Part shown: positions 1 to 32,000 of the stretch, in pieces | Numbering within the stretch: position 1 is the first letter of the stretch | Layout: the number at the start of each line of letters is the position of its first letter | DNA from: Candidatus Electrothrix sp. GW3-4 | Lineage (GTDB): Bacteria; Desulfobacterota; Desulfobulbia; Desulfobulbales; Desulfobulbaceae | Assembly: GCF_037902255.1 (NCBI RefSeq) | Contig: NZ_CP147990.1 | Coordinates: forward strand, 4,230,001-4,262,000 | Reading direction: 5' to 3' | Length of the DNA stretch: 32,000 nt | Notes under the pieces: model-generated | The model's database searches: none | The model's input: only the letters and a program-made list of their open reading frames with translations | What the model was told of the DNA's origin: nothing | Made by a program: the position numbers and the translations under genes

Positions 1-601
1 CTGCCTCGGAGGGGGTGATGCGGGTCGCGTTCTTCTGGAAGTAGAAGCGACAGGCAGCCTCGATGCCTTCAATATTGCCGCCATAGGGGGTCAGGGTGAG
101 ATAGGTTGCCAGGATCTCCTCTTTGCTCAACTGCTGCTCCAGACGCAGGGCCTGGAACATCTCCAAGAGCTTCCACCAGAGGCTGCGGGGATGAGGACGG
201 AGCAGACGCACGGTCTGCATGGTGATGGTGGAGGCCCCGGACACCACCCGGCCCTGGCTGATGAACTGGAGCAAGGCCCGGCTCATGGCCAGCGGGTCCA
301 CCCCGTGATGGGACCAGAAGCGTTTATCCTCACAGGCCAGGAGGAGGCGGATAAACTGCGGGTCAATTGCCGTGTGGCCGTCCGTGTTGCCCAGATGGGC
401 AGGCAGACGCCAATAGCCGTCCTTAGTGGTAAAGAGGCGGAGAAGCCTGCCGTCGCGGTCTACCACCTTGGTGGAGCAGGGCGGTGGGAAGACCTCGGGC
501 AGGGGGGAGGGGAGGAAAAGGAAGAGGAGCAGGACGGAACAGCCTGTTATGATGGTCAGCGCAGCAAGGGCGATGAGGAGCTTTTTCTTCCGATGCTGCA
601 C
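1..601 (-). CDS. pbpC: Penicillin-binding protein 1C, N-terminal transglycosylase part (partial; C-terminus lies beyond the window start)
   Basis: Absent from the ORF track because it runs off the edge. My translation from GTG at 601 reads VQHRKKKLLIALAALTIITGC...VVDRDGRLLRLFTTKDGYWR...CEDKRFWSHHGVDPLAMSRA...GRVVSGASTITMQTVRLLRPHP...LSKEEILATYLTLTPYGGNIEG. These are GT51 transglycosylase motifs in a PBP1C-like order. GAGGT lies 7 nt upstream of the GTG, and the gene starts 12 nt after the rsgA stop. Confidence 0.85.
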   Translation of the reverse strand, partial: MQHRKKKLLIALAALTIITGCSVLLLFLFLPSPLPEVFPPPCSTKVVDRDGRLLRLFTTKDGYWRLPAHLGNTDGHTAIDPQFIRLLLACEDKRFWSHHGVDPLAMSRALLQFISQGRVVSGASTITMQTVRLLRPHPRSLWWKLLEMFQALRLEQQLSKEEILATYLTLTPYGGNIEGIEAACRFYFQKNATRITPSEA

Positions 602-612
602 GAGATCTACCT

Positions 613-1692
613 CTACCTGCGATGCTTCTGCTTCATCACGGACTTGCAATGCCTGGCAAACTGCTTGTCCTTTCTCCGTTTCTCATGGTACGACATCTCG
701 TGAAAGGCGGACTCCTTGGTCATCTTCAGATAGTTTTCATAGCGATCTGCGGGCAGGGTTCCTTCTTCCACAGCGGCCAGCACGGCGCAGCCCTTCTCAC
801 TGACATGGGAGCAATCACTGAACCGGCATTGCTCGGCCAAGGCGGCTATCTCTGCAAAGGTTTCCTCCACCCCTCTTTCGGTGGAAAAGTTGCCCAGCTC
901 CCGCATCCCCGGCGTATCCACTATCATTGCCCCGGAATCGAGCCTGATCAACTGGCGATGGGTTGTGGCATGTCGACCCTTGCTCTCCTTGCTGCTGACG
1001 GTCTTGGTTGCATATTTTGCTTCACCAAGAAGGGCGTTGAGCAAGGTGGTCTTGCCCACGCCTGATGAGCCCAGCAGGCAGGAGGCCTGGCCCGGCAGCA
1101 TCATTTCCCGTATTGCATCCAGACCAAAGCCGTTCTCGCTGCTGAAAGGGATAACCTTCAGCTGGGGCGCGATGCTGTGAATCTCGGTAATCCTGATGGC
1201 TATCTCGGCTTCATCCAGTAGATCGCTCTTACTGAGCAGGACAACCGGCTGAATCTCGGCTTCATTCACCATGACCAGATAGCGTTCCAGGCGACGGAGA
1301 TTGAAGTTTTCATTCAGGGACTGGACGATAAAGGCAACATCAATGTTAGCGGCAATGAGCTGAAAATCCACCTTCTTGCCCGGCGTCTTTCTTTTGAGCA
1401 AGGACTTACGGGGGAGGATCTCGTGGATGATGGCTAAGGTATCGTCATCGTAAAAGCTGGCCAGAACCCAGTCCCCTACGGCAGGGTAATCCAAGGGGGA
1501 GGAGGCGTTGAAGAGGATCTTGCCGATCAGCTCCGCACTAAGGCTGTTCTCACCATCAGTGACGATATAGCTGTCCTTATGCACAGCGGCGATCTTTGCG
1601 ATGGAGAAATGCTCCAGAGTGTCCGGCGGGACGCTTTCCAGCAGGGACGGGTCAAAGCCGAGGGCTGCTAATTTGTTGGGTATGTTCTTCAT
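613..1692 (-). CDS. rsgA: Ribosome small-subunit-dependent GTPase A (circularly permuted GTPase)
   Basis: 359 aa. Permuted G-motif order: LLSKSDL (G4) comes before GSSGVGKTTLLNAL (G1) and VDTPGMRE (G3). C-terminal Cys cluster CRFSDCSHVSEKGC matches the RsgA zinc finger. Confidence 0.9.
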   Translation of the reverse strand: MKNIPNKLAALGFDPSLLESVPPDTLEHFSIAKIAAVHKDSYIVTDGENSLSAELIGKILFNASSPLDYPAVGDWVLASFYDDDTLAIIHEILPRKSLLKRKTPGKKVDFQLIAANIDVAFIVQSLNENFNLRRLERYLVMVNEAEIQPVVLLSKSDLLDEAEIAIRITEIHSIAPQLKVIPFSSENGFGLDAIREMMLPGQASCLLGSSGVGKTTLLNALLGEAKYATKTVSSKESKGRHATTHRQLIRLDSGAMIVDTPGMRELGNFSTERGVEETFAEIAALAEQCRFSDCSHVSEKGCAVLAAVEEGTLPADRYENYLKMTKESAFHEMSYHEKRRKDKQFARHCKSVMKQKHRR

Positions 1693-2207
1693 GTGATGAT
1701 TAAATGTTGTCCTCCTTGTTCAATATCATAAATGAGATAGAGGTATTCGTAAGCAACGCGCCATCTGCCCCTTGTACTGGTCATGATGGTGGCGGTCTTT
1801 GGGTTCAAGCGAATGATTTCTCCATGCAGATCATTATTGTCTTTATCCTGGAAGCCGACCATCTCACCGACCTTGAGCTGGCTTTTGTCCAGTCCTTTTT
1901 CCGGTGCATTGATGATGTCGGTGTTGACTCCTTCCAGGTTTATGAAATATAAGGGTATTGTCCATTTCGCTTGATCGCAAAGATTTTGAACCAGGACTCG
2001 TGTTCTCCTTATTTTTAAGACCGTTGCCTCAATTTCTCGGTTTTGCTGTGCATCAAAATAGCTGATTTTCTGACCGGGCTGCAAATACCGTTTTATCTCA
2101 TCCAGGCGTTGAGGGTTTTCCAGTTGTTGGTTGATCGCAATGCTCAGGCGGTACAGATCAAATGTTGAGGCCTTGCTCAGTTCTTCAAGGATGCTTGAGT
2201 AGTCCAT
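1689..2207 (-). CDS. Hypothetical protein (no family recognised)
   Basis: 172-aa ORF whose stop overlaps the rsgA start by 4 nt (ATGA), suggesting an operon. No recognisable motif and no clear SD. Confidence 0.55.
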   Translation of the reverse strand: MDYSSILEELSKASTFDLYRLSIAINQQLENPQRLDEIKRYLQPGQKISYFDAQQNREIEATVLKIRRTRVLVQNLCDQAKWTIPLYFINLEGVNTDIINAPEKGLDKSQLKVGEMVGFQDKDNNDLHGEIIRLNPKTATIMTSTRGRWRVAYEYLYLIYDIEQGGQHLIIT

Positions 2208-2237
2208 AGAAATTTTTACGTCTTATTTTCTTTTCTC

Positions 2238-2284
2238 TTTTTCACCACCTGGTGAACATCACCGAGGCATCATATTCCTTTGGG
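2238..2284. repeat. 47-bp repeat 'A' copy 1, containing the perfect 16-bp palindrome TTCACCA-CC-TGGTGAA (2241-2256)
   Basis: tttttcaccacctggtgaacatcaccgaggcatcatattcctttggg matches 4626-4672 with 4 mismatches in 47, in the same orientation. It lies 3 bp after the CNNM stop and 30 bp before the 2207 start codon. Confidence 0.8.
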
Positions 2285-2289
2285 GGTTG

Positions 2290-3417
2290 TCATCCATCAG
2301 GCGCACGGCTTTTTGTGTCGGCTGAATGAGTCTGTTCAATCTTTTTTTTGTCAACGATATCAGCATCAATTCCCAGGGCCTTTGCCCGTTCCTTCCATTG
2401 TTTTCGCGCCAGAGAACGCATGTCTTCAACATCGTCTGTTTCATCCATAATTTCCATGCCCATAAGTGTCTCGATGAGGTCCTCCAGGGTTACCAGTCCA
2501 TCCGTTCCTCCATGCTCATCGACGACTATAGCAATGTGCTGGCGCTCCTTAAGAAACCTCTCCAATAAGACGACCAGGGAAATCGACTCAGGAACAAAAA
2601 GTATTTCACGCTTCAATGCTGTGAGCTTTTTGTCGCTTTGCTTCTGAGCGGCGTTGATCAGAATATCCTCTTTAAGAACAAAGCCAGTTATGTCATCAAT
2701 ATGCATCGCATAGAGCGGGAGGCGTGAAAAAGGGGTTTGGGTAACTTGTTTCATCGAGTCGATAATTTTCATGTCCTCGGGTAATGCAGAGATGACAGCA
2801 CGTGGCGTCATAATATCGTTCACTTTGAGTGACTCGAATCGGAATATATTTCGGATAATCCTTGATTCCTTATCGCGAATATGCCCCGTCTCTACACCTA
2901 CCTGAGCCATGGCGATGAATTCGTCTCTACTGAAAATGTGAATATCATTTCCATGTGAAATAGACTTTGTCAGTTTCTCCGAAATCCATACGAGTGGATA
3001 AAGGACCACAATCAAAATGTTGACAAGATATGAAGTTGGACCTGCAAGTTGTGCCCAGTAGACGGTGCCTAAAGTTTTCGGCACGATTTCGGAAAGAAAA
3101 AGGATCAAAAGGGTCATGACAGCTGAAAATACGCCAAACCATGCGCTGCCAAAGACGACTGTCGCCTTGGAACCGGAACCAATGGCACCAACTGTATGGG
3201 CAATAGTGTTGAGCGTTAAAATGGCCGCAAGTGATCGGTCCACATTATCCAGTCTCAGTTGTTTCAAGAGTGCTGCATACTGAGGCCGTTTTTCTTTCTG
3301 CCCTTCGATATAGGAAGGGGTAATGCTGAGGAGTACTGACTCTGCTACTGAACAAAGAAATGAAAACAGGAGTGCCAGCAGGACGTAAAGTATTAACAGC
3401 AGAGCATCAGTGCTCAT
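2290..3417 (-). CDS. CNNM/DUF21 transmembrane domain plus CBS-pair protein (hemolysin-family, putative Mg2+/Co2+ transporter)
   Basis: 375 aa. N-terminal 4-TM DUF21-like region (LSITPSYIE..., LAAILTLNTIAHTVGA), followed by a tandem CBS-like region (VNDIMTPRAVISAL ... HIAIVVDEHGGTDGLVTLEDLIETLMG). No CorC_HlyC C-terminal domain is evident. Confidence 0.85.
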   Translation of the reverse strand: MSTDALLLILYVLLALLFSFLCSVAESVLLSITPSYIEGQKEKRPQYAALLKQLRLDNVDRSLAAILTLNTIAHTVGAIGSGSKATVVFGSAWFGVFSAVMTLLILFLSEIVPKTLGTVYWAQLAGPTSYLVNILIVVLYPLVWISEKLTKSISHGNDIHIFSRDEFIAMAQVGVETGHIRDKESRIIRNIFRFESLKVNDIMTPRAVISALPEDMKIIDSMKQVTQTPFSRLPLYAMHIDDITGFVLKEDILINAAQKQSDKKLTALKREILFVPESISLVVLLERFLKERQHIAIVVDEHGGTDGLVTLEDLIETLMGMEIMDETDDVEDMRSLARKQWKERAKALGIDADIVDKKKIEQTHSADTKSRAPDG

Positions 3418-3649
3418 ATTTTCAATGCCTCTTTTGTGAGAACGTATTAATTTCTCTTTTGCTTTTTCAGTATATCAACAAGTATACGTTAATATATTGG
3501 AAAGTTAATCAGTTATCAATAATACAATTGATAAACAAAAAATACTCACAAGACAAGGATAAACTCACCGTTACAGTGAAAGGATGTACCAACTCAGGTA
3601 TGTAATTGCTGTATCAGCAGGGCGAGGCAAATTCCGGTGAGGAACCAGA

Positions 3650-3695
3650 GAGAGAGGAGCTTAAGCTGTTTTAATCACAACAGCTCAAGCGGTGA
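3650..3695 (-). repeat. Repeat 'B' copy 1: 12-bp-stem hairpin (arms 3659-3670 / 3679-3690) followed on the minus strand by CCUCUCUC
   Basis: Minus strand reads gcttgagctgtt-gtgattaa-aacagcttaagc. The only non-Watson-Crick pair is G-U on the minus strand (A-C on plus). It matches 4501-4547 at about 83% and lies 45 nt downstream of the DUF3047 stop. Confidence 0.7.
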
Positions 3696-3740
3696 AAAAT
3701 TGAAATTTTCCATGATGTTGATAGTATTGTAACGACAAAT

Positions 3741-4403
3741 CTACTCAGAGCTAAAAGAAATATCATCGTAGTAGGACTCCGCTACCAACCCGCTATTATC
3801 GGTATCGGTCATGACGGCAATAGCATCTATATAACGATAGGCTTCTATATTGTCTGCCTTATTTCCTTTATCTCCAAAATATTTAATCATATCTTCGTAT
3901 ACATTGCGTTTTTCGTAGTACCATTTCTCTGTACTTGAGTCCTTACCTCGAACTGACACCATTTTAACGCTTGAGCCAGCATACGCATTATTCCAAATTT
4001 TCCCCTGAGCTTGTGAGCCAGACCAAACATAATTGAGAGCTTTGGTTTTTAAACCCATGAAGCCCTTTTCAATAACAACATAAATTCGAGCGGCATAATC
4101 ATCACCATCTTTAGTACGCTCATCTAACCCAGGGAGCGTTTTGGAAACTCGCCAACTCCAACTCATATAAGGCGTTTTAAGCAGATCAATTCGTTTTTTA
4201 AGAACCAAACCTGATGCACTACCGTTACTCAACGCTTTCAATACTGGCTTGCCTTCGAGCAACATCAACTCATAAGAAGTTTCTCCTGAAAATATCTGTT
4301 TCTTCCATGCCTTAATCCCATCTGTGCCAAATGAAGTCAAATCAGCATTTGCATTGGAGTACAAACAGCACAAAGTGAGAGCCAATAATGGATATATTTT
4401 CAT
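3741..4403 (-). CDS. DUF3047-like secreted protein
   Basis: 220 aa with a signal peptide (MKIYPLLALTLCCLYSNANA). Motifs W..Q.F.GET.Y, YMSWSWRV and DDYAARIYVV are typical of DUF3047 as I recall the family. Confidence 0.75.
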   Translation of the reverse strand: MKIYPLLALTLCCLYSNANADLTSFGTDGIKAWKKQIFSGETSYELMLLEGKPVLKALSNGSASGLVLKKRIDLLKTPYMSWSWRVSKTLPGLDERTKDGDDYAARIYVVIEKGFMGLKTKALNYVWSGSQAQGKIWNNAYAGSSVKMVSVRGKDSSTEKWYYEKRNVYEDMIKYFGDKGNKADNIEAYRYIDAIAVMTDTDNSGLVAESYYDDISFSSE

Positions 4404-4500
4404 GAGTCCACAGTTCCTACGCTTTTATTTTGTTGCATATAACAGGATATTAAACAGGAAAACATGGAAAGCAAGGGAGAGAAGAAGGTTTGCCATCTGC

Positions 4501-4547
4501 CGGAGAGGGGCTTGAGCTATTTTAAACCACAACAGCTCAAGCAGTGA
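4501..4547 (-). repeat. Repeat 'B' copy 2: hairpin (arms 4510-4521 / 4531-4542) followed on the minus strand by CCCUCUCC
   Basis: Minus strand reads gcttgagctgtt-gtggtttaa-aatagctcaagc. The single non-Watson-Crick pair is again G-U on the minus strand only, at a different stem position than in copy 1. Confidence 0.7.
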
Positions 4548-4625
4548 GAGAAGCCAGAGTGTCAGCGTGGTTATCGCAAGGCGTTTGTTCGATTTGATTG
4601 TTTGAATCATTGCTCCGTGCTTGTT

Positions 4626-4672
4626 TTTTTCACCACCTGATGAACATCACCGAGGCATCATGTTCTATTGGG
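4626..4672. repeat. 47-bp repeat 'A' copy 2 (palindrome variant TTCACCA-CC-TGATGAA, 4629-4644)
   Basis: tttttcaccacctgatgaacatcaccgaggcatcatgttctattggg is a direct repeat of 2238-2284. It lies 70 bp downstream of the stop of the 4743..5015 gene. Confidence 0.8.
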
Positions 4673-4742
4673 ATTATTCACTTCACAGTGATTTAATATA
4701 ACGGGCTGTTATGCAACGTGGTCTCAGGGGAGGCGAGAGAGC

Positions 4743-5015
4743 TTAATCGCGAGGATATAAACCTTCATTGTTGCGTTCTGGAATGGGAATATTATTTTCT
4801 TTTAAGTGAGATAAGAGTGTTGTTTCAAAATCTGGATGCCAACCATCTCGATTACTATCATAGCATGATTGGCATACATCAAGCTTATACCGAGGTATAT
4901 GCTTTCCATTGTAAAAATGACGTCCCATTTGATATTTTGTACCGCATATTGTACAGGTGCATATGAATTTAAATTCACCTGGATTTTTCCCCATCTTTAG
5001 ATTGTAAGTGGACAT
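4743..5015 (-). CDS. Small zinc-ribbon-like hypothetical protein
   Basis: 90 aa with two Cys pairs (CTCTIC ... CQSC). AT-rich. No family recognised. Confidence 0.5.
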   Translation of the reverse strand: MSTYNLKMGKNPGEFKFICTCTICGTKYQMGRHFYNGKHIPRYKLDVCQSCYDSNRDGWHPDFETTLLSHLKENNIPIPERNNEGLYPRD

Positions 5016-5038
5016 TTAAGTTATCTCTTTGACCTCTA

Positions 5039-5488
5039 TTAAATTTTTCCTAAAAAATATGTTACTGTAGAAGCAAATATAGCAGAAAAAATTGCAATTA
5101 AAAAAGTGAATCGTTTCTCAAATTTTTTGCTTCTATCTTCATTTAAATATAAGTATCCTTTGCCAGTCAGGGAATACAAATGATCACTCAATTTTTCTTT
5201 ACAGCTCCAGGTCACACCTTTGTATGTTGCTTTATAATCACCACTTGATGTGGCAAATAGTTTCCATGCAAGTACCTGCAATTTAAGTGAAGTATATTCT
5301 GGATTTTTATCCGGCTCATCTTTTTTTACTAATGAGTCTTCAACTAATCCTTGAGTTATAAGAGAGGCAAAAGGGTAAAAATCTCTATGATCACCGTATA
5401 TTTTCGGTAACAAAGAAGAAATAACTGAAAGTTTCACTTCCCCTTCTTTTTCTATTTTTTTCAAAATTTTTAATGAAAGATCAATCAT
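5039..5488 (-). CDS. Hypothetical protein with a C-terminal transmembrane helix
   Basis: The track ORF starts at TTG 5491. ATG at 5488, preceded by GAGGA, is the more likely start. The C-terminus FTFLIAIFSAIFASTVTYFLG is a TM helix. AT-rich. Confidence 0.5.
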   Translation of the reverse strand: MIDLSLKILKKIEKEGEVKLSVISSLLPKIYGDHRDFYPFASLITQGLVEDSLVKKDEPDKNPEYTSLKLQVLAWKLFATSSGDYKATYKGVTWSCKEKLSDHLYSLTGKGYLYLNEDRSKKFEKRFTFLIAIFSAIFASTVTYFLGKI

Positions 5489-5557
5489 CAAGTCCTCGAG
5501 GCAGTTTTTATAACCAACCTACCAACAGAAAGAAACGCCCCGTTGGCAGGTTATAAT

Positions 5558-5767
5558 ACCACATTCAACGCTTTCAACGAGATATTTCAAGCGTAAAATA
5601 TCCCATTCGATGCTTACAACGTGACGTTTGATGTTTAAAACGAGGCATTCGAAGCTTCATATGAGGCATTTGAAGCTTAAAACGAGGCATTCAAAGCTTC
5701 ATATGAGGCGTTTGAAGTTTAAAACGTGGCATTCAAAGCTTCATATGAGGCATTTCATCTCGGCAAC
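5558..5767. repeat. Array 1: ten strictly phased 21-bp tandem units, with a core of three 42-bp repeats at 5642-5767
   Basis: Units start at 5558, 5579, 5600, 5621, 5642, 5663, 5684, 5705, 5726 and 5747. The core is GAGGCATT(C/T)(G/A)AAGCTT with alternating spacers CATAT and AAAAC. There are no indels across 210 bp. Confidence 0.9.
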
Positions 5768-5825
5768 AGGGGAAGAAAAAGAAGAAATGGGAGAGAGGAA
5801 CTATATAATATAGTTAAGAAAAAGA

Positions 5826-5924
5826 TCAAAGCAGCTTCCCGTTAATCTCCCCGGCCAACTCCTCCGGCGTTTTCCCCTCTGTATCCAAGACCAGATCCGA
5901 ACCAACCCGATAGAGCGGCTCCCG
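5826..5924 (-). pseudogene. Displaced duplicate of the aroK 3' end (last ~33 codons plus stop); left direct repeat of the inserted cassette
   Basis: 5838-5924 matches 7683-7769 with 4 mismatches in 87. It translates in frame to REPLYRVGSDLVLDTEGKTPEELAGEINGKLL*, against aroK's REPLYRAGSDLVLDTEGKTPEELAGEINGRL*. There is no upstream kinase domain. Confidence 0.85.
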
Positions 5925-5943
5925 CTTCGCCACAGCAGGGGGT

Positions 5944-6495
5944 TTACAGCAGATGACGTATTCGAGTGAATTCTTCACAAGCCGCAACCAGCGAGTCAGG
6001 TGGTGATTCAAGCTCAATATTTTTTCTGCACGTATCCGCAAGGCTGTCGATAAAGGGGTGAGCATCTTTTCGTTCCGAGAGAGCACCATATTTGTTTTTA
6101 TAGATATTTTTCTCCTCCTCATTAATAAGCTCCCCTGCAAGGTACGCTATCCATGTTTCAATATGCCACTTGGGTATAATGTAGGCTATCGGCTCTGCTT
6201 CGTCTCTCGGTGGCAAAAGTTTTGCTGCCAACTCAGTCCTGACCTGCTCAACAGAGAACTCATCAGCATCCTGAATCACCAACAGGATCGTCGCGGCATG
6301 TCGAGATCGGCACGCTTTGGCTTCTTCAGAAAATTTTTCCAGCACAAATTTTTTACCTGATCCCTTACCACCTGGATAAGGAACCACTCTGATTGTACGA
6401 GGTTTTACCCCCCACCCCTTTTTCAGGAAACGGGTTACAAATATTTCATGGGCCCTGTCTTCACAGAGAATAATAATTTGCGATGCCTTACTCAT
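5944..6495 (-). CDS. Small TOPRIM-like protein (DUF4276/DUF4435/RloB-type), partner of the upstream ATPase
   Basis: 183 aa. IIILCEDRAHEIFV (beta-strand plus acidic residue), LLVIQDADEF (DxD) and IPKWHIETWI follow the order of TOPRIM-like catalytic elements. Its start overlaps the ATPase stop by 8 nt (ATGAGTAA). Confidence 0.65.
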   Translation of the reverse strand: MSKASQIIILCEDRAHEIFVTRFLKKGWGVKPRTIRVVPYPGGKGSGKKFVLEKFSEEAKACRSRHAATILLVIQDADEFSVEQVRTELAAKLLPPRDEAEPIAYIIPKWHIETWIAYLAGELINEEEKNIYKNKYGALSERKDAHPFIDSLADTCRKNIELESPPDSLVAACEEFTRIRHLL

Positions 6496-7597
6496 TTTCC
6501 CATCCCCGAGCCATTACCTCAGCCGGAGGCAGATCGGCTACTTGAGGAAACTGATCAACAACAACATGCGCCCCTTCCTGACGAGAGAACCAAAGCTCTG
6601 TTCCCCGTGCCATCTTGTTGATAATTTCAGGATGATGAGAGGTGATGAGAGCCTGTTTGTCGTGTTCATCACAGATATCGTTAAGATTTTCAAGCCAAGG
6701 CTGAATTTCGCGTATAGAAATAAAGTTGTCCGGCTCATCAATCAGCACGGTCGAAAAAATTCCGGCCCGCAGAGCCTCCAAAATCGTGTAGAGAACAATC
6801 AACTGTCGCTGCCCGTCAGAAATATTTGAGAAGGAGAACTCATAGTCCTTACCTTCAATGCGGAATGTTGCTGTTAATTTTCGTGATTCACCCGCCTCTC
6901 TAAGGCTCAACTGTTCAAACCCAGGGAGAACGTCCTCTAAAAGTTCTTTTGCCTTATAACTGACAGCGGGTTCTTCCTGCAGGAGATGGCGATACCACTG
7001 GGAAAAATTTTCAGTATGTTTAGAAAGGTTACGCGACTCAGCAACAGCTGCGTCCTGTACAAGTAAGGGAACAGGATGAATCAGCAGAATCTTCTCCAAT
7101 TCCTCTCTAAACATGATTAATGGTTTATTATCATCACGTTGAGCAACTGTAGGGATGACTGATCGTTCCCAATTCGCCGGAAAAACAGCACCCTCTTCCG
7201 GTTTTTCTGTCTTCCAGTTGATACGATAGAGATGTGCCTCCTGCCCCTCGAACAAGAAAAAGGGAGAACCGTTCCAGATGAGTTGTTCTCGTTTAATACG
7301 CTGCTTCTCTTCATGATCGGCATATTCAATCGTCAAGCTGTACTTATATACCTCATTGTTTACTTTCAGAGAAAATGCTATGCTCTGCTCACGCCTTGTA
7401 TTCCAGGTTGTCAGGCTGTTTCTGTTGAAGATATCGTTCACATGCTCGCCTCGCATCAATCGTTGAACGCTGCGTAATGCATCCAGCACAGAAGTTTTGC
7501 CCGACCCATTCTCTCCAAGCCAGAGTTGAAATTCCCCTGGTTTGATTCGAAAATTTGTCAAAGAACGAAAGTTGTCAATATAGATTTCTGTTATCAT
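6488..7597 (-). CDS. SMC/ABC-type ATPase (AAA_15/AAA_21-like)
   Basis: I place the start at MITEIYIDNFRSL (ATG 7597). The 170 extra N-terminal residues in the track ORF read into the GC-rich aroK region. Motifs: Walker A GENGSGKTS, signature-like SDGQRQL, Walker B VLIDEPDNF, H-loop ITSHHP. About 369 aa. Confidence 0.85.
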   Translation of the reverse strand: MITEIYIDNFRSLTNFRIKPGEFQLWLGENGSGKTSVLDALRSVQRLMRGEHVNDIFNRNSLTTWNTRREQSIAFSLKVNNEVYKYSLTIEYADHEEKQRIKREQLIWNGSPFFLFEGQEAHLYRINWKTEKPEEGAVFPANWERSVIPTVAQRDDNKPLIMFREELEKILLIHPVPLLVQDAAVAESRNLSKHTENFSQWYRHLLQEEPAVSYKAKELLEDVLPGFEQLSLREAGESRKLTATFRIEGKDYEFSFSNISDGQRQLIVLYTILEALRAGIFSTVLIDEPDNFISIREIQPWLENLNDICDEHDKQALITSHHPEIINKMARGTELWFSRQEGAHVVVDQFPQVADLPPAEVMARGWENE

Positions 7598-7673
7598 AGA
7601 TATATTTACTTTGTTATTTTCTGATGTCAGGTTGATTAAGTTCGTGCCGAACCTCTGTAGAACAGCATCTTTT

Positions 7674-8351
7674 TCAAAGCCGCCCGTTAATCTCCCCGGC
7701 CAACTCCTCCGGCGTTTTCCCCTCTGTATCCAGAACCAGATCCGAACCCGCCCGATAGAGCGGCTCCCGTTCCTCCAGGATGGCAGAGACCTCCTGAGCC
7801 GGGTTTTCCCAACCTTCCTGCTTGTCCAAGGCAGGGCGTTGCTCGGCCGTCTTCTGATCCAAGGCCAGCCGGGCCAGGGTCGTGGCGAGATCCGTGCGCA
7901 GCCAGACCACAAAGGCATCTCGGCGCAGCTCTTCCCACGCATCTTGGTGCAGAATAGCTCCACCGCCGGTGGCGATGATGGTTTCCTGCCAGGAAGACAG
8001 TTCCTTGAGCAGGGTTCGCTCCTGTCCACGAAAATATGGCCATCCCTGTTGGCTGACGGCATCTGCAATAGAGCAGCCCATACGCTGGTAGAGCTCCTGA
8101 TCCGTGTCAAGAAAGCGAAAACCGGTTAAGCGGGCCAGGGCCTGACCCACAGCGGTCTTGCCCGTGGCCCGAAACCCGGTCAGGACGATGCGCTCAGGAA
8201 GTCCTTGCTGCTCCCCTGCGCCCTTCTTTCTCGCCAACCCATCCCCTGACCTGCTTTTTTTTGTTGCCCTACCTTGCACCTTATTCACAAACTCCTTATG
8301 TTTTGAGGTTGATTTTTCCCTTTTCCTCCTGCCGCAGGTACTGTATGACAT
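7674..8351 (-). CDS. aroK: Shikimate kinase
   Basis: IVLTGFRATGKTAVGQALA (P-loop), FLDTDQEL and ATGGGAIL. The start is uncertain. ATG 8351 gives a 45-aa Lys/Arg-rich extension. In-frame TTG 8237, with AGGGGA upstream, gives a typical ~188-aa protein. The last ~33 codons (7683-7769) form the right direct repeat of the cassette. Confidence 0.8.
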   Translation of the reverse strand: MSYSTCGRRKREKSTSKHKEFVNKVQGRATKKSRSGDGLARKKGAGEQQGLPERIVLTGFRATGKTAVGQALARLTGFRFLDTDQELYQRMGCSIADAVSQQGWPYFRGQERTLLKELSSWQETIIATGGGAILHQDAWEELRRDAFVVWLRTDLATTLARLALDQKTAEQRPALDKQEGWENPAQEVSAILEEREPLYRAGSDLVLDTEGKTPEELAGEINGRL

Positions 8352-8454
8352 ACGGCATAAATTTTCATCCCTCAATGATATCCCATGAAAAAAACTATGA
8401 CCTTGCTCCCTGATCGAAAAGCGGGGGCAAACAAGACCGCTGCGGAGAAGTTCC

Positions 8455-9783
8455 TTGGTTGCGGATAATCTTTTTGCCCTGATTGGCCAGCTCCATTTCC
8501 CTTCCCTGATCATCGGCATGGGCCTGACCGCCCTGGCTATGCTGTCTCTGTTGTTGCTGGTCTGGAACCGACTCCAGCGCGAGAACCTCCTGCTTTCCCT
8601 GCAACTGGAGCAGACCGGCGAGGATGCCCGCCGCTTTGAACAGGAGGCGGAAGAACTGCGGCGGGAGCGGGAGAGCCTGCGGCAGCAGAAGGAAGAGGCG
8701 GAGCGGGATAATATCGGCCTGGAGGCCTTTCTTCACGAGACCCGGGCCATTGCCGGTGAGCGCCAGCAATTCCTCGCCCAAAGCAAGCAGCAGCTGGCAG
8801 AGGATTTTTACAATCTCTCCCGCAAGGTCATGGCCGAGCAGGGGAGGGTCCTGCAGGAGCAGCATGCCGGGGGACTGGAACATCTCCTCTCACCGGTGCG
8901 CAATCAGTTGGATGCCTTTCGTCAGAAGGTGGAGGATGTCTACGAGCGGGAATCCCGCGATCGCCTCTCTCTGAGCAAGGAGGTGGAACATCTCAGGCTG
9001 TTGAACGAGCGGCTCAGTCAGGAGGCGGTGGAGTTGACCCGGGCCTTGCAGGGGACCAATAAATTGCAGGGGCAATGGGGGGAGATGGTCCTGGAGCGGC
9101 TCCTGGAGGAATCGGGTCTCCGACCGGGCAGCGAGTTTGCCACCCAGGTCTCGCTGCGGGATGAGCAGGGGCGTCTCAAACAGCCGGACGTGATCGTTTA
9201 TCTTCCTGAAAAAAGGGCCGTGATCATTGATGCCAAGATGTCCCTGAACAGCTATGTGGCAGCAGGTCGGAGCGATGATGAACAGGAGCGGGAGCAGCAT
9301 CTGGGCAATCATATCAATTCCATTCAACAGCATGTCAAGGGCCTGAGCAAAAAGCAGTACCACGATCTCCCGGAGCTCACCACCCTGGATTTTGTCCTCC
9401 TCTTTATCCCGGTGGAAGGGGCCTTTCAGGCAGCGGTGAGCAGGAAACCGGAGCTGCTCACCCAGGCCCTTCGGCGGCGGGTGATGATTGCCTCGCCCTC
9501 AACCCTGCTGGCCATCCTCCGCACCATCCATCATATCTGGCGGATGGATGAGCAGAACCGCAACAGCCTGATCATTGCCCAGGAGGCAGGCAAGCTCTAT
9601 GATAAGTTTGTTGGTTTCACCGAGGCCTTTAGCGAGGTCGGAACCCGCCTGGATCAGGCCCACCAGAGCTGGCAATTAGCAGAAAAACGTTTGAGCACAG
9701 GCAAAGGTAATCTCATAGACCGGGCTGAGGCCCTGCGACAGCTCGGGGTGCAGCCGAGCAAGGATCTGGCAAAGGAACGATGA
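8455..9783 (+). CDS. rmuC: DNA recombination protein RmuC
   Basis: 442 aa: N-terminal TM helix, long coiled coil, then an RmuC nuclease-like core (PDVIVYLPEKRAVIIDAKMSL, LLFIPVEGAF). The start is TTG 8455 or ATG 8518. Confidence 0.9.
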   Translation: MVADNLFALIGQLHFPSLIIGMGLTALAMLSLLLLVWNRLQRENLLLSLQLEQTGEDARRFEQEAEELRRERESLRQQKEEAERDNIGLEAFLHETRAIAGERQQFLAQSKQQLAEDFYNLSRKVMAEQGRVLQEQHAGGLEHLLSPVRNQLDAFRQKVEDVYERESRDRLSLSKEVEHLRLLNERLSQEAVELTRALQGTNKLQGQWGEMVLERLLEESGLRPGSEFATQVSLRDEQGRLKQPDVIVYLPEKRAVIIDAKMSLNSYVAAGRSDDEQEREQHLGNHINSIQQHVKGLSKKQYHDLPELTTLDFVLLFIPVEGAFQAAVSRKPELLTQALRRRVMIASPSTLLAILRTIHHIWRMDEQNRNSLIIAQEAGKLYDKFVGFTEAFSEVGTRLDQAHQSWQLAEKRLSTGKGNLIDRAEALRQLGVQPSKDLAKER

Positions 9784-11144
9784 TGCAAAAGAAAGGAATG
9801 ACCGCCCGTGGCCTGGCCCTGGAGACCCTGGTGCAATGGACAGGCAGCGGCAAGCCGGTGCAAGGCTTTATCAATAGGATTATTCATGACTCGGGCCTGA
9901 AGAATGAGGAGCGTCAGCTGGCCGTGATGCTGGTGCTGGCCGTGTTGCGGGAGCAGGAATATCTTGATCTGCTTATCAGCAGCTTTTCCAAGACCAAGTT
10001 GCGCAAAATGAAGCCGCTGACCTTGGCTGCCCTGCGGATTGGGGTGGTGCAGATCTGCCGCCTGGAGCGTATCCCGGATTCAGCTGCGGTGAATGAGACG
10101 GTCAAGGCCCTGAAAAAGATGCGTCAGCCTGGCTGGCTCTGTAGTTTTGTCAACGGGACCCTGCGTAATATCGCACGAAGCAAGGAGAGCCTGCCAAGCC
10201 CGGAAGAGGCAGGCCCAGGAGGGACGCCGGTGCTCAATCATCCGGTCTGGCTGACCGAGCGTTGGCAGGAGCATTTTGGTCGGGAGCAGATGCAGGCGAT
10301 CTGCCGGGTGAATAATACGGAACCGGCACTCTGTCTTCAGGTCAATCAGGTGCGAACAGATCAAGAGACCCTGGCTGAGCAATTTTCAGAGCAGGGGATA
10401 CGAACCGAGCCGGGCAGCTTTGCTCTGGACAGTCTGATCCTCCAGGAGCAGCGGGGGGCAGTGACCGACTTACCCGGTTTTACTGAGGGCCTCTTTCAGG
10501 TCCAGGATCAGGCAGCGCGCCTGGCCTGTGAGCTTTTGAGACCCTTCAAGGAGCAAGGGCGGTACCTGGACGGCTGTGCAGGTTTAGGTGGCAAGACCTG
10601 CATCCTTGCCGCGCTGCTTCCTCAGGATGCCTCGCTTGTTGCGGTGGAGCCGGATCAGCGGCGCTCCCGCCTCTTGCAGGAGAATCTTCAGCGCCAGGGC
10701 CTGAGCGAGAAGGTAGAAACCGTGCAGCAGGGGTTGCAGGGCTTTGCTGCTGACGATGATCGCCTTTTTGACGGCATCTTTATTGATGCCCCCTGTTCCG
10801 GCACCGGGATCATTCGCAAGCATCCTGACATCCGCTGGAACCGGCAGCCTGAAGACCTTGTCAGCTCTCAGAAAACCCAGCTTGCATTATTGCAAACAGC
10901 GGCTACCTTGATTAAACCTGGTGGGGTACTCGTCTATGCCACCTGCTCCCTGGAGCCGGAGGAAAATCAGCAGGTGGTGGAGCAGTTTCTCACTACCAAC
11001 CCTGCCTTTGCACTGACTGATTGCCGGGATTTTCTGCCTGCCTCAGCTGCTTCCCTGGTGGATGCGCAGGGCTTTTTTGCACCGCTGCCCACAGAGGAGA
11101 TTGAGGGGTTCTTTGCAGCACGGTTAGTGCGGAGTGCATTATAA
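9780..11144 (+). CDS. rsmB: 16S rRNA (cytosine967-C5)-methyltransferase
   Basis: 454 aa: NusB-like N-terminal domain followed by FIDAPCSGTGIIRKHPDIRW and YATCSLEPEENQ (RsmB/Sun m5C methyltransferase motifs). ATG overlaps the rmuC stop. Confidence 0.9.
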   Translation: MMQKKGMTARGLALETLVQWTGSGKPVQGFINRIIHDSGLKNEERQLAVMLVLAVLREQEYLDLLISSFSKTKLRKMKPLTLAALRIGVVQICRLERIPDSAAVNETVKALKKMRQPGWLCSFVNGTLRNIARSKESLPSPEEAGPGGTPVLNHPVWLTERWQEHFGREQMQAICRVNNTEPALCLQVNQVRTDQETLAEQFSEQGIRTEPGSFALDSLILQEQRGAVTDLPGFTEGLFQVQDQAARLACELLRPFKEQGRYLDGCAGLGGKTCILAALLPQDASLVAVEPDQRRSRLLQENLQRQGLSEKVETVQQGLQGFAADDDRLFDGIFIDAPCSGTGIIRKHPDIRWNRQPEDLVSSQKTQLALLQTAATLIKPGGVLVYATCSLEPEENQQVVEQFLTTNPAFALTDCRDFLPASAASLVDAQGFFAPLPTEEIEGFFAARLVRSAL

Positions 11145-11431
11145 TGACAAGGAAAATAGCCATAGCTCCTGAATCCATGACTCATCACTATCTATTGGTA
11201 GCTGTTTTTTTCGTTTTTTCGTTGTTAACAATTTCATTTTATGGGCATTTATTAAGATCTCTGATAAAGGAGAACTGGGTATATTCCGTATTTTTTTGGG
11301 GTTGCTATGGGCTGGTATTTGTTTTCACCCATAAATTATATTCGAGGTTTAGCCTCTTGTTTAAATACATTTTCATAGCAATTCTTATGCTGCTTTTTGG
11401 CATCCCGTTTCTTGTTAAAGCATATTTATAA
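11144..11431 (+). CDS. Small hydrophobic membrane protein (hypothetical)
   Basis: 95 aa with 3 predicted TM segments. Its ATG overlaps the rsmB stop (TAATGA). There is an abrupt drop to AT-rich composition. Confidence 0.45.
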   Translation: MTRKIAIAPESMTHHYLLVAVFFVFSLLTISFYGHLLRSLIKENWVYSVFFWGCYGLVFVFTHKLYSRFSLLFKYIFIAILMLLFGIPFLVKAYL

Positions 11432-11473
11432 CGGAATGTTGCGAGAATCAGAGTGTTAACAGAGGTAAAACGT

Positions 11474-11947
11474 ATGTTAATCGTCACTCATTTTGCAGTA
11501 CCATTTTACTCGTACTATCTCACAGATCCCTTCCTGAAAAAGTACAAAGACAAGAAAGAGCTTTTCTTGTATTCCTGCGTCATTGGCCTGGCGGGTCTGA
11601 CACCTGATATTTTTCGCGCCCATTTAACCCTACAGTCCAGATATAACGCATTTTCTCACACAGCCTTCGCACCGATGATTGCCCTCTTAGTCACTATGCT
11701 CGCTGTGTTTTTTGTGGGGATACCAAAGCGATTTCTCTTCTGGATTCCACTGGGGGTGACAACTCATCTCCTTTTGGACGCAGTATCAGGGGGGATCAGG
11801 TTGTTTCCTTCAGGAGAGATCATTGGCGACAGCATGATTAAATTTTCTTTCTGGGGATTTTTTGAGATATTTTTCTTCTCCCTGCTTATTATTACGTATA
11901 AACATGATATAAGAAAATTCGTCAAAAAAGCAGAAACCTATAATTAG
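11474..11947 (+). CDS. Membrane-bound metal-dependent hydrolase, YdjM/DUF457-like
   Basis: Conserved His/Asp pattern in TM helices (THF..., PD, SH, THLLLDA). ATG 11474, preceded by GAGGT, is preferred over the track's GTG 11453. Confidence 0.6.
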   Translation: MLIVTHFAVPFYSYYLTDPFLKKYKDKKELFLYSCVIGLAGLTPDIFRAHLTLQSRYNAFSHTAFAPMIALLVTMLAVFFVGIPKRFLFWIPLGVTTHLLLDAVSGGIRLFPSGEIIGDSMIKFSFWGFFEIFFFSLLIITYKHDIRKFVKKAETYN

Positions 11948-12018
11948 GCTATGAGCTTATTCCTGTCAGGAGCGCTTTGGCGTACACCTGATACTTTATT
12001 TTTCAAGAGGTTATAAAA

Positions 12019-12606
12019 ATGGCAGAAATAAAATCCACTATGGAGTTAGTTATGGAACGTGCCGCCCGCATGGGCAAGGCAAGCAATGAAGAGCTCCAAC
12101 AGGAAGAAATACAAAAAAACGGAATGAAGCTGGCCGCTGATTTTCTCGACGGAAAGGTCGAGAGCCTGATGACCACCCTAACCGAGCAGCCTGAAGACCA
12201 TCAGGTAACCATTCGTAATGGTATGGTCGAAACCCTGCTGCGCAATATTTTCCTCCATCGCGATGAACTGGGCAAAGAGCGAACGGAAAAGGCCACTCAG
12301 GGGATCCGGGAGGTCAGTGGTGATGCTGGCGAGGTAGGAAACATCTGTGCAGAGATGCAGAATGTCCTTGGGCAGTATAATCAGCACCGGGAACAGCTTC
12401 GCCAGCAGCTGGAGGACCAGATCCGCATGCAGTACGAGCAGATGATGGCCCAACAGGCCGGTATGCAGGGTGGTGGTGCGCAGATTGAACATGCTCTGGA
12501 GGCCAAGGTCAATGAGGAGCTGGCACGAATGGAGGCAGAGCTGACAGACCAGTACAATCAGGCCTTAGAGCAGTATAAAGAGGCTCTCAGAGAACGCTTG
12601 GGTTGA
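12019..12606 (+). CDS. Hypothetical coiled-coil, Gln/Glu-rich protein
   Basis: 195-aa ORF with normal composition. No motif recognised. Confidence 0.6.
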   Translation: MAEIKSTMELVMERAARMGKASNEELQQEEIQKNGMKLAADFLDGKVESLMTTLTEQPEDHQVTIRNGMVETLLRNIFLHRDELGKERTEKATQGIREVSGDAGEVGNICAEMQNVLGQYNQHREQLRQQLEDQIRMQYEQMMAQQAGMQGGGAQIEHALEAKVNEELARMEAELTDQYNQALEQYKEALRERLG

Positions 12607-12627
12607 GCAAGAGGAAGGAAGAGGGGG

Positions 12628-13191
12628 TTATTGCTTTCCTTCCTCTTCCACCAGAAAGACCTGACGTAATTTATAGAAATAGTCAAATCCCGACCAAACG
12701 GTCAGCACCAAAGCGACATAGACGACAACAAGACCTATGTGATGCAGGTAGGGAATAGGAAGAAGGCCGAGGGGGAAGATCAGGGTACCGAGGCCTATAT
12801 ATTGCAAGGTGGATTTGACCTTGCCCAGGCCGCTGGCGGAAACTACAATCCCGGAGGATGAGGCAAGACCGCGCAGCCCAGTGACCATCATCTCTCGGGA
12901 GACAATCACTAAAGCAACCCAGGCCGGGATGCGCCCCAACGGTATCAGCATAATGAGGGCCGTGGCCACCAGCAGTTTATCTGCCAGGGGATCCATGAGT
13001 TTCCCCAGGGTGGTCACTGCCTTAAAACGACGGGCAAGGTAGCCATCAACCCAGTCTGAGGCCGCAGCAATAACGAAGAGCAGGCAACAGAAAAAGGCTA
13101 TACCGGTTTTTTGCTCAAACATGAGCAAGATCGCCAGGAGAGCAGTGAGGAGAAGACGGAAGGCGGTTATCAGATTGGGTAGGTGTTGCAT
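12628..13191 (-). CDS. pgsA: CDP-diacylglycerol--glycerol-3-phosphate 3-phosphatidyltransferase
   Basis: CDP-alcohol phosphatidyltransferase motif DWVDGYLARRFKAVTTLGKLMDPLADK. 187 aa, multi-TM. Confidence 0.9.
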   Translation of the reverse strand: MQHLPNLITAFRLLLTALLAILLMFEQKTGIAFFCCLLFVIAAASDWVDGYLARRFKAVTTLGKLMDPLADKLLVATALIMLIPLGRIPAWVALVIVSREMMVTGLRGLASSSGIVVSASGLGKVKSTLQYIGLGTLIFPLGLLPIPYLHHIGLVVVYVALVLTVWSGFDYFYKLRQVFLVEEEGKQ

Positions 13192-13350
13192 GAAAATAGT
13201 AGAGCTCAGAGCTTCAGGGAAGATACCCTATGTTGCTTGCAGCGTACGTTAAAATCAGGTGAGGAGGTTCTCTTAATTTTCTGGGAACAGGGCATTCGTC
13301 CCCGTATACACGGTGAGTAACCGCGAGTTATATAAGGGTTAACGGTTTTG

Positions 13351-14127
13351 TTAGTTAACCGTTACCATGTCTCGAACACGAATACTGGTGGTCATGGCTA
13401 CTGCGGGTTGGTACTTCGCTCGTCGGGGTTTGCTGCCTTTTTTATAGGCCTTGTACTGACGAAGAACCTTGCCCACATAGGCGATGGTCTCGGGGATACG
13501 TGGGATTTTTTTGCGCACCCGTGCTGGTCCGGCATTATAGGCAGCCAGACTGAGGCGTAGATCACCATTAAAACGTTTCAGTAACCATTTTATGTACTTG
13601 GTTCCGCCGTAGATATTATCCCGAGGATTAAAGGGGTCTTTGACCTTAAGATCTTTTGCCGTTGCTGGCATAAGTTGCATCAAGCCCTGTGCACCTTTTG
13701 ACGAGACAGCTTTGCTGTTAAAGGCGGATTCTGTTTTTATAATCGCCTTAATCAGCAGGGGGTCGACCTTATGGGCCTGGGCCGCATGTCTGATATGCTT
13801 GTCAAACCGGGTGTTGTCAGTATATCTCCAACGTTTCCCACTGTGAAGTTTCAGCGCTTTTCGATTGGTGCTCTGCACCTTCGGGGTTCGAAACGATATA
13901 CCCTCTTCCTGCGGTGTTGAGAGAGGAGAGAGAGAGATCGGTTCGTAGCGATCCGTGGGGACATTGGTATAATGGGCAACGCCATACTTATCTATATATC
14001 TGTAAATTTCTTCTCCAGACACCTTTCCTTGATGGACAAGGAGCAGCAAACAGGTTGCGGCAAATAAATAACGGGTTGCACAGGGGCTCATGATAAAGTA
14101 TGCGGTTATTTTTGTCGTTTTTCCCAA
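13351..14127 (-). CDS. Lytic transglycosylase (DUF4124-like N-terminus plus SLT domain)
   Basis: [17 protein letters not shown] (DUF4124-like). SLT motifs [23 protein letters not shown] and AYNAGP. The alternative start ATG 14091 would avoid the 22-nt overlap with the upstream gene. Confidence 0.85.
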
Positions 14128-14750
14128 TCGGCCAAGAACTTCTCCATACCGATATCAGTCAGCGGATGCTTGGCGAGTTGGGCGATGACCTTATAGGGAA
14201 TCGTGGCAATATCTGCCCCAATTAAAGCAGATTGGGCAACGTGCTGTGGGCTACGTACTGAAGCAACGATGACCTCGGTGGAGAGGGAATAGTTGGCAAA
14301 GATGGTCATGATATCGCCAATCAACTCCATTCCGTCCAAGGAGATGTCGTCAATGCGTCCAACAAAGGGGCTGACATAGGTTGCTCCTGCCTTGGCCGCA
14401 AGCAGGGCCTGGGTGGAGGAGAAAATCAGGGTTACATTGGTTTTGATATTTTCTGCTGCCAGCCGTTTTACCGCCTTCAGGCCTTCTTCGGTCATTGGCA
14501 CCTTGATGACGATATTTTTATGGATTGCGGCGAGCTCGCGTCCTTCGCTCACCATACCATCAGCTTCAAGGCTGATTACTTCAGCGCTGATTGGACCGTC
14601 GACCAAGGCGCAGATATCGGCAAGGATCTCTGTAAAGGGGCGTTGCTCTTTGGAGACAAGCGACGGGTTGGTGGTGACACCGTCCACCATGCCCAGCTCA
14701 AGCCCTTTTTTGATCTTATCAATATTTGCCGTATCTATAAAAAATTTCAT
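14106..14750 (-). CDS. tal: Short transaldolase / fructose-6-phosphate aldolase family (TalC/Fsa type)
   Basis: I place the start at [16 protein letters not shown]...[10 protein letters not shown] (ATG 14750), not at the track's 14801. About 214 aa, with IVIKVP and SPFVGRIDD motifs. Confidence 0.9.
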
Positions 14751-15037
14751 TCTTTTCCTCCCGGCTCGCCGGTAAATTGGTCGCAGCAGGAATCGCTGCA
14801 AAAATAATAGGTTTTTCCATTCTGACGCAAACGAATGGCCTGATGCTTAGGGAGCAGGGTATGACATACCGGGTCTTCGACCAGGATGTCCTGGACAGTT
14901 GTCTCATCCGCTTGCTTGGATTTTTTCCAGAGCTGATCTTTTGCTTCTTGCGTGATCTTCTCACGGATCAGGCTGCGCACTAATCGCCAGGCAATATAGA
15001 GGAGGAGGGCAAGGAGCAATAAGCGTTGCGGACTCAT
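14747..15037 (-). CDS. Membrane-anchored YHS/TRASH-domain protein
   Basis: 96 aa: N-terminal TM helix and a C-terminal [15 protein letters not shown] (YHS/TRASH-type metal-binding motif). Its stop overlaps the tal start by 4 nt. Confidence 0.65.
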
Positions 15038-15094
15038 GCCGTTTCCCCTGATATTTTGGCCTGCCTGATTAACTGAATAGAATGCATATGACTA

Positions 15095-15325
15095 TTATAA
15101 TCGCGTGAACTCAAAAGTCGAATCTATTTTTTGAGACGGCTTGATGGAGGTAACCCCATTGAATACGAGAATATTTTTTTCGTGATGGGGAGAGAATAAA
15201 GAAATATCCTCTCGCCCCAAAATGGTTAATTGGTCCCAAGGGCTCAAGATATTTGCTGCTTGCACGCATGATCTTCTTGCGAATTTGCTGGTGATGAATG
15301 CTCCTTGTAGATTCTTATCCTGCAT
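15095..15325 (-). CDS. Hypothetical small protein
   Basis: 76-aa ORF only. A weak resemblance to a degenerate PilZ-like pattern (RR..., DIS...) is not convincing. Confidence 0.3.
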   Translation of the reverse strand: MQDKNLQGAFITSKFARRSCVQAANILSPWDQLTILGREDISLFSPHHEKNILVFNGVTSIKPSQKIDSTFEFTRL

Positions 15326-15333
15326 TTTGCAGG

Positions 15334-17340
15334 TTATTCCGGCGTGAGTTCTGTAATCCGAAAATACCTTATTTTTCCTGGAACAACAGCGTATTTTCTT
15401 GTAATAGCCTTATACCCTTTTGCCTGAAGACGGAGTGTATACTCTCCAGCTGGTAACCCGAAGAAGGCGAAGCAGGTGTTATGACAGACATCCGCACGCT
15501 CAATAAGATAGTCATAGTTATTGATATCTTCGCCAATATCTTGCTGAAGTTTTCGTAGGATCCCCTTTCCCTGGAGCGTCAGTGACTCTATTTTGACTTT
15601 TTTATCAATAGAACGGTAGAGATAATCAGGCATTCCAAGGGCTTTATCCTCTTCTTGCAATGAAGAAGTCACGCAACCGCGAATTTCTCCGTCCGCTTGG
15701 AAGGTAACACCCAGCTCCTCTGTTGCCTTGCCCTTAATAGTAATCGGGATATTCTTTTCCTGCGGTGTTCCGGCCTCCACAACCATGTTGGCCACATAGT
15801 CCCCAGTCGGAAATGGTCCGAGAAAATGAATTTTTTTCTCGTCCTGGAGAAAGGTGACGATTTCAGCTCCCTCCCTTCCCACGGGACGGAGTATGAGCCG
15901 GGGATGGGGGCTCGCTCCTTCTCCCTCATAATCATAGGCAATCTGAACATTCAGATATCCAGCAGATTGCTGGGGCGAATTGCTCTGTTGCTCGGCGAAT
16001 TCGTTAAGAATGGTATTATACTGTTCCACCACTTCCTTGCTGGAGATGATACTGCTATGGTCCTCATTAAAGGCATAGTTCATTTGGGCCTCAGCTTGTG
16101 GTCTCGAGTCCAGAAGACTGGAGAGGGCGATGGTGCCGTCGTTGTTGGAGCTGAAAGGGTTTCTGGTTCCTTGATGTCCATAAAACATATAAAAGCGGAC
16201 CTGTTCCGGCATTTTTTTTCTGTACAGCGAGGTGATAAAATTGCCCTCTGGCTGCATATCCCGCCAACTTGGGATGACTGCCGGAGATTGTTCCACCCCG
16301 TATTCAGCCATCTTGTCTCCACCCCAAGGGGTTGCTAAGGCGATAAAAAGTTTTACCAGGGGAAATTTTTGCCCATAATTCACCAGAAAGGATCTGGCAA
16401 CTAGCCCTCCCATGCTATGGGCCGTAATATACATCTCTTTAAATTGATATTTGGCCTGTAGGTTGGAGAGTTTCCAGAGAAGAAGATAGGAGATGCTGTC
16501 AATGCGGGCCCCTGTGGGGTAGTAGAAAAACCAGGGTTGGAAGCGGGTTCTATCCATATGTTCCACAAAATACTGCCAGCCCTCTGGGGTCCCAGCTGCC
16601 CCGTGGATAAAAAGGACCGGTATTTTTTTTGGATCATACTTTTCGAGAAAGTATATATTGCCACCAAACTCTTTGAAAAATGCATAGGGCTCCCAAAAGC
16701 CCTTTGAGCCATTTTCCGGAGAAAAACGTTCGTCATCCAACTGTGCTAAGGTCCCTGCCTGCCGACTATAGAGCTTTCGCGGAGGAGGCGAAGAGATTGC
16801 TTTGCCCAAGGGAAAGACAAGAGGGGGCCCGTGTTCCGGGATCTCGATATCGATATCAAAGACAACACCAACTGCCGGGACCCGAACCTTTTGCGGACTG
16901 CCGTGCTGTCCTGCCAGCTCACCTTGCTCGTAGATCAGGTTGCTGTTCTTATCCTGAAAGGCAAAGACGTAGTACTCTCCCTGTCCGACCATGAGCTCAT
17001 ACTCGCCAGCCTCGTGGAGCACTGTATAGTGCGCAATCTTTTTTTCTTTGTCTGTAGAACAGGCAGCAATAATTATCGGCCCATTTTCGAGATGATCAGC
17101 ACGAACACGGCCTGTAATAACGGTTGACTCCAGGCTCTTGTCCACGTCCTTGTTGAGTTGGATCAGGGTGCAGCCTGTTACAAAAAAGTAAATAAGGAGG
17201 AAGGAGAGAAAGAAATTTGTTTTTGCTCTGCAATGGGTTATGTGCAAGTATCGACGACTTCTGGGAGTTGTCGGATCAACGTTTATGTTTTGTTGTTCCT
17301 CTCCTGAGGAGGAGGGATGGGCGTTAAAAGAATAATTCAT
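15334..17340 (-). CDS. Alpha/beta-hydrolase (lipase/esterase, PGAP1/DUF676-like) lipoprotein with flanking beta-sandwich regions
   Basis: 668 aa. Lipobox-like FFVTGC. Nucleophile elbow ITAHSMGGLVARSF, FIHGAAGTP oxyanion region, and C-terminal CarboxypepD_reg-like segments (GEYTLRLQAKGY). Confidence 0.75.
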   Translation of the reverse strand: MNYSFNAHPSSSGEEQQNINVDPTTPRSRRYLHITHCRAKTNFFLSFLLIYFFVTGCTLIQLNKDVDKSLESTVITGRVRADHLENGPIIIAACSTDKEKKIAHYTVLHEAGEYELMVGQGEYYVFAFQDKNSNLIYEQGELAGQHGSPQKVRVPAVGVVFDIDIEIPEHGPPLVFPLGKAISSPPPRKLYSRQAGTLAQLDDERFSPENGSKGFWEPYAFFKEFGGNIYFLEKYDPKKIPVLFIHGAAGTPEGWQYFVEHMDRTRFQPWFFYYPTGARIDSISYLLLWKLSNLQAKYQFKEMYITAHSMGGLVARSFLVNYGQKFPLVKLFIALATPWGGDKMAEYGVEQSPAVIPSWRDMQPEGNFITSLYRKKMPEQVRFYMFYGHQGTRNPFSSNNDGTIALSSLLDSRPQAEAQMNYAFNEDHSSIISSKEVVEQYNTILNEFAEQQSNSPQQSAGYLNVQIAYDYEGEGASPHPRLILRPVGREGAEIVTFLQDEKKIHFLGPFPTGDYVANMVVEAGTPQEKNIPITIKGKATEELGVTFQADGEIRGCVTSSLQEEDKALGMPDYLYRSIDKKVKIESLTLQGKGILRKLQQDIGEDINNYDYLIERADVCHNTCFAFFGLPAGEYTLRLQAKGYKAITRKYAVVPGKIRYFRITELTPE

Positions 17341-18070
17341 GTCGGCTTTCTCCCGTTATAAAAAAGTCGCAGGTCTCTAATGTAATGCCTCTATTATGCA
17401 AAGCAGCCATCACGATTTTTTTATTATAGGGATGGACTTGCTCATGGTTGATGTATTGGTCAATATTTATCCAGCGGGCTTCGATGATTTCCTGGATATC
17501 ACCGATCCTGATTGTTGTTGATAAGGGCCTGGCCTTGCAGACCAGATAGATATTAGATTCATTAAACTGACAGGGCGAGAAATACCCCATGGAAACGATG
17601 GAGTCCATCTGCACGGTTATTCCGGTCTCCTCGGCAACCTCCCGTGCAACAGCTTGGGAAATATTTTCCTCATTGTCTATGTAGCCGCCTGGAAGTTTAT
17701 ATGATTTGTAGATTCTATCTTTTACCACAAGCATATTATCGCCCTCGCGGACAAAGACGCCCACGCCGATGGTATGATTTGTGGGGGTGGGAATAAGAGG
17801 GTCCGAGATGACCTTTTTAACGAGGACGAGCTTTGTTTCGCTACAATCGTAAAATGTAAAATTCTGCTGTGTTAGGCAAGGGATATATTCTGATTTTTCG
17901 ATGGGCAAGGTCATCCAGATCAGTTTTTTATTTGGATGGTCAGCAATGATTTGGGCCAGTTTTTTCTCGAATGCTGCAGGAGGGAGCTTGAAGGCGGCAT
18001 CATCCAGGATTATGCCGCCATATTTGTCTTCCCTGTATGCAATCGCTGTGTGATCAATAAAAGGGTTCAT
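17324..18070 (-). CDS. NUDIX hydrolase with an N-terminal accessory domain
   Basis: Nudix box GGYIDNEENISQAVAREVAEETG. 248 aa. Confidence 0.85.
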   Translation of the reverse strand: MNPFIDHTAIAYREDKYGGIILDDAAFKLPPAAFEKKLAQIIADHPNKKLIWMTLPIEKSEYIPCLTQQNFTFYDCSETKLVLVKKVISDPLIPTPTNHTIGVGVFVREGDNMLVVKDRIYKSYKLPGGYIDNEENISQAVAREVAEETGITVQMDSIVSMGYFSPCQFNESNIYLVCKARPLSTTIRIGDIQEIIEARWINIDQYINHEQVHPYNKKIVMAALHNRGITLETCDFFITGESRHELFF

Positions 18071-18906
18071 GCTTTCCTGGCAATCACTGCAAATTCGCTG
18101 GATTTCTGATCATAAGGGCTGCCTGCAACGTCGGAATACAGCCCTTTGATGGAGAAGCCAGCCGCAACAAACTCGTTTTCAAGGTCTTCAGGGGTAAAAT
18201 GCTGAAACCAGTTGTAGACCTCTCTGGTGCGTTCAGGCTCAATGATTGTGTACTTATCAAGGATGACTTTCTCTTCATCGTATTTGAAGGTATTCACAAA
18301 ACCGTAATACTTGTTCGGTGACCAAAATCCGTTGAGTTGGTTCAGCTCATAGGTCGCGCTCTCTTCCCGTTGTTCGAACGCTGAGAGAGAGTTCACATCA
18401 AGCAGGACCGAGCCTCCCGGTTTGAGCATATTATGAAATTTGCTGAGAAGCACCTTGCGTTGGGTTGGGCTGAGGACGCAGAAATCACACATAATCATCA
18501 CAACAAGATCGAACTGCTCTTCCGCCTCAAATTCCAGGTAGTTCTGATTCAGATAGTTGATATTCAACTGTTCGCGGACTGCAACCTCTTTTGCATAGTC
18601 GATGGATCTCTTGGAGAAATCGATACCGGTCACTTGTGCGCCGTGCTTCGCCAAAGCTGTGGCATAGAGTCCCGGACCACAGCCGAAATCAGCGATCTTG
18701 GTGTTACTGCCGATCTTGAACTGCGCTGCGATCCATTCCACTGATCGCTTGATGAACTCCGCGTTTCGCGAAGAAACATCGATGTCCCCATTAAGATGGT
18801 ATGAAAGCATCTGCTTTGACGTATACTCATCTGTCCACAGATCACTTGCCGTGTAATACTGGAACGGTTCAGGGCGTTGGTTGATTTTCTCTAGTTCTTC
18901 AAACAT
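18067..18906 (-). CDS. Class I SAM-dependent methyltransferase
   Basis: Motif I IADFGCGPGLYA and post-I VTGIDFS. 279 aa. 4-nt overlap with the NUDIX gene. Confidence 0.85.
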   Translation of the reverse strand: MFEELEKINQRPEPFQYYTASDLWTDEYTSKQMLSYHLNGDIDVSSRNAEFIKRSVEWIAAQFKIGSNTKIADFGCGPGLYATALAKHGAQVTGIDFSKRSIDYAKEVAVREQLNINYLNQNYLEFEAEEQFDLVVMIMCDFCVLSPTQRKVLLSKFHNMLKPGGSVLLDVNSLSAFEQREESATYELNQLNGFWSPNKYYGFVNTFKYDEEKVILDKYTIIEPERTREVYNWFQHFTPEDLENEFVAAGFSIKGLYSDVAGSPYDQKSSEFAVIARKA

Positions 18907-18949
18907 GGTATTTCCTCGTTATTCCGCAGAACGCCGGGTTCAGCGGTGT

Positions 18950-19489
18950 TTAGTTGTCAACTGTACCGTTTTTCGGGCCGGTTGCTGTAAATCCTTCGTG
19001 AAAGATGACATTGCCCTGCGGTATGTTCCCGTCAAAGGAAAGAGCAAAGAACACTTCCTGCGGAACGCCCTCAAGAGCGAGATCGTCAACATTCTTAAAC
19101 CCGAATTGTCGGTAGTATTCCGGGTGCCCGACCAAGCAGCAGCCTTTCGCGTGAAGTGCTCGCAAGCGTGACAGCCCTTCCTGGATGAGTGCCTTGCCGA
19201 TCCCTTGGCGTTGAAAGTCCGGGAGCACGGAAACCGGGCCGAGTCCGTACCAGTCTGTGGTATCGTCCGATATGGTTACCGGAGAAAAGGCAATATGGCC
19301 TACAACACGGTCGTCTACCTCCGCAACCAATGAGATTGTCAGGGCATTGGCAGTTCGTAATGCCTCAATGATGAATTGTTCAGTGTGGTTGCTGATCTCC
19401 AGCGTCTCGAACGCTGCTTGCGTCACATCGGAGATGACTCTGTGGTCAGTCTTTTTTTCGTTTCTGATCAGGACGTTTGGTGATTTCAT
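18950..19489 (-). CDS. GNAT N-acetyltransferase (YhbS/COG3153-like)
   Basis: Acetyl-CoA motif QRQGIGKALI and VGHPEYYRQFGF. It is a paralogue-like relative of 28184..28729. Confidence 0.85.
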   Translation of the reverse strand: MKSPNVLIRNEKKTDHRVISDVTQAAFETLEISNHTEQFIIEALRTANALTISLVAEVDDRVVGHIAFSPVTISDDTTDWYGLGPVSVLPDFQRQGIGKALIQEGLSRLRALHAKGCCLVGHPEYYRQFGFKNVDDLALEGVPQEVFFALSFDGNIPQGNVIFHEGFTATGPKNGTVDN

Positions 19490-19640
19490 GAAAGAATCCT
19501 TTATTTTCTATAGCGTGGCTAACATAGAGCTAACCAGCCTGGGTATAGCCGTTGCATATGCCGCGAAATACCGACATTGGCAAAAAACACGAATGGTGGA
19601 CGGTCCGATTTAGTAACTGGTTATACATTTTTTATAAATA

Positions 19641-19895
19641 TCACCACTTACGCCATCTTAGTTTTGACTTGGTAAATTTCGGACAAATATTCCTCCTATG
19701 TTCCGAATTAGCCGAACACCATTGCCCACATCCTTGGTCTTTTCTGTCGTTCACAACAAATTCTCTACAGTTACGACAAGTCCTTTTAATATCATCTTTG
19801 AAAAACTCAACCATCATGCCACATTTTGGACAGGGTTTTTCAAAAATTGCTTCAAAACCCCATTCTTCAGTATTATTTCCTGAGCATCTTCTCAT
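19641..19895 (-). CDS. Small Cys-rich (zinc-ribbon-like) hypothetical protein
   Basis: 84 aa with CPKCG, CRNC, CGQWC and ICPKF. Confidence 0.45.
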   Translation of the reverse strand: MRRCSGNNTEEWGFEAIFEKPCPKCGMMVEFFKDDIKRTCRNCREFVVNDRKDQGCGQWCSANSEHRRNICPKFTKSKLRWRKW

Positions 19896-19940
19896 TGCAG
19901 CACCTTTTTTATCGGTTCATTTTATTTGTATAACATGATC

Positions 19941-19967
19941 AGTACCCAAGCAGAGCTTGGGTACCAG
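19941..19967 (+). repeat. REP-like single hairpin (right-hand unit only)
   Basis: agtacccaagcagagcttgggtaccag: 9-bp stem tacccaagc/gcttgggta with a 3-nt loop. It is identical in core to the right hairpin of the composite elements below. Confidence 0.8.
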
Positions 19968-19983
19968 TAAATAGTTACCTTAA

Positions 19984-20664
19984 TTATTTCATAGCTCTGC
20001 TAACCGGATTAAATCCCTTTGCAAAAAGCCAAATGGGCAATAGAAGGAGTTCAAACAAAGCACCAGGCACATATAGAATACCCCCTGTCCCTGTAGTATC
20101 AATTATCCCAAGAAGATCAAGAGGAGCACTTACAAATACCAACGTATACCCAAAAACACCTACCACGGAAATTATTCGGGGAATCAAACGTGTTTTGTAG
20201 AGTAAACAACAGAGTATCATGCTGGCAATACTTAGAATAATCATTGCCATCTGATAGCCAATATATCTGGCTTCCACAGCAACATTGGCTAAAATATGGA
20301 AGTAGGACGAGTCTGGGGAACCTGCCTTTATAAATTCCTGACTTAAAGTTAAAAGAAGAAAATAAACAATAGCTCCAATAAGAAGGAGTAAACATTCCAT
20401 TACTCTTGAACATACATAGGTAATTGCAATTATTCTACTATGCTTTTCCATGATTGGATAAAAGAGAACCGCAATACCAACAACTCCGAGAGACATGAAT
20501 AAAATTGAGAATGCTCCAATGTAAAATTGAGCTTCATTTGCATAATAATCAGAAAGAGATGCTTGGAGAATTGGTGCTACTGTGTAAGCGTCAATCATCC
20601 CAAAAATCATTGTGATGATGAACAATGCTCCCACAGCTTTTGCTATCTTATTTTCTGTACTCAT
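19984..20664 (-). CDS. DUF4386-like multi-pass membrane protein
   Basis: 226 aa with about 6 TM helices. The N-terminal KAVGALFIITMIFGM pattern resembles DUF4386. Confidence 0.6.
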   Translation of the reverse strand: MSTENKIAKAVGALFIITMIFGMIDAYTVAPILQASLSDYYANEAQFYIGAFSILFMSLGVVGIAVLFYPIMEKHSRIIAITYVCSRVMECLLLLIGAIVYFLLLTLSQEFIKAGSPDSSYFHILANVAVEARYIGYQMAMIILSIASMILCCLLYKTRLIPRIISVVGVFGYTLVFVSAPLDLLGIIDTTGTGGILYVPGALFELLLLPIWLFAKGFNPVSRAMK

Positions 20665-20700
20665 GCCTTTTCCTTTTTTTGCATAACGACTTGTTATCTC

Positions 20701-21096
20701 TTAATTTCTATAAGTATCTATATCAATACTTGCCTTAACTTTGTACAAAAACTCAATAACATCATCTTCAAAACCAATGATAGGTGTTGATTTTGTTTCG
20801 TCTGTAGTGATCCAGAGCACCACCTGTAAGTAAGCTTCAAGGTTGAATTTCTGTTTTGCTTCTATAATTTCTTTTGTATGGGGTTTTATGGTTTTTATAA
20901 GCGAAGAGGACATTTTGTAAATATCGACTATTTCCCCTTTCACTGTATCAGATGATAAATTCCAGTAAGATTTCTTGGGGATAGGATTGGCCTTTTTCTT
21001 GGCTTTCGATGGATTAATTCCGAGGAATTCAGTTAATTCTTTTGGGTCAAAATCATCGCCTATCAATCCAAAGTAAACTCTTCCTTCATTGCTCAT
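20701..21096 (-). CDS. DUF4279-like protein
   Basis: 131 aa. FGLIGDDFDPKELTEFLGINPSKA matches the DUF4279 N-terminal signature as I recall it. Confidence 0.6.
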   Translation of the reverse strand: MSNEGRVYFGLIGDDFDPKELTEFLGINPSKAKKKANPIPKKSYWNLSSDTVKGEIVDIYKMSSSLIKTIKPHTKEIIEAKQKFNLEAYLQVVLWITTDETKSTPIIGFEDDVIEFLYKVKASIDIDTYRN

Positions 21097-21110
21097 TATT
21101 TTATTTTTTT

Positions 21111-21220
21111 TTCCTGATTCCCAGGCTCCAGCTTGGGAATCCTTATTCCTGAAGCTTTGCTTCCCTTATGAAGCGGAGCTTCACGGCGTTAGTACCCAAG
21201 CAGAGCTTGGGCACCAGCAA
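21111..21220 (+). repeat. Composite REP/BIME-like element (three hairpins)
   Basis: ttcctgattcccaggctccagcttgggaat...gaagctttgcttcccttatgaagcggagcttcacggcgttagtacccaagcagagcttgggcaccagcaa. Confidence 0.9.
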
Positions 21221-21270
21221 AATCTCCATGCTATGGCAACAGTAGTTTGTGCCTTTGGTTGATATTACGG

Positions 21271-21792
21271 CTAAACACTTTCTAGTTTTTTCCCTAATGA
21301 TGGAGAATAAATAGTATAAACTTTCTGTTTCACTTCATTATCGTAGCTCAATCCGGCTCTTATATCATAAGGTGCAATAAGTTCCTTAAAAGCGGACTCA
21401 ATATTCTCAATGCCCCATTCAGTATCAATGTATCTGCACGGGAATTCTGAATGCGGATTTGGTGTATGTAAATATACAGCATCGTCATAACCATTTTTTT
21501 CATAGAGGCAGAGCCAAATCTGAAAAGGTATTTCCAGCAGATTTGTCTCATGAACGATCCGATGAAACATAGCGAAAAGTGCTTGTATATGCTTTCTTCT
21601 GTTTTTCCAACTCTTATTCGATGATCCGTTCTGATCAATATGACTATGCCAGTAATTAAACCAATGATCTGGTTCTGCTATGATTGAAAAGTTCTCGGCT
21701 TTGCTCATAAGCTGCCTGTAATATCTCCCCAGACCTCTAACTTTTCTTTTAGGCAAGAGGCTGGGAGTAATTTTGAAGAGTTCTTGATTCAT
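21271..21792 (-). CDS. Hypothetical protein
   Basis: 173-aa ORF flanked by REP-like elements on both sides. No motif recognised. Confidence 0.55.
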   Translation of the reverse strand: MNQELFKITPSLLPKRKVRGLGRYYRQLMSKAENFSIIAEPDHWFNYWHSHIDQNGSSNKSWKNRRKHIQALFAMFHRIVHETNLLEIPFQIWLCLYEKNGYDDAVYLHTPNPHSEFPCRYIDTEWGIENIESAFKELIAPYDIRAGLSYDNEVKQKVYTIYSPSLGKKLESV

Positions 21793-21817
21793 ATTTTAAT
21801 ACTCCCATCAGACGTTT

Positions 21818-21951
21818 GTTTCCTGGTTTCCTTTCCTAGTTTTCCTAGTTCCCAAGCTCCAGCTTGGGAACCCTTGTTCCTGAAGCTCTGCTTCCCCTAT
21901 GAAGCCGAGCTTCACGGCGTTAGTACCCAAGCAGAGCTTGGGCACCAGCAA
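21818..21951 (+). repeat. Composite REP/BIME-like element (full length, with extra tttcct(g/a)gtt mini-repeats at the left end)
   Basis: Hairpin 1 is ttcccaagct-cc-agcttgggaa. The central hairpin is gaagctc-t-gcttc-ccctat-gaagc-c-gagcttc. Hairpin 3 is gtacccaagc-aga-gcttgggcac, followed by cagcaa. Confidence 0.9.
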
Positions 21952-21990
21952 TCCAGTAAAAGAAGCTCCGAGTCTTTATTCCATTTCCTT

Positions 21991-22524
21991 TCACCATTGA
22001 CAAACCACCTCAATCAATCCCGGCTTCCCGGCATAATTGACCGCACTGGAATACCGCCAATGCTCGGCAGCCTCAACATATCCTCGTTTCACCGGATTCT
22101 GGTGGATATACTCCAGTTTCTGCCGCATTACAGCCTCGTTTTCAATGTATTGCGGGTGAAAACCCTCTTCCCATACCTGATATTCGGATTCCCGCTTATG
22201 GTGTCGTTTGAAAAGAGCGAACAGATGCAGCAGTCGCTCCGCTTTGACCTCATGCAGATGGTCGATAATCTTTCGGGCTGTATATGATTTAAAGCGTTGC
22301 ATATCTTTGCTCAGATTCGGTGACTGTGCTATCAGGTGAAGATGGTTTTCCAGAATAATATAACCGTACAGCCTGAAATTGTGTTTTTCCTGCAAATATT
22401 GCCAGCTATCAAGGACGATCTGTACTGTTTCCGGTCGAGTGAAGACCGGGAGCCAGTTGTTCACAGTTGAAGTCATGAAATACGGAGCGTCAGGCGAGAA
22501 GATATGGTATCGGCTGCGCGGCAT
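21991..22524 (-). CDS. REP-associated tyrosine transposase (RAYT; IS200/IS605-like Y1 HUH transposase)
   Basis: I place the start at MPRSRYH (ATG 22524) with AGGAGG 5 nt upstream. The track's extra 56 residues are a translation of the REP element. HUH motif ENHLHLI and catalytic Tyr region LEYIHQNPVKRGYV. REP-like elements flank it on both sides. Confidence 0.85.
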   Translation of the reverse strand: MPRSRYHIFSPDAPYFMTSTVNNWLPVFTRPETVQIVLDSWQYLQEKHNFRLYGYIILENHLHLIAQSPNLSKDMQRFKSYTARKIIDHLHEVKAERLLHLFALFKRHHKRESEYQVWEEGFHPQYIENEAVMRQKLEYIHQNPVKRGYVEAAEHWRYSSAVNYAGKPGLIEVVCQW

Positions 22525-22545
22525 TTCATCCTCCTGTATTTCTTT

Positions 22546-22587
22546 TTCTGGTTTCTGGTTCCCAAGCTCCAGCTTGGGCACCAGCAA
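22546..22587 (+). repeat. Short REP-like element (left arm of hairpin 1 fused to right arm of hairpin 3)
   Basis: ttctggtttctggttcccaagctccagcttgggcaccagcaa. The central ~65 bp of the composite element are missing. Confidence 0.85.
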
Positions 22588-22612
22588 AAATGTGCTCCGC
22601 TTAAAACCTTCG

Positions 22613-23008
22613 TTAGTCCTTGTAATACTGCTTAAATTCATCTGAAGGATCACGGTCTGAGTAGATATAAACGGAGTTCCCGATAGGATCAATTACAGAA
22701 AACCCTCTGTCCCCCCAAGGGTGGTCTTCCAATGGCATTGCTGCTTGCAGACCTGCTTCTGTCAATCTGGAATGTTCTGCATCAACATCATCAACCTTGA
22801 AATTGAGCATTACGCCCGCACCTCCAAATACTGGCATATTTTCTTGTGGTTGCATAAATTGAATCGTTGGACCGCCTTCACCGATGCGCAGATTGACATA
22901 CCAGCCACAATCAAAAATAGCTTTTGCCGAGAAATGCTGTTCATAGAATTCTCGACACGCATCTACATCTTTTGTACAGAAACATGTTGATAGCTCATTT
23001 GTCTTCAT
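22613..23008 (-). CDS. VOC/glyoxalase/bleomycin-resistance family protein
   Basis: 131 aa. Typical VOC pattern (DVDACREFYEQHF..., FKVDDVDAEHSRL, PWGDRGFSVIDPIGN). Confidence 0.8.
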   Translation of the reverse strand: MKTNELSTCFCTKDVDACREFYEQHFSAKAIFDCGWYVNLRIGEGGPTIQFMQPQENMPVFGGAGVMLNFKVDDVDAEHSRLTEAGLQAAMPLEDHPWGDRGFSVIDPIGNSVYIYSDRDPSDEFKQYYKD

Positions 23009-23079
23009 AGTGTCTCCTTTATTGGGCTAACAGTGTTGATAAGTGGAAATTTCCATCCGGTTGACAGCAACCGCTTCAA

Positions 23080-23934
23080 TCACACCACCGCAACAGCAAA
23101 AAACTCCACCCCGTGTCGATCTGCCCCCTTGATCAATTCCGGTGCCTCTCTCCAGCCATGCTGCTGTAGAAACGATGCAAGCTCTTCAGGCCGGATACTC
23201 CATAACCACGGCTCGCCGACAACTTTCTGCAACCAAAGCATCAGCCCTGTCCATCGCCCGACGTATGGCCGACCATCTTCGCCGCTGGGAATGTAGGAAA
23301 AGGCGATGCGCGATCCCTGACCGACACTTGCCGCGCATTGCCTGAACAAGGATTGCACAGCTTCTGTCGGTAAGTACATGACAAGCCCTTCGGCAAGGAT
23401 AACGCTTTGCGCCGTTACGTCCCAATTCGCATTTGTTCTCAGCACATCAGACAGTTCCCTCTCACCCAAATCCTCAGCGATCAGGTGAAGGTTCTCACTT
23501 GCTCCTAACGCCTCAACCCCTTTCTGTTTCAGAGCAGATGTGGCCGGATGATCAATCTCGAAAAAACGTACCCCCGAAAACTCCGGTGCCAATCGACAAC
23601 ACAGGGTATCGTATCCTGCTCCGAGGACAAGAATCTGGGTCGCTCCGCTACTGATACTGTCCCGTACCTGCTGTTCACAGAACGCCTTGCGAAAGGCGAA
23701 GGCCTCAAACTGGCCCGGCAGCATCCAGTCAAAGGCTTCATACACAGCAATCATTCTGGGAGAGCGGGCCAACCGGACTGTCCTTTCCCCGGCAGCACCT
23801 GATGCAACAAGTAATTGTGCAGTGGCATCAACAATCCCGTGTGGAAGAACCGTGTCCATTCCGGGTTGTGAGCCGAGAGTGACAATGTTCAGGGCGACCT
23901 TGCGGGCCGTCATGCTCGGTTTGTTTTTATCCAT
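23080..23934 (-). CDS. SAM-dependent O-methyltransferase, LCMT/TcmP-like (COG3315 type)
   Basis: QILVLGAGYDT motif in a 284-aa GC-rich gene. Confidence 0.8.
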   Translation of the reverse strand: MDKNKPSMTARKVALNIVTLGSQPGMDTVLPHGIVDATAQLLVASGAAGERTVRLARSPRMIAVYEAFDWMLPGQFEAFAFRKAFCEQQVRDSISSGATQILVLGAGYDTLCCRLAPEFSGVRFFEIDHPATSALKQKGVEALGASENLHLIAEDLGERELSDVLRTNANWDVTAQSVILAEGLVMYLPTEAVQSLFRQCAASVGQGSRIAFSYIPSGEDGRPYVGRWTGLMLWLQKVVGEPWLWSIRPEELASFLQQHGWREAPELIKGADRHGVEFFAVAVV

Positions 23935-24763
23935 TGTTATTCTTGTTGAATCTTATTTTGACAAGTTTCACCATGTTTCTGAATTTCGGAGAAAGACGAA
24001 CAAGCAGTCTGACGAATATTTTTTGCCTGTTTTTATGATAGTCAAACATATTCCATTCATCTTCTACGATGATATCAGAATGTAATAATTTCAAATCGTC
24101 TGTATCGGAAATACCCCAGGTGAAGCTGATATCTTTGTTTTTCGCTTTGTTCTTAACATGATAGTTCACCAGTTTGGTATGGAATACTTCACAAATCATT
24201 ATAGATGAAGGAAAATTATTGTTTATTTCCCGCAGCAAATTTTTTATTTCATCTTCATGAAGATACATCAAGAGTCCTTCAGCAATAAACAGATAATTAT
24301 ACGAAGCATCTTTTTCGATATCATCAATCCATGAATAATCAAGAACTGACTTTCCTATAGATGTATGTTTCTCCGTATCGCTATAGAATTTCCTTCTGAA
24401 TTCAATAGCCTCATGCAGATCAATATCGTACCAAAATTTAATTTTATCCGAATTCATTCGACTAAAACGGGTATCCAAACCTGCACCGAGATTCACTATC
24501 ACAGGGTTTTCCGTCTTATTTATAAATTCAACAATCTGACTGTCCAATATTTTTGTCCTGACCGAGACTAAAAATTGTCCACTCGTATTCTTGTTGAAAT
24601 AAGAAAAGTCATGATCAAGCAAGTCTATCATTTCAACCGCTTTTGTATCGGTGATGATTGCGTCTGAACGCAAGGTCTCGGAGGCTTTAAAATAAAGCGG
24701 AGCAAACATGGATTCAAATATCGGATTTTTATCAATCAAATCTTGAGGATTAATTTTGTTCAT
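23927..24763 (-). CDS. SAM-dependent O-methyltransferase, LCMT/TcmP-like (second, AT-rich copy)
   Basis: VIVNLGAGLDTRFSRM motif in a 278-aa gene. Its stop overlaps the downstream methyltransferase start by 8 nt (ATGGATAA). Confidence 0.8.
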   Translation of the reverse strand: MNKINPQDLIDKNPIFESMFAPLYFKASETLRSDAIITDTKAVEMIDLLDHDFSYFNKNTSGQFLVSVRTKILDSQIVEFINKTENPVIVNLGAGLDTRFSRMNSDKIKFWYDIDLHEAIEFRRKFYSDTEKHTSIGKSVLDYSWIDDIEKDASYNYLFIAEGLLMYLHEDEIKNLLREINNNFPSSIMICEVFHTKLVNYHVKNKAKNKDISFTWGISDTDDLKLLHSDIIVEDEWNMFDYHKNRQKIFVRLLVRLSPKFRNMVKLVKIRFNKNNNG

Positions 24764-24827
24764 AGGACGCTCTTTTTGAGGTGTATACGTGATACTGTGT
24801 CAGTCTGAAAAAGAATACGGAACCAGA

Positions 24828-25394
24828 TTATCTGATAATTTTTACGATCTCCGCTTCCTTTCTCTTGGGCACAGGAGGAATATTTTCCGGGTAGCCTAGG
24901 ATGATCGGAGCCACAATGGTGCAGTTGTCCGGTATCGCCAGTTCCCTGAGCATCTCCGGGTCATGTATCTCGGTGCCGAGGTTCACCCAGCATGTTCCCA
25001 GACCTCTGGAGCTTGCCGCCAGCATGAAATAACCGGCTGCCAGGGCACAATCGACAGAGAGATTCTTTAGATGAGAAAGTCCGAGAATCATCACCAGACA
25101 CGGTGCGTTGTAGAAGACATTGAACGATTCATTCTCCAGCATCCCTTGGTATTTCTTGGCATAATCATCGGGATTGGCGGCAATGCGGGCCAGGATGTTT
25201 TTCTTGCTCTCGTCCGAGATTTTCTGCAGCATCTCTCTGTTGTTGACGATGATAAATTTCCACGGCTGCTCATTACCAGCATTCGGGGCAAGCGTGCTTT
25301 CCCTGATCATCTCTTGGATAAGCTCGACCGCAACAGGTTTGTCCTGGTATTTTCTTACGGAGCGTCGGTTTTTTAATAGTTCTTCATAGGTCAT
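24828..25394 (-). CDS. Nitroreductase family protein
   Basis: I place the start at MTYEELLKNRRSVRKY (ATG 25394, AGAGG upstream). Motifs: RRSVRKY, PNAGNEQPWKF and a C-terminal GYP region. Confidence 0.85.
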   Translation of the reverse strand: MTYEELLKNRRSVRKYQDKPVAVELIQEMIRESTLAPNAGNEQPWKFIIVNNREMLQKISDESKKNILARIAANPDDYAKKYQGMLENESFNVFYNAPCLVMILGLSHLKNLSVDCALAAGYFMLAASSRGLGTCWVNLGTEIHDPEMLRELAIPDNCTIVAPIILGYPENIPPVPKRKEAEIVKIIR

Positions 25395-25440
25395 TGCGTT
25401 GTCTACCTCTCTGTTACATTCGTTTACTAACAACTTTTGC

Positions 25441-25692
25441 ACGTCTGAATGCTCCGTTCAAACGTGTAAATACAGTGTTCAGACATATAAAAGCTCTCAA
25501 GATACGTTTGAATCCTCTTGTTCAACATGCAAATGCTTCAAACATACGTTTGTTTACTCTTGAGCAACGTGTAAACGCTATGTTCAAACATGTAAATGCT
25601 CCTGACAGACGAGTGAACAGAGCTTTTGCTTGTTTGAAAGCTTCTGACATATGTTTGTTTGCTCTTGAGCAACGTGTAAATATTTACTGATT
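25441..25692. repeat. Array 2: twelve strictly phased 21-bp units with a 105-bp (5-unit) higher-order periodicity
   Basis: Units start every 21 bp from 25441 with no indel. Consensus is ACGTnT(G/A)AAtnCT.... Unit 6 (acgtttgtttactcttgagca) is close to unit 11 (atgtttgtttgctcttgagca), and units 2, 7 and 12 all begin acgtgtaaa. Confidence 0.9.
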
Positions 25693-25707
25693 CCCAAGCA
25701 GGAAGTA

Positions 25708-26952
25708 TCATGCCTGTTGAACGCTTATTTTTCTGCTCTCATTTTTCATCAGCACAGAACCTGCCATAATGCAGAGAGATATCAGCAAGGAAAGAGAGCA
25801 GGATACTGTAATGCCGTGCCAACCATAGGAAAGCCAGACCGGTCCTAAAAGGATTGATGAGAGACTCCCGCCTCCGATGCAAAATAAAATGTACAGCGAA
25901 GAGGCACTGCCGATTGATTCTCGCGGTACACGTTGACCTATGAGCAGAAACACTGTGGGCTGGCAGGAATAGACGCTCAGAAAAAGCAGCAACAGACCAA
26001 CCACAGTCAAGAAAATTGATTGAAACCATCCCATAAGCTGGAAAGACAGCAAGGACACAACTAAGCTGGGAAATATAATCTTCAACACGCCTGTTTTCTG
26101 GGAAATGCTTCCAGCAAAAGGGGCAATGACAGCGGTAATTCCTGCAAAGCTTATCCAGCCTATTTCACCTGATGAGAAATGAAAAGGCGGGGCAAGCAGC
26201 CTATAAGTCAAGAAGGTAACCATACCGAGAAATCCAAAATAGAGGGTGAATCCAACCAGCAGTAACGATAATATTTCTGATTTGAGCATGAGGCGCATTG
26301 CATTTTTATACAGCTCGGATAAGCGTGTGTTGTTTCCGGTCTGCGTATTTTTCTTCTCAACAAGTAAAAGCTGTGTGACCGCTGAGAGGAAAAGGAGAAC
26401 AGCTGAAACAATCCGAAAGGAGATTTGCCAGCCCACGGCTTCTGTCAATATTCCCATGAAAACTCTGCCAAAAATGACGCCCAATGTTCCAGATGCAACG
26501 ATAAGCCCAACATACACCCCGATTTTATTTCTAGGAGAAATTCTGGCTACGTGAGGAAACATTGATGCCGGGATCAATGCCGCGCAAATTCCCATCAATG
26601 CCATAGCGAGTATAAATAGGCCGAAATTCGGAGTATACGATGCACCGATAACTGTCATAGCCAGAAGCACCAGCCCGGTAACTGCGATTTTGGGCAGGTT
26701 GAATTTATCGGCAGCCGGACCGAGAAAGAAAAATGCAGCAGCATAACTCAATGAAATGATACTGAATGAGAAACGCGCCTGCGTAACATCAATACTGAAC
26801 GAGGTCGCAAGTTCTGAGAATATTGACTGCGTCATAAAAACCGTTGAAACTGCAAGCAGGTTAATTGTACAGGCAATCAATATCTTGAGCAGTTCAGCAG
26901 CAGTACCGCTTTCAGCTACTCTTTCCTGAAGTGATTGTGACAATGCTCTCAT
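25708..26952 (-). CDS. MFS transporter
   Basis: 414 aa with about 12 TM helices. MFS-like loop motif GPAADKFNLPK between TM2 and TM3. Confidence 0.85.
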   Translation of the reverse strand: MRALSQSLQERVAESGTAAELLKILIACTINLLAVSTVFMTQSIFSELATSFSIDVTQARFSFSIISLSYAAAFFFLGPAADKFNLPKIAVTGLVLLAMTVIGASYTPNFGLFILAMALMGICAALIPASMFPHVARISPRNKIGVYVGLIVASGTLGVIFGRVFMGILTEAVGWQISFRIVSAVLLFLSAVTQLLLVEKKNTQTGNNTRLSELYKNAMRLMLKSEILSLLLVGFTLYFGFLGMVTFLTYRLLAPPFHFSSGEIGWISFAGITAVIAPFAGSISQKTGVLKIIFPSLVVSLLSFQLMGWFQSIFLTVVGLLLLFLSVYSCQPTVFLLIGQRVPRESIGSASSLYILFCIGGGSLSSILLGPVWLSYGWHGITVSCSLSLLISLCIMAGSVLMKNESRKISVQQA

Positions 26953-26984
26953 GGTTTCAAGTCTCTATTTGCAACTACAAAAAG

Positions 26985-27805
26985 TTAAAACAATTTTCCA
27001 TTTTTACTATGCTGCATGATCAATTTTCTGAACATCTCCACCATGCCCCTGCCCAAGGCATAAATCACTTCGGGGTCTATGTTTTTCGAGGCCGCTGTAT
27101 CAAAGAAAATATTCAATTTGGATTCAAACGGTTCTTCCGGTTCCCAGTAACTGATCAAAAAGGTATCCCAGGGAGCGGATATAAAAGAAGTGAACGATCA
27201 GCACTGTTTGTTCCCTGGAGTTCTTTGGCCTCGAATAATTCGAGTAACTCAAAAAACAACGCATTATGCGTGTCTGCTAAACGGCACATCTCCTGTTCGC
27301 AGCGGTGTGAAAAAAAATTCTCCCATTCCTTGGCCCCGGTTATGTCTCTGAAAGGTATCCATACACCGGCTTCATCCTCTGTTCTGTTGCTGACCAGATA
27401 TTTAAGAACCGGTCCATATACCCAATTATTTATATGGCATTCCGAACTCATCATGCCCTGCTCATCAATCCAAAACTCCTTGCCAAGACACCGAACCCCG
27501 ACGCGGTTTTCTTTAACCGGAAGATCATGTTCACTCGCAATATCCCTGAGACCTTTCTCGACAACCTGCTGTCTCAGCGTATCAAGTTCTTTTTCACCCT
27601 GTTCATTTGATAACTTCTTATGGACAATGCCACCGGAAAGCAGAGTGATTGTTTCTTCTGCGAGCTGTGGGCAATCTCTAAGCTGTTTCTGCCCCTGAAT
27701 GACCGCGACAGCAAAGGCCATGCAGGAGGGTAAGAGGCATTGACGGCAGTTCGACTGCTCAAGATGCTTGTACAGGTCCAAGGGGTTGCTGATTGATGAC
27801 ATCAA
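26985..27805 (-). pseudogene. DUF3786 protein with an N-terminal Fe-S (RACo-type C-x2-C-x4-C...C) domain, interrupted by a frameshift at a T5 run
   Basis: The ORF 27155..27805 (NCRQCLLPSCMAFA...C) ends at ...YPLPGIPF-TGA. The -1 frame continues as LISYWEPEEPFESKLNIFFDTAASKNIDPEVIYALGRGMVEMF... to TAA at 26985. One extra T in the CCTTTTTGA run (plus-strand A-run 27157-27161) would fuse the two frames. Confidence 0.7.
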
Positions 27806-27829
27806 TACGTTCTCCGCAGAATAAAAATG

Positions 27830-27895
27830 TTCCTGGTTTTCTGGCTCCTACACACCGGCTTGGGAACCCCTGTTCTTGAAGCTCTGCTTGCTTGG
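27830..27895 (+). repeat. Degenerate REP/BIME-like element
   Basis: ttcctggttttctggctcctacacaccggcttgggaacccctgttcttgaagctctgcttgcttgg keeps the left flank, the right arm of hairpin 1 and the start of the central hairpin. Confidence 0.65.
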
Positions 27896-28180
27896 TTACA
27901 GAGATTCTTTCTCCATTTCTTTTGCAAGCATCCGTTCTTTGAGAGATGGCCCTCCAGAAAAAACAAAGACGTTCAAAGCATGAAAAAACACCCCAATGCC
28001 CCAACCAATGAGCGGCCAAATGAACCAAAAATGTTCGGGAGCTGTGCTTACATTAATAACTATAAGCAAAATATTTACAGCGATGTAGACAGCGAGATGA
28101 ATGTACAATCCAAACTTTGCCTCTGCTCTTTTTTTAGCCCTTTGATAAGCTTCCTGATTTTCCATAATCTCTTTCTCCAA
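27896..28180 (-). CDS. 2TM-domain protein
   Basis: 94 aa. KFGLYIHLAVYIAVNILLIVIN...WFIWPLIGWGIGVFFHAL fits the 2TM domain pattern. Confidence 0.65.
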   Translation of the reverse strand: MEKEIMENQEAYQRAKKRAEAKFGLYIHLAVYIAVNILLIVINVSTAPEHFWFIWPLIGWGIGVFFHALNVFVFSGGPSLKERMLAKEMEKESL

Positions 28181-28183
28181 AAA

Positions 28184-28729
28184 CTATTCTCTCCAGTGCT
28201 GAGGCTCATTGAGAACCTCTGAACATTGAACTGTCCCTGAATGTCTTTTCAAGACATCATCGCGTAACTCTTGAACCATCCACGCTTCTGCGTGCTCTTC
28301 CGGTATAGGATATGGTGCGTCAAAACCTTGTGCTCCAGCAGGGATAAAACCGCAACGTGGATAGTAGGTCGGGTGACCAAGAACAAAAACCAACTCTGTT
28401 CCAGCTTCTTCAAGCAATCGTAAGCCTTCGTTAATGAGTTCTTCCCCAATGCCTTTCTTTTGTTTATCCGGTAGGATGGCTAATGGTGCCAAGATTTGAG
28501 CAGAGAGTATTTTTTCTGCTTTTGTAACGACAACTTTTGTGAATAAAACATGACCAACGAGTTTGTTGTTCTCAACAGCTACTAATGACAAGAGTGGCAT
28601 TGCTGTTTCGTCATCAAATAAGTCATCAACAAGTTTGGCAATCTCAGCCCCTTTGTCATTACCAAATGCACGGTTGTGGATATTCAGTATTTCTTTACGC
28701 TCTGGTTCTGTAGATTTTCTTATTTTCAA
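28184..28729 (-). CDS. GNAT N-acetyltransferase (YhbS/COG3153-like)
   Basis: TTG start with AGGA 7 nt upstream. QKKGIGEELINEG and LGHPTYYPRCGF. Confidence 0.85.
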   Translation of the reverse strand: MKIRKSTEPERKEILNIHNRAFGNDKGAEIAKLVDDLFDDETAMPLLSLVAVENNKLVGHVLFTKVVVTKAEKILSAQILAPLAILPDKQKKGIGEELINEGLRLLEEAGTELVFVLGHPTYYPRCGFIPAGAQGFDAPYPIPEEHAEAWMVQELRDDVLKRHSGTVQCSEVLNEPQHWRE

Positions 28730-28751
28730 GCTATATCCTTTTTATCAACGT

Positions 28752-28847
28752 TTGTTCTGGTTCCCAAGCTCCAGCTTGGGAATCCTTGCTCCTGAAGCTC
28801 TGCTTCCCCTATGAAGCGGAGCTTCACGGCGTTATGGGCACCAGCGA
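28752..28847 (+). repeat. Composite REP/BIME-like element with the left arm of hairpin 3 deleted
   Basis: ttgttctggttcccaagctccagcttgggaatcc...gaagcggagcttcacggcgtta-tgggcaccagcgac. Confidence 0.85.
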
Positions 28848-28953
28848 CAATCTTTGGTTGCTCAGTCTTCATGATTTTCCCTTTTGTTACGTATTGAGTT
28901 CATGATGTTTTTAGGATACCCTGTATGTCCTTTCTGAATTGATTGCTATGCAT

Positions 28954-29379
28954 CTAATCACCTCCGCATATGAGATGATTGACTGAAATTATGTTTTTCT
29001 CAGCATTGTATGTGAAGGACGCTCTAGCACCCAATATTATTATTGATTGATCTCTCCACTGCGGTGGAGATATGCACAATATTTCACCTTTCGAGTTATG
29101 TATTTTGCACCCCTGTTTTAGTGCAAACAGTACTTCGCTTATACATTCATGATTATTGCTGTAAACTTTTTCTATGCAGCCAATGCCCTCTTCGCCTGGG
29201 CCTAAGCCACACTTGGTGGTTTCAGTTTCGTACTTCTTCATTTGCTGCCAGTCGCGGCCCTGGAACTCATGAATGAATTGAGCATACCTCATGGTAAATT
29301 CACCTCTGTATTGAGGCGGGTTTTCTTTAGCTTGCAGCGTGAGTGGAAGAAGTATCACCACTAAAAGTAGTCTGAACAT
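28954..29379 (-). CDS. Secreted Cys-containing hypothetical protein
   Basis: 141 aa with signal peptide MFRLLLVVILLPLTLQA and 8 Cys. No family recognised. Confidence 0.55.
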   Translation of the reverse strand: MFRLLLVVILLPLTLQAKENPPQYRGEFTMRYAQFIHEFQGRDWQQMKKYETETTKCGLGPGEEGIGCIEKVYSNNHECISEVLFALKQGCKIHNSKGEILCISPPQWRDQSIIILGARASFTYNAEKNIISVNHLICGGD

Positions 29380-29421
29380 ATGTTCCTTTTATGCATAATT
29401 TCTCGCATTAGCGGCACATTG

Positions 29422-29532
29422 TTTTCCTGGTTCCCAAGCTCCAGCTTGGGAACATTGTTCCAGAAGCTCTGCTTCCCCTATGAAGCCGAGCTTCACGGCG
29501 TTAGTCCCCAAGCAGAGCTTGGGCACCAGCAA
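29422..29532 (+). repeat. Composite REP/BIME-like element (full length)
   Basis: ttttcctggttcccaagctccagcttgggaacattgttccagaagctctgcttcccctatgaagccgagcttcacggcgttagtccccaagcagagcttgggcaccagcaa. Confidence 0.9.
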
Positions 29533-29633
29533 ACGATTGATCTTGAAAATCTCTGTCTAGCCTTGCCGTTTCAGAATCATACTGACTGTTTTTCTCCAAT
29601 CAACACCGAATCTTGCTTTATTCTCAGGATAAA

Positions 29634-31295
29634 TAGAGCATCCTCAAAAAGCTAACCTCTCATACAGGCAATACTGCAAGACTTGCCTTGGCATTTGTTC
29701 AAAGAACGCCAAAAATCGAGCGATAATATGATTCAGCTGGCTGCGTAAAAGTAAAAACCGTGAAAGATATAAATTTTCAAGCTGTTCCTGCAACTTCCTG
29801 AGCAGAACCATCAGATTCATGACCAGGAAGATACAGTTGATCCATGCTTCAGAGGTTCTCTGAAGTTTTGCCCGGATGTAGTTGAGTCGGTAGCCGTTTT
29901 TTCCTTGGCCAAATTTCCCCTCAATGGGGATCCGTTCTCGACTATCCCGAATTCGTTGTGCTTTCAGTTCCCGAAGACGTTCTTTGTTTTCTTCTGTCTC
30001 TTTCGGGGACCTGCCCAATCGTTTACCACCAAATCGAATACCTTTCTCTTTGAGATATTTACGGTTTTCTCTTGTTCCGTAAATCTGATCAGCCAGTACG
30101 ACTGCCGGATAGTAACCATTCCGGCGCTTGTAACTCTCCACTTGCTCACGCAAATCCGTGCCTTCGTTGAAGGCATCCCAACCAATATGATCGACAAAAG
30201 CCAAACCATCGACCATGCTCACGCTGAGTTTGGCACCGAACTCCACATTTTTACCTGCTTTCCCACGAACTATCGGTCGTACATGAGGTTGGGCAATGGA
30301 AACAATTCGGTCATCGCAGCGTCGTTTTCGTTTTTTATACATCTCATCCTGCTGGCGATACACATGCTGAATGATCCAATACTGTCGTTGTTGCTGATGG
30401 GGAAGTGGAAAAGGTGCCGTTTCAACATTGTCAAGCAACTCATCAATATATCGCAGATTTCTTCGGATGTACTGTAATTGCTGCCGAAGTCCGCGCCGCA
30501 GAATTTTTCGGCCTGGTTTCTTTTTCTTAGCCAGATTCAGGTAGTTTTTACGGGCAAGTCTCCGATATGTTCTGGGCTTTTTGGCGTAGTCACTCTGTTT
30601 GTACAGATCATCAATCAGCTGCTCGGAAATCTCACGAGCTTCGTTGAGTAAACTCAGATCAGTCGGGTAACGAATCGCTTGCTCAGCAACCGTTGCATCG
30701 ACAAGCATTTTTCCCTTATTTTCAACGGGCTCTTCCTGACTCTCATCCTCTTTTTCGTCTTCATTTGCCGTACTTTTCTTTGAGAGAGCAAGTTTTTCCA
30801 AAATCACTTCTTCAAAAGCAGAAAAAACATCTTTTCCCATGCGCTTGCGAATTTCAACAAACAGGCTGGGAGCTAGAGGTCGCTTGTCTTGAAAACAAGA
30901 AAATCCAACAAAATATTGAAGATAGGGATTCTCCTGGATCTGAAGTACGGTTTCTTCATCACTGAGCGTCAACTTGTGCTTAATGATTAACGCGCCGATC
31001 ACCAATCTGGCATCTTTGGCTGGTCGTCCTTGATGCGGGTCCAAAGTTCGATAATATCTGATGGCGAACTCATCCCACGGAATAACTTTATGCCATTTGA
31101 TCCATCTGTTTTCAGGGTTCAGTTTACCTCCAAACGGAAGGCTGAATCCTTCAAGTGTAAGCTGTCTGTCACTGGTGTACCTGATCATGTGCATGCCTTA
31201 TGAGGGGGTGAACGTCAAAAACATGCATATTTTACAATATTTTTACAACTTTTTCATTTAAAATCAGTGCACTGAGGCTTTTTAAGGGCAATCTA
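29634..31295 (-). mobile_element. IS5/IS1182-type insertion sequence (boundaries approximate)
   Basis: Single transposase ORF. Candidate imperfect terminal inverted repeats are TAGAgcatCCTcAAAAAGC (29634-29652) and GCTTTTTaAGGgcaaTCTA (31277-31295), matching 14 of 19. No clear target-site duplication is visible. Confidence 0.45.
29644..31194 (-). CDS. IS5/IS1182-family DDE transposase
   Basis: 516 aa. N-terminal InsH/DUF772-like region (LEGFSLPFGGKLNPENRWIKW...DEFA...GRPAKDARLVIGALIIKH) and a C-terminal DDE region (VDATV..., DHIGWDAFNEG..., LADQIYGTRENR). Confidence 0.85.
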   Translation of the reverse strand: MHMIRYTSDRQLTLEGFSLPFGGKLNPENRWIKWHKVIPWDEFAIRYYRTLDPHQGRPAKDARLVIGALIIKHKLTLSDEETVLQIQENPYLQYFVGFSCFQDKRPLAPSLFVEIRKRMGKDVFSAFEEVILEKLALSKKSTANEDEKEDESQEEPVENKGKMLVDATVAEQAIRYPTDLSLLNEAREISEQLIDDLYKQSDYAKKPRTYRRLARKNYLNLAKKKKPGRKILRRGLRQQLQYIRRNLRYIDELLDNVETAPFPLPHQQQRQYWIIQHVYRQQDEMYKKRKRRCDDRIVSIAQPHVRPIVRGKAGKNVEFGAKLSVSMVDGLAFVDHIGWDAFNEGTDLREQVESYKRRNGYYPAVVLADQIYGTRENRKYLKEKGIRFGGKRLGRSPKETEENKERLRELKAQRIRDSRERIPIEGKFGQGKNGYRLNYIRAKLQRTSEAWINCIFLVMNLMVLLRKLQEQLENLYLSRFLLLRSQLNHIIARFLAFFEQMPRQVLQYCLYERLAF

Positions 31296-32000
31296 AATAT
31301 CAATTAGAAACATCTGATCCCATATCTGCTGAAATTGATCCCCCTTGATAGCTGGGGAATATTGTGCAAGTCTGCTTTCTATCTCTACTTCTGATAAGTT
31401 GGTTTCTTTGGACATACGCGCTCGAAGTCGATCTTTTTGCATATCTTGTTGATCCTTGCGTAGGGAAATAATCAGATGTTCAGCTAAAGATTGATAGGCA
31501 AGAAGAATATACGGTTCCCAATCAAAATATACGCCTCCAGATTCGCGAGATGCACTATCCGTAATTTCAGATAATCGAGGTTCATTGTCCATCCAACGTC
31601 TATAAAATTCTTTAGTGCCAGAGAGCAAATCCCCAGGAGATATTTCAGCATCAGGTCCAACAAGAGCAACAGCAGGTGCTATAGGGCTTCTAGTAAGAGC
31701 TTTAATTCCTGCAAAGCCAATGCATGCAGCAATTACAACAACCAAGTTGCAGTTGGTTGCAAAATTCAATCTTTGAAGAGGATCAGTTAATCGCTCCCAT
31801 GAAAGTAATTCCTCGCCACCCTTCCCATTCGGCCCTCCCAGTCCATCTTTATTGCCATGAGCCTCAATATGAAGTACCGGTATCATACCAGTTCTTTCTG
31901 CAAGGTCAGTAGCATCTTTGATAGAAGCCAGTACCTCGGTGCTGCTTTTACATTCGGAATACTTTGACCAGCGAGACCTTCTCTCCTGCATCCATTCATG
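31293..32000 (-). CDS. Partial ORF with a caspase/CHAT-like His-Cys dyad (N-terminus probably beyond the window end)
   Basis: VLHIEAHGNKDG ... NLVVVIAACIGFAG resembles the caspase-fold H-G / (Q/A)AC-x-G dyad. The frame remains open upstream of M31991 to the window edge. Its stop codon (31293-31295) coincides with the putative IS terminus. Confidence 0.35.
   Translation of the reverse strand, partial: HEWMQERRSRWSKYSECKSSTEVLASIKDATDLAERTGMIPVLHIEAHGNKDGLGGPNGKGGEELLSWERLTDPLQRLNFATNCNLVVVIAACIGFAGIKALTRSPIAPAVALVGPDAEISPGDLLSGTKEFYRRWMDNEPRLSEITDSASRESGGVYFDWEPYILLAYQSLAEHLIISLRKDQQDMQKDRLRARMSKETNLSEVEIESRLAQYSPAIKGDQFQQIWDQMFLIDI

What the first reader, a model, noticed from the sequence alone, without database searches (positions are those of the whole stretch)
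5537..5767. Array 1: ten 21-bp units in perfect phase, immediately downstream of the displaced aroK end and upstream of a minus-strand gene
**Units (start coordinate):**
- 5558 accacattcaacgctttcaac
- 5579 gagatatttcaagcgtaaaat
- 5600 atcccattcgatgcttacaac
- 5621 gtgacgtttgatgtttaaaac
- 5642 gaggcattcgaagcttcatat
- 5663 gaggcatttgaagcttaaaac
- 5684 gaggcattcaaagcttcatat
- 5705 gaggcgtttgaagtttaaaac
- 5726 gtggcattcaaagcttcatat
- 5747 gaggcatttcatctcggcaac

**Phase conservation.** The outer units have diverged to about 50% identity, yet there is not one indel in 210 bp. Phase, meaning two helical turns or seven codons, therefore appears to be conserved. The centre is three near-identical 42-bp copies.

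**Other sequence features.** Pairs of units can form an 8-bp hairpin (AAGCTTCA - tatGAGGcatt - TGAAGCTT) that displays a GAGG in the loop. The one arm substitution (TGAAGTTT) is G-U compatible on the plus strand only. A perfect TATAAT (5552-5557, plus strand) points into the array. One plus-strand frame is open over the last 6.5 units (heptads HSKLHMR / HLKLKTR) but has no SD.

**Candidate functions:** a phased protein-binding (iteron- or centromere-like) array, a structured or decoy RNA, or a minisatellite.
Basis: seen in the sequence. Interest (0 to 1): 0.68.

Follow-up and report, generated by a model that had tools for sequence, protein, structure and literature searches.

The report
Cross-phylum 21-bp phased repeat array
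The ten-unit 21-bp array is real and belongs to an apparently undescribed family of strictly two-helical-turn repeat arrays that sit in front of genes in at least eight bacterial phyla, most likely as a multi-site docking platform for a DNA-binding protein.

Summary
Window 5558-5767 holds ten 21-bp units with no indel, plus a degenerate eleventh at 5537-5557. The real unit is a 42-bp A/B dimer.

The array is not a private minisatellite:
- A genome scan found the same kind of array in Planctomycetota, Verrucomicrobiota, Bacteroidota, Gemmatimonadota, Zixibacteria, Hydrogenedentes, Myxococcota and cable bacteria.
- Among loci chosen only because they encode a conserved 202-aa fn3 protein, 62 of 69 have 21 or 42 bp as the strongest period just upstream.
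- A profile built only from those arrays hits the window solely at this array (E 1.6e-11).

Units are imperfect dyads with a conserved AAGCnT centre. Their arms covary between arrays. Copy number changes by whole units, and the register relative to the fn3 ATG is kept.

Dyad symmetry is equally good on both strands, no reading frame stays open, and Rfam has no match. I therefore favour a DNA-level phased protein-binding array (confidence 0.45) over a hairpin RNA (0.25).

It fails the membership tests for iterons, centromeres, REP/BIME and CRISPR. No binding protein was identified. In this window the array may be orphaned: by the family profile it points at the displaced aroK fragment. The source organism is a Candidatus Electrothrix.

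The parts
5558..5767 (+). Ten 21-bp units, equal to five 42-bp A/B super-units. Each unit is an imperfect dyad centred on AAG|CTT. The plus strand is the family 'sense' strand by profile score, but only weakly.
   Evidence: The fn3-array profile HMM hits 5543-5757 with E 1.6e-11 on + and 5.3e-10 on -. The PWM scores 14.6 bits per unit on + and 13.0 on -.
5625..5755 (+). Young core of three near-identical 42-bp copies.
   Evidence: TRF: period 42, 3.1 copies, 91% matches, no indels, score 220.
5537..5557 (+). Degenerate eleventh unit. Its tail forms the TATAAT at 5552-5557.
   Evidence: 10-13 of 21 matches to the other units. No promoter was called here.
5516..5552 (-). 11-bp inverted repeat (AACCTACCAAC / GTTGGCAGGTT on the plus strand) between the array and the 149-aa gene. 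It has one A.C mismatch on +, which is a G.U pair on -. TATAAA-like and GAGGA motifs follow before the ATG at 5488.
   Evidence: Sequence. The minus-strand fold contains this stem. fn3 leaders have a comparable hairpin between array and ATG.
5039..5488 (-). 149-aa gene with no Pfam match and a hydrophobic C-terminal stretch (by eye, not tested). Its start lies 70 bp from the array. It is not a conserved partner of the array.
   Evidence: It has 12 homologues only, and none of three other contexts has a 21-bp array upstream.
5768..5832 (+). Purine-rich spacer with the AT palindrome AACTATATAATATAGTT (5799-5815) and TTAAGA (5814-5819). It is either a truncated family-type leader or the aroK' 3' UTR.
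   Evidence: Sequence, compared by eye with fn3 leaders. This reading is inference only.
5833..5932 (-). Displaced copy of the aroK 3' end.
   Evidence: Direct repeat of 7678-7777, 91% identical (D3).
5944..7597 (-). Two-gene cassette between the aroK repeats: a 183-aa gene and a 369-aa AAA_21 / HEC-01A-like ATPase.
   Evidence: The same cassette lies next to rsgA in Ca. Electrothrix sp. Rat3, without the array.
25441..25692 (+). Second 21-bp phased array of about 12 units (ACGTgTgAATgCTctt...). Its core CRTnTRAAWGCT is related to that of array 1. It lies between an MFS gene end and a nitroreductase gene start.
   Evidence: The fn3-array HMM does not hit it.

Best explanation
The array is one member of a widespread family of cis-elements. 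Members are tandem 21-bp (often 42-bp A/B) units. Each unit is an imperfect dyad around a conserved AAGCnT centre, repeated 5-15 times at exactly two turns of B-DNA, a few tens of bases upstream of a start codon.

**Proposed mechanism (inferred, not shown).** The units are binding sites that lie on one face of the helix. A dimeric or head-to-tail oligomerising DNA-binding protein fills them cooperatively. The resulting nucleoprotein filament or wrap sets transcription of the adjacent gene. Output is tunable by gain or loss of whole units.

**Shown:**
- the array;
- its membership of the family;
- the strict period;
- whole-unit copy-number changes;
- the kept register to the downstream ATG in the fn3 loci;
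- strand-symmetric dyad covariation.

**Inferred:**
- protein binding;
- the identity of the binder, which is unknown (a 63-aa HTH_17 / Xis / BldC-like protein is the candidate where it is encoded next to the array);
- the regulatory outcome.

**In this window.** The array sits in a recombination-prone segment downstream of a displaced aroK end. By family orientation it points away from the only nearby gene start. It may therefore be an orphaned copy, or it may act on the 149-aa gene irrespective of orientation.
For: **Family membership**
- An HMM built only from arrays found upstream of fn3 genes hits the window only at 5543-5757, E 1.6e-11. Those loci were picked by protein, not by DNA.
- Units are 19-21 of 21 identical to those of a Zixibacteria locus, L037, and of L035.

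**Period**
- In 62 of 69 fn3 loci the strongest period is 21 or 42 bp. Arm sequences differ between these arrays.
- The arrays of Ca. Electronema (L005) and Planctomycetota have units only 54-66% alike, yet they stay in phase.

**Indels**
- The distance from the HTH_17 stop to the fn3 ATG is 190, 232, 253 or 295 bp. The differences are multiples of 21.

**Register**
- The distance from unit centre to ATG is 5 mod 21 in 25 of 44 distinct loci, and 4-6 in 32 of 44. This holds although the leader hairpins differ in sequence.

**Dyad symmetry**
- 67% of cells form standard pairs, against 49% when shuffled and 25-46% when slid. The covariation score is 0.48 against 0.22.
- Symmetry is equal on both strands (0.672 against 0.693). 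Only about 3.2 of 6 arm pairs are Watson-Crick. This pattern fits half-sites better than a selected RNA stem.

**Position and negative results**
- In the fn3 loci the arrays end about 30-120 bp from the fn3 start codon.
- In 19 loci the array begins at the stop codon of a small HTH_17 protein.
- The arrays are not coding, are not in Rfam, and have no match in the phage or plasmid collections.

**Precedent**
- Small MerR / Xis-like wHTH proteins polymerise on variable numbers of phased repeats (BldC, PMC5859096; D29 Gp36, PMC12266134).
Against: - No binding protein was identified. No HTH_17 ORF occurs in the window or in the 86 pattern-derived loci.
- The HTH_17 recognition helix is the same whatever the arm sequence, so it cannot read the arms.
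- The best-conserved part of the unit is the centre, not the arms. That is unusual for HTH dimers.
- Some arrays lie between co-directional genes that are probably co-transcribed: cusB-like/cusA-like in L086, and HTH_17-fn3. Those arrays are probably also present in RNA.
- The asymmetric centre AAGCGT has a fixed orientation relative to the fn3 gene (A,G 79 against C,T 9).
- In the window the family sense strand faces a gene fragment, and homologues of the 149-aa gene lack arrays.
- The kept register could reflect common descent of a conserved leader rather than a helical-face constraint.
Confidence: 0.45

Rival explanations
1. The array works as RNA. Each 21-nt unit folds into a short hairpin that displays the conserved AAGCnU apex. 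The array would lie in a 5' leader or an intercistronic spacer, where it stabilises mRNA, titrates an RNA-binding protein, or modulates termination or translation of the downstream gene.
For: - Unit arms covary between arrays while the apex is conserved.
- Arrays lie between co-directional genes, with no obvious room for a separate promoter in HTH_17-array-fn3 loci or between cusB-like and cusA-like genes in L086.
- The centre AAGCGT is oriented relative to the gene.
- A variable GC hairpin of fixed position follows the array in fn3 leaders.
- Both strands of the window region fold well (z -4.8 and -5.7).
- The window's inverted repeat at 5516-5552 has one G.U pair on the minus strand only.
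Against: - There is no strand asymmetry of G.U against A.C.
- Only about 54% of arm positions are Watson-Crick, and most mismatches are transversion-type.
- A strict 21-nt length across unrelated stems is not required for hairpins.
- There is no Rfam match.
- There are no GGA motifs for CsrA-type binding in the window units (sequence).
- The good fold scores follow trivially from the palindromic repeats.
Confidence: 0.25
2. The array is a selfish or neutral repeat with no host function. Unequal crossing-over keeps it in phase, and it spreads with mobile DNA. In this window it is a relic in a variable region.
For: - The central three 42-bp copies are 91% identical, which points to recent amplification.
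- The array sits in a segment that differs between Electrothrix genomes.
- Neighbours in other loci are often transposases, TA or defence genes.
- No array occurs in about 40 kb of two related Electrothrix genomes.
Against: - Outer units, and whole arrays such as L005 and L088, are only 50-65% alike yet keep both phase and core.
- The centre motif and the 21-bp length are conserved across phyla and across unrelated arm sequences.
- Position and register relative to the fn3 ATG are fixed.
- Homogenisation alone would not preserve diverged units in register.
Confidence: 0.12
3. The array is the iteron set or centromere of an integrated plasmid-like or satellite element. It would be bound by a Rep or ParR/ParG-type protein for replication or partition.
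For: - The form matches: contiguous units of about 21 bp, 5-15 copies, next to a gene start.
- Some fn3 loci carry a zf-CHC2 primase, a Dam-like methylase or an excisionase-type HTH.
- The window array abuts an att-like aroK duplication.
Against: - No rep, parA or parB/R gene lies next to the window array or in the clustered flanks.
- Several arrays occur per chromosome: two in this window, three in one Spartobacteria bin, and two each in Planctomycetota bins.
- BLAST finds no match in 72,556 plasmids or 50,697 phages.
- The DNA pattern matches 2 of 2.9 million viral contigs, and the fn3 gene 1.
Confidence: 0.06
4. The array is a decayed coding heptad repeat (7 codons per unit).
For: - One plus-strand frame is open over 6.5 units.
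- The period is 21 bp, which equals 7 codons.
- In L005 the variable positions look wobble-like (TTY GAR ... AAY).
Against: - No frame is open in all arrays. The best is 19 of 35, and frame +0 has 0.64 stops per unit.
- The B units of the window carry TAA in the F-E frame.
- ORFs over the arrays continue into junk sequence.
- There is no Pfam hit.
Confidence: 0.02

Closest known systems
BldC / Xis / RDF-type winged-helix filaments on phased repeats (BldC of Streptomyces, PMC5859096; D29 Gp36, PMC12266134; RdfS, PMC11963761)
   Same: - Variable numbers of short repeats lie near promoters and are bound cooperatively by small MerR / excisionase-like wHTH proteins.
- In 19 family loci a 63-aa HTH_17 protein of this type is encoded immediately upstream of the array.
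   Different: - The known sites have 2-4 repeats with spacings of about 9-19 bp. Here there are 5-15 contiguous 21-bp dyad units.
- No such protein is encoded in the window.
- Binding is untested.
Plasmid and phage iterons (R6K gamma 7 x 22 bp, P1 19-bp iterons, lambda ori 4 palindromic 19-mers; from general knowledge)
   Same: - Contiguous units of about two helical turns, several copies, often just upstream of a gene start.
- Wrapped nucleoprotein complexes.
   Different: - No Rep gene, AT-rich unwinding element or DnaA box association.
- Chromosomal, and present as several arrays per genome.
- No hit in the plasmid or phage collections.
Partition centromeres that double as operators (R1 parC, pSK41 4 x 20 bp, omega heptads; from general knowledge)
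   Same: Phased repeat arrays upstream of the operon they regulate, with cooperative binding.
   Different: No parA/parM or parR/parG genes nearby.
ArgR operators (18-bp palindromic ARG boxes separated by 3 bp, giving 21-bp spacing; from general knowledge)
   Same: The unit architecture is the same: an imperfect palindrome of about 18 bp plus a 3-bp spacer, on one face of the helix, bound by an oligomer.
   Different: - ARG boxes come in pairs, not in runs of 5-15.
- The sequence is different.
- There is no link to arginine genes.
REP / BIME elements with RAYT transposases
   Same: - Extragenic imperfect palindromes, in clusters with alternating sub-types, between genes.
- The window even carries a RAYT-like gene with its own REPs.
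   Different: - REPs in BIMEs alternate in orientation and have variable spacing. Here the units are head-to-tail at exactly 21 bp.
- The window's REP family (GGTTCCCAAGCTCCAGCTTGGGAACC) is a different sequence.
- No dispersed single units occur.
CsrB/RsmZ-type sponge RNAs
   Same: Many short repeated hairpin-like units in a non-coding stretch.
   Different: - No GGA motifs.
- No own promoter or terminator is evident.
- No Rfam hit.
- No strand-specific pairing signal.

Membership tests
21-bp AAGCnT-centred phased arrays (family defined here from fn3-upstream arrays) | Tandem units of exactly 21 bp (or 42-bp A/B), 5 or more copies, no phase-breaking indel | tested here: met
   The family itself is defined.
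21-bp AAGCnT-centred phased arrays (family defined here from fn3-upstream arrays) | Unit matches the family profile: conserved AAGCnT centre with partly complementary arms | tested here: met
   HMM from fn3-anchored arrays only: E 1.6e-11, the sole hit region in the window. PWM 14.6 bits per unit.
21-bp AAGCnT-centred phased arrays (family defined here from fn3-upstream arrays) | Lies 30-120 bp upstream of a start codon in sense orientation, with unit centre to ATG distance about 5 mod 21 | tested here: not met
   The family sense strand (+) faces the aroK' fragment, and no gene start lies there. The 149-aa gene is on the other side at 19 mod 21. Both phase figures are hand counts from the sequence against the family mode. 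The copy is possibly orphaned.
Plasmid/phage iterons | Adjacent rep gene whose product binds the repeats; origin features (AT-rich DUE, DnaA box) | tested here: not met
   Neighbours have no Rep-like domain. No plasmid or phage similarity. A DUE or DnaA box was not searched for specifically.
Partition centromere (parC/parS/parH) | Adjacent parA/parM and centromere-binding protein genes | tested here: not met
   Pfam and PADLOC on the neighbours. Flank clustering found no par genes.
REP/BIME | Palindromic units dispersed in many copies, clustered with alternating orientation, cognate RAYT | tested here: not met
   All units are head-to-tail. No single units occur elsewhere in the window above chance. 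The window's RAYT-like gene is flanked by a different palindrome.
CRISPR array | Repeats separated by unique spacers of similar length | tested here: not met
   The units are contiguous and there are no spacers. cas genes were not looked for specifically.
BldC/Xis-type wHTH operator arrays | Cooperative binding of a small MerR/excisionase-like wHTH to phased repeats | not testable with these tools
   A candidate HTH_17 is encoded next to 19 family arrays but not in the window. Binding needs EMSA or DAP-seq.
Structured RNA family (Rfam) | Match to a curated covariance model; strand-specific compensatory pairing | tested here: not met
   No Rfam hit at gathering score, and only chance-level hits at relaxed E. 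Pairing is equal on both strands.
CsrB/RsmZ-type sponge RNA | Multiple GGA motifs in hairpin loops | tested here: not met
   No GGA occurs in the core repeat units on either strand (sequence).

The most novel reading that the evidence does not exclude
These arrays are a previously unrecognised, very widespread class of bacterial cis-regulatory or architectural element, present in at least eight phyla. Their defining constraint is an exact two-helical-turn repeat with a conserved AAGCnT core. They would be read by a still unknown, broadly distributed factor, or by a family of co-evolving factors. They would act as a copy-number-tunable switch in front of a conserved fn3 gene family and other accessory or defence genes. 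The Electrothrix window would hold two diverged examples.
Probability: 0.3. Interest if true: 0.85.

Novelty: new variant of a known kind. Interest (0 to 1): 0.72.

Why it matters
If the reading is right, a simple sequence signature marks an undescribed regulatory module. The signature is 5-15 head-to-tail 21-bp dyads with an AAGCnT centre.

- **Reach.** The module is shared by cable bacteria, Planctomycetota, Verrucomicrobiota, Bacteroidota, Gemmatimonadota, Zixibacteria and others. It is tied to an unnamed fn3 protein family with more than 1000 homologues (90%-identity clusters) in the protein search.
- **Testable question.** What reads an exact two-turn repeat whose arms are free to vary?
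- **A route into unstudied genes.** It gives a handle on gene regulation and mobile accessory genes in lineages with almost no genetics.
- **A practical point.** These arrays probably break short-read assemblies. The Logan contig L001 ends in the aroK repeat beside the array, and most fn3 contigs are only 1-5 kb.

Tried and rejected
- **Coding heptads.** No frame is open across arrays, ORFs over arrays are spurious and there is no Pfam hit.
- **Known RNA families.** Rfam gave nothing at gathering score. At relaxed E-values, on the window and on 11 family loci, only chance miRNA-like hits appeared.
- **tRNA or tmRNA.** None.
- **Plasmid or phage origin.** No BLAST match. The DNA pattern matches 2 viral contigs and the fn3 gene 1.
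- **Array as conserved partner of the 149-aa gene.** Rejected. Its homologues in three other contexts lack any 21-bp periodicity upstream.
- **Adjacent HTH_17 as universal binder.**
  - It is absent from the window and from all pattern-derived loci.
  - Its recognition helix does not track the arm sequence.
- **The fn3 protein as a DNA binder.**
  - AlphaFold gives an N-terminal helical hairpin plus an fn3 domain.
  - Foldseek finds only fn3 matches, so this is uninformative.
- **TATAAT as a promoter.** It is part of a decayed unit and was not called by the scan.
- **CsrA sponge.** There are no GGA motifs.
- **Orientation from the PWM alone.** Differences under about 1.5 bits per unit proved unreliable on loci of known orientation, for example L072.
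- **A 16-nt purine-run match** between the window spacer and L072/L088 is low-complexity and in the wrong order.
- **Synteny in relatives.** The rsgA loci of Ca. Electrothrix sp. Rat3 and E. gigas are rearranged and carry neither aroK nor the array. Copy-number variation of this particular array could therefore not be measured.
- **Literature searches** by sequence words and by description found nothing relevant.
- **Control not run.** My chance expectation of about 1-6 matches for the pattern is my own calculation, not a tool result.
Full report
**1. The observation**

- Tandem Repeats Finder reports 5625-5755 with period 42, 3.1 copies, 91% matches, no indels and score 220. It also reports 5642-5754 with period 21.
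- In 21-bp register from 5558, same-type central units share 19-20 of 21 bases and outer units share 10-16 of 21. Neighbouring non-array 21-mers share only 4-9. The 21-mer at 5537-5557 shares 10-13, so it is a decayed eleventh unit.
- Self-identity is 0.61 at shift 21 and 0.77 at shift 42. The maximum over all shifts in 300 shuffles was 0.39.
- Units alternate between an A type (GAGGCATTCRAAGCTTCATAT) and a B type (GAGGCRTTTGAAGYTTAAAAC), so the real period is 42 bp.
- Each unit is an imperfect dyad centred on AAG|CTT. The ideal form is CATTCGAAG|CTTCGAATG plus a 3-bp spacer.
- The context is also as described. A 100-nt copy of the aroK 3' end (5833-5932) is a 91% direct repeat of 7678-7777. 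The gene 7674-8519 is a shikimate kinase. A 149-aa minus-strand gene starts 70 bp to the left of the array.
- The organism is a Candidatus Electrothrix. Its RsgA is 87% identical to that of Electrothrix sp. Rat3.

**2. The array is not unique to this genome**

I scanned one genome per GTDB species for two CRTTYRAAGYTT cores 21 bp apart. The scan returned 86 loci. My own estimate of the chance expectation is about 1-6.

Some hits are noise. They are 7-bp microsatellites or coding heptads. About 30 hits are true arrays of 5-15 units in 21-bp register:

| Group | Loci |
|---|---|
| Ca. Electronema | L005 |
| Planctomycetota | L022, L049, L066, L072, L079, L088 |
| Spartobacteria | L009, L070, L081 |
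| Bacteroidota / Ignavibacteria | L013, L021, L032, L058, L060 |
| Gemmatimonadota | L018, L023, L042 |
| Zixibacteria | L037 |
| Hydrogenedentes | L030 |
| Polyangium | L015 |

- Several arrays have units only 54-66% alike yet in perfect phase. Many show the same A/B alternation as the window.
- L037 and L035 carry units identical or nearly identical to those of the window.

**3. An independent anchor: the fn3 gene family**

- In five of the pattern-derived loci the array lies just upstream of a conserved 202-aa protein. It has an N-terminal helical domain and a C-terminal fn3 domain.
- The family has more than 1000 unnamed homologues.
- I then fetched loci by protein only. All four loci read by exact protein identity have a 21/42-bp array within about 100 bp of the ATG, but with different unit sequences.
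- Of 69 metagenome loci with enough upstream sequence, 62 have 21 or 42 bp as the strongest of all periods from 5 to 59.
- A profile HMM built only from these protein-anchored arrays hits the window at one place only, 5543-5757. The best E-value is 1.6e-11 on the plus strand and 5.3e-10 on the minus strand. Twenty shuffled windows gave two hits, the best E 0.05.
- The window array is therefore a bona fide member of this family.

**4. Anatomy of the family**

Read on the sense strand of the fn3 gene, units follow the pattern G-C-arm(5)-[G/T]AAG|C[T/G/C]T-arm(5)-G.

- **Centre.** The centre is conserved: A .86, A .76, G .92, C .82, T .87.
- **Arms.** The arms differ completely between arrays but remain partly complementary.
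  - Pair (5,14) is T-A in 100 units and G-C in 72.
  - Pair (4,15) is T-A in 82 and A-T in 79.
- **Formal count on 120 distinct units.**
  - 67% of cells form standard pairs, against 49% when partners are shuffled and 25-46% when slid.
  - The covariation score is 0.48 against 0.22.
- **Limits of the pairing.**
  - Only about 3.2 of 6 arm pairs are Watson-Crick.
  - Mismatches are mostly transversion-type.
  - Pairing is equally good on the two strands: WC+GU 0.672 sense and 0.693 antisense.
- **Whole-unit copy number.** A 63-aa HTH_17 gene precedes the array in 19 loci. There the distance from its stop codon to the fn3 ATG is 190, 232, 253 or 295 bp.
- **Register.** The distance from unit centre to the fn3 ATG is 5 mod 21 in 25 of 44 distinct loci, and 4-6 in 32 of 44. 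This holds although the GC-rich hairpin between array and ATG differs in sequence.
- **Coding.** No reading frame is open in all arrays.
- **Databases.** Rfam has no model for the arrays or leaders. The plasmid and phage collections hold nothing similar. Viral contigs hold almost nothing.

**5. Mechanism**

*DNA-level reading.* An exact 21-bp length is kept across arrays whose arms share no sequence. This comes together with whole-unit indels, a kept register to the start region, and strand-symmetric imperfect dyads.

- This is what one expects of binding sites on one face of B-DNA, filled cooperatively by an oligomerising protein.
- It is harder to explain for RNA hairpins. Their length need not be fixed, and their mismatches should favour G.U on one strand.
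- Small MerR/Xis-like winged-helix proteins do polymerise on variable numbers of phased repeats and regulate transcription (BldC, PMC5859096; D29 Gp36, PMC12266134). The HTH_17 proteins next to 19 arrays are of this type.
- I therefore favour a DNA-level phased operator or enhancer-like array, with confidence 0.45.

*What weakens this reading.*

- No binder was shown.
- The HTH_17 recognition helix does not vary with the arms. The protein is absent from the window and from the pattern-derived loci.
- The centre rather than the arms is conserved.

*RNA reading.*

- Some arrays lie between probably co-transcribed genes: HTH_17-fn3, and cusB-like/cusA-like in L086. They are likely also present in RNA.
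- The asymmetric centre AAGCGT has a fixed orientation relative to the gene.
- A hairpin-array RNA therefore remains a serious rival, with confidence 0.25.

*Other rivals.* A purely selfish or neutral repeat (0.12), an iteron or centromere (0.06) and a coding remnant (0.02) are less likely. The reasons are given under the rival explanations.

**6. This particular copy**

- By profile score, and by its near-identity to L035 and L037, the family sense strand is the window plus strand.
- That strand runs into the displaced aroK fragment, not into a gene start.
- The 65-bp spacer has an AT palindrome and a TTAAGA motif that loosely resemble the family leader. This is inference from reading the sequence only.
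- On the other side, the 149-aa gene has a start at a typical distance and an 11-bp inverted repeat in between. However, its homologues elsewhere have no array, and its phase (19 mod 21) does not match the family mode.
- The surrounding segment is variable.
  - The two-gene cassette between the aroK repeats holds a 183-aa gene and a 369-aa AAA_21/HEC-01A-like ATPase.
  - In Electrothrix sp. Rat3 this cassette lies next to rsgA without aroK, the array or the genes between them.
  - I found no array in about 40 kb from two related Electrothrix genomes.
- The copy may therefore be orphaned by rearrangement, or it may act on the 149-aa gene regardless of orientation. I cannot decide between these.
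- A second, more diverged 21-bp array lies at 25441-25692, between an MFS gene and a nitroreductase gene. The genome therefore uses this kind of element more than once.

**7. Comparison with known systems**

The array works most like phased repeat operators and architectural sites, namely BldC/Xis-type arrays, iterons, parC-type centromeres and ArgR box pairs. It fails the membership tests that could be run:

- **Iterons and centromeres:** no rep or par genes.
- **REP/BIME:** the units are head-to-tail rather than alternating, and no dispersed single units occur.
- **CRISPR:** there are no spacers.
- **Known RNA families:** there is no Rfam model.
- **CsrB/RsmZ-type RNAs:** there are no GGA motifs.

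The window's own RAYT-like gene is flanked by a different palindrome. Literature searches by sequence and by description found no account of this family. This is absence in the searchable library, not proof of novelty.

**8. Verdict**

The finding is best filed as a new variant of phased protein-binding repeat arrays. There is a real chance (about 0.3) that it represents a new, very widespread class of cis-element.

Noticed in passing
window 25441-25692: A second 21-bp phased array of about 12 units, consensus ACGTgTgAATgCTctt..aca. Self-identity is 0.45 at shift 21 and 0.53 at shift 42, against a shuffle maximum of 0.39. It lies between an MFS transporter gene end (25708) and a nitroreductase gene start. 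Its core is related to that of array 1, but the family HMM does not hit it.
   Followed up: partly
window 19941-29533 (for example 21840-21872 / 22557-22589, flanking 21991-22692): A Y1_Tnp/IS200-like (RAYT-like) gene is flanked by inverted copies of the palindrome GGTTCCCAAGCTCCAGCTTGGGAACC. Six or more related 31-112-nt copies lie between small unrelated genes (DUF4386, DUF4279, LCM x2, GNAT, DUF3786). This looks like a REP/REPIN family with its transposase.
   Followed up: partly
window 5833-5932 and 7678-7777; cassette 5944-7597: The aroK 3' end is duplicated (91%) around a two-gene cassette: a 183-aa gene and a 369-aa AAA_21 / HEC-01A-like ATPase, a candidate defence pair. The same cassette (87% aa, 82% DNA) lies next to rsgA in Ca. 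Electrothrix sp. Rat3 (L184 8184-9605), so it moves between sites.
   Followed up: partly
window 2233-2284 and 4621-4672: A 52-nt direct repeat (88%) brackets the CNNM/CBS transporter and DUF3047 genes. A further 27-nt repeat lies at 3669-3695 / 4521-4547.
   Followed up: no
L090-L176 (fn3 loci), for example L090 5515-6609: There is a recurrent module: a 63-aa HTH_17 gene, then the 21-bp array, then a 202-aa fn3 gene. It is often followed by a secreted trypsin-like protease (30 loci), a Dam-like methylase (13) or a zf-CHC2 primase (8), and is sometimes present as tandem fn3-array-fn3. The leader has a variable GC hairpin and a TAAGTY motif about 30 nt before the ATG.
   Followed up: partly
L186 17834-18024 (Ca. 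Electrothrix gigas): A 23-bp periodic array made of GAGTCAC / GTGACTC / GAGACAC words lies upstream of gatB. Its sequence is unrelated to the 21-bp family.
   Followed up: no
L092 1838-1976, L093 1478-1616: Two 7-bp microsatellites (GAAGGCT x12, CAGACCC x7) lie directly after the fn3 stop codon.
   Followed up: no
L009, L070, L081 (one Spartobacteria bin): Three copies of the same array share about 100 bp of conserved flanks on both sides (80-92% identity) but have different downstream genes. In that genome the array with its flanks behaves as a portable unit.
   Followed up: partly

What the first reader, a model, noticed from the sequence alone, without database searches (positions are those of the whole stretch)
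5826..7769. Two-gene cassette inserted into the 3' end of aroK, bracketed by an 87-bp direct repeat that duplicates the gene's last ~33 codons
**Repeat.** 5838-5924 and 7683-7769 are direct repeats with 4 mismatches in 87, and both are preceded by tcaaagc. The right copy is the genuine end of aroK. The left copy, 1.75 kb downstream, still reads in frame (REPLYRVGSDLVLDTEGKTPEELAGEINGKLL*).

**Substitution pattern.** Two of the four nucleotide differences are synonymous (gtc ttg versus gtt ctg, both Val-Leu). The other two make a conservative Val/Ala change. This is what is expected if one copy was evolving as a functional aroK 3' end in another lineage, that is, a surrogate gene end carried on an incoming element (attP-like), as in tRNA- or tmRNA-targeting islands.

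**Cargo and boundaries.** The DNA between the repeats is AT-rich against GC-rich aroK. It holds only the ATPase and TOPRIM-like genes packed edge to edge, with the cargo stop 19 bp from the left repeat. No integrase or recombinase lies between the repeats, so the cassette may be mobilised in trans, may be a decayed island, or may have entered by single-crossover (Campbell-type) recombination.
Basis: partly seen in the sequence, partly recalled or inferred. Interest (0 to 1): 0.72.

Follow-up and report, generated by a model that had tools for sequence, protein, structure and literature searches.

The report
Old defence cassette inserted behind aroK
A two-gene candidate anti-phage module was inserted long ago at the end of the shikimate kinase gene of marine cable bacteria, duplicating the gene's last ~100-180 bases; it is a real but old, recombinase-less insertion that some relatives lack.

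Summary
In detail: 5838-5924 and 7683-7769 differ at 4 of 87 bases, and the homology runs over about 100 nt through both stop codons. The window is Ca. Electrothrix sp. GW3-4.

The cargo is an intact ABC ATPase plus a TOPRIM-like protein of the HEC-01 type. In Desulfobulbus alkaliphilus the same module sits inside an Hma defence system.

The insertion is neither recent nor private. The same aroK-cassette-aroK' layout occurs in E. scaldis, in an S24-like lineage and in a JGI contig.

Relatives with empty sites exist:
- aroK runs straight into its native neighbour in L034 and L038.
- aroK runs straight into CNNM in L101 and L102.

The Electrothrix cassettes form one clade. Their divergence tracks that of the hosts, except for one recent exchange between GW3-4 and scaldis (ATPase dS 0.03 against 0.45 in core genes).

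The two repeat copies stay alike through gene conversion, so their substitution pattern does not show a foreign surrogate end.

No integrase, terminal inverted repeats, phage copy or plasmid copy was found.

Best reading: one old insertion with target duplication in a variable hotspot, later lost, eroded or exchanged by homologous recombination. How the duplication first arose is unresolved. Moderate interest.

The parts
7674..8279 (-). aroK (shikimate kinase). The GTG start at 8279 is inferred; the stop is at 7674-7676.
   Evidence: Pfam SKI 1.3e-37. Orthologues of 201-207 aa lie in the same rsmB-rmuC-aroK synteny.
7674..7777 (-). Right repeat copy: the last ~33 codons and stop of the functional aroK. 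Its tail (..GRL*) is shared by the cassette-bearing genomes.
7598..7673 (-). Spacer and 5' leader of the cassette. It is homologous to the leader of the Hma-embedded copies (AATCAACC..CATCA..AAA).
6488..7597 (-). ABC-type ATPase, 369 aa. Walker A (GENGSGKT), signature (SDGQRQ) and Walker B (LIDEPD) are all intact.
   Evidence: Pfam AAA_21 4e-17, AAA_15 and SMC_N. PADLOC HEC-01A 1.4e-27. Translation.
5944..6495 (-). 183-aa TOPRIM-like partner. The motifs CED, DAD and PKWHIETW are invariant. It overlaps the ATPase gene by 8 nt.
   Evidence: Alignment A1. AF2 pLDDT 91. Family members hit HEC-01B (14 of 42, best 1e-6; the window copy only E 0.04) and weakly DUF3226/DUF4276.
5826..5932 (-). Left repeat copy: the displaced aroK 3' fragment, with a native-type tail (..GKLL*) and the native downstream flank.
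   Evidence: In L033 the tail and flank of the left copy match the empty sites L034/L038.
5625..5755 (.). 21/42-nt tandem repeat array just downstream of the left copy. It is conserved in E. scaldis and L100.
3602..5624 (-). Rest of the variable stretch that is absent from L101/L102: two orphan ORFs (5039-5491 and 4743-5015), a CNNM-3'/97-aa-gene fragment (4425-4672) and DUF3047 (3741-4403).

Best explanation
**What it is.** This is an old, chromosomally inherited insertion of a stand-alone HEC-01-type module at the 3' end of aroK in marine cable bacteria (Ca. Electrothrix). The module is an ABC ATPase plus a TOPRIM-like putative nuclease, a candidate anti-phage system.

**Origin.** The module descends from copies embedded between the DUF1156 methylase and the DUF499 ATPase of Hma defence systems. 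It was transplanted almost exactly from the methylase stop codon to the small gene's stop codon.

**What the insertion did.** It duplicated the last 100-184 nt of aroK.
- The copy still attached to aroK received a new 2-3-codon tail and stop.
- The displaced copy kept the native tail and the native downstream flank.

**What happened afterwards.**
1. The two copies have been kept 85-95% alike by gene conversion.
2. Recombination between them, or larger deletions, removed the cassette in some lineages. This part is inferred.
3. The small gene eroded in others.
4. Cassette alleles have been swapped between species by ordinary homologous recombination.

**Shown and not shown.** No dedicated recombinase is involved today. 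The mechanism of the first duplication is inferred only. The likeliest routes are Campbell-type or homology-facilitated integration of a fragment that carried a relative's aroK end, or repair of a staggered break. As for function, an ATPase sensor controlling a TOPRIM nuclease, as in PARIS, OLD or Gabija, is inferred by analogy and was not tested.
For: **Shared architecture.** The same layout and the same aroK-side junction are found in:
- E. scaldis (repeat 10506-10611 versus 12348-12453);
- L033;
- S24/L100, which retains the left-copy tail and the tandem-repeat flank after a deletion.

**Empty and occupied pair.** L033 31-658 matches L038 3047-3683, and L033 2425-3551 matches L038 3500-4653. 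So 184 nt are duplicated around a 1767-nt insert. L034 and L101/L102 are also empty.

**One clade, tracking the hosts.** The Electrothrix ATPases form a single clade. Cassette dS scales with host dS at about 1.6-fold:

| Pair | ATPase dS | Core-gene dS |
|---|---|---|
| GW3-4 vs L100 | 1.03 | 0.6 |
| GW3-4 vs Rat3 | 1.21 | 0.63 |
| GW3-4 vs L033 (core taken from L034/L038) | 1.69 | 0.7-1.07 |
| GW3-4 vs scaldis | 0.03 | 0.44-0.50 |

The GW3-4/scaldis pair is the exception, with 98-100% nucleotide identity over 7550-6350.

**Gene conversion.**
- In the 87-nt core, 0 sites support orthology and 4 support exchange between copies.
- Orthology-type sites occur only at the repeat edges.
- Left copies are 91% identical between the two species, while the adjacent non-coding flank is 74% identical.

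**Hma origin.** In D. alkaliphilus the order is DUF1156-ATPase-small-DUF499. Homology to L033 starts 5 nt before the methylase stop and ends 11 nt before the small gene's stop. Other loci keep remnants of the methylase 3' end.

**No mobility machinery.**
- No integrase in the window.
- No terminal inverted repeats.
- No copy in viral contigs, phages or plasmids.
Against: - Presence and absence are patchy in all three sampled clades. A single gain therefore needs at least 2-3 losses.
- The L101/L102 'empty' state lacks about 4 kb (window 7682 to 3601). Simple recombination between the repeats does not produce it.
- The left copy starts at different points in different lineages (184 nt in L033, about 100 nt in GW3-4 and scaldis). 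In both cases it abuts the small gene's stop codon, which would also fit independent integrations.
- The proximal part of the L033 left copy lacks a 12-nt insertion that is typical of its own clade, and there it resembles the GW3-4 clade. That is compatible with a donor-derived segment.
- In an unrelated contig (L055) a 221-nt duplication of another gene's end flanks the same kind of cassette. Its differences are biased to third codon positions (7/2/14, omega 0.35), as expected if one copy came from a related donor.
- Cassette dS exceeds core dS throughout.
- The event that created the duplication is not explained by any direct evidence.
Confidence: 0.6

Rival explanations
1. The cassette is a decayed or cis-mobilisable integrative element (CIME-like). 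Its repeats are attL and attR, made by a tyrosine or serine integrase acting on an attP that mimics the aroK 3' end. It is mobilised in trans by an integrase encoded elsewhere.
For: - Direct repeats that include the end of the target gene, and a new stop supplied on the cassette side.
- Clean empty sites.
- The same aroK-side junction in all occupied genomes.
- The cassette is horizontally mobile.
Against: - No integrase in the 32-kb window or in any of about 10 related aroK loci.
- The aroK repeat is not found in viral contigs, and the cassette is not found in phages or plasmids.
- Repeat length differs between lineages (100 versus 184 nt).
- In about 25 other contexts the cassette has no flanking repeats.
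- The cassette phylogeny follows the hosts.
Confidence: 0.12
2. The cassette spreads repeatedly among Electrothrix lineages without an integrase. Recombination between the repeats releases a 1.85-kb circle, or a linear aroK'-cassette fragment. Once it reaches a relative, this integrates into an empty aroK by RecA-dependent Campbell-type or homology-facilitated recombination and recreates the duplication. On this view, occupied sites in different clades are separate integrations.
For: - Occupied and empty states coexist within each clade.
- L033 shows the mosaic this model predicts:
  - left copy with a GW3-4-like proximal part and a host-like tail;
  - right copy with a host-like proximal part and a cassette-type tail.
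- Recent inter-species exchange is demonstrated for GW3-4 and scaldis.
- The codon-position bias in L055.
Against: - Cassette divergence is never smaller than host divergence, except in the GW3-4/scaldis pair.
- In that pair the near-identical tract lies inside the cassette and excludes the repeats. That is allelic replacement, not new integration.
- The Electrothrix cassettes are monophyletic and roughly congruent with the hosts.
- The model does not explain the first duplication.
Confidence: 0.2
3. The ATPase/TOPRIM pair is itself a selfish mobile unit. It inserts at gene ends and generates long target duplications of variable length.
For: - Flanking duplications occur in independent contexts: aroK (100-184 nt), an OMP-like gene in L055 (221 nt), L079 (19 nt), and possibly L046 (23 nt, low complexity).
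- Unit boundaries fall within 0-6 nt of the small gene's stop in several contexts.
- No other mobility gene is present.
Against: - About 25 of about 30 testable loci have no flanking repeat.
- L046 and L070 share the unit at 95% identity with no duplication at the homology boundaries.
- The Hma-embedded copies have none.
- The sharp boundaries can simply mark where homology between resident cassettes ends.
- There are no terminal repeats.
Confidence: 0.06
4. A local tandem duplication followed by decay, with no insertion-linked duplication.
For: A neighbouring repeat pair (2233-2284 versus 4621-4672) looks like the remnant of a tandem duplication of CNNM-97aa-DUF3047.
Against: The tail of the left copy is contiguous with the native downstream flank, exactly as in the empty sites. 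A tandem duplication of aroK'-cassette would place a second cassette there, and it would have to be deleted with base precision.
Confidence: 0.03

Closest known systems
HEC-01 (Hma-embedded candidate 01: ABC ATPase + TOPRIM protein; Payne et al., bioRxiv 10.1101/2024.01.29.577857)
   Same: - The ATPase matches HEC-01A models (1.4e-27).
- The small protein's family matches HEC-01B models and has the E...DxD pattern.
- A 72-80% identical copy in D. alkaliphilus is embedded between DUF1156 and DUF499 of an Hma system.
   Different: - Here the pair stands alone behind a housekeeping gene.
- The window's small protein is at the edge of detection (E 0.04).
- The paper found no phage protection for HEC-01 in E. 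coli, so a defence function is unproven.
PARIS (AriA ABC ATPase + AriB TOPRIM), OLD-family nucleases and Gabija GajA
   Same: An ABC ATPase is partnered with a TOPRIM-type nuclease. AriA and GajA models give weaker hits to the ATPase (3e-21 and 6e-14).
   Different: - The small protein is not DUF4435/AriB (1 of 42 family members at E 0.003).
- At 183 aa it is about half the size of AriB.
- OLD and GajA are single polypeptides.
Genomic islands and cis-mobilisable elements (CIMEs) integrated in the 3' end of protein genes, such as ICESt1/CIME at fda or islands at tRNA/tmRNA genes (from general knowledge; ICEberg 2.0, PMC6323972, lists CIMEs)
   Same: The cargo is flanked by direct repeats that contain the end of the target gene. 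The target gene stays intact. Empty sites exist in relatives. A CIME carries no recombinase of its own.
   Different: - No cognate integrase-bearing element or attP was found.
- The repeats are long (100-184 nt), differ in length between lineages and evolve by gene conversion.
- The insertion is old and inherited vertically.
Campbell-type or homology-facilitated illegitimate integration, and IS26-style translocatable units (from general knowledge)
   Same: A circle or fragment carrying one copy of a chromosomal segment integrates by recombination in that segment. The segment ends up duplicated around the cargo. The reverse reaction deletes the cargo.
   Different: - There is no IS and no transposase.
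- The process is inferred from structure only. No intermediate has been observed.

Membership tests
Integrase-dependent integrative element / CIME | Cargo bracketed by direct repeats (attL/attR) that include the end of the target gene | tested here: met
   5826-5932 versus 7674-7777. The same holds in L032 and L033.
Integrase-dependent integrative element / CIME | A cognate tyrosine or serine recombinase, in the element or in a related element that uses the same att site | tested here: not met
   None in the 32-kb window or in about 10 related aroK loci. The aroK repeat is absent from viral contigs. Whole genomes could not be searched, so an integrase encoded far away is not excluded.
Integrase-dependent integrative element / CIME | Empty attB sites in relatives | tested here: met
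   L034/L038, and L101/L102.
Integrase-dependent integrative element / CIME | Excision to a circular form | not testable with these tools
   Needs raw reads or PCR.
HEC-01 (ABC ATPase + TOPRIM, Hma-embedded) | ATPase of the HEC-01A type with intact Walker A, Walker B and signature motifs | tested here: met
   PADLOC HEC-01A 1.4e-27. Motifs are visible in the translation.
HEC-01 (ABC ATPase + TOPRIM, Hma-embedded) | Adjacent TOPRIM-fold partner (HEC-01B) with acidic metal-binding residues | tested here: inconclusive
   - The window protein hits HEC-01B at E 0.04 only.
- 14 of 42 family members hit HEC-01B, down to 1e-6.
- E12 and D76-x-D78 are invariant.
- The AF2 model is confident (pLDDT 91), but Foldseek against PDB is not significant; the top hits are TOPRIM-bearing retron Eco2 and GajA at E 0.03-0.2.
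HEC-01 (ABC ATPase + TOPRIM, Hma-embedded) | Embedded within an Hma (helicase-methylase-ATPase) system | tested here: not met
   In the window the pair lies between aroK and an aroK fragment. Relatives are embedded: D. alkaliphilus L103 and L066/L077.
HEC-01 (ABC ATPase + TOPRIM, Hma-embedded) | Anti-phage activity | not testable with these tools
   The source paper saw no protection for HEC-01.
PARIS (AriA/AriB) | AriB-type DUF4435 TOPRIM partner of about 300 aa | tested here: not met
   The partner is 183 aa. It has no Pfam hit. AriB is hit by 1 of 42 family members at E 0.003.
Transposon / insertion sequence | Transposase gene, terminal inverted repeats and a fixed-length target duplication | tested here: not met
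   There is no transposase between the repeats and no terminal inverted repeats. Duplication length varies from 0 to 221 nt across contexts.

The most novel reading that the evidence does not exclude
HEC-01-type ATPase/TOPRIM pairs may be discrete, recombinase-less mobile modules. They would move between 'embedded' positions in Hma systems and the 3' ends of unrelated host genes. Insertion would use a mechanism that can duplicate tens to hundreds of bases of the target gene's end. That mechanism might be catalysed by the module's own nuclease and ATPase, or might rely on circles formed between the duplicated ends. The Electrothrix aroK locus would then be the first case with clean empty and occupied alleles in which to study how embedded defence genes travel.
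Probability: 0.1. Interest if true: 0.8.

Novelty: new variant of a known kind. Interest (0 to 1): 0.4.

Why it matters
How small defence modules that carry no mobility genes move between genomes and between 'embedded' slots is poorly understood. This locus offers four things for studying it:
- precisely defined module boundaries, running stop codon to stop codon relative to its Hma-embedded relatives;
- natural empty, occupied, eroded and recently exchanged alleles within one genus;
- a measurable case of gene conversion keeping a dead gene fragment alike to its living copy;
- a candidate anti-phage system in cable bacteria, whose phage biology is little known.

If only the mundane reading holds, it is a well-documented example of an old islet in a variable hotspot, and nothing more.

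Tried and rejected
**Ideas tested and rejected**
- **Second decayed kinase paralogue.** Only the last ~105 nt of aroK match near 5833-5938, and the small gene lies directly upstream. Rejected.
- **Assembly artefact.** The same duplication appears in two closed genomes and in independent metagenome contigs. Rejected.
- **Third repeat copy or tandem islands.** The window holds only two copies.
- **tRNA/tmRNA or known RNA at the site.** Rfam found nothing in 5300-8500 at E<=1. Promoter and terminator scans were at chance level. Twelve related loci have no tRNA next to the cassette.
- **Phage, satellite or plasmid carriage.** No match in viral contigs, INPHARED phages or PLSDB.
- **Literature.** A search for aroK as an integration site found nothing relevant.
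- **Tandem-duplication origin.** Rejected on junction logic.

**Leads weighed and downgraded**
- **L097 73-nt repeat.** It looks like a generic dispersed repeat and is not informative.
- **L046 23-nt repeat.** The sequence is A-rich and low in complexity, and it lies 157 and 223 nt outside the unit shared with L070. Treated as weak.

**Tools or searches that gave nothing**
- **Exact look-up of the ATPase.** My first look-up failed because I included one extra codon.
Full report
The gapless match is 100 nt at 91% (5833-5932 versus 7678-7777). With a 3-nt indel it continues through both stop codons. A 50-mer from the core occurs exactly twice in the window, against none in 100 shuffles.
- The right copy ends a bona fide shikimate kinase gene (SKI 1.3e-37).
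- The left copy still reads ...REPLYRVGSDLVLDTEGKTPEELAGEINGKLL*.
- Only two genes lie between them, overlapping by 8 nt.
- Cargo GC (0.447) equals the window average (0.463). The rsmB-rmuC-aroK block is the unusually GC-rich part.

**2. What the cargo is.**
- The 369-aa protein is an ABC-type ATPase (AAA_21, AAA_15, SMC_N). Its best defence-model hit is HEC-01A at 1.4e-27.
- The 183-aa partner has no Pfam hit of its own.
  - Its family of 114 homologues has invariant CED, DAD and PKWHIETW motifs.
  - It folds confidently into an alpha/beta domain (pLDDT 91).
  - Family members match HEC-01B models (14 of 42, down to 1e-6; the window copy E 0.04). Some weakly match DUF3226/DUF4276.
  - Foldseek against PDB gave nothing significant.
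- HEC-01 is described as an ABC ATPase plus TOPRIM pair embedded in Hma systems, with no protection seen in E. coli.
- In Desulfobulbus alkaliphilus a 72-80% identical pair sits exactly between the DUF1156 methylase and the DUF499 ATPase of an Hma system.
  - Homology to the Electrothrix cassette starts 5 nt before the methylase stop and ends at the small gene's end.
- Several metagenomic copies outside Hma still carry 12-45-codon remnants of the methylase 3' end and pieces of the DUF499 5' end.
- The aroK cassette is therefore a transplanted Hma-embedded module.

**3. Where else the architecture occurs.** The window is Ca. Electrothrix sp. GW3-4.

| Locus | State of the site |
|---|---|
| E. 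scaldis (L032) | Occupied: aroK-ATPase-small-aroK'. Repeat 85% over 106 nt, then the same 21-nt array, DUF3047, CNNM and RsgA |
| JGI contig L033 | Occupied, with a duplication of about 184 nt |
| S24-like L001/L100 | Occupied but eroded. A deletion removed two thirds of the small gene and most of the left copy; its tail and flank remain |
| Rat3 (L030) | Cassette truncated and separated from aroK by a rearrangement |
| L038 and L034 | Empty: aroK overlaps its convergent beta-helix neighbour |
| L101/L102 | Empty: aroK is followed directly by CNNM; window 7682-3601 is missing |
| Electronema aureum | aroK lies in a different synteny |

- L033 is the occupied version of the L038/L034 site: L038 3500-3683 is present twice, around a 1767-nt insert.
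- None of 60 metagenomic cassette loci is linked to aroK.

**4. Age and inheritance.** The Electrothrix ATPases form one clade. Synonymous divergence of the ATPase scales with that of flanking core genes, at about 1.6-fold:
- GW3-4 vs L100: 1.03 against 0.6.
- GW3-4 vs Rat3: 1.21 against 0.63.
- GW3-4 vs L033: 1.69 against 0.7-1.07, with core genes taken from L034/L038.
- L033 vs Rat3: 0.74, alongside 82-86% nucleotide identity in the shared beta-helix gene.

The exception is GW3-4 versus scaldis. Core dS is 0.44-0.50, but the ATPase is at 0.03 and the small gene at 0.11. Nucleotide identity is 98-100% from about 7550 to 6350 and from 6050 to 5950. That tract lies inside the cassette and excludes the repeats, which are 90% identical. 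It therefore looks like allelic replacement by homologous recombination.

**5. Why the copies are so alike.** If the duplication is as old as the cassette, a neutral left copy should be far more diverged than it is.
- Left copies of GW3-4 and scaldis are 91% identical in the core, while the adjacent flank is 74% identical.
- In the 87-nt core, no variable site groups right with right and left with left.
- Two sites group by genome, including a derived A shared by both GW3-4 copies.
- Two adjacent sites are swapped between genomes.
- Orthology-type sites are confined to the repeat edges.
- This is the pattern of gene conversion.
- Elsewhere the left copy decays: L->P and other replacements in scaldis, and a stop codon plus a 15-nt deletion in L033.
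- In L033 the attached copy itself carries a 4-nt deletion. This is either a frameshift or a sequencing error.

**6. Mechanism.**
- Shown: insertion with duplication of the target's end; existence of empty alleles; conversion between copies; inter-species exchange; erosion.
- Absent: integrase in the window or in related loci, terminal inverted repeats, phage or plasmid copies, and any RNA gene at the site.
- Inferred: empty sites of the L034/L038 type may be revertants made by recombination between the repeats, or they may never have been occupied. The data do not decide.
- The first duplication is unexplained. A donor fragment or circle carrying a relative's aroK end would fit the L033 mosaic.
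- It would also fit an independent case, L055. There, 221 nt of another gene's end flank the same kind of cassette, with third-position-biased differences.
- About 25 other contexts show no flanking repeat. L046 and L070 share the unit at 95% identity without duplication. Long duplications are therefore not a general property of the module.

**7. Verdict.** The finding is real, and the locus is a clean natural series of alleles. It is not a recent attP-type integration. It is best described as an old, recombinase-less transplant of an Hma-embedded HEC-01-type module into a variable hotspot behind aroK. Interest is moderate. The more exciting reading, self-contained mobility of such modules, remains possible but unlikely on present evidence.

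Noticed in passing
window 5625-5755; L032 12489-12824; L100 6008-6141: A 21-nt unit (42-nt super-period) forms a tandem array about 70 nt downstream of the left aroK copy. E. scaldis has about 16 copies, and the S24-like lineage also has the array. It is conserved across species, and its function is unknown. It looks like iterons or protein-binding sites.
   Followed up: partly
window 2233-2284 and 4621-4672; L032 13936-14017 and 16165-16247: A second direct repeat (52 nt, 88%) brackets a 61-aa ORF, DUF3047 and CNNM. The upstream copy duplicates the sequence just after the CNNM stop. The 61-aa ORF is the 5' part of a 97-aa membrane-protein gene that follows CNNM in scaldis and L101. The gene order suggests the remnant of a tandem duplication.
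   Followed up: partly
window 4743-5015 and 5039-5491: Two orphan ORFs (90 and 150 aa) have no Pfam, PADLOC or NCBIfam hit. E. scaldis lacks them and has a different 222-aa ORF at that position. This is another variable slot of the same hotspot.
   Followed up: partly
L055 6531-6751 and 8945-9165: In an unrelated metagenome contig, a distant copy of the same cassette is flanked by a 221-nt, 90% direct repeat of the 3' end of a 217-aa OMP-like gene. Both copies keep an open frame. Their differences fall 7/2/14 by codon position.
   Followed up: partly
L079 141-159 and 1817-1835: A 19-nt direct repeat (one mismatch) lies 25 nt before the ATPase start and 31 nt after the small gene's stop of a distant cassette. 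It contains the upstream gene's stop and the ribosome-binding site.
   Followed up: partly
L030 (Rat3) 9783-9947 and L037 10120-10230: The sequence downstream of aroK in L037 matches the sequence just upstream of the cassette in Rat3. In Rat3, aroK is replaced by the beta-helix gene region. This is an unresolved rearrangement whose breakpoint lies at the aroK/cassette junction.
   Followed up: partly
L033 ~513-560: The aroK copy attached to the gene in this contig has a 4-nt deletion, relative to L034/L038, in a GGCAGG-rich stretch. It would frameshift the last ~47 codons. It may be a sequencing error.
   Followed up: no
window 21991-22692 and 29644-31194: The window holds a REP-associated tyrosine transposase (NCBIfam 1e-31, above cut-off) and a DDE transposase (DDE_Tnp_1_2, DUF772). 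Both are far from the cassette.
   Followed up: no
window 8500-11000: The rsmB-rmuC-aroK block has GC 0.58-0.61 against a window mean of 0.46. The window is compositionally very heterogeneous.
   Followed up: no
L040, L041, L043, L048, L049 (upstream and downstream of the cassette): Cassette copies outside Hma systems keep remnants of the DUF1156 methylase 3' end, of varying length, upstream. Downstream they keep fragments of the DUF499 5' end. This marks their origin and their different cut points.
   Followed up: yes

Follow-up and report, generated by a model that had tools for sequence, protein, structure and literature searches.

An overlapping ABC ATPase and TOPRIM-like gene pair at the aroK 3' end of Candidatus Electrothrix sp. 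GW3-4 as a probable free-standing representative of the HEC-01 candidate defence systems

The question raised by this locus is what kind of system is encoded by two overlapping genes that follow the shikimate kinase gene aroK in the cable bacterium Candidatus Electrothrix sp. GW3-4. The initial annotation, made from the 32,000-nucleotide stretch of DNA that we analysed (the window), described them as a translationally coupled ABC ATPase and small TOPRIM-like protein and proposed an anti-phage module with the architecture of PARIS, AbiL or a split OLD nuclease. The ATPase/TOPRIM-like architecture was upheld in our analysis, whereas membership in PARIS, AbiL or OLD was not, and the pair was assigned to HEC-01 instead. 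The reading that we regard as rather probable is a stand-alone candidate defence system of the HEC-01 class, in which a sensor ATPase would be combined with a toxic TOPRIM-like nuclease; the cassette is derived from Hma (helicase-methylase-ATPase) loci and would act by abortive infection. The pair belongs to a recently described class, the mechanism of which is unstudied, and does not represent a new kind of system. The features of the locus, in the direction of transcription, are the following:

7674-8519, minus strand: aroK, shikimate kinase (Pfam SKI, 3.5e-37, residues 117-277; relatives in L010-L014)
7678-7777, no strand assigned: copy 1 of a direct repeat, forming the functional aroK 3' end and joined to the cassette leader (repeat search, alignment)
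7598-7673, minus strand: 76-nt leader from the aroK stop to the ATPase start (leader alignment with Hma-embedded copies)
6488-7597, minus strand: ABC ATPase gene, 369 aa, predicted Rad50/SMC-head type, HEC-01A-like (ORF and motifs, Pfam, PADLOC, AF2, Foldseek)
6488-6495, minus strand: 8-nt gene overlap ATGAGTAA (sequence and homologous junctions)
5944-6495, minus strand: gene for the small partner, 183 aa, putative TOPRIM-like nuclease (ORF, family alignment, AF2, family-level HMM links)
5833-5932, no strand assigned: copy 2 of the direct repeat, duplicated from the aroK 3' end and displaced (repeat search, alignment)

The description as a coupled pair was confirmed in the sequence with regard to the coordinates, which are exactly those given initially for both minus-strand genes, the overlap and all quoted motifs. 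The junction reads GGGAAAATGAGTAAGG, and its 8-nt overlap ATGAGTAA places the start codon of the small gene inside the 3' end of the ATPase gene, a geometry as would be expected for translational coupling. The ATGAGTAA/ATGAGYAR junction is kept in 27 of 28 aligned homologous loci, and the ATPase gene lies directly upstream of the small gene in 52 of 54 loci. Moreover, the two proteins diverge together, their percent identities being closely correlated (r = 0.96, n = 33). The dN/dS values obtained against the window's copy amount to 0.06-0.12 (ATPase) and 0.10-0.16 (small gene); the window's two genes are intact, and purifying selection acts on both.

The start of the ATPase, an ATG at position 7597, is backed by approximately 1,700 homologue clusters, nearly all of which are exactly 369 aa long and begin with MIxEIYIDNF. 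All motifs of an ABC ATPase are present, i.e. Walker A GENGSGKT (residues 28-35), signature SDGQRQL (260-266), Walker B VLIDEPD (284-290) and H-loop SHHP (320-323), and they are invariant in an alignment of 42 homologues. The proposed AAA_15/AAA_21 layout was borne out by Pfam (AAA_21 at 4.5e-17, AAA_15 at 1.1e-11, SMC_N at 1.9e-11), and the AF2 model (pLDDT 91.4) has a Rad50/SMC-head fold. Its best Foldseek match in the PDB is Rad50 (8.5e-13, TM 0.59), followed by SMC heads and PtuA, the latter being the nearest defence ATPase of solved structure (E ~3e-11, TM 0.42-0.55), while phmmer against PDB sequences returned only generic ABC and SMC matches. By its motifs and its predicted ABC head fold, the protein can be placed among the Rad50/SMC-clade ABC ATPases. 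Among PADLOC models, the best match is HEC-01A PDLC04178 (1.8e-27, residues 2-329 against 9-334 of 399), and HEC-01A models account for four of the top seven; AbiLi (HMM, 3.3e-23) and PtuA (1e-12) are matched as well. The top NCBIfam match is MAD3 (1e-17).

The small partner is more divergent from existing models. In Pfam, NCBIfam and PADLOC, nothing significant was found for the window's protein, which agrees with the initial guess of a poorly characterised subtype; its best sub-significant PADLOC matches are PDC-M38B (0.014) and HEC-01B PDLC04205 (E = 0.04). Its family comprises 1,573 representatives (clusters at 50% identity), and the motifs CED (residues 11-13), DAD (76-78) and PKWHIETW (108-115) stand out in the protein. 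Across 66 family sequences with a mean column identity of 35%, E12, D76, D78, W115 and E126 are invariant. In this wider family, HEC-01B models are reached by some of the members (PDLC04202 by 24 of 66, best 2.9e-8; PDLC04205 by 20 of 66), and further PADLOC matches include mad4 (6/66), AbiLii (1/66), PDC-M31B and PDC-M38B. The wider-family members also match the Pfam families DUF3226 (11/66), DUF4276 (9/66) and RloB (2/66) at E <= 0.01. The wider-family consensus scores 30.0 bits against DUF3226 (gathering threshold 27) and 20.9 bits against DUF4276 (threshold 30.2); the close-family consensus matched no Pfam family. By the Pfam gathering threshold, the small protein does not count as a member of DUF4276, DUF3226 or RloB, but the link to these families is real at the superfamily level. 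DUF4276 and RloB have been placed in the Toprim superfamily, and Mad4 has been equated with DUF4276 (PMC12065111). A literature search on DUF3226 returned no papers.

The structure prediction points in the same direction. The AF2 model (pLDDT 91.7) has the order b1-a1-b2-a2-b3-a3-b4-a4 plus a helical tail, with b1 at residues 6-10, b3 at 69-74 and b4 at 103-106 according to DSSP; C11-E12-D13 follows b1 and D76-A-D78 follows b3. As modelled, the protein shows what characterises a Toprim domain, namely a Glu after strand 1 and a DxD after strand 3 on a b-a-b-a-b-a-b core. Foldseek against PDB and BFVD yielded only non-significant matches and no significant Toprim domain. The top PDB matches are lumazine synthases (TM 0.36-0.40, rmsd mostly 7-9 A), and the two best in BFVD, likewise non-significant, belong to a DnaG TOPRIM domain and to an RloB-like protein (TM 0.50). 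Of the AriA/AriB and OLD proteins initially suggested for comparison, the OLD nuclease GajA came up with a weak similarity in fold to the small protein (TM 0.42, E 0.38); AriA was not among the top 50 structural neighbours of the ATPase. The family profile found nothing among PDB sequences (the best being a ribosomal protein, E = 0.94), and PHROGs gave no useful match. The putative TOPRIM fold is assigned from topology, motifs and profile links; the claim of a TOPRIM-like partner held with respect to element order, invariant Glu/DxD and family links, alongside fold searches without a significant match.

Which of the known systems is closest? HEC-01 (Hma-embedded candidate 01; Payne et al. 2024, bioRxiv 10.1101/2024.01.29.577857) likewise consists of two genes for an ABC ATPase and a small TOPRIM-like partner. 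HEC-01A is the best match of the ATPase, family members are found embedded in Hma, and HEC-01B is reached by the 24 of 66 wider-family members mentioned above. On the other hand, the window's small protein itself is matched by HEC-01B only at the E value of 0.04, the ATPase match is one at family and not at subfamily level, and the window's copy stands alone at the aroK 3' end, outside of Hma. A search with the current HEC-01 models that needs both genes would probably miss the window's system. The MADS proteins MAD3 and MAD4 (bioRxiv 10.1101/2023.03.30.534895) also combine an AAA_21-type ATPase with a DUF4276-type Toprim protein and are methylation-associated, but they belong to an eight-gene operon, whereas the window's pair is stand-alone and the window contains no mad genes; membership in MAD3 was ruled out, as the ATPase scores 64.5 bits where the equivalog cutoff of NF047739 lies at 420 bits.

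PARIS (AriA/AriB) shares the split into ABC ATPase and TOPRIM effector and provides the mechanistic template, in which the nuclease is sequestered by the ATPase until a trigger sets it free to cleave tRNA. However, AriB is a 35-kDa DUF4435 protein and AriA a 55-kDa protein with coiled-coil (IS1/IS2 helical) insertions, whereas the partner studied here has 183 aa, DUF4435 is absent from it and from the 66 family members, and the ATPase has 369 aa. The PADLOC match to AriA PDLC02980 (residues 28-327 against 6-304 of the 304-position model) appears to be generic, because its alignment is the same as that of Pfam AAA_21. Furthermore, PARIS is often found on phages or satellites, whereas no relatives turned up on IMG/VR viral contigs. 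The absence of DUF4435, the size of the partner and the absence of an AriA-type ATPase rule out membership in PARIS. OLD and Gabija GajA share the ABC ATPase, the Toprim domain and the Glu and DxD metal site, but are single fused polypeptides of ~580-660 aa instead of two overlapping ORFs; there is no Toprim_OLD Pfam match in the protein or its family and no GajB-like helicase partner, and membership was excluded by the split genes and the missing Toprim_OLD match. Septu PtuA/PtuB and the PtuAB of retron Ec78/Eco7 contribute the PtuA likeness described above, but PtuB is an HNH nuclease and not a Toprim protein, and PtuA is larger. AbiL (AbiLi/AbiLii) shares an AAA_21-type ATPase and a small partner; AbiLii, however, matches a single wider-family member (1/66) and not the window's small protein, and AbiL membership was dismissed for want of an AbiLii-type partner.

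How did the pair come to lie behind aroK? The true start of this gene is probably downstream of the longest-ORF start. The direct repeat of 100 nt (91% identity) brackets only the two genes, its copy 2 beginning 11 nt past the stop of the small gene, which bore out the initial claim of an insertion in the end of a housekeeping gene with the pair as sole cargo. With the native aroK ends of relatives, copy 2 can be aligned over a longer stretch than copy 1, past the repeat at either side. In three Electrothrix relatives (L011, L013, L014), the site at the aroK stop is empty. The insertion at aroK is old and common to relatives rather than recent. The pair had also been called compositionally foreign; this claim turned out to be weak, the GC content of 0.45 being lower only than that of the GC-rich aroK/rmuC/rsmB block just upstream (0.58-0.61). 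As the pair does not differ in GC from the window mean (0.463), the idea of a recent horizontal arrival, inferred from composition, was rejected. An integrase-mediated island is unsupported, as the window contains no integrase, transposase, tRNA or Rfam element. Long flanking repeats are missing from three other copies of the pair. Likewise, a defence island was rejected for the window: PADLOC found no other recognised defence gene, since the only match among 10 other window ORFs was a weak one to JetC (1.5e-4), which we take to be coiled-coil noise.

The leader between aroK and the ATPase gene is a diverged version of the one found behind the DUF1156 methylase gene where the pair is embedded in Hma. 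The Hma-type leader and the methylase-end scar are clear in E. laxa and Rat3, and diverged in the window and in L010. No sigma-70-type promoter above background was found in the leader, a promoter and terminator scan remained at background level, and no strong Shine-Dalgarno sequence is evident. Embedded copies themselves occur in five loci (L001, L106, L120, L121, L130), where homologues 55-76% identical lie between the DUF1156 methylase and the DUF499 ATPase; in L001 the order is DUF1156, pair, DUF499, with SNF2 helicases nearby. Scars of Hma were detected in L090, L094, L095, L097, L099, L102, L103, E. laxa and Rat3. Non-Hma copies, among them E. laxa and Rat3, bear remnants of the methylase 3' end, and scars of DUF499 occur among non-Hma copies, too. 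As shown here by these homologues and scars, the cassette descends from copies that lay within Hma systems, between the methylase gene and the ATPase gene. In most of the sampled loci, the pair stands alone and is nevertheless intact and still has the overlap. The pair is scattered over unrelated phyla and in unrelated contexts; the surroundings are purely housekeeping in three of seven Pfam-annotated contexts, and some homologues adjoin MNT/HepT and RES/Xre toxin-antitoxin modules. Among INPHARED phages and PLSDB plasmids, neither of the two tblastn queries, the window protein and the wider-family consensus, gave a match.

The fate of the two genes is unequal. In four independent lineages, the small gene has been deleted, truncated or frameshifted while the ATPase is intact, and the reverse was seen in none; the chance that four of four losses hit the gene making up one third of the target is 0.012. 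Decay of the effector is seen in E. laxa and Rat3, and the orphan ATPases are under purifying selection (omega 0.065). Such a biased loss of the small gene suggests the signature of a toxic effector. The ATPase may also act without its partner, as is hinted by the persisting purifying selection on the orphans.

As a stand-alone HEC-01-class system, the pair may work as follows. The cassette would have landed at the aroK 3' end in an Electrothrix ancestor. The ATPase would serve as sensor and regulator and the 183-aa protein, as a metal-dependent nuclease, would be the effector, kept inactive in a complex with the ATPase. A cue from the phage (a protein trigger or else an aberrant nucleic acid) would shift the state of the ATPase, by which the nuclease would be freed or opened, and the metal site of Glu12, Asp76 and Asp78 would permit cleavage of host or phage nucleic acid. 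The substrate could be tRNA, following the precedent of AriB and P2 OLD, or alternatively DNA, and the infected cell would be arrested (abortive infection). AriB and P2 OLD are TOPRIM tRNases gated by ABC ATPases, P2 OLD now being reported as an abortive tRNase. We infer complex formation, trigger, substrate and defence phenotype from such analogies. E. coli B carrying one HEC-01 representative was protected from at least one of the phages T4, T5 and T7 (PMC12881386), whereas the representative of Payne et al. gave no protection against any phage in their panel (bioRxiv 10.1101/2024.01.29.577857).

A tentative extension, to which we assign a rather low probability, is that the autonomous Hma-derived cassette relocates without a recombinase of its own, by homology-anchored recombination that carries scraps of the flanks along, and that the ATPase perhaps has a partner-independent function. 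The methylase-end and DUF499-start scars in many genomes and the duplicated aroK end are relevant here. A partner-independent function, of which immunity against incoming copies of the same toxin may be one candidate, would explain the purifying selection after repeated deletion of the nuclease gene. It is unlikely, in our estimation, that the pair is an orphaned accessory of Hma/MADS-type restriction, e.g. a nuclease arm or checkpoint that is inert here or needs Hma elsewhere in the genome. This reading could draw on the close homologues inside Hma-like loci, the methylase and DUF499 scars on non-Hma copies, the absence of any Hma component from the window, and the effector decay in E. laxa and Rat3, which fits a module without remaining purpose. 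In MADS, moreover, deleting mad3 (the ATPase) or mad4 each lowers defence, and the methylase-side mad5 is deletable only if mad2 or mad3 is also deleted. Nevertheless, the window's genes are intact and selectively constrained, stand-alone copies with the overlap kept are the majority of the sampled loci, the MAD3 score is far below its cutoff, and Payne et al. regard embedded HEC modules as systems in their own right, several of which defended when expressed alone, as did the one HEC-01 representative effective alone in E. coli (PMC12881386).

The asymmetric loss of the small gene and the constraint on orphan ATPases also resemble toxin-antitoxin decay, and insertions are patchy between housekeeping genes across phyla; in Pfam, AAA_21 carries the description 'putative AbiEii toxin, Type IV TA system'. 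A selfish addiction cassette with the nuclease as toxin, the ATPase as neutraliser and an incidental anti-phage effect is quite unlikely all the same: a 369-aa ABC ATPase with all catalytic motifs kept would be an expensive antitoxin, the repeated embedding in a defence system and the one HEC-01 defence phenotype point to immunity, and the family was not found on PLSDB plasmids, where addiction modules thrive. We regard it as highly improbable that the small protein lacks catalytic activity and serves as an adaptor or regulator, its fold being a generic three-layer alpha/beta (flavodoxin-like) one, and that the ATPase does the work, for instance by DNA binding or compaction like Rad50/SMC. The lumazine synthase matches ahead of non-significant TOPRIM ones, the missing direct HMM match of the small protein and the selection on orphan ATPases speak for it, but those fold matches are poor, the invariant E12, D76 and D78 sit exactly at the TOPRIM metal-ligand places despite a mean column identity of 35%, the profiles link to DUF4276, RloB and HEC-01B, and preferential loss of such a gene would be unexpected. 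Finally, Rad50 and SMC heads as nearest solved folds, a weak match to the NCBIfam RecF N-terminal model (3.6e-9) and the adjoining rmuC and aroK could suggest a housekeeping DNA-repair pair for chromosome maintenance, with a RecF/Rad50-like ATPase and a RecR/OLD-like Toprim protein. This is extremely improbable, given that the same site is empty in sister Electrothrix genomes, the pair is scattered over unrelated phyla and contexts and embedded in Hma systems, the RecF score of 36 bits is far under the 172-bit cutoff, and the partner has been lost repeatedly.

Returning to the pair as a stand-alone HEC-01-class system, the analysis bears on a class for which the sole experimental tests disagree. 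To these it adds comparative evidence for the model of a sensor plus toxic effector, i.e. strict linkage, co-divergence, an invariant metal-ligand triad and a 4-to-0 bias in the loss of the small gene. The conserved Hma scars of stand-alone copies illustrate in concrete terms how an embedded defence module can escape from its host system; this advance is incremental and not paradigm-changing. Furthermore, the family of ~1,570 clusters reveals an annotation gap: for the window protein and its close relatives, Pfam, NCBIfam and PADLOC contain no matching model. Hence, stand-alone HEC-01-type systems have probably been overlooked in defence censuses, including those of cable bacteria.

The defence-gene candidate consists of two genes, which were found together with the neighbouring elements at the following positions.

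6488-7597, minus strand: ABC ATPase gene, ORF of 369 aa
5944-6495, minus strand: small-protein gene, ORF of 183 aa
5625-5755: tandem array, 42-bp unit in 3.1 copies, 21-bp subunits in 5.4 copies
4743-5491, minus strand: pair of adjoining orphan ORFs in the lowest-GC stretch of the window (GC 0.31)

Both genes are on the minus strand, their coordinates agree exactly with the initial annotation, and every motif quoted there was found where expected. The proposed stop/start overlap is also present: at the junction GGGAAAATGAGTAAGG the ATG of the small gene overlaps the last sense codon and the TAA stop of the ATPase gene, 8 nt in all. A longest-ORF extension of the ATPase frame to a TTG at 8110 was rejected as an artefact, because nearly all of the best 120 of 1,685 homologue clusters (E <= 1e-10) are exactly 369 aa long and their alignment consensus starts with MIxEIYIDNF. 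Among the retrieved loci having enough upstream sequence, 52 of 54 have a homologue of the ATPase immediately upstream whose end reaches 4 nt into the small gene, and at 27 of 28 aligned junctions an overlap of the ATGAGTAA type is kept after a stretch resembling GGGTGGGA. Moreover, the percent identities of ATPases and small proteins to the window copies are correlated (r = 0.96, n = 33). Purifying selection acts on both genes: against the window's copy, dN/dS is 0.06-0.12 in the ATPase gene and 0.10-0.16 in its small partner. The ATPase and the small gene are one unit.

The Pfam and PADLOC searches initially suggested as a check identified the ATPase as AAA_21 (4.5e-17), AAA_15 (1.1e-11) and SMC_N (1.9e-11), while its best PADLOC matches, nearly full length, are models of HEC-01A (1.8e-27), i.e. 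of Hma-embedded candidate 01, Hma being the helicase-methylase-ATPase defence system. PDC-M25A, AbiLi, a generic AriA/AAA_21 model and mad3 follow; the top NCBIfam match is MAD3, with 64.5 bits against a 420-bit cutoff. The AlphaFold2 model (42 homologues, pLDDT 91.4, pTM 0.90) is confident. Among solved structures it comes closest to Rad50 heads (E 8.5e-13, TM 0.59) and SMC heads and next to the defence ATPase PtuA of Septu and of the retron Ec78/Eco7 complexes, and neither AriA nor GajA nor OLD is among the top 50 structural neighbours. Hence, the protein is a compact ABC ATPase of the Rad50/SMC type, whose first insertion is beta-rich and in which a coiled coil is replaced by a short helical hairpin only. 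Payne et al. (bioRxiv 10.1101/2024.01.29.577857) describe HEC-01A to HEC-04 likewise.

For the small protein of the window, Pfam and NCBIfam gave zero matches, and nothing significant was obtained with PADLOC (best PDC-M38B 0.014, HEC-01B 0.04) or PHROGs (best 0.017), which bears out the early suspicion of a poorly characterised subtype. Its homologues form 114 clusters at 90% identity, all labelled hypothetical, and the named ones belong to Desulfobacterota, Synergistota, Hydrogenedentes, Phycisphaerae and others. An exhaustive profile search returned 1,573 representatives, almost all about 180 aa long, and the family is real and conserved: in 66 diverse members (35% mean column identity) E12, D76, D78, W115 and E126 are invariant and C11, D13, P108 and T114 are conserved at 90% or more. 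The AlphaFold2 model is confident (pLDDT 91.7, pTM 0.88), with the order b1(6-10), a1, b2(35-37), a2, b3(69-74), a3, b4(103-106), a4 and three helices; the CED triplet stands immediately after b1 and DAD immediately after b3. As modelled, this placement corresponds to the Toprim arrangement of a Glu after strand 1 and a DxD after strand 3 (PMC12065111). The profile links of the family agree with it. PADLOC matched HEC-01B in 24 of the 66 wider members (best 2.9e-8), mad4 in 6, PDC-M31B in 6, PDC-M38B in 5 and AbiLii in 1, and Pfam matched DUF3226 in 11, DUF4276 in 9 and RloB in 2. The wider-family consensus passes the gathering score of 27 for DUF3226 (30.0 bits, residues 9-122) and stays below threshold for DUF4276 (20.9 bits, residues 13-172). 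Foldseek against PDB gave no match at E <= 0.001; the top matches were lumazine synthases (TM about 0.4), and GajA and retron Eco2 reached a non-significant TM of 0.41-0.42. In BFVD the two best matches, at E about 0.035, were the TOPRIM domain of a DnaG and a protein resembling RloB, the latter with TM 0.50 and prob 0.91. The TOPRIM-like nature of the small partner, as initially proposed, thus has good support from its topology, the invariant residues and the profile links, although no significant structural match demonstrates it.

The initial annotation assigned the pair to a PARIS/AbiL/split-OLD architecture. Judged by analogy, its proposed working mode may indeed resemble that of PARIS or split OLD, but membership in either did not hold: compared to PARIS, the pair lacks DUF4435, its proteins are of the wrong size and the ATPase does not have AriA as a structural neighbour, and compared to OLD, a Toprim_OLD domain is missing. 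MADS, the methylation-associated defence system, does not fit either, with the ATPase below the MAD3 equivalog cutoff. HEC-01 is the "ABC ATPase plus TOPRIM" candidate of Payne et al. (bioRxiv 10.1101/2024.01.29.577857). The pair fits HEC-01 by its architecture, the ATPase match and the Hma embedding of close homologues, although the window's small protein is too diverged for current HEC-01B models. The pair is a currently unannotated member or subfamily of HEC-01-type systems.

In Desulfobulbus alkaliphilus (locus L001) a DUF1156 methylase and a DUF499 ATPase flank the pair, and SNF2 helicases are close by; we take this arrangement to be the Hma of Payne et al.'s "Hma-embedded candidates". 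The pair is embedded in the same way in L106, L120, L121 and L130. Many copies outside Hma carry Hma scars. In L090, L094, L095, L097, L099, L102 and L103 a methylase scar stands directly upstream of the ATPase, made up of 90-145 nt of the DUF1156 methylase 3' end (45-95 nt by another count) and a 48-nt leader; downstream of the small gene, L090, L095 and L097 also retain 36 nt from the DUF499 5' region. The Hma-type leader and the methylase scar are also kept in E. laxa and Electrothrix sp. Rat3, and the 76-nt leader of the window is a more diverged version of their leader. Such scars on copies outside Hma show that the cassette clade of the window arose inside Hma systems and repeatedly left or outlived them. 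The window itself holds zero Hma genes and no further PADLOC-recognised genes, and the small-protein family was not found on the viral contigs, phage genomes or plasmids searched. Elsewhere, MNT/HepT or RES/Xre toxin-antitoxin modules adjoin two copies of the pair, a Uma2 gene and a second AAA_21 gene adjoin one, and three have plain housekeeping surroundings.

Some neighbourhoods show further features. In the methylase-ATPase leader of L001 (8871-8910) there is a 20-nt tandem duplication, ATCAACCGATGATAAAGGAA / ATCGACCGATGATAAACGAA, that covers the start codon of the ATPase; the motif ATCGACCGATCATCAACCGATGA is shared by many leaders and may serve as a site of regulation. In a Synergistaceae bacterium (L002-L005, 8769-11852) the pair has a Polysacc_synt_2/epimerase gene of a polysaccharide locus on either side, with a DUF3800 gene nearby and no long flanking repeats found around it. 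Just after gyrB in L092 (18013-19579), a second AAA_21 ATPase (350 aa) overlaps the 170-aa gene that follows it, for which Pfam gave no match; the two may represent a paralogous pair of ATPase and small partner.

As noted early on, the pair is the sole cargo of an insertion at a housekeeping gene end: a 100-nt direct repeat of the aroK 3' end (91% identity) encloses only the leader and the two genes, and in three Electrothrix relatives (L011, L013, L014) the site is empty, aroK being followed immediately by a convergent beta-helix gene. The left junction is common to the window and the related locus L010; hence, the insertion is older than their split. The two repeat copies are 91% identical to each other and about 80-85% identical to any relative's aroK end. 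The copy beyond the small gene's stop (5833-5932) can be aligned with the relatives' native aroK ends past both repeat ends (upstream a GCTGTG...GGCG stretch, downstream a TTTTTC..AAC stretch), whereas the copy at the functional aroK (7678-7777) cannot. From these alignments we read the former as the displaced original aroK end and the latter as having come with the cassette. No integrase, transposase, tRNA or Rfam element was found at the insertion. One crossover with a circular molecule bearing "aroK end + cassette" would be expected to leave the repeat-insert-repeat layout, and so would homology-facilitated illegitimate recombination with DNA of a related donor. The aroK/cassette neighbourhood is rearrangement-prone in Electrothrix. 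The claim that the pair is compositionally foreign did not prove robust, because its GC of 0.45 equals the window mean of 0.463; it looks foreign by local contrast with the GC-rich rmuC-rsmB block upstream of aroK (8500-11000, GC 0.58-0.61, GC3 0.65-0.73, the rest about 0.46).

Just past the displaced repeat copy and upstream of a 150-aa ORF (5039-5491), the tandem array with the unit GAGGCATTCGAAGCTTCATAT and the palindrome GAAGCTTC within could be operator- or iteron-like. This ORF, which has a C-terminal hydrophobic helix, and the 90-aa, Cys-rich and zinc-ribbon-like ORF are the two orphans, with no Pfam or PADLOC match. In Rat3 (L151, 7395-7602) the block corresponding to window ~2217-6203 is absent, from the middle of the small gene through the CNNM/CBS gene and including the displaced repeat copy, the array, both orphan ORFs and DUF3047. 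Synteny restarts at window ~2217, on the side of the RsgA-type GTPase, and the cassette is preceded by the beta-helix gene, not aroK.

Loss of the small gene alone was observed repeatedly. At the same aroK site, E. laxa (L012, OW818652, 6615-7712) carries a 365-aa orphan ATPase with 84% aa identity and all motifs; similarity to the window ends exactly at the ATPase/small-gene junction, with no trace of the small gene. A second copy of the aroK-end repeat is likewise absent, and the ATPase stop is followed by a mini-ORF of 13 codons. In Rat3 an intact ATPase (87%) precedes a small gene shortened to 112 codons by a deletion, in which codon ~97 is fused to the position equivalent to window ~2217. 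In two further lineages, the Hma-embedded L120/L121 and L124, frameshifted small genes close at 114 codons beside intact ATPases. Both genes are degraded in L095, and no disrupted ATPase beside an intact small gene was found among the loci examined. All four disruptions thus fall in the gene representing one third of the target, with a chance of about 0.012 if disruptions are random by length. Between the two partner-less Electrothrix lineages the ATPase comparison gave a dN/dS of 0.065. Such losses confined to the small gene are the pattern expected if the small protein were an effector that is costly or toxic to the cell and were controlled by the ATPase.

By analogy with characterised systems, the best-supported model is a sensor ATPase gating a TOPRIM nuclease. 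The ATPase would keep the 183-aa putative nuclease inactive until a phage cue appears, the predicted metal site E12/D76/D78 would then cut tRNA or DNA, and cleavage would lead to cell arrest. In PARIS, the trigger reportedly releases AriB from AriA. The ABC ATPase AriA and the TOPRIM nuclease AriB co-purify as a ~430-kDa complex, and a viral trigger, T7 Ocr, activates the system; activated AriB cuts specific tRNAs. P2 OLD is an inactive tetramer; once it is destabilised, its TOPRIM site opens and tRNA can be cleaved. Full defence by MADS requires the related genes mad3 and mad4 each. Direct evidence for a defence role of the HEC-01 class is thin and mixed: one representative gave zero protection according to Payne et al. 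(bioRxiv 10.1101/2024.01.29.577857), and with another, E. coli B was protected from one or more of T4, T5 and T7 (PMC12881386). By-products of value are the annotation gap, the evidence of Hma scars on the escape of embedded modules and the preferential loss of the effector gene.

Follow-up and report, generated by a model that had tools for sequence, protein, structure and literature searches.

A strongly diverged 21-bp tandem array between an MFS transporter and a nitroreductase gene in Candidatus Electrothrix sp. GW3-4: a possible young, lineage-specific heptad-repeat small ORF

The window analysed here is a 32,000-nucleotide stretch of Candidatus Electrothrix sp. GW3-4 (contig NZ_CP147990.1, positions 4,230,001 to 4,262,000); coordinates below count from its first letter. 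The spacer between two of its minus-strand genes, an MFS transporter and a nitroreductase-family gene, is filled by an array of 21-bp units that we call array 2, and a second 21-bp array, array 1, lies elsewhere in the window. The minus strand carries both neighbouring genes and is referred to as the sense strand. The original prediction placed the array in this slot, starting 16 bp past the MFS stop (25708) and ending 47 bp ahead of the nitroreductase ATG (25394), and that placement holds; its register, 25441-25692, covers the same array as the W0-W11 register used here, with an offset of 4 nt. The main comparison is with the orthologous array of a close relative, the Desulfobulbaceae MAG S24.Bin023 (L003), whose nitroreductase is 96.8% identical. 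The features of the locus, in the order in which the sense strand is read, are as follows.

25708..26952, minus strand: upstream gene, MFS transporter (Pfam MFS_1, E=9e-40)
25538..25711, minus strand: ORF1, 57 aa and then TGA, MILPAWESVNIYTLLKSKQTYVRSFQTSKSSVHSSVRSIYMFEHSVYTLLKSKQTYV (by translation); its ATG overlaps the MFS stop as ATGA
25687..25707, minus strand: 3'-terminal remnant of a dispersed REP-like element, truncated (..CTTGGGAAYCAG; by alignment), abutting the distal end of the array
25437..25688, minus strand: array 2 proper, twelve 21-bp (7-codon) units W0-W11, from autocorrelation, the unit matrix and a register table against L003
25620..25638, plus strand: inverted unit core, 84% complementary to 25583-25601 (inverted-repeat search)
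25589..25603, minus strand: internal AGGAG-N7-ATG (SD-like motif and start codon) in one unit; L003 has that unit twice
25538..25540, minus strand: in-frame TGA that splits the repeat ORF in the window
25427..25528, minus strand: ORF2, 33 aa, MLNKRIQTYLESFYMSEHCIYTFERSIQTCKSC, in the same frame as ORF1
25395..25436, minus strand: degenerate 13th unit (25416-25436) and nitroreductase leader (25395-25415) with SD AGAGAGGT
24828..25394, minus strand: downstream gene, nitroreductase-family protein WP_339135789.1 (Ca. Electrothrix sp. GW3-4; Pfam, cluster members)
about 5558-5767: array 1 (TRF periods 21, 42 and 84)

Array 2 consists of twelve clear 21-bp units, with one or two more that are degenerate, and keeps its phase as far as the nitroreductase ATG. 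Its self-match at lags of 21, 42, 63, 84 and 105 bp is 0.45, 0.53, 0.53, 0.48 and 0.63, against 0.264 +/- 0.028 at lag 21 and a maximum of 0.454 at any lag in 2000 mononucleotide shuffles—the twelve units originally listed are thus borne out. They are strongly diverged (about 50-60% identity) yet strictly in phase. The unit matrix confirms that units 6 and 11 of the earlier list agree at 19 of 21 positions; the likeness claimed for units 2, 7 and 12 is only partial, with 16, 12 and 11 of 21 matches. The claim that 252 bp contain no indel is right in that net phase is kept, but gapped block alignment favours a compensated pair of 1-nt indels. On the sense strand the unit consensus, from per-column information content, is a 13-nt core, AGCATTYAnAYGT, followed by 8 variable nt; from one unit to another, column conservation shows no clear 3-nt period. 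Followed along the minus strand, the 21-nt register passes through the degenerate 13th unit and the SD-bearing leader before it reaches the nitroreductase ATG; this segment is partly ancestral, with sequence common to E. scaldis and E. gigas. At 21 bp the unit is a whole number of codons, and phase is maintained across 13 rows of the window and 17 of L003.

A 105-bp super-repeat, equivalent to 35 codons, had also been proposed. Inside the window it reaches only 65% identity, and lag 147 almost equals lag 105, but the relative proves it: since TRF finds a 105-bp period in the L003 array (2.2 copies, 86% match), 105 bp is a real duplication unit. TRF run on the 32-kb window does not report array 2. 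A sliding scan of the 32 kb for 21/42/63 periodicity picks out two places only, array 2 and array 1, and no additional 21-bp array was found in the 9 kb past the left end of the window.

The locus differs greatly among relatives. Logan contigs from SRR28154588-90, L001 among them, carry an array identical to that of the window. The L003 array is about 95% identical to it and has extra distal units, with one more 105-bp block; two further assemblies, L199 and L200, are base-identical to L003 in the array region. In Ca. E. scaldis (CP138355.1, locus L197) there are only about three unit-like segments between the end of the REP element and the conserved leader; their alignment to the window has an 8-nt gap, and no frame is free of stops. 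For Ca. E. gigas and strain YB6 the homology breaks off 13-38 bp upstream of the nitroreductase ATG and there is no repeat, and in L008, a MAG that is less closely related, about 35 bp separate the MFS gene from the nitroreductase gene. The copy number is therefore about 3 units in E. scaldis, 13 in the window and 17 in L003. Because E. scaldis has only a few proto-units, E. gigas and YB6 none, and L008 a spacer of about 35 bp, array 2 is young and lineage-specific; the aligned loci indicate that it grew from a few proto-units.

Where the window has the REP-like relic, at the distal end of the array, a fuller REP copy is present in L003 and E. scaldis. We rejected a derivation of array 2 from the REP element, as the local score of 9.0 is that of shuffled sequences (8.6 +/- 1.2, p=0.49): array 2 merely abuts a REP end and does not belong to the dispersed 115-bp multi-hairpin element, as a REP or REPIN would. 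The dispersed 115-bp elements themselves are REP-like. A reading of them as integron attC sites was also rejected; their consensus is without R''/R' core sites and without a single long hairpin. A RAYT gene adjoins one of these elements.

This history is also what an ordinary non-coding minisatellite might leave behind. Such an array would have arisen by slippage or unequal recombination in a transcribed spacer, would be neutral or act as spacer or leader, and any codon pattern in it would be a statistical or gene-conversion artefact. Its lineage-specificity and the variation of its copy number among strains speak for this reading, as does the lack of significant RNA structure: folding gives z = -1.85 on the sense strand, a second z-score of -2.24 is not compelling either, and Rfam 15 has no match at the gathering threshold over the window, nor at E<=1 over 25300-25800.

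The original prediction pointed to the plus strand, where a frame at 25394-25690 is indeed the only one fully open across the array in the window (98 codons, heptads RLNAPFK, RVNTVFR and so on). We rejected this frame. It has no ATG—its only start is a TTG that overlaps the nitroreductase start in antisense—and there is a stop within the L003 array. The 21 recent substitution events described below comprise 3 synonymous and 18 non-synonymous changes in this frame (P=0.99), and among 5.8 billion proteins none shares even three 5-residue words with its product. We give a plus-strand coding frame practically no chance. The idea of heptad coding was sound in its hint that 21 = 3 x 7, but the strand was wrong; the signal lies on the minus strand, that of both neighbours.

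On that strand the sense frame of L003 is open for 130 codons (2935-3327), in a sequence backed by two independent assemblies. The window's frame is split by a single TGA where L003 has TGG, and the TGA is the same in the independent assemblies L001 and L188; the frame reads MILPAWESVNIYTLLKSKQTYVRSFQTSKSSVHSSVRSIYMFEHSVYTLLKSKQTYV, TGA, SIC, MLNKRIQTYLESFYMSEHCIYTFERSIQTCKSC, stop. ORF2 has its ATG 9 nt past the TGA and ends 32 nt before the nitroreductase ATG, and two window-lineage synonymous changes (polarised with E. scaldis) lie near its end. In E. scaldis the frame is broken. The N-terminus differs between the window and L003 and is partly REP-derived. The predicted peptides of the repeat frame include SIYMFEHSVYTLLK, SSVHSSVR and SFQTSK, and IQTYLESFYMSEHCIYTFER from ORF2. 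Among the four assemblies examined, the 57-aa ORF is called as a gene in L001, and the spacer of L188, L199 and L200 has no gene call.

Other properties of this frame are those of an orphan, a point in favour of the non-coding minisatellite, as is the window's stop codon. Codon usage is atypical, with log-likelihood ratios of -0.19 (window) and -0.11 (L003) bits per codon; genes of the window score +0.20 +/- 0.08 in frame and about -0.5 out of frame, so that the array ORF falls in between. The 130-aa ORF of L003 has no match at E<=0.01 among 5.8 billion proteins, a search with the 57-aa ORF among 1.84 billion representatives recovered nothing beyond that ORF, and searches of the minus-strand ORF against Pfam and PDB returned nothing.

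The evidence for coding comes from the pattern of substitutions. Two comparisons were made, one between the window and L003 and one between two 105-bp blocks inside L003, X (3000-3104) and Y (3105-3209). X and Y differ at 13 sites; third codon positions of the sense frame account for 10 of them, and 10 are synonymous changes (P=0.0016). The other two sense frames have 2 and 1 synonymous changes. Pooling the window-L003 orthologues with X versus Y gives 21 non-redundant parsimony events, drawn from two lineages and some of them possibly linked by gene conversion, of which 13 are synonymous and 8 non-synonymous; 5.6 synonymous events are expected, and 0 of 3000 position-randomised simulations reach 13. 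Third codon positions take 14 of the 21 events (P=0.0018), and none of the seven third-position columns of the unit is left untouched. No other frame shows a signal apart from the antisense frame with the same wobble columns, and stops abound in that frame.

The same pattern weighs against the non-coding minisatellite. With events drawn from the spectrum of differences between paralogues, the codon-like bias is still significant by our estimate, with P about 0.014 (third positions) and about 2e-4 (synonymy). Moreover, divergence in the array is about a third of that at adjacent third codon positions: the window and L003 differ at 5.0% of array sites (14/281) against 16.4% of nitroreductase third positions (31/189; Fisher P=5e-5). 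We attribute the low array divergence to the sense frame, in which most array sites are expected to be non-synonymous. The older divergence is different, in line with the non-coding reading: blocks A and B of the window differ by 35 changes, 9 of them synonymous with 8.2 expected, which is no codon signal, and the differences between E. scaldis and the window are mostly non-synonymous. The third-position and synonymous bias of purifying selection at the protein level is thus present for recent changes only. We regard the non-coding minisatellite as rather unlikely, though it is the strongest single competitor; joined with a cis-acting array it forms the main rival to coding, with a chance that is real but clearly below even.

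A cis-acting array would be of the iteron or operator kind, with about 12 phased 13-bp cores, two helical turns apart, bound cooperatively and controlling the nitroreductase gene or DNA structure. The conserved 13-nt core with its 8-nt variable spacer suits such a role, as do the period of 21 bp, two helical turns long, and the A/T and AA/TT signals, strongest at the 10.5- and 4.2-bp harmonics in both arrays; one inverted unit stands among the direct ones. The neighbouring genes (MFS, nitroreductase, LCM methyltransferases, DUF3786, GNAT), however, include no DNA-binding, Rep, ParR, omega or Par gene, and blastn of the spacer against plasmids and phages gave no match. As isolated sites in the window, the core occurs 2 times outside the array against 1.25 expected. 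Recent substitutions also hit core and spacer in proportion to length: about 6 of 10 window-L003 events fall in the 13-nt core, with 6.2 expected, so that the core is not spared and it is codon phase that the changes follow. A bound array of this kind seems improbable to us.

A third rival accepts translation and denies the peptide a role. Ribosomes would pass from the MFS stop across ORF1 and then ORF2 to a point just ahead of the nitroreductase RBS, coupling the two genes as a chain of uORFs across a translated spacer. The arrangement of the window would serve this well: the ATGA overlap, the short step from the ORF1 stop to the ORF2 ATG, and the end of ORF2 beside the nitroreductase SD. Prediction on the minus strand of the spacer gives no terminator and no sigma-70 promoter between MFS and nitroreductase, which also suits it. 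Selection for nothing more than an open frame, however, would remove stops and would not enrich synonymous over non-synonymous changes, and in L003 the upstream gene differs from the window's MFS and the ATGA coupling is absent. We therefore hold this reading, too, to have only a small chance of being right.

Array 1 bears on these alternatives only if the two arrays are related. The original prediction linked them by their cores, a link that we could not bear out as worded: profile similarity is no better than in column-permuted controls (p=0.12), and no match to the array-2 core was found in array 1 with up to 2 mismatches. The best local alignment between the arrays is nominally significant (p=0.012-0.024) and pairs the plus strand of array 1 with the minus strand of array 2; the matching orientation is opposite relative to the downstream genes and, by our reading, the codon phases do not coincide. 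Relative orientation had been called ambiguous, and so it is. If array 1 were related, its opposite orientation to its downstream gene would fit a role at the DNA level, a point for the iteron-like array. The arrays are alike in their 21-bp period, A/T harmonic spectrum, intergenic slot between minus-strand genes and lineage-specificity, and they have a common word, GAGGCATTY / GRAGCATTY (GRRGCATTY). Array 1 differs in that the variable sites of its 42-bp copies show no period-3 pattern, by our own count and at low power. Neither array is present in the orthologous spacers of other species. For array 1, homologues of its downstream gene, that of Electrothrix sp. MAN1_4 included, have no array upstream, so array 1 is lineage-specific as well. 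On sequence similarity, the link between the two arrays appears weak, at best borderline.

The suggestion that the arrays belong to a dispersed intergenic family found no backing either: the motif is not dispersed in the window and was not found in JGI metagenomes, plasmids or phages. Scanning JGI metagenomes with YWGRAGCATTTRCATGTTKRAMMA gave four non-periodic chance matches only. A periodic skeleton pattern, GNDTTY x5, was specific in local data and was abandoned as a probe after more than 120 matches in IMG/VR. To widen the genome sample, exact-protein look-ups were made for the IS transposase and the last ORF; neither was on record. The cable-bacteria literature that we searched held nothing relevant on tandem or intergenic repeats and no expression data for Electrothrix GW3-4.

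We favour, with moderate confidence and as somewhat better than an even bet, the reading of array 2 as a young, lineage-specific heptad-repeat small ORF on the minus strand, built by minisatellite expansion. Our confidence goes no higher because the constraint is only recent and the case rests on 21 events. Each 21-bp unit would be one heptad of an ORF on the same strand as the MFS and nitroreductase genes. The array would have started as a few proto-units between the REP element and the nitroreductase leader, and grown by in-register tandem duplication, latest in 105-bp (35-codon) blocks. In the window the TGA would split the frame, leaving the 57-aa ORF translationally coupled to MFS by the ATGA overlap and the 33-aa ORF2 ending just upstream of the nitroreductase ribosome-binding site. 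The ORF would presumably be co-transcribed with MFS and nitroreductase and translated, and the bias towards synonymous changes suggests that selection acts on the protein itself and not just on its being translated. A young ORF that has been under selection since its expansion would fit a constraint that is seen in recent changes and not in old ones.

The predicted product of the favoured ORF is basic (pI 9.4-9.8) and about 20% Ser. In its heptads, for example VRSIYMF, EHSVYTL and LKSKQTY, Ser is nearly fixed at position 3, with I/V/F at 4 and F/L/Y at 7; from this pattern the product would be a basic, Ser-rich, amphipathic long helix of the coiled-coil type. AlphaFold2, run without an alignment on the 57-aa ORF1, predicts one helix over residues 5-55 with a mean pLDDT of 83.

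A bolder form of the same reading, to which we give a tentative and distinctly lower probability, is that a coding gene was born de novo from a minisatellite, with three stages to be seen within one genus. E. gigas and YB6, with no repeat, would stand for the first stage, and E. scaldis, with about three frame-broken proto-units by the REP element, for the second. In the third, represented by GW3-4 and L003 with 13-17 units, the in-phase units would have come under purifying selection, one allele, that of the window, carrying a nonsense codon. Constraint in recent substitutions only, and not in the older divergence, is what de novo birth would predict.

If the ORF is real, an apparently intergenic repeat of a cable bacterium is an unannotated orphan micro-protein, and the locus would be an unusually clear bacterial case in which a 21-bp motif has expanded in phase to make a coding sequence. 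With intermediates kept in sister species, gene birth from tandem repeats could then be studied directly. If it is not real, array 2 is an ordinary strain-variable minisatellite of little consequence. Diverged in-phase 21-bp arrays are worth testing for codon-structured substitutions on both strands before they receive a regulatory label.

Known systems offer three comparisons. Among plasmid repeats, pSK41 parC contains tandem ParR sites of roughly 20 bp, and RepA iterons are tandem repeats too. Array 2 is like iterons and type II centromeres in that its units are direct repeats, each spanning about two helical turns and made of a core and a variable spacer, and lie upstream of a gene; unlike them, it is chromosomal, has no Rep or ParR gene nearby and takes its substitutions by codon position. 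As far as sequence can tell, array 2 lacks the testable defining features of iterons and centromeres. It resembles bacterial intergenic VNTRs (MLVA loci) in its lineage-specificity, variable copy number and local origin beside a REP element, and differs from them in that its units are strongly diverged yet in phase and its recent changes are synonymous-biased in one frame; copy-number variation, as in a VNTR, is present, but the recent changes do carry a sign of coding constraint.

The closest likeness to the favoured ORF is to coding minisatellites such as those of streptococcal M proteins. These proteins contain tandem sequence repeats, and the M24 blocks are 35 residues long—five heptads, or 105 bp. 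Array 2 shares with them a unit that is a multiple of 21 bp, hydrophobic residues at heptad positions a and d, a predicted long helix, five-heptad blocks duplicated in register and a strain-variable copy number. Unlike an M protein gene, the array-2 ORF is very short (57-130 codons) and lacks a signal peptide, an anchor, non-repeat domains and homologues; it lies within an operon spacer, and in this strain a stop interrupts it. Its predicted product is an orphan, outside any described protein family, and the locus would be of a kind that is already known: a coding minisatellite for a heptad-repeat helix.

Window positions ~17300-29600 are a variable island that is rich in REP elements and insertion sequences, with nearly all genes on one strand. 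The context of the nitroreductase and LCM methyltransferase module differs in each Electrothrix genome examined (this interval vs loci L002-L006, L197 from Ca. E. scaldis, and L199). Strain YB6 carries three copies of the module, two of them with identical flanks, and the close relative Desulfobulbaceae MAG S24.Bin023 (locus L003) is without both the MFS-to-GNAT segment of the window and the first LCM gene.

Dispersed in the window, and present in L003 and L197 too, is a REP-like element of ~115 bp, built from four short hairpins (CCCAAGC..GCTTGGG, GAAGC..GCTTC twice, and TTCCCAAGCT..AGCTTGGGAA). Its window copies are given below with the transposase genes; further copies are found in L003 (2331-2440 and 2922-2994) and in L197 (about 9905-9950).

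REP-like elements and transposase genes in the window
21106-21217, REP-like element
21839-21948, REP-like element
21991-22692, minus strand, REP-associated tyrosine transposase (RAYT; NCBIfam NF047646, 109.8 bits, cutoff 80)
27837-27889, REP-like element, partial
28753-28834, REP-like element
29422-29532, REP-like element
29644-31194, minus strand, DDE transposase of an insertion sequence (DDE_Tnp_1_2 / DUF772)

All window copies of the element lie on the same strand, small accessory genes are flanked by it, and the breakpoints of rearrangement between the window and L003 coincide with it. The RAYT gene adjoins one copy, and its product is probably the enzyme that mobilises these elements; for the DDE transposase, the assembly collection holds no record of the exact protein.

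A truncated end of the element also abuts the 21-bp repeat array between the MFS and nitroreductase genes, whose minus-strand frame is the array ORF. In L003 a 141-aa upstream gene (2482-2907) shares its reading frame with the array ORF (2935-3327)—apart from the TAA of that gene, which alone parts the two, the frame is open through the REP element. The MFS gene is intact in the window and in L188 (a contig of SRR28154589); in L001 (a contig of SRR28154590) a 1-nt deletion at window coordinate 26352 breaks it into ORFs of 247 and 171 aa. The deletion reflects strain variation or else a faulty assembly.

The other 21-bp array of the window, array 1, is positioned between the genes for two small proteins that follow an ATPase gene.

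Array 1 and its neighbours in the window
5039-5491, small protein
5558-5767, array 1, about ten 21-bp units plus higher-order copies of 42 and 84 bp
5799-5815, perfect 17-bp palindrome AACTATATAATATAGTT, immediately beside array 1
5944-6495, small protein
6488-8110, minus strand, AAA_21/ABC-type ATPase

Array 1 has an open plus-strand frame of about 60 codons (MFKTRHSKLHMRHLKLKT...), and the Logan contigs L190 and L191 start just past the palindrome. L190, from the same strain, also holds a 23-bp tandem repeat 9 kb left of the window (7589-7662, 3.2 copies), with the hairpin-forming unit TCATACGCCCCGTATGACGAGGG. Neither small protein has a match in Pfam, NCBIfam or PADLOC; the ATPase matches best to families that are candidates for anti-phage defence (PADLOC HEC-01A, 2e-27; AbiLi; MADS3-like).

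In L197, the REP element and the proto-units of the MFS-nitroreductase array are preceded by an inverted repeat, CAAAATA-N4-TATTTTG, that occurs four times at a spacing of about 23 bp (9762-9860); one copy is a perfect 18-bp palindrome, CAAAATACATGTATTTTG, and the set looks like an operator array.
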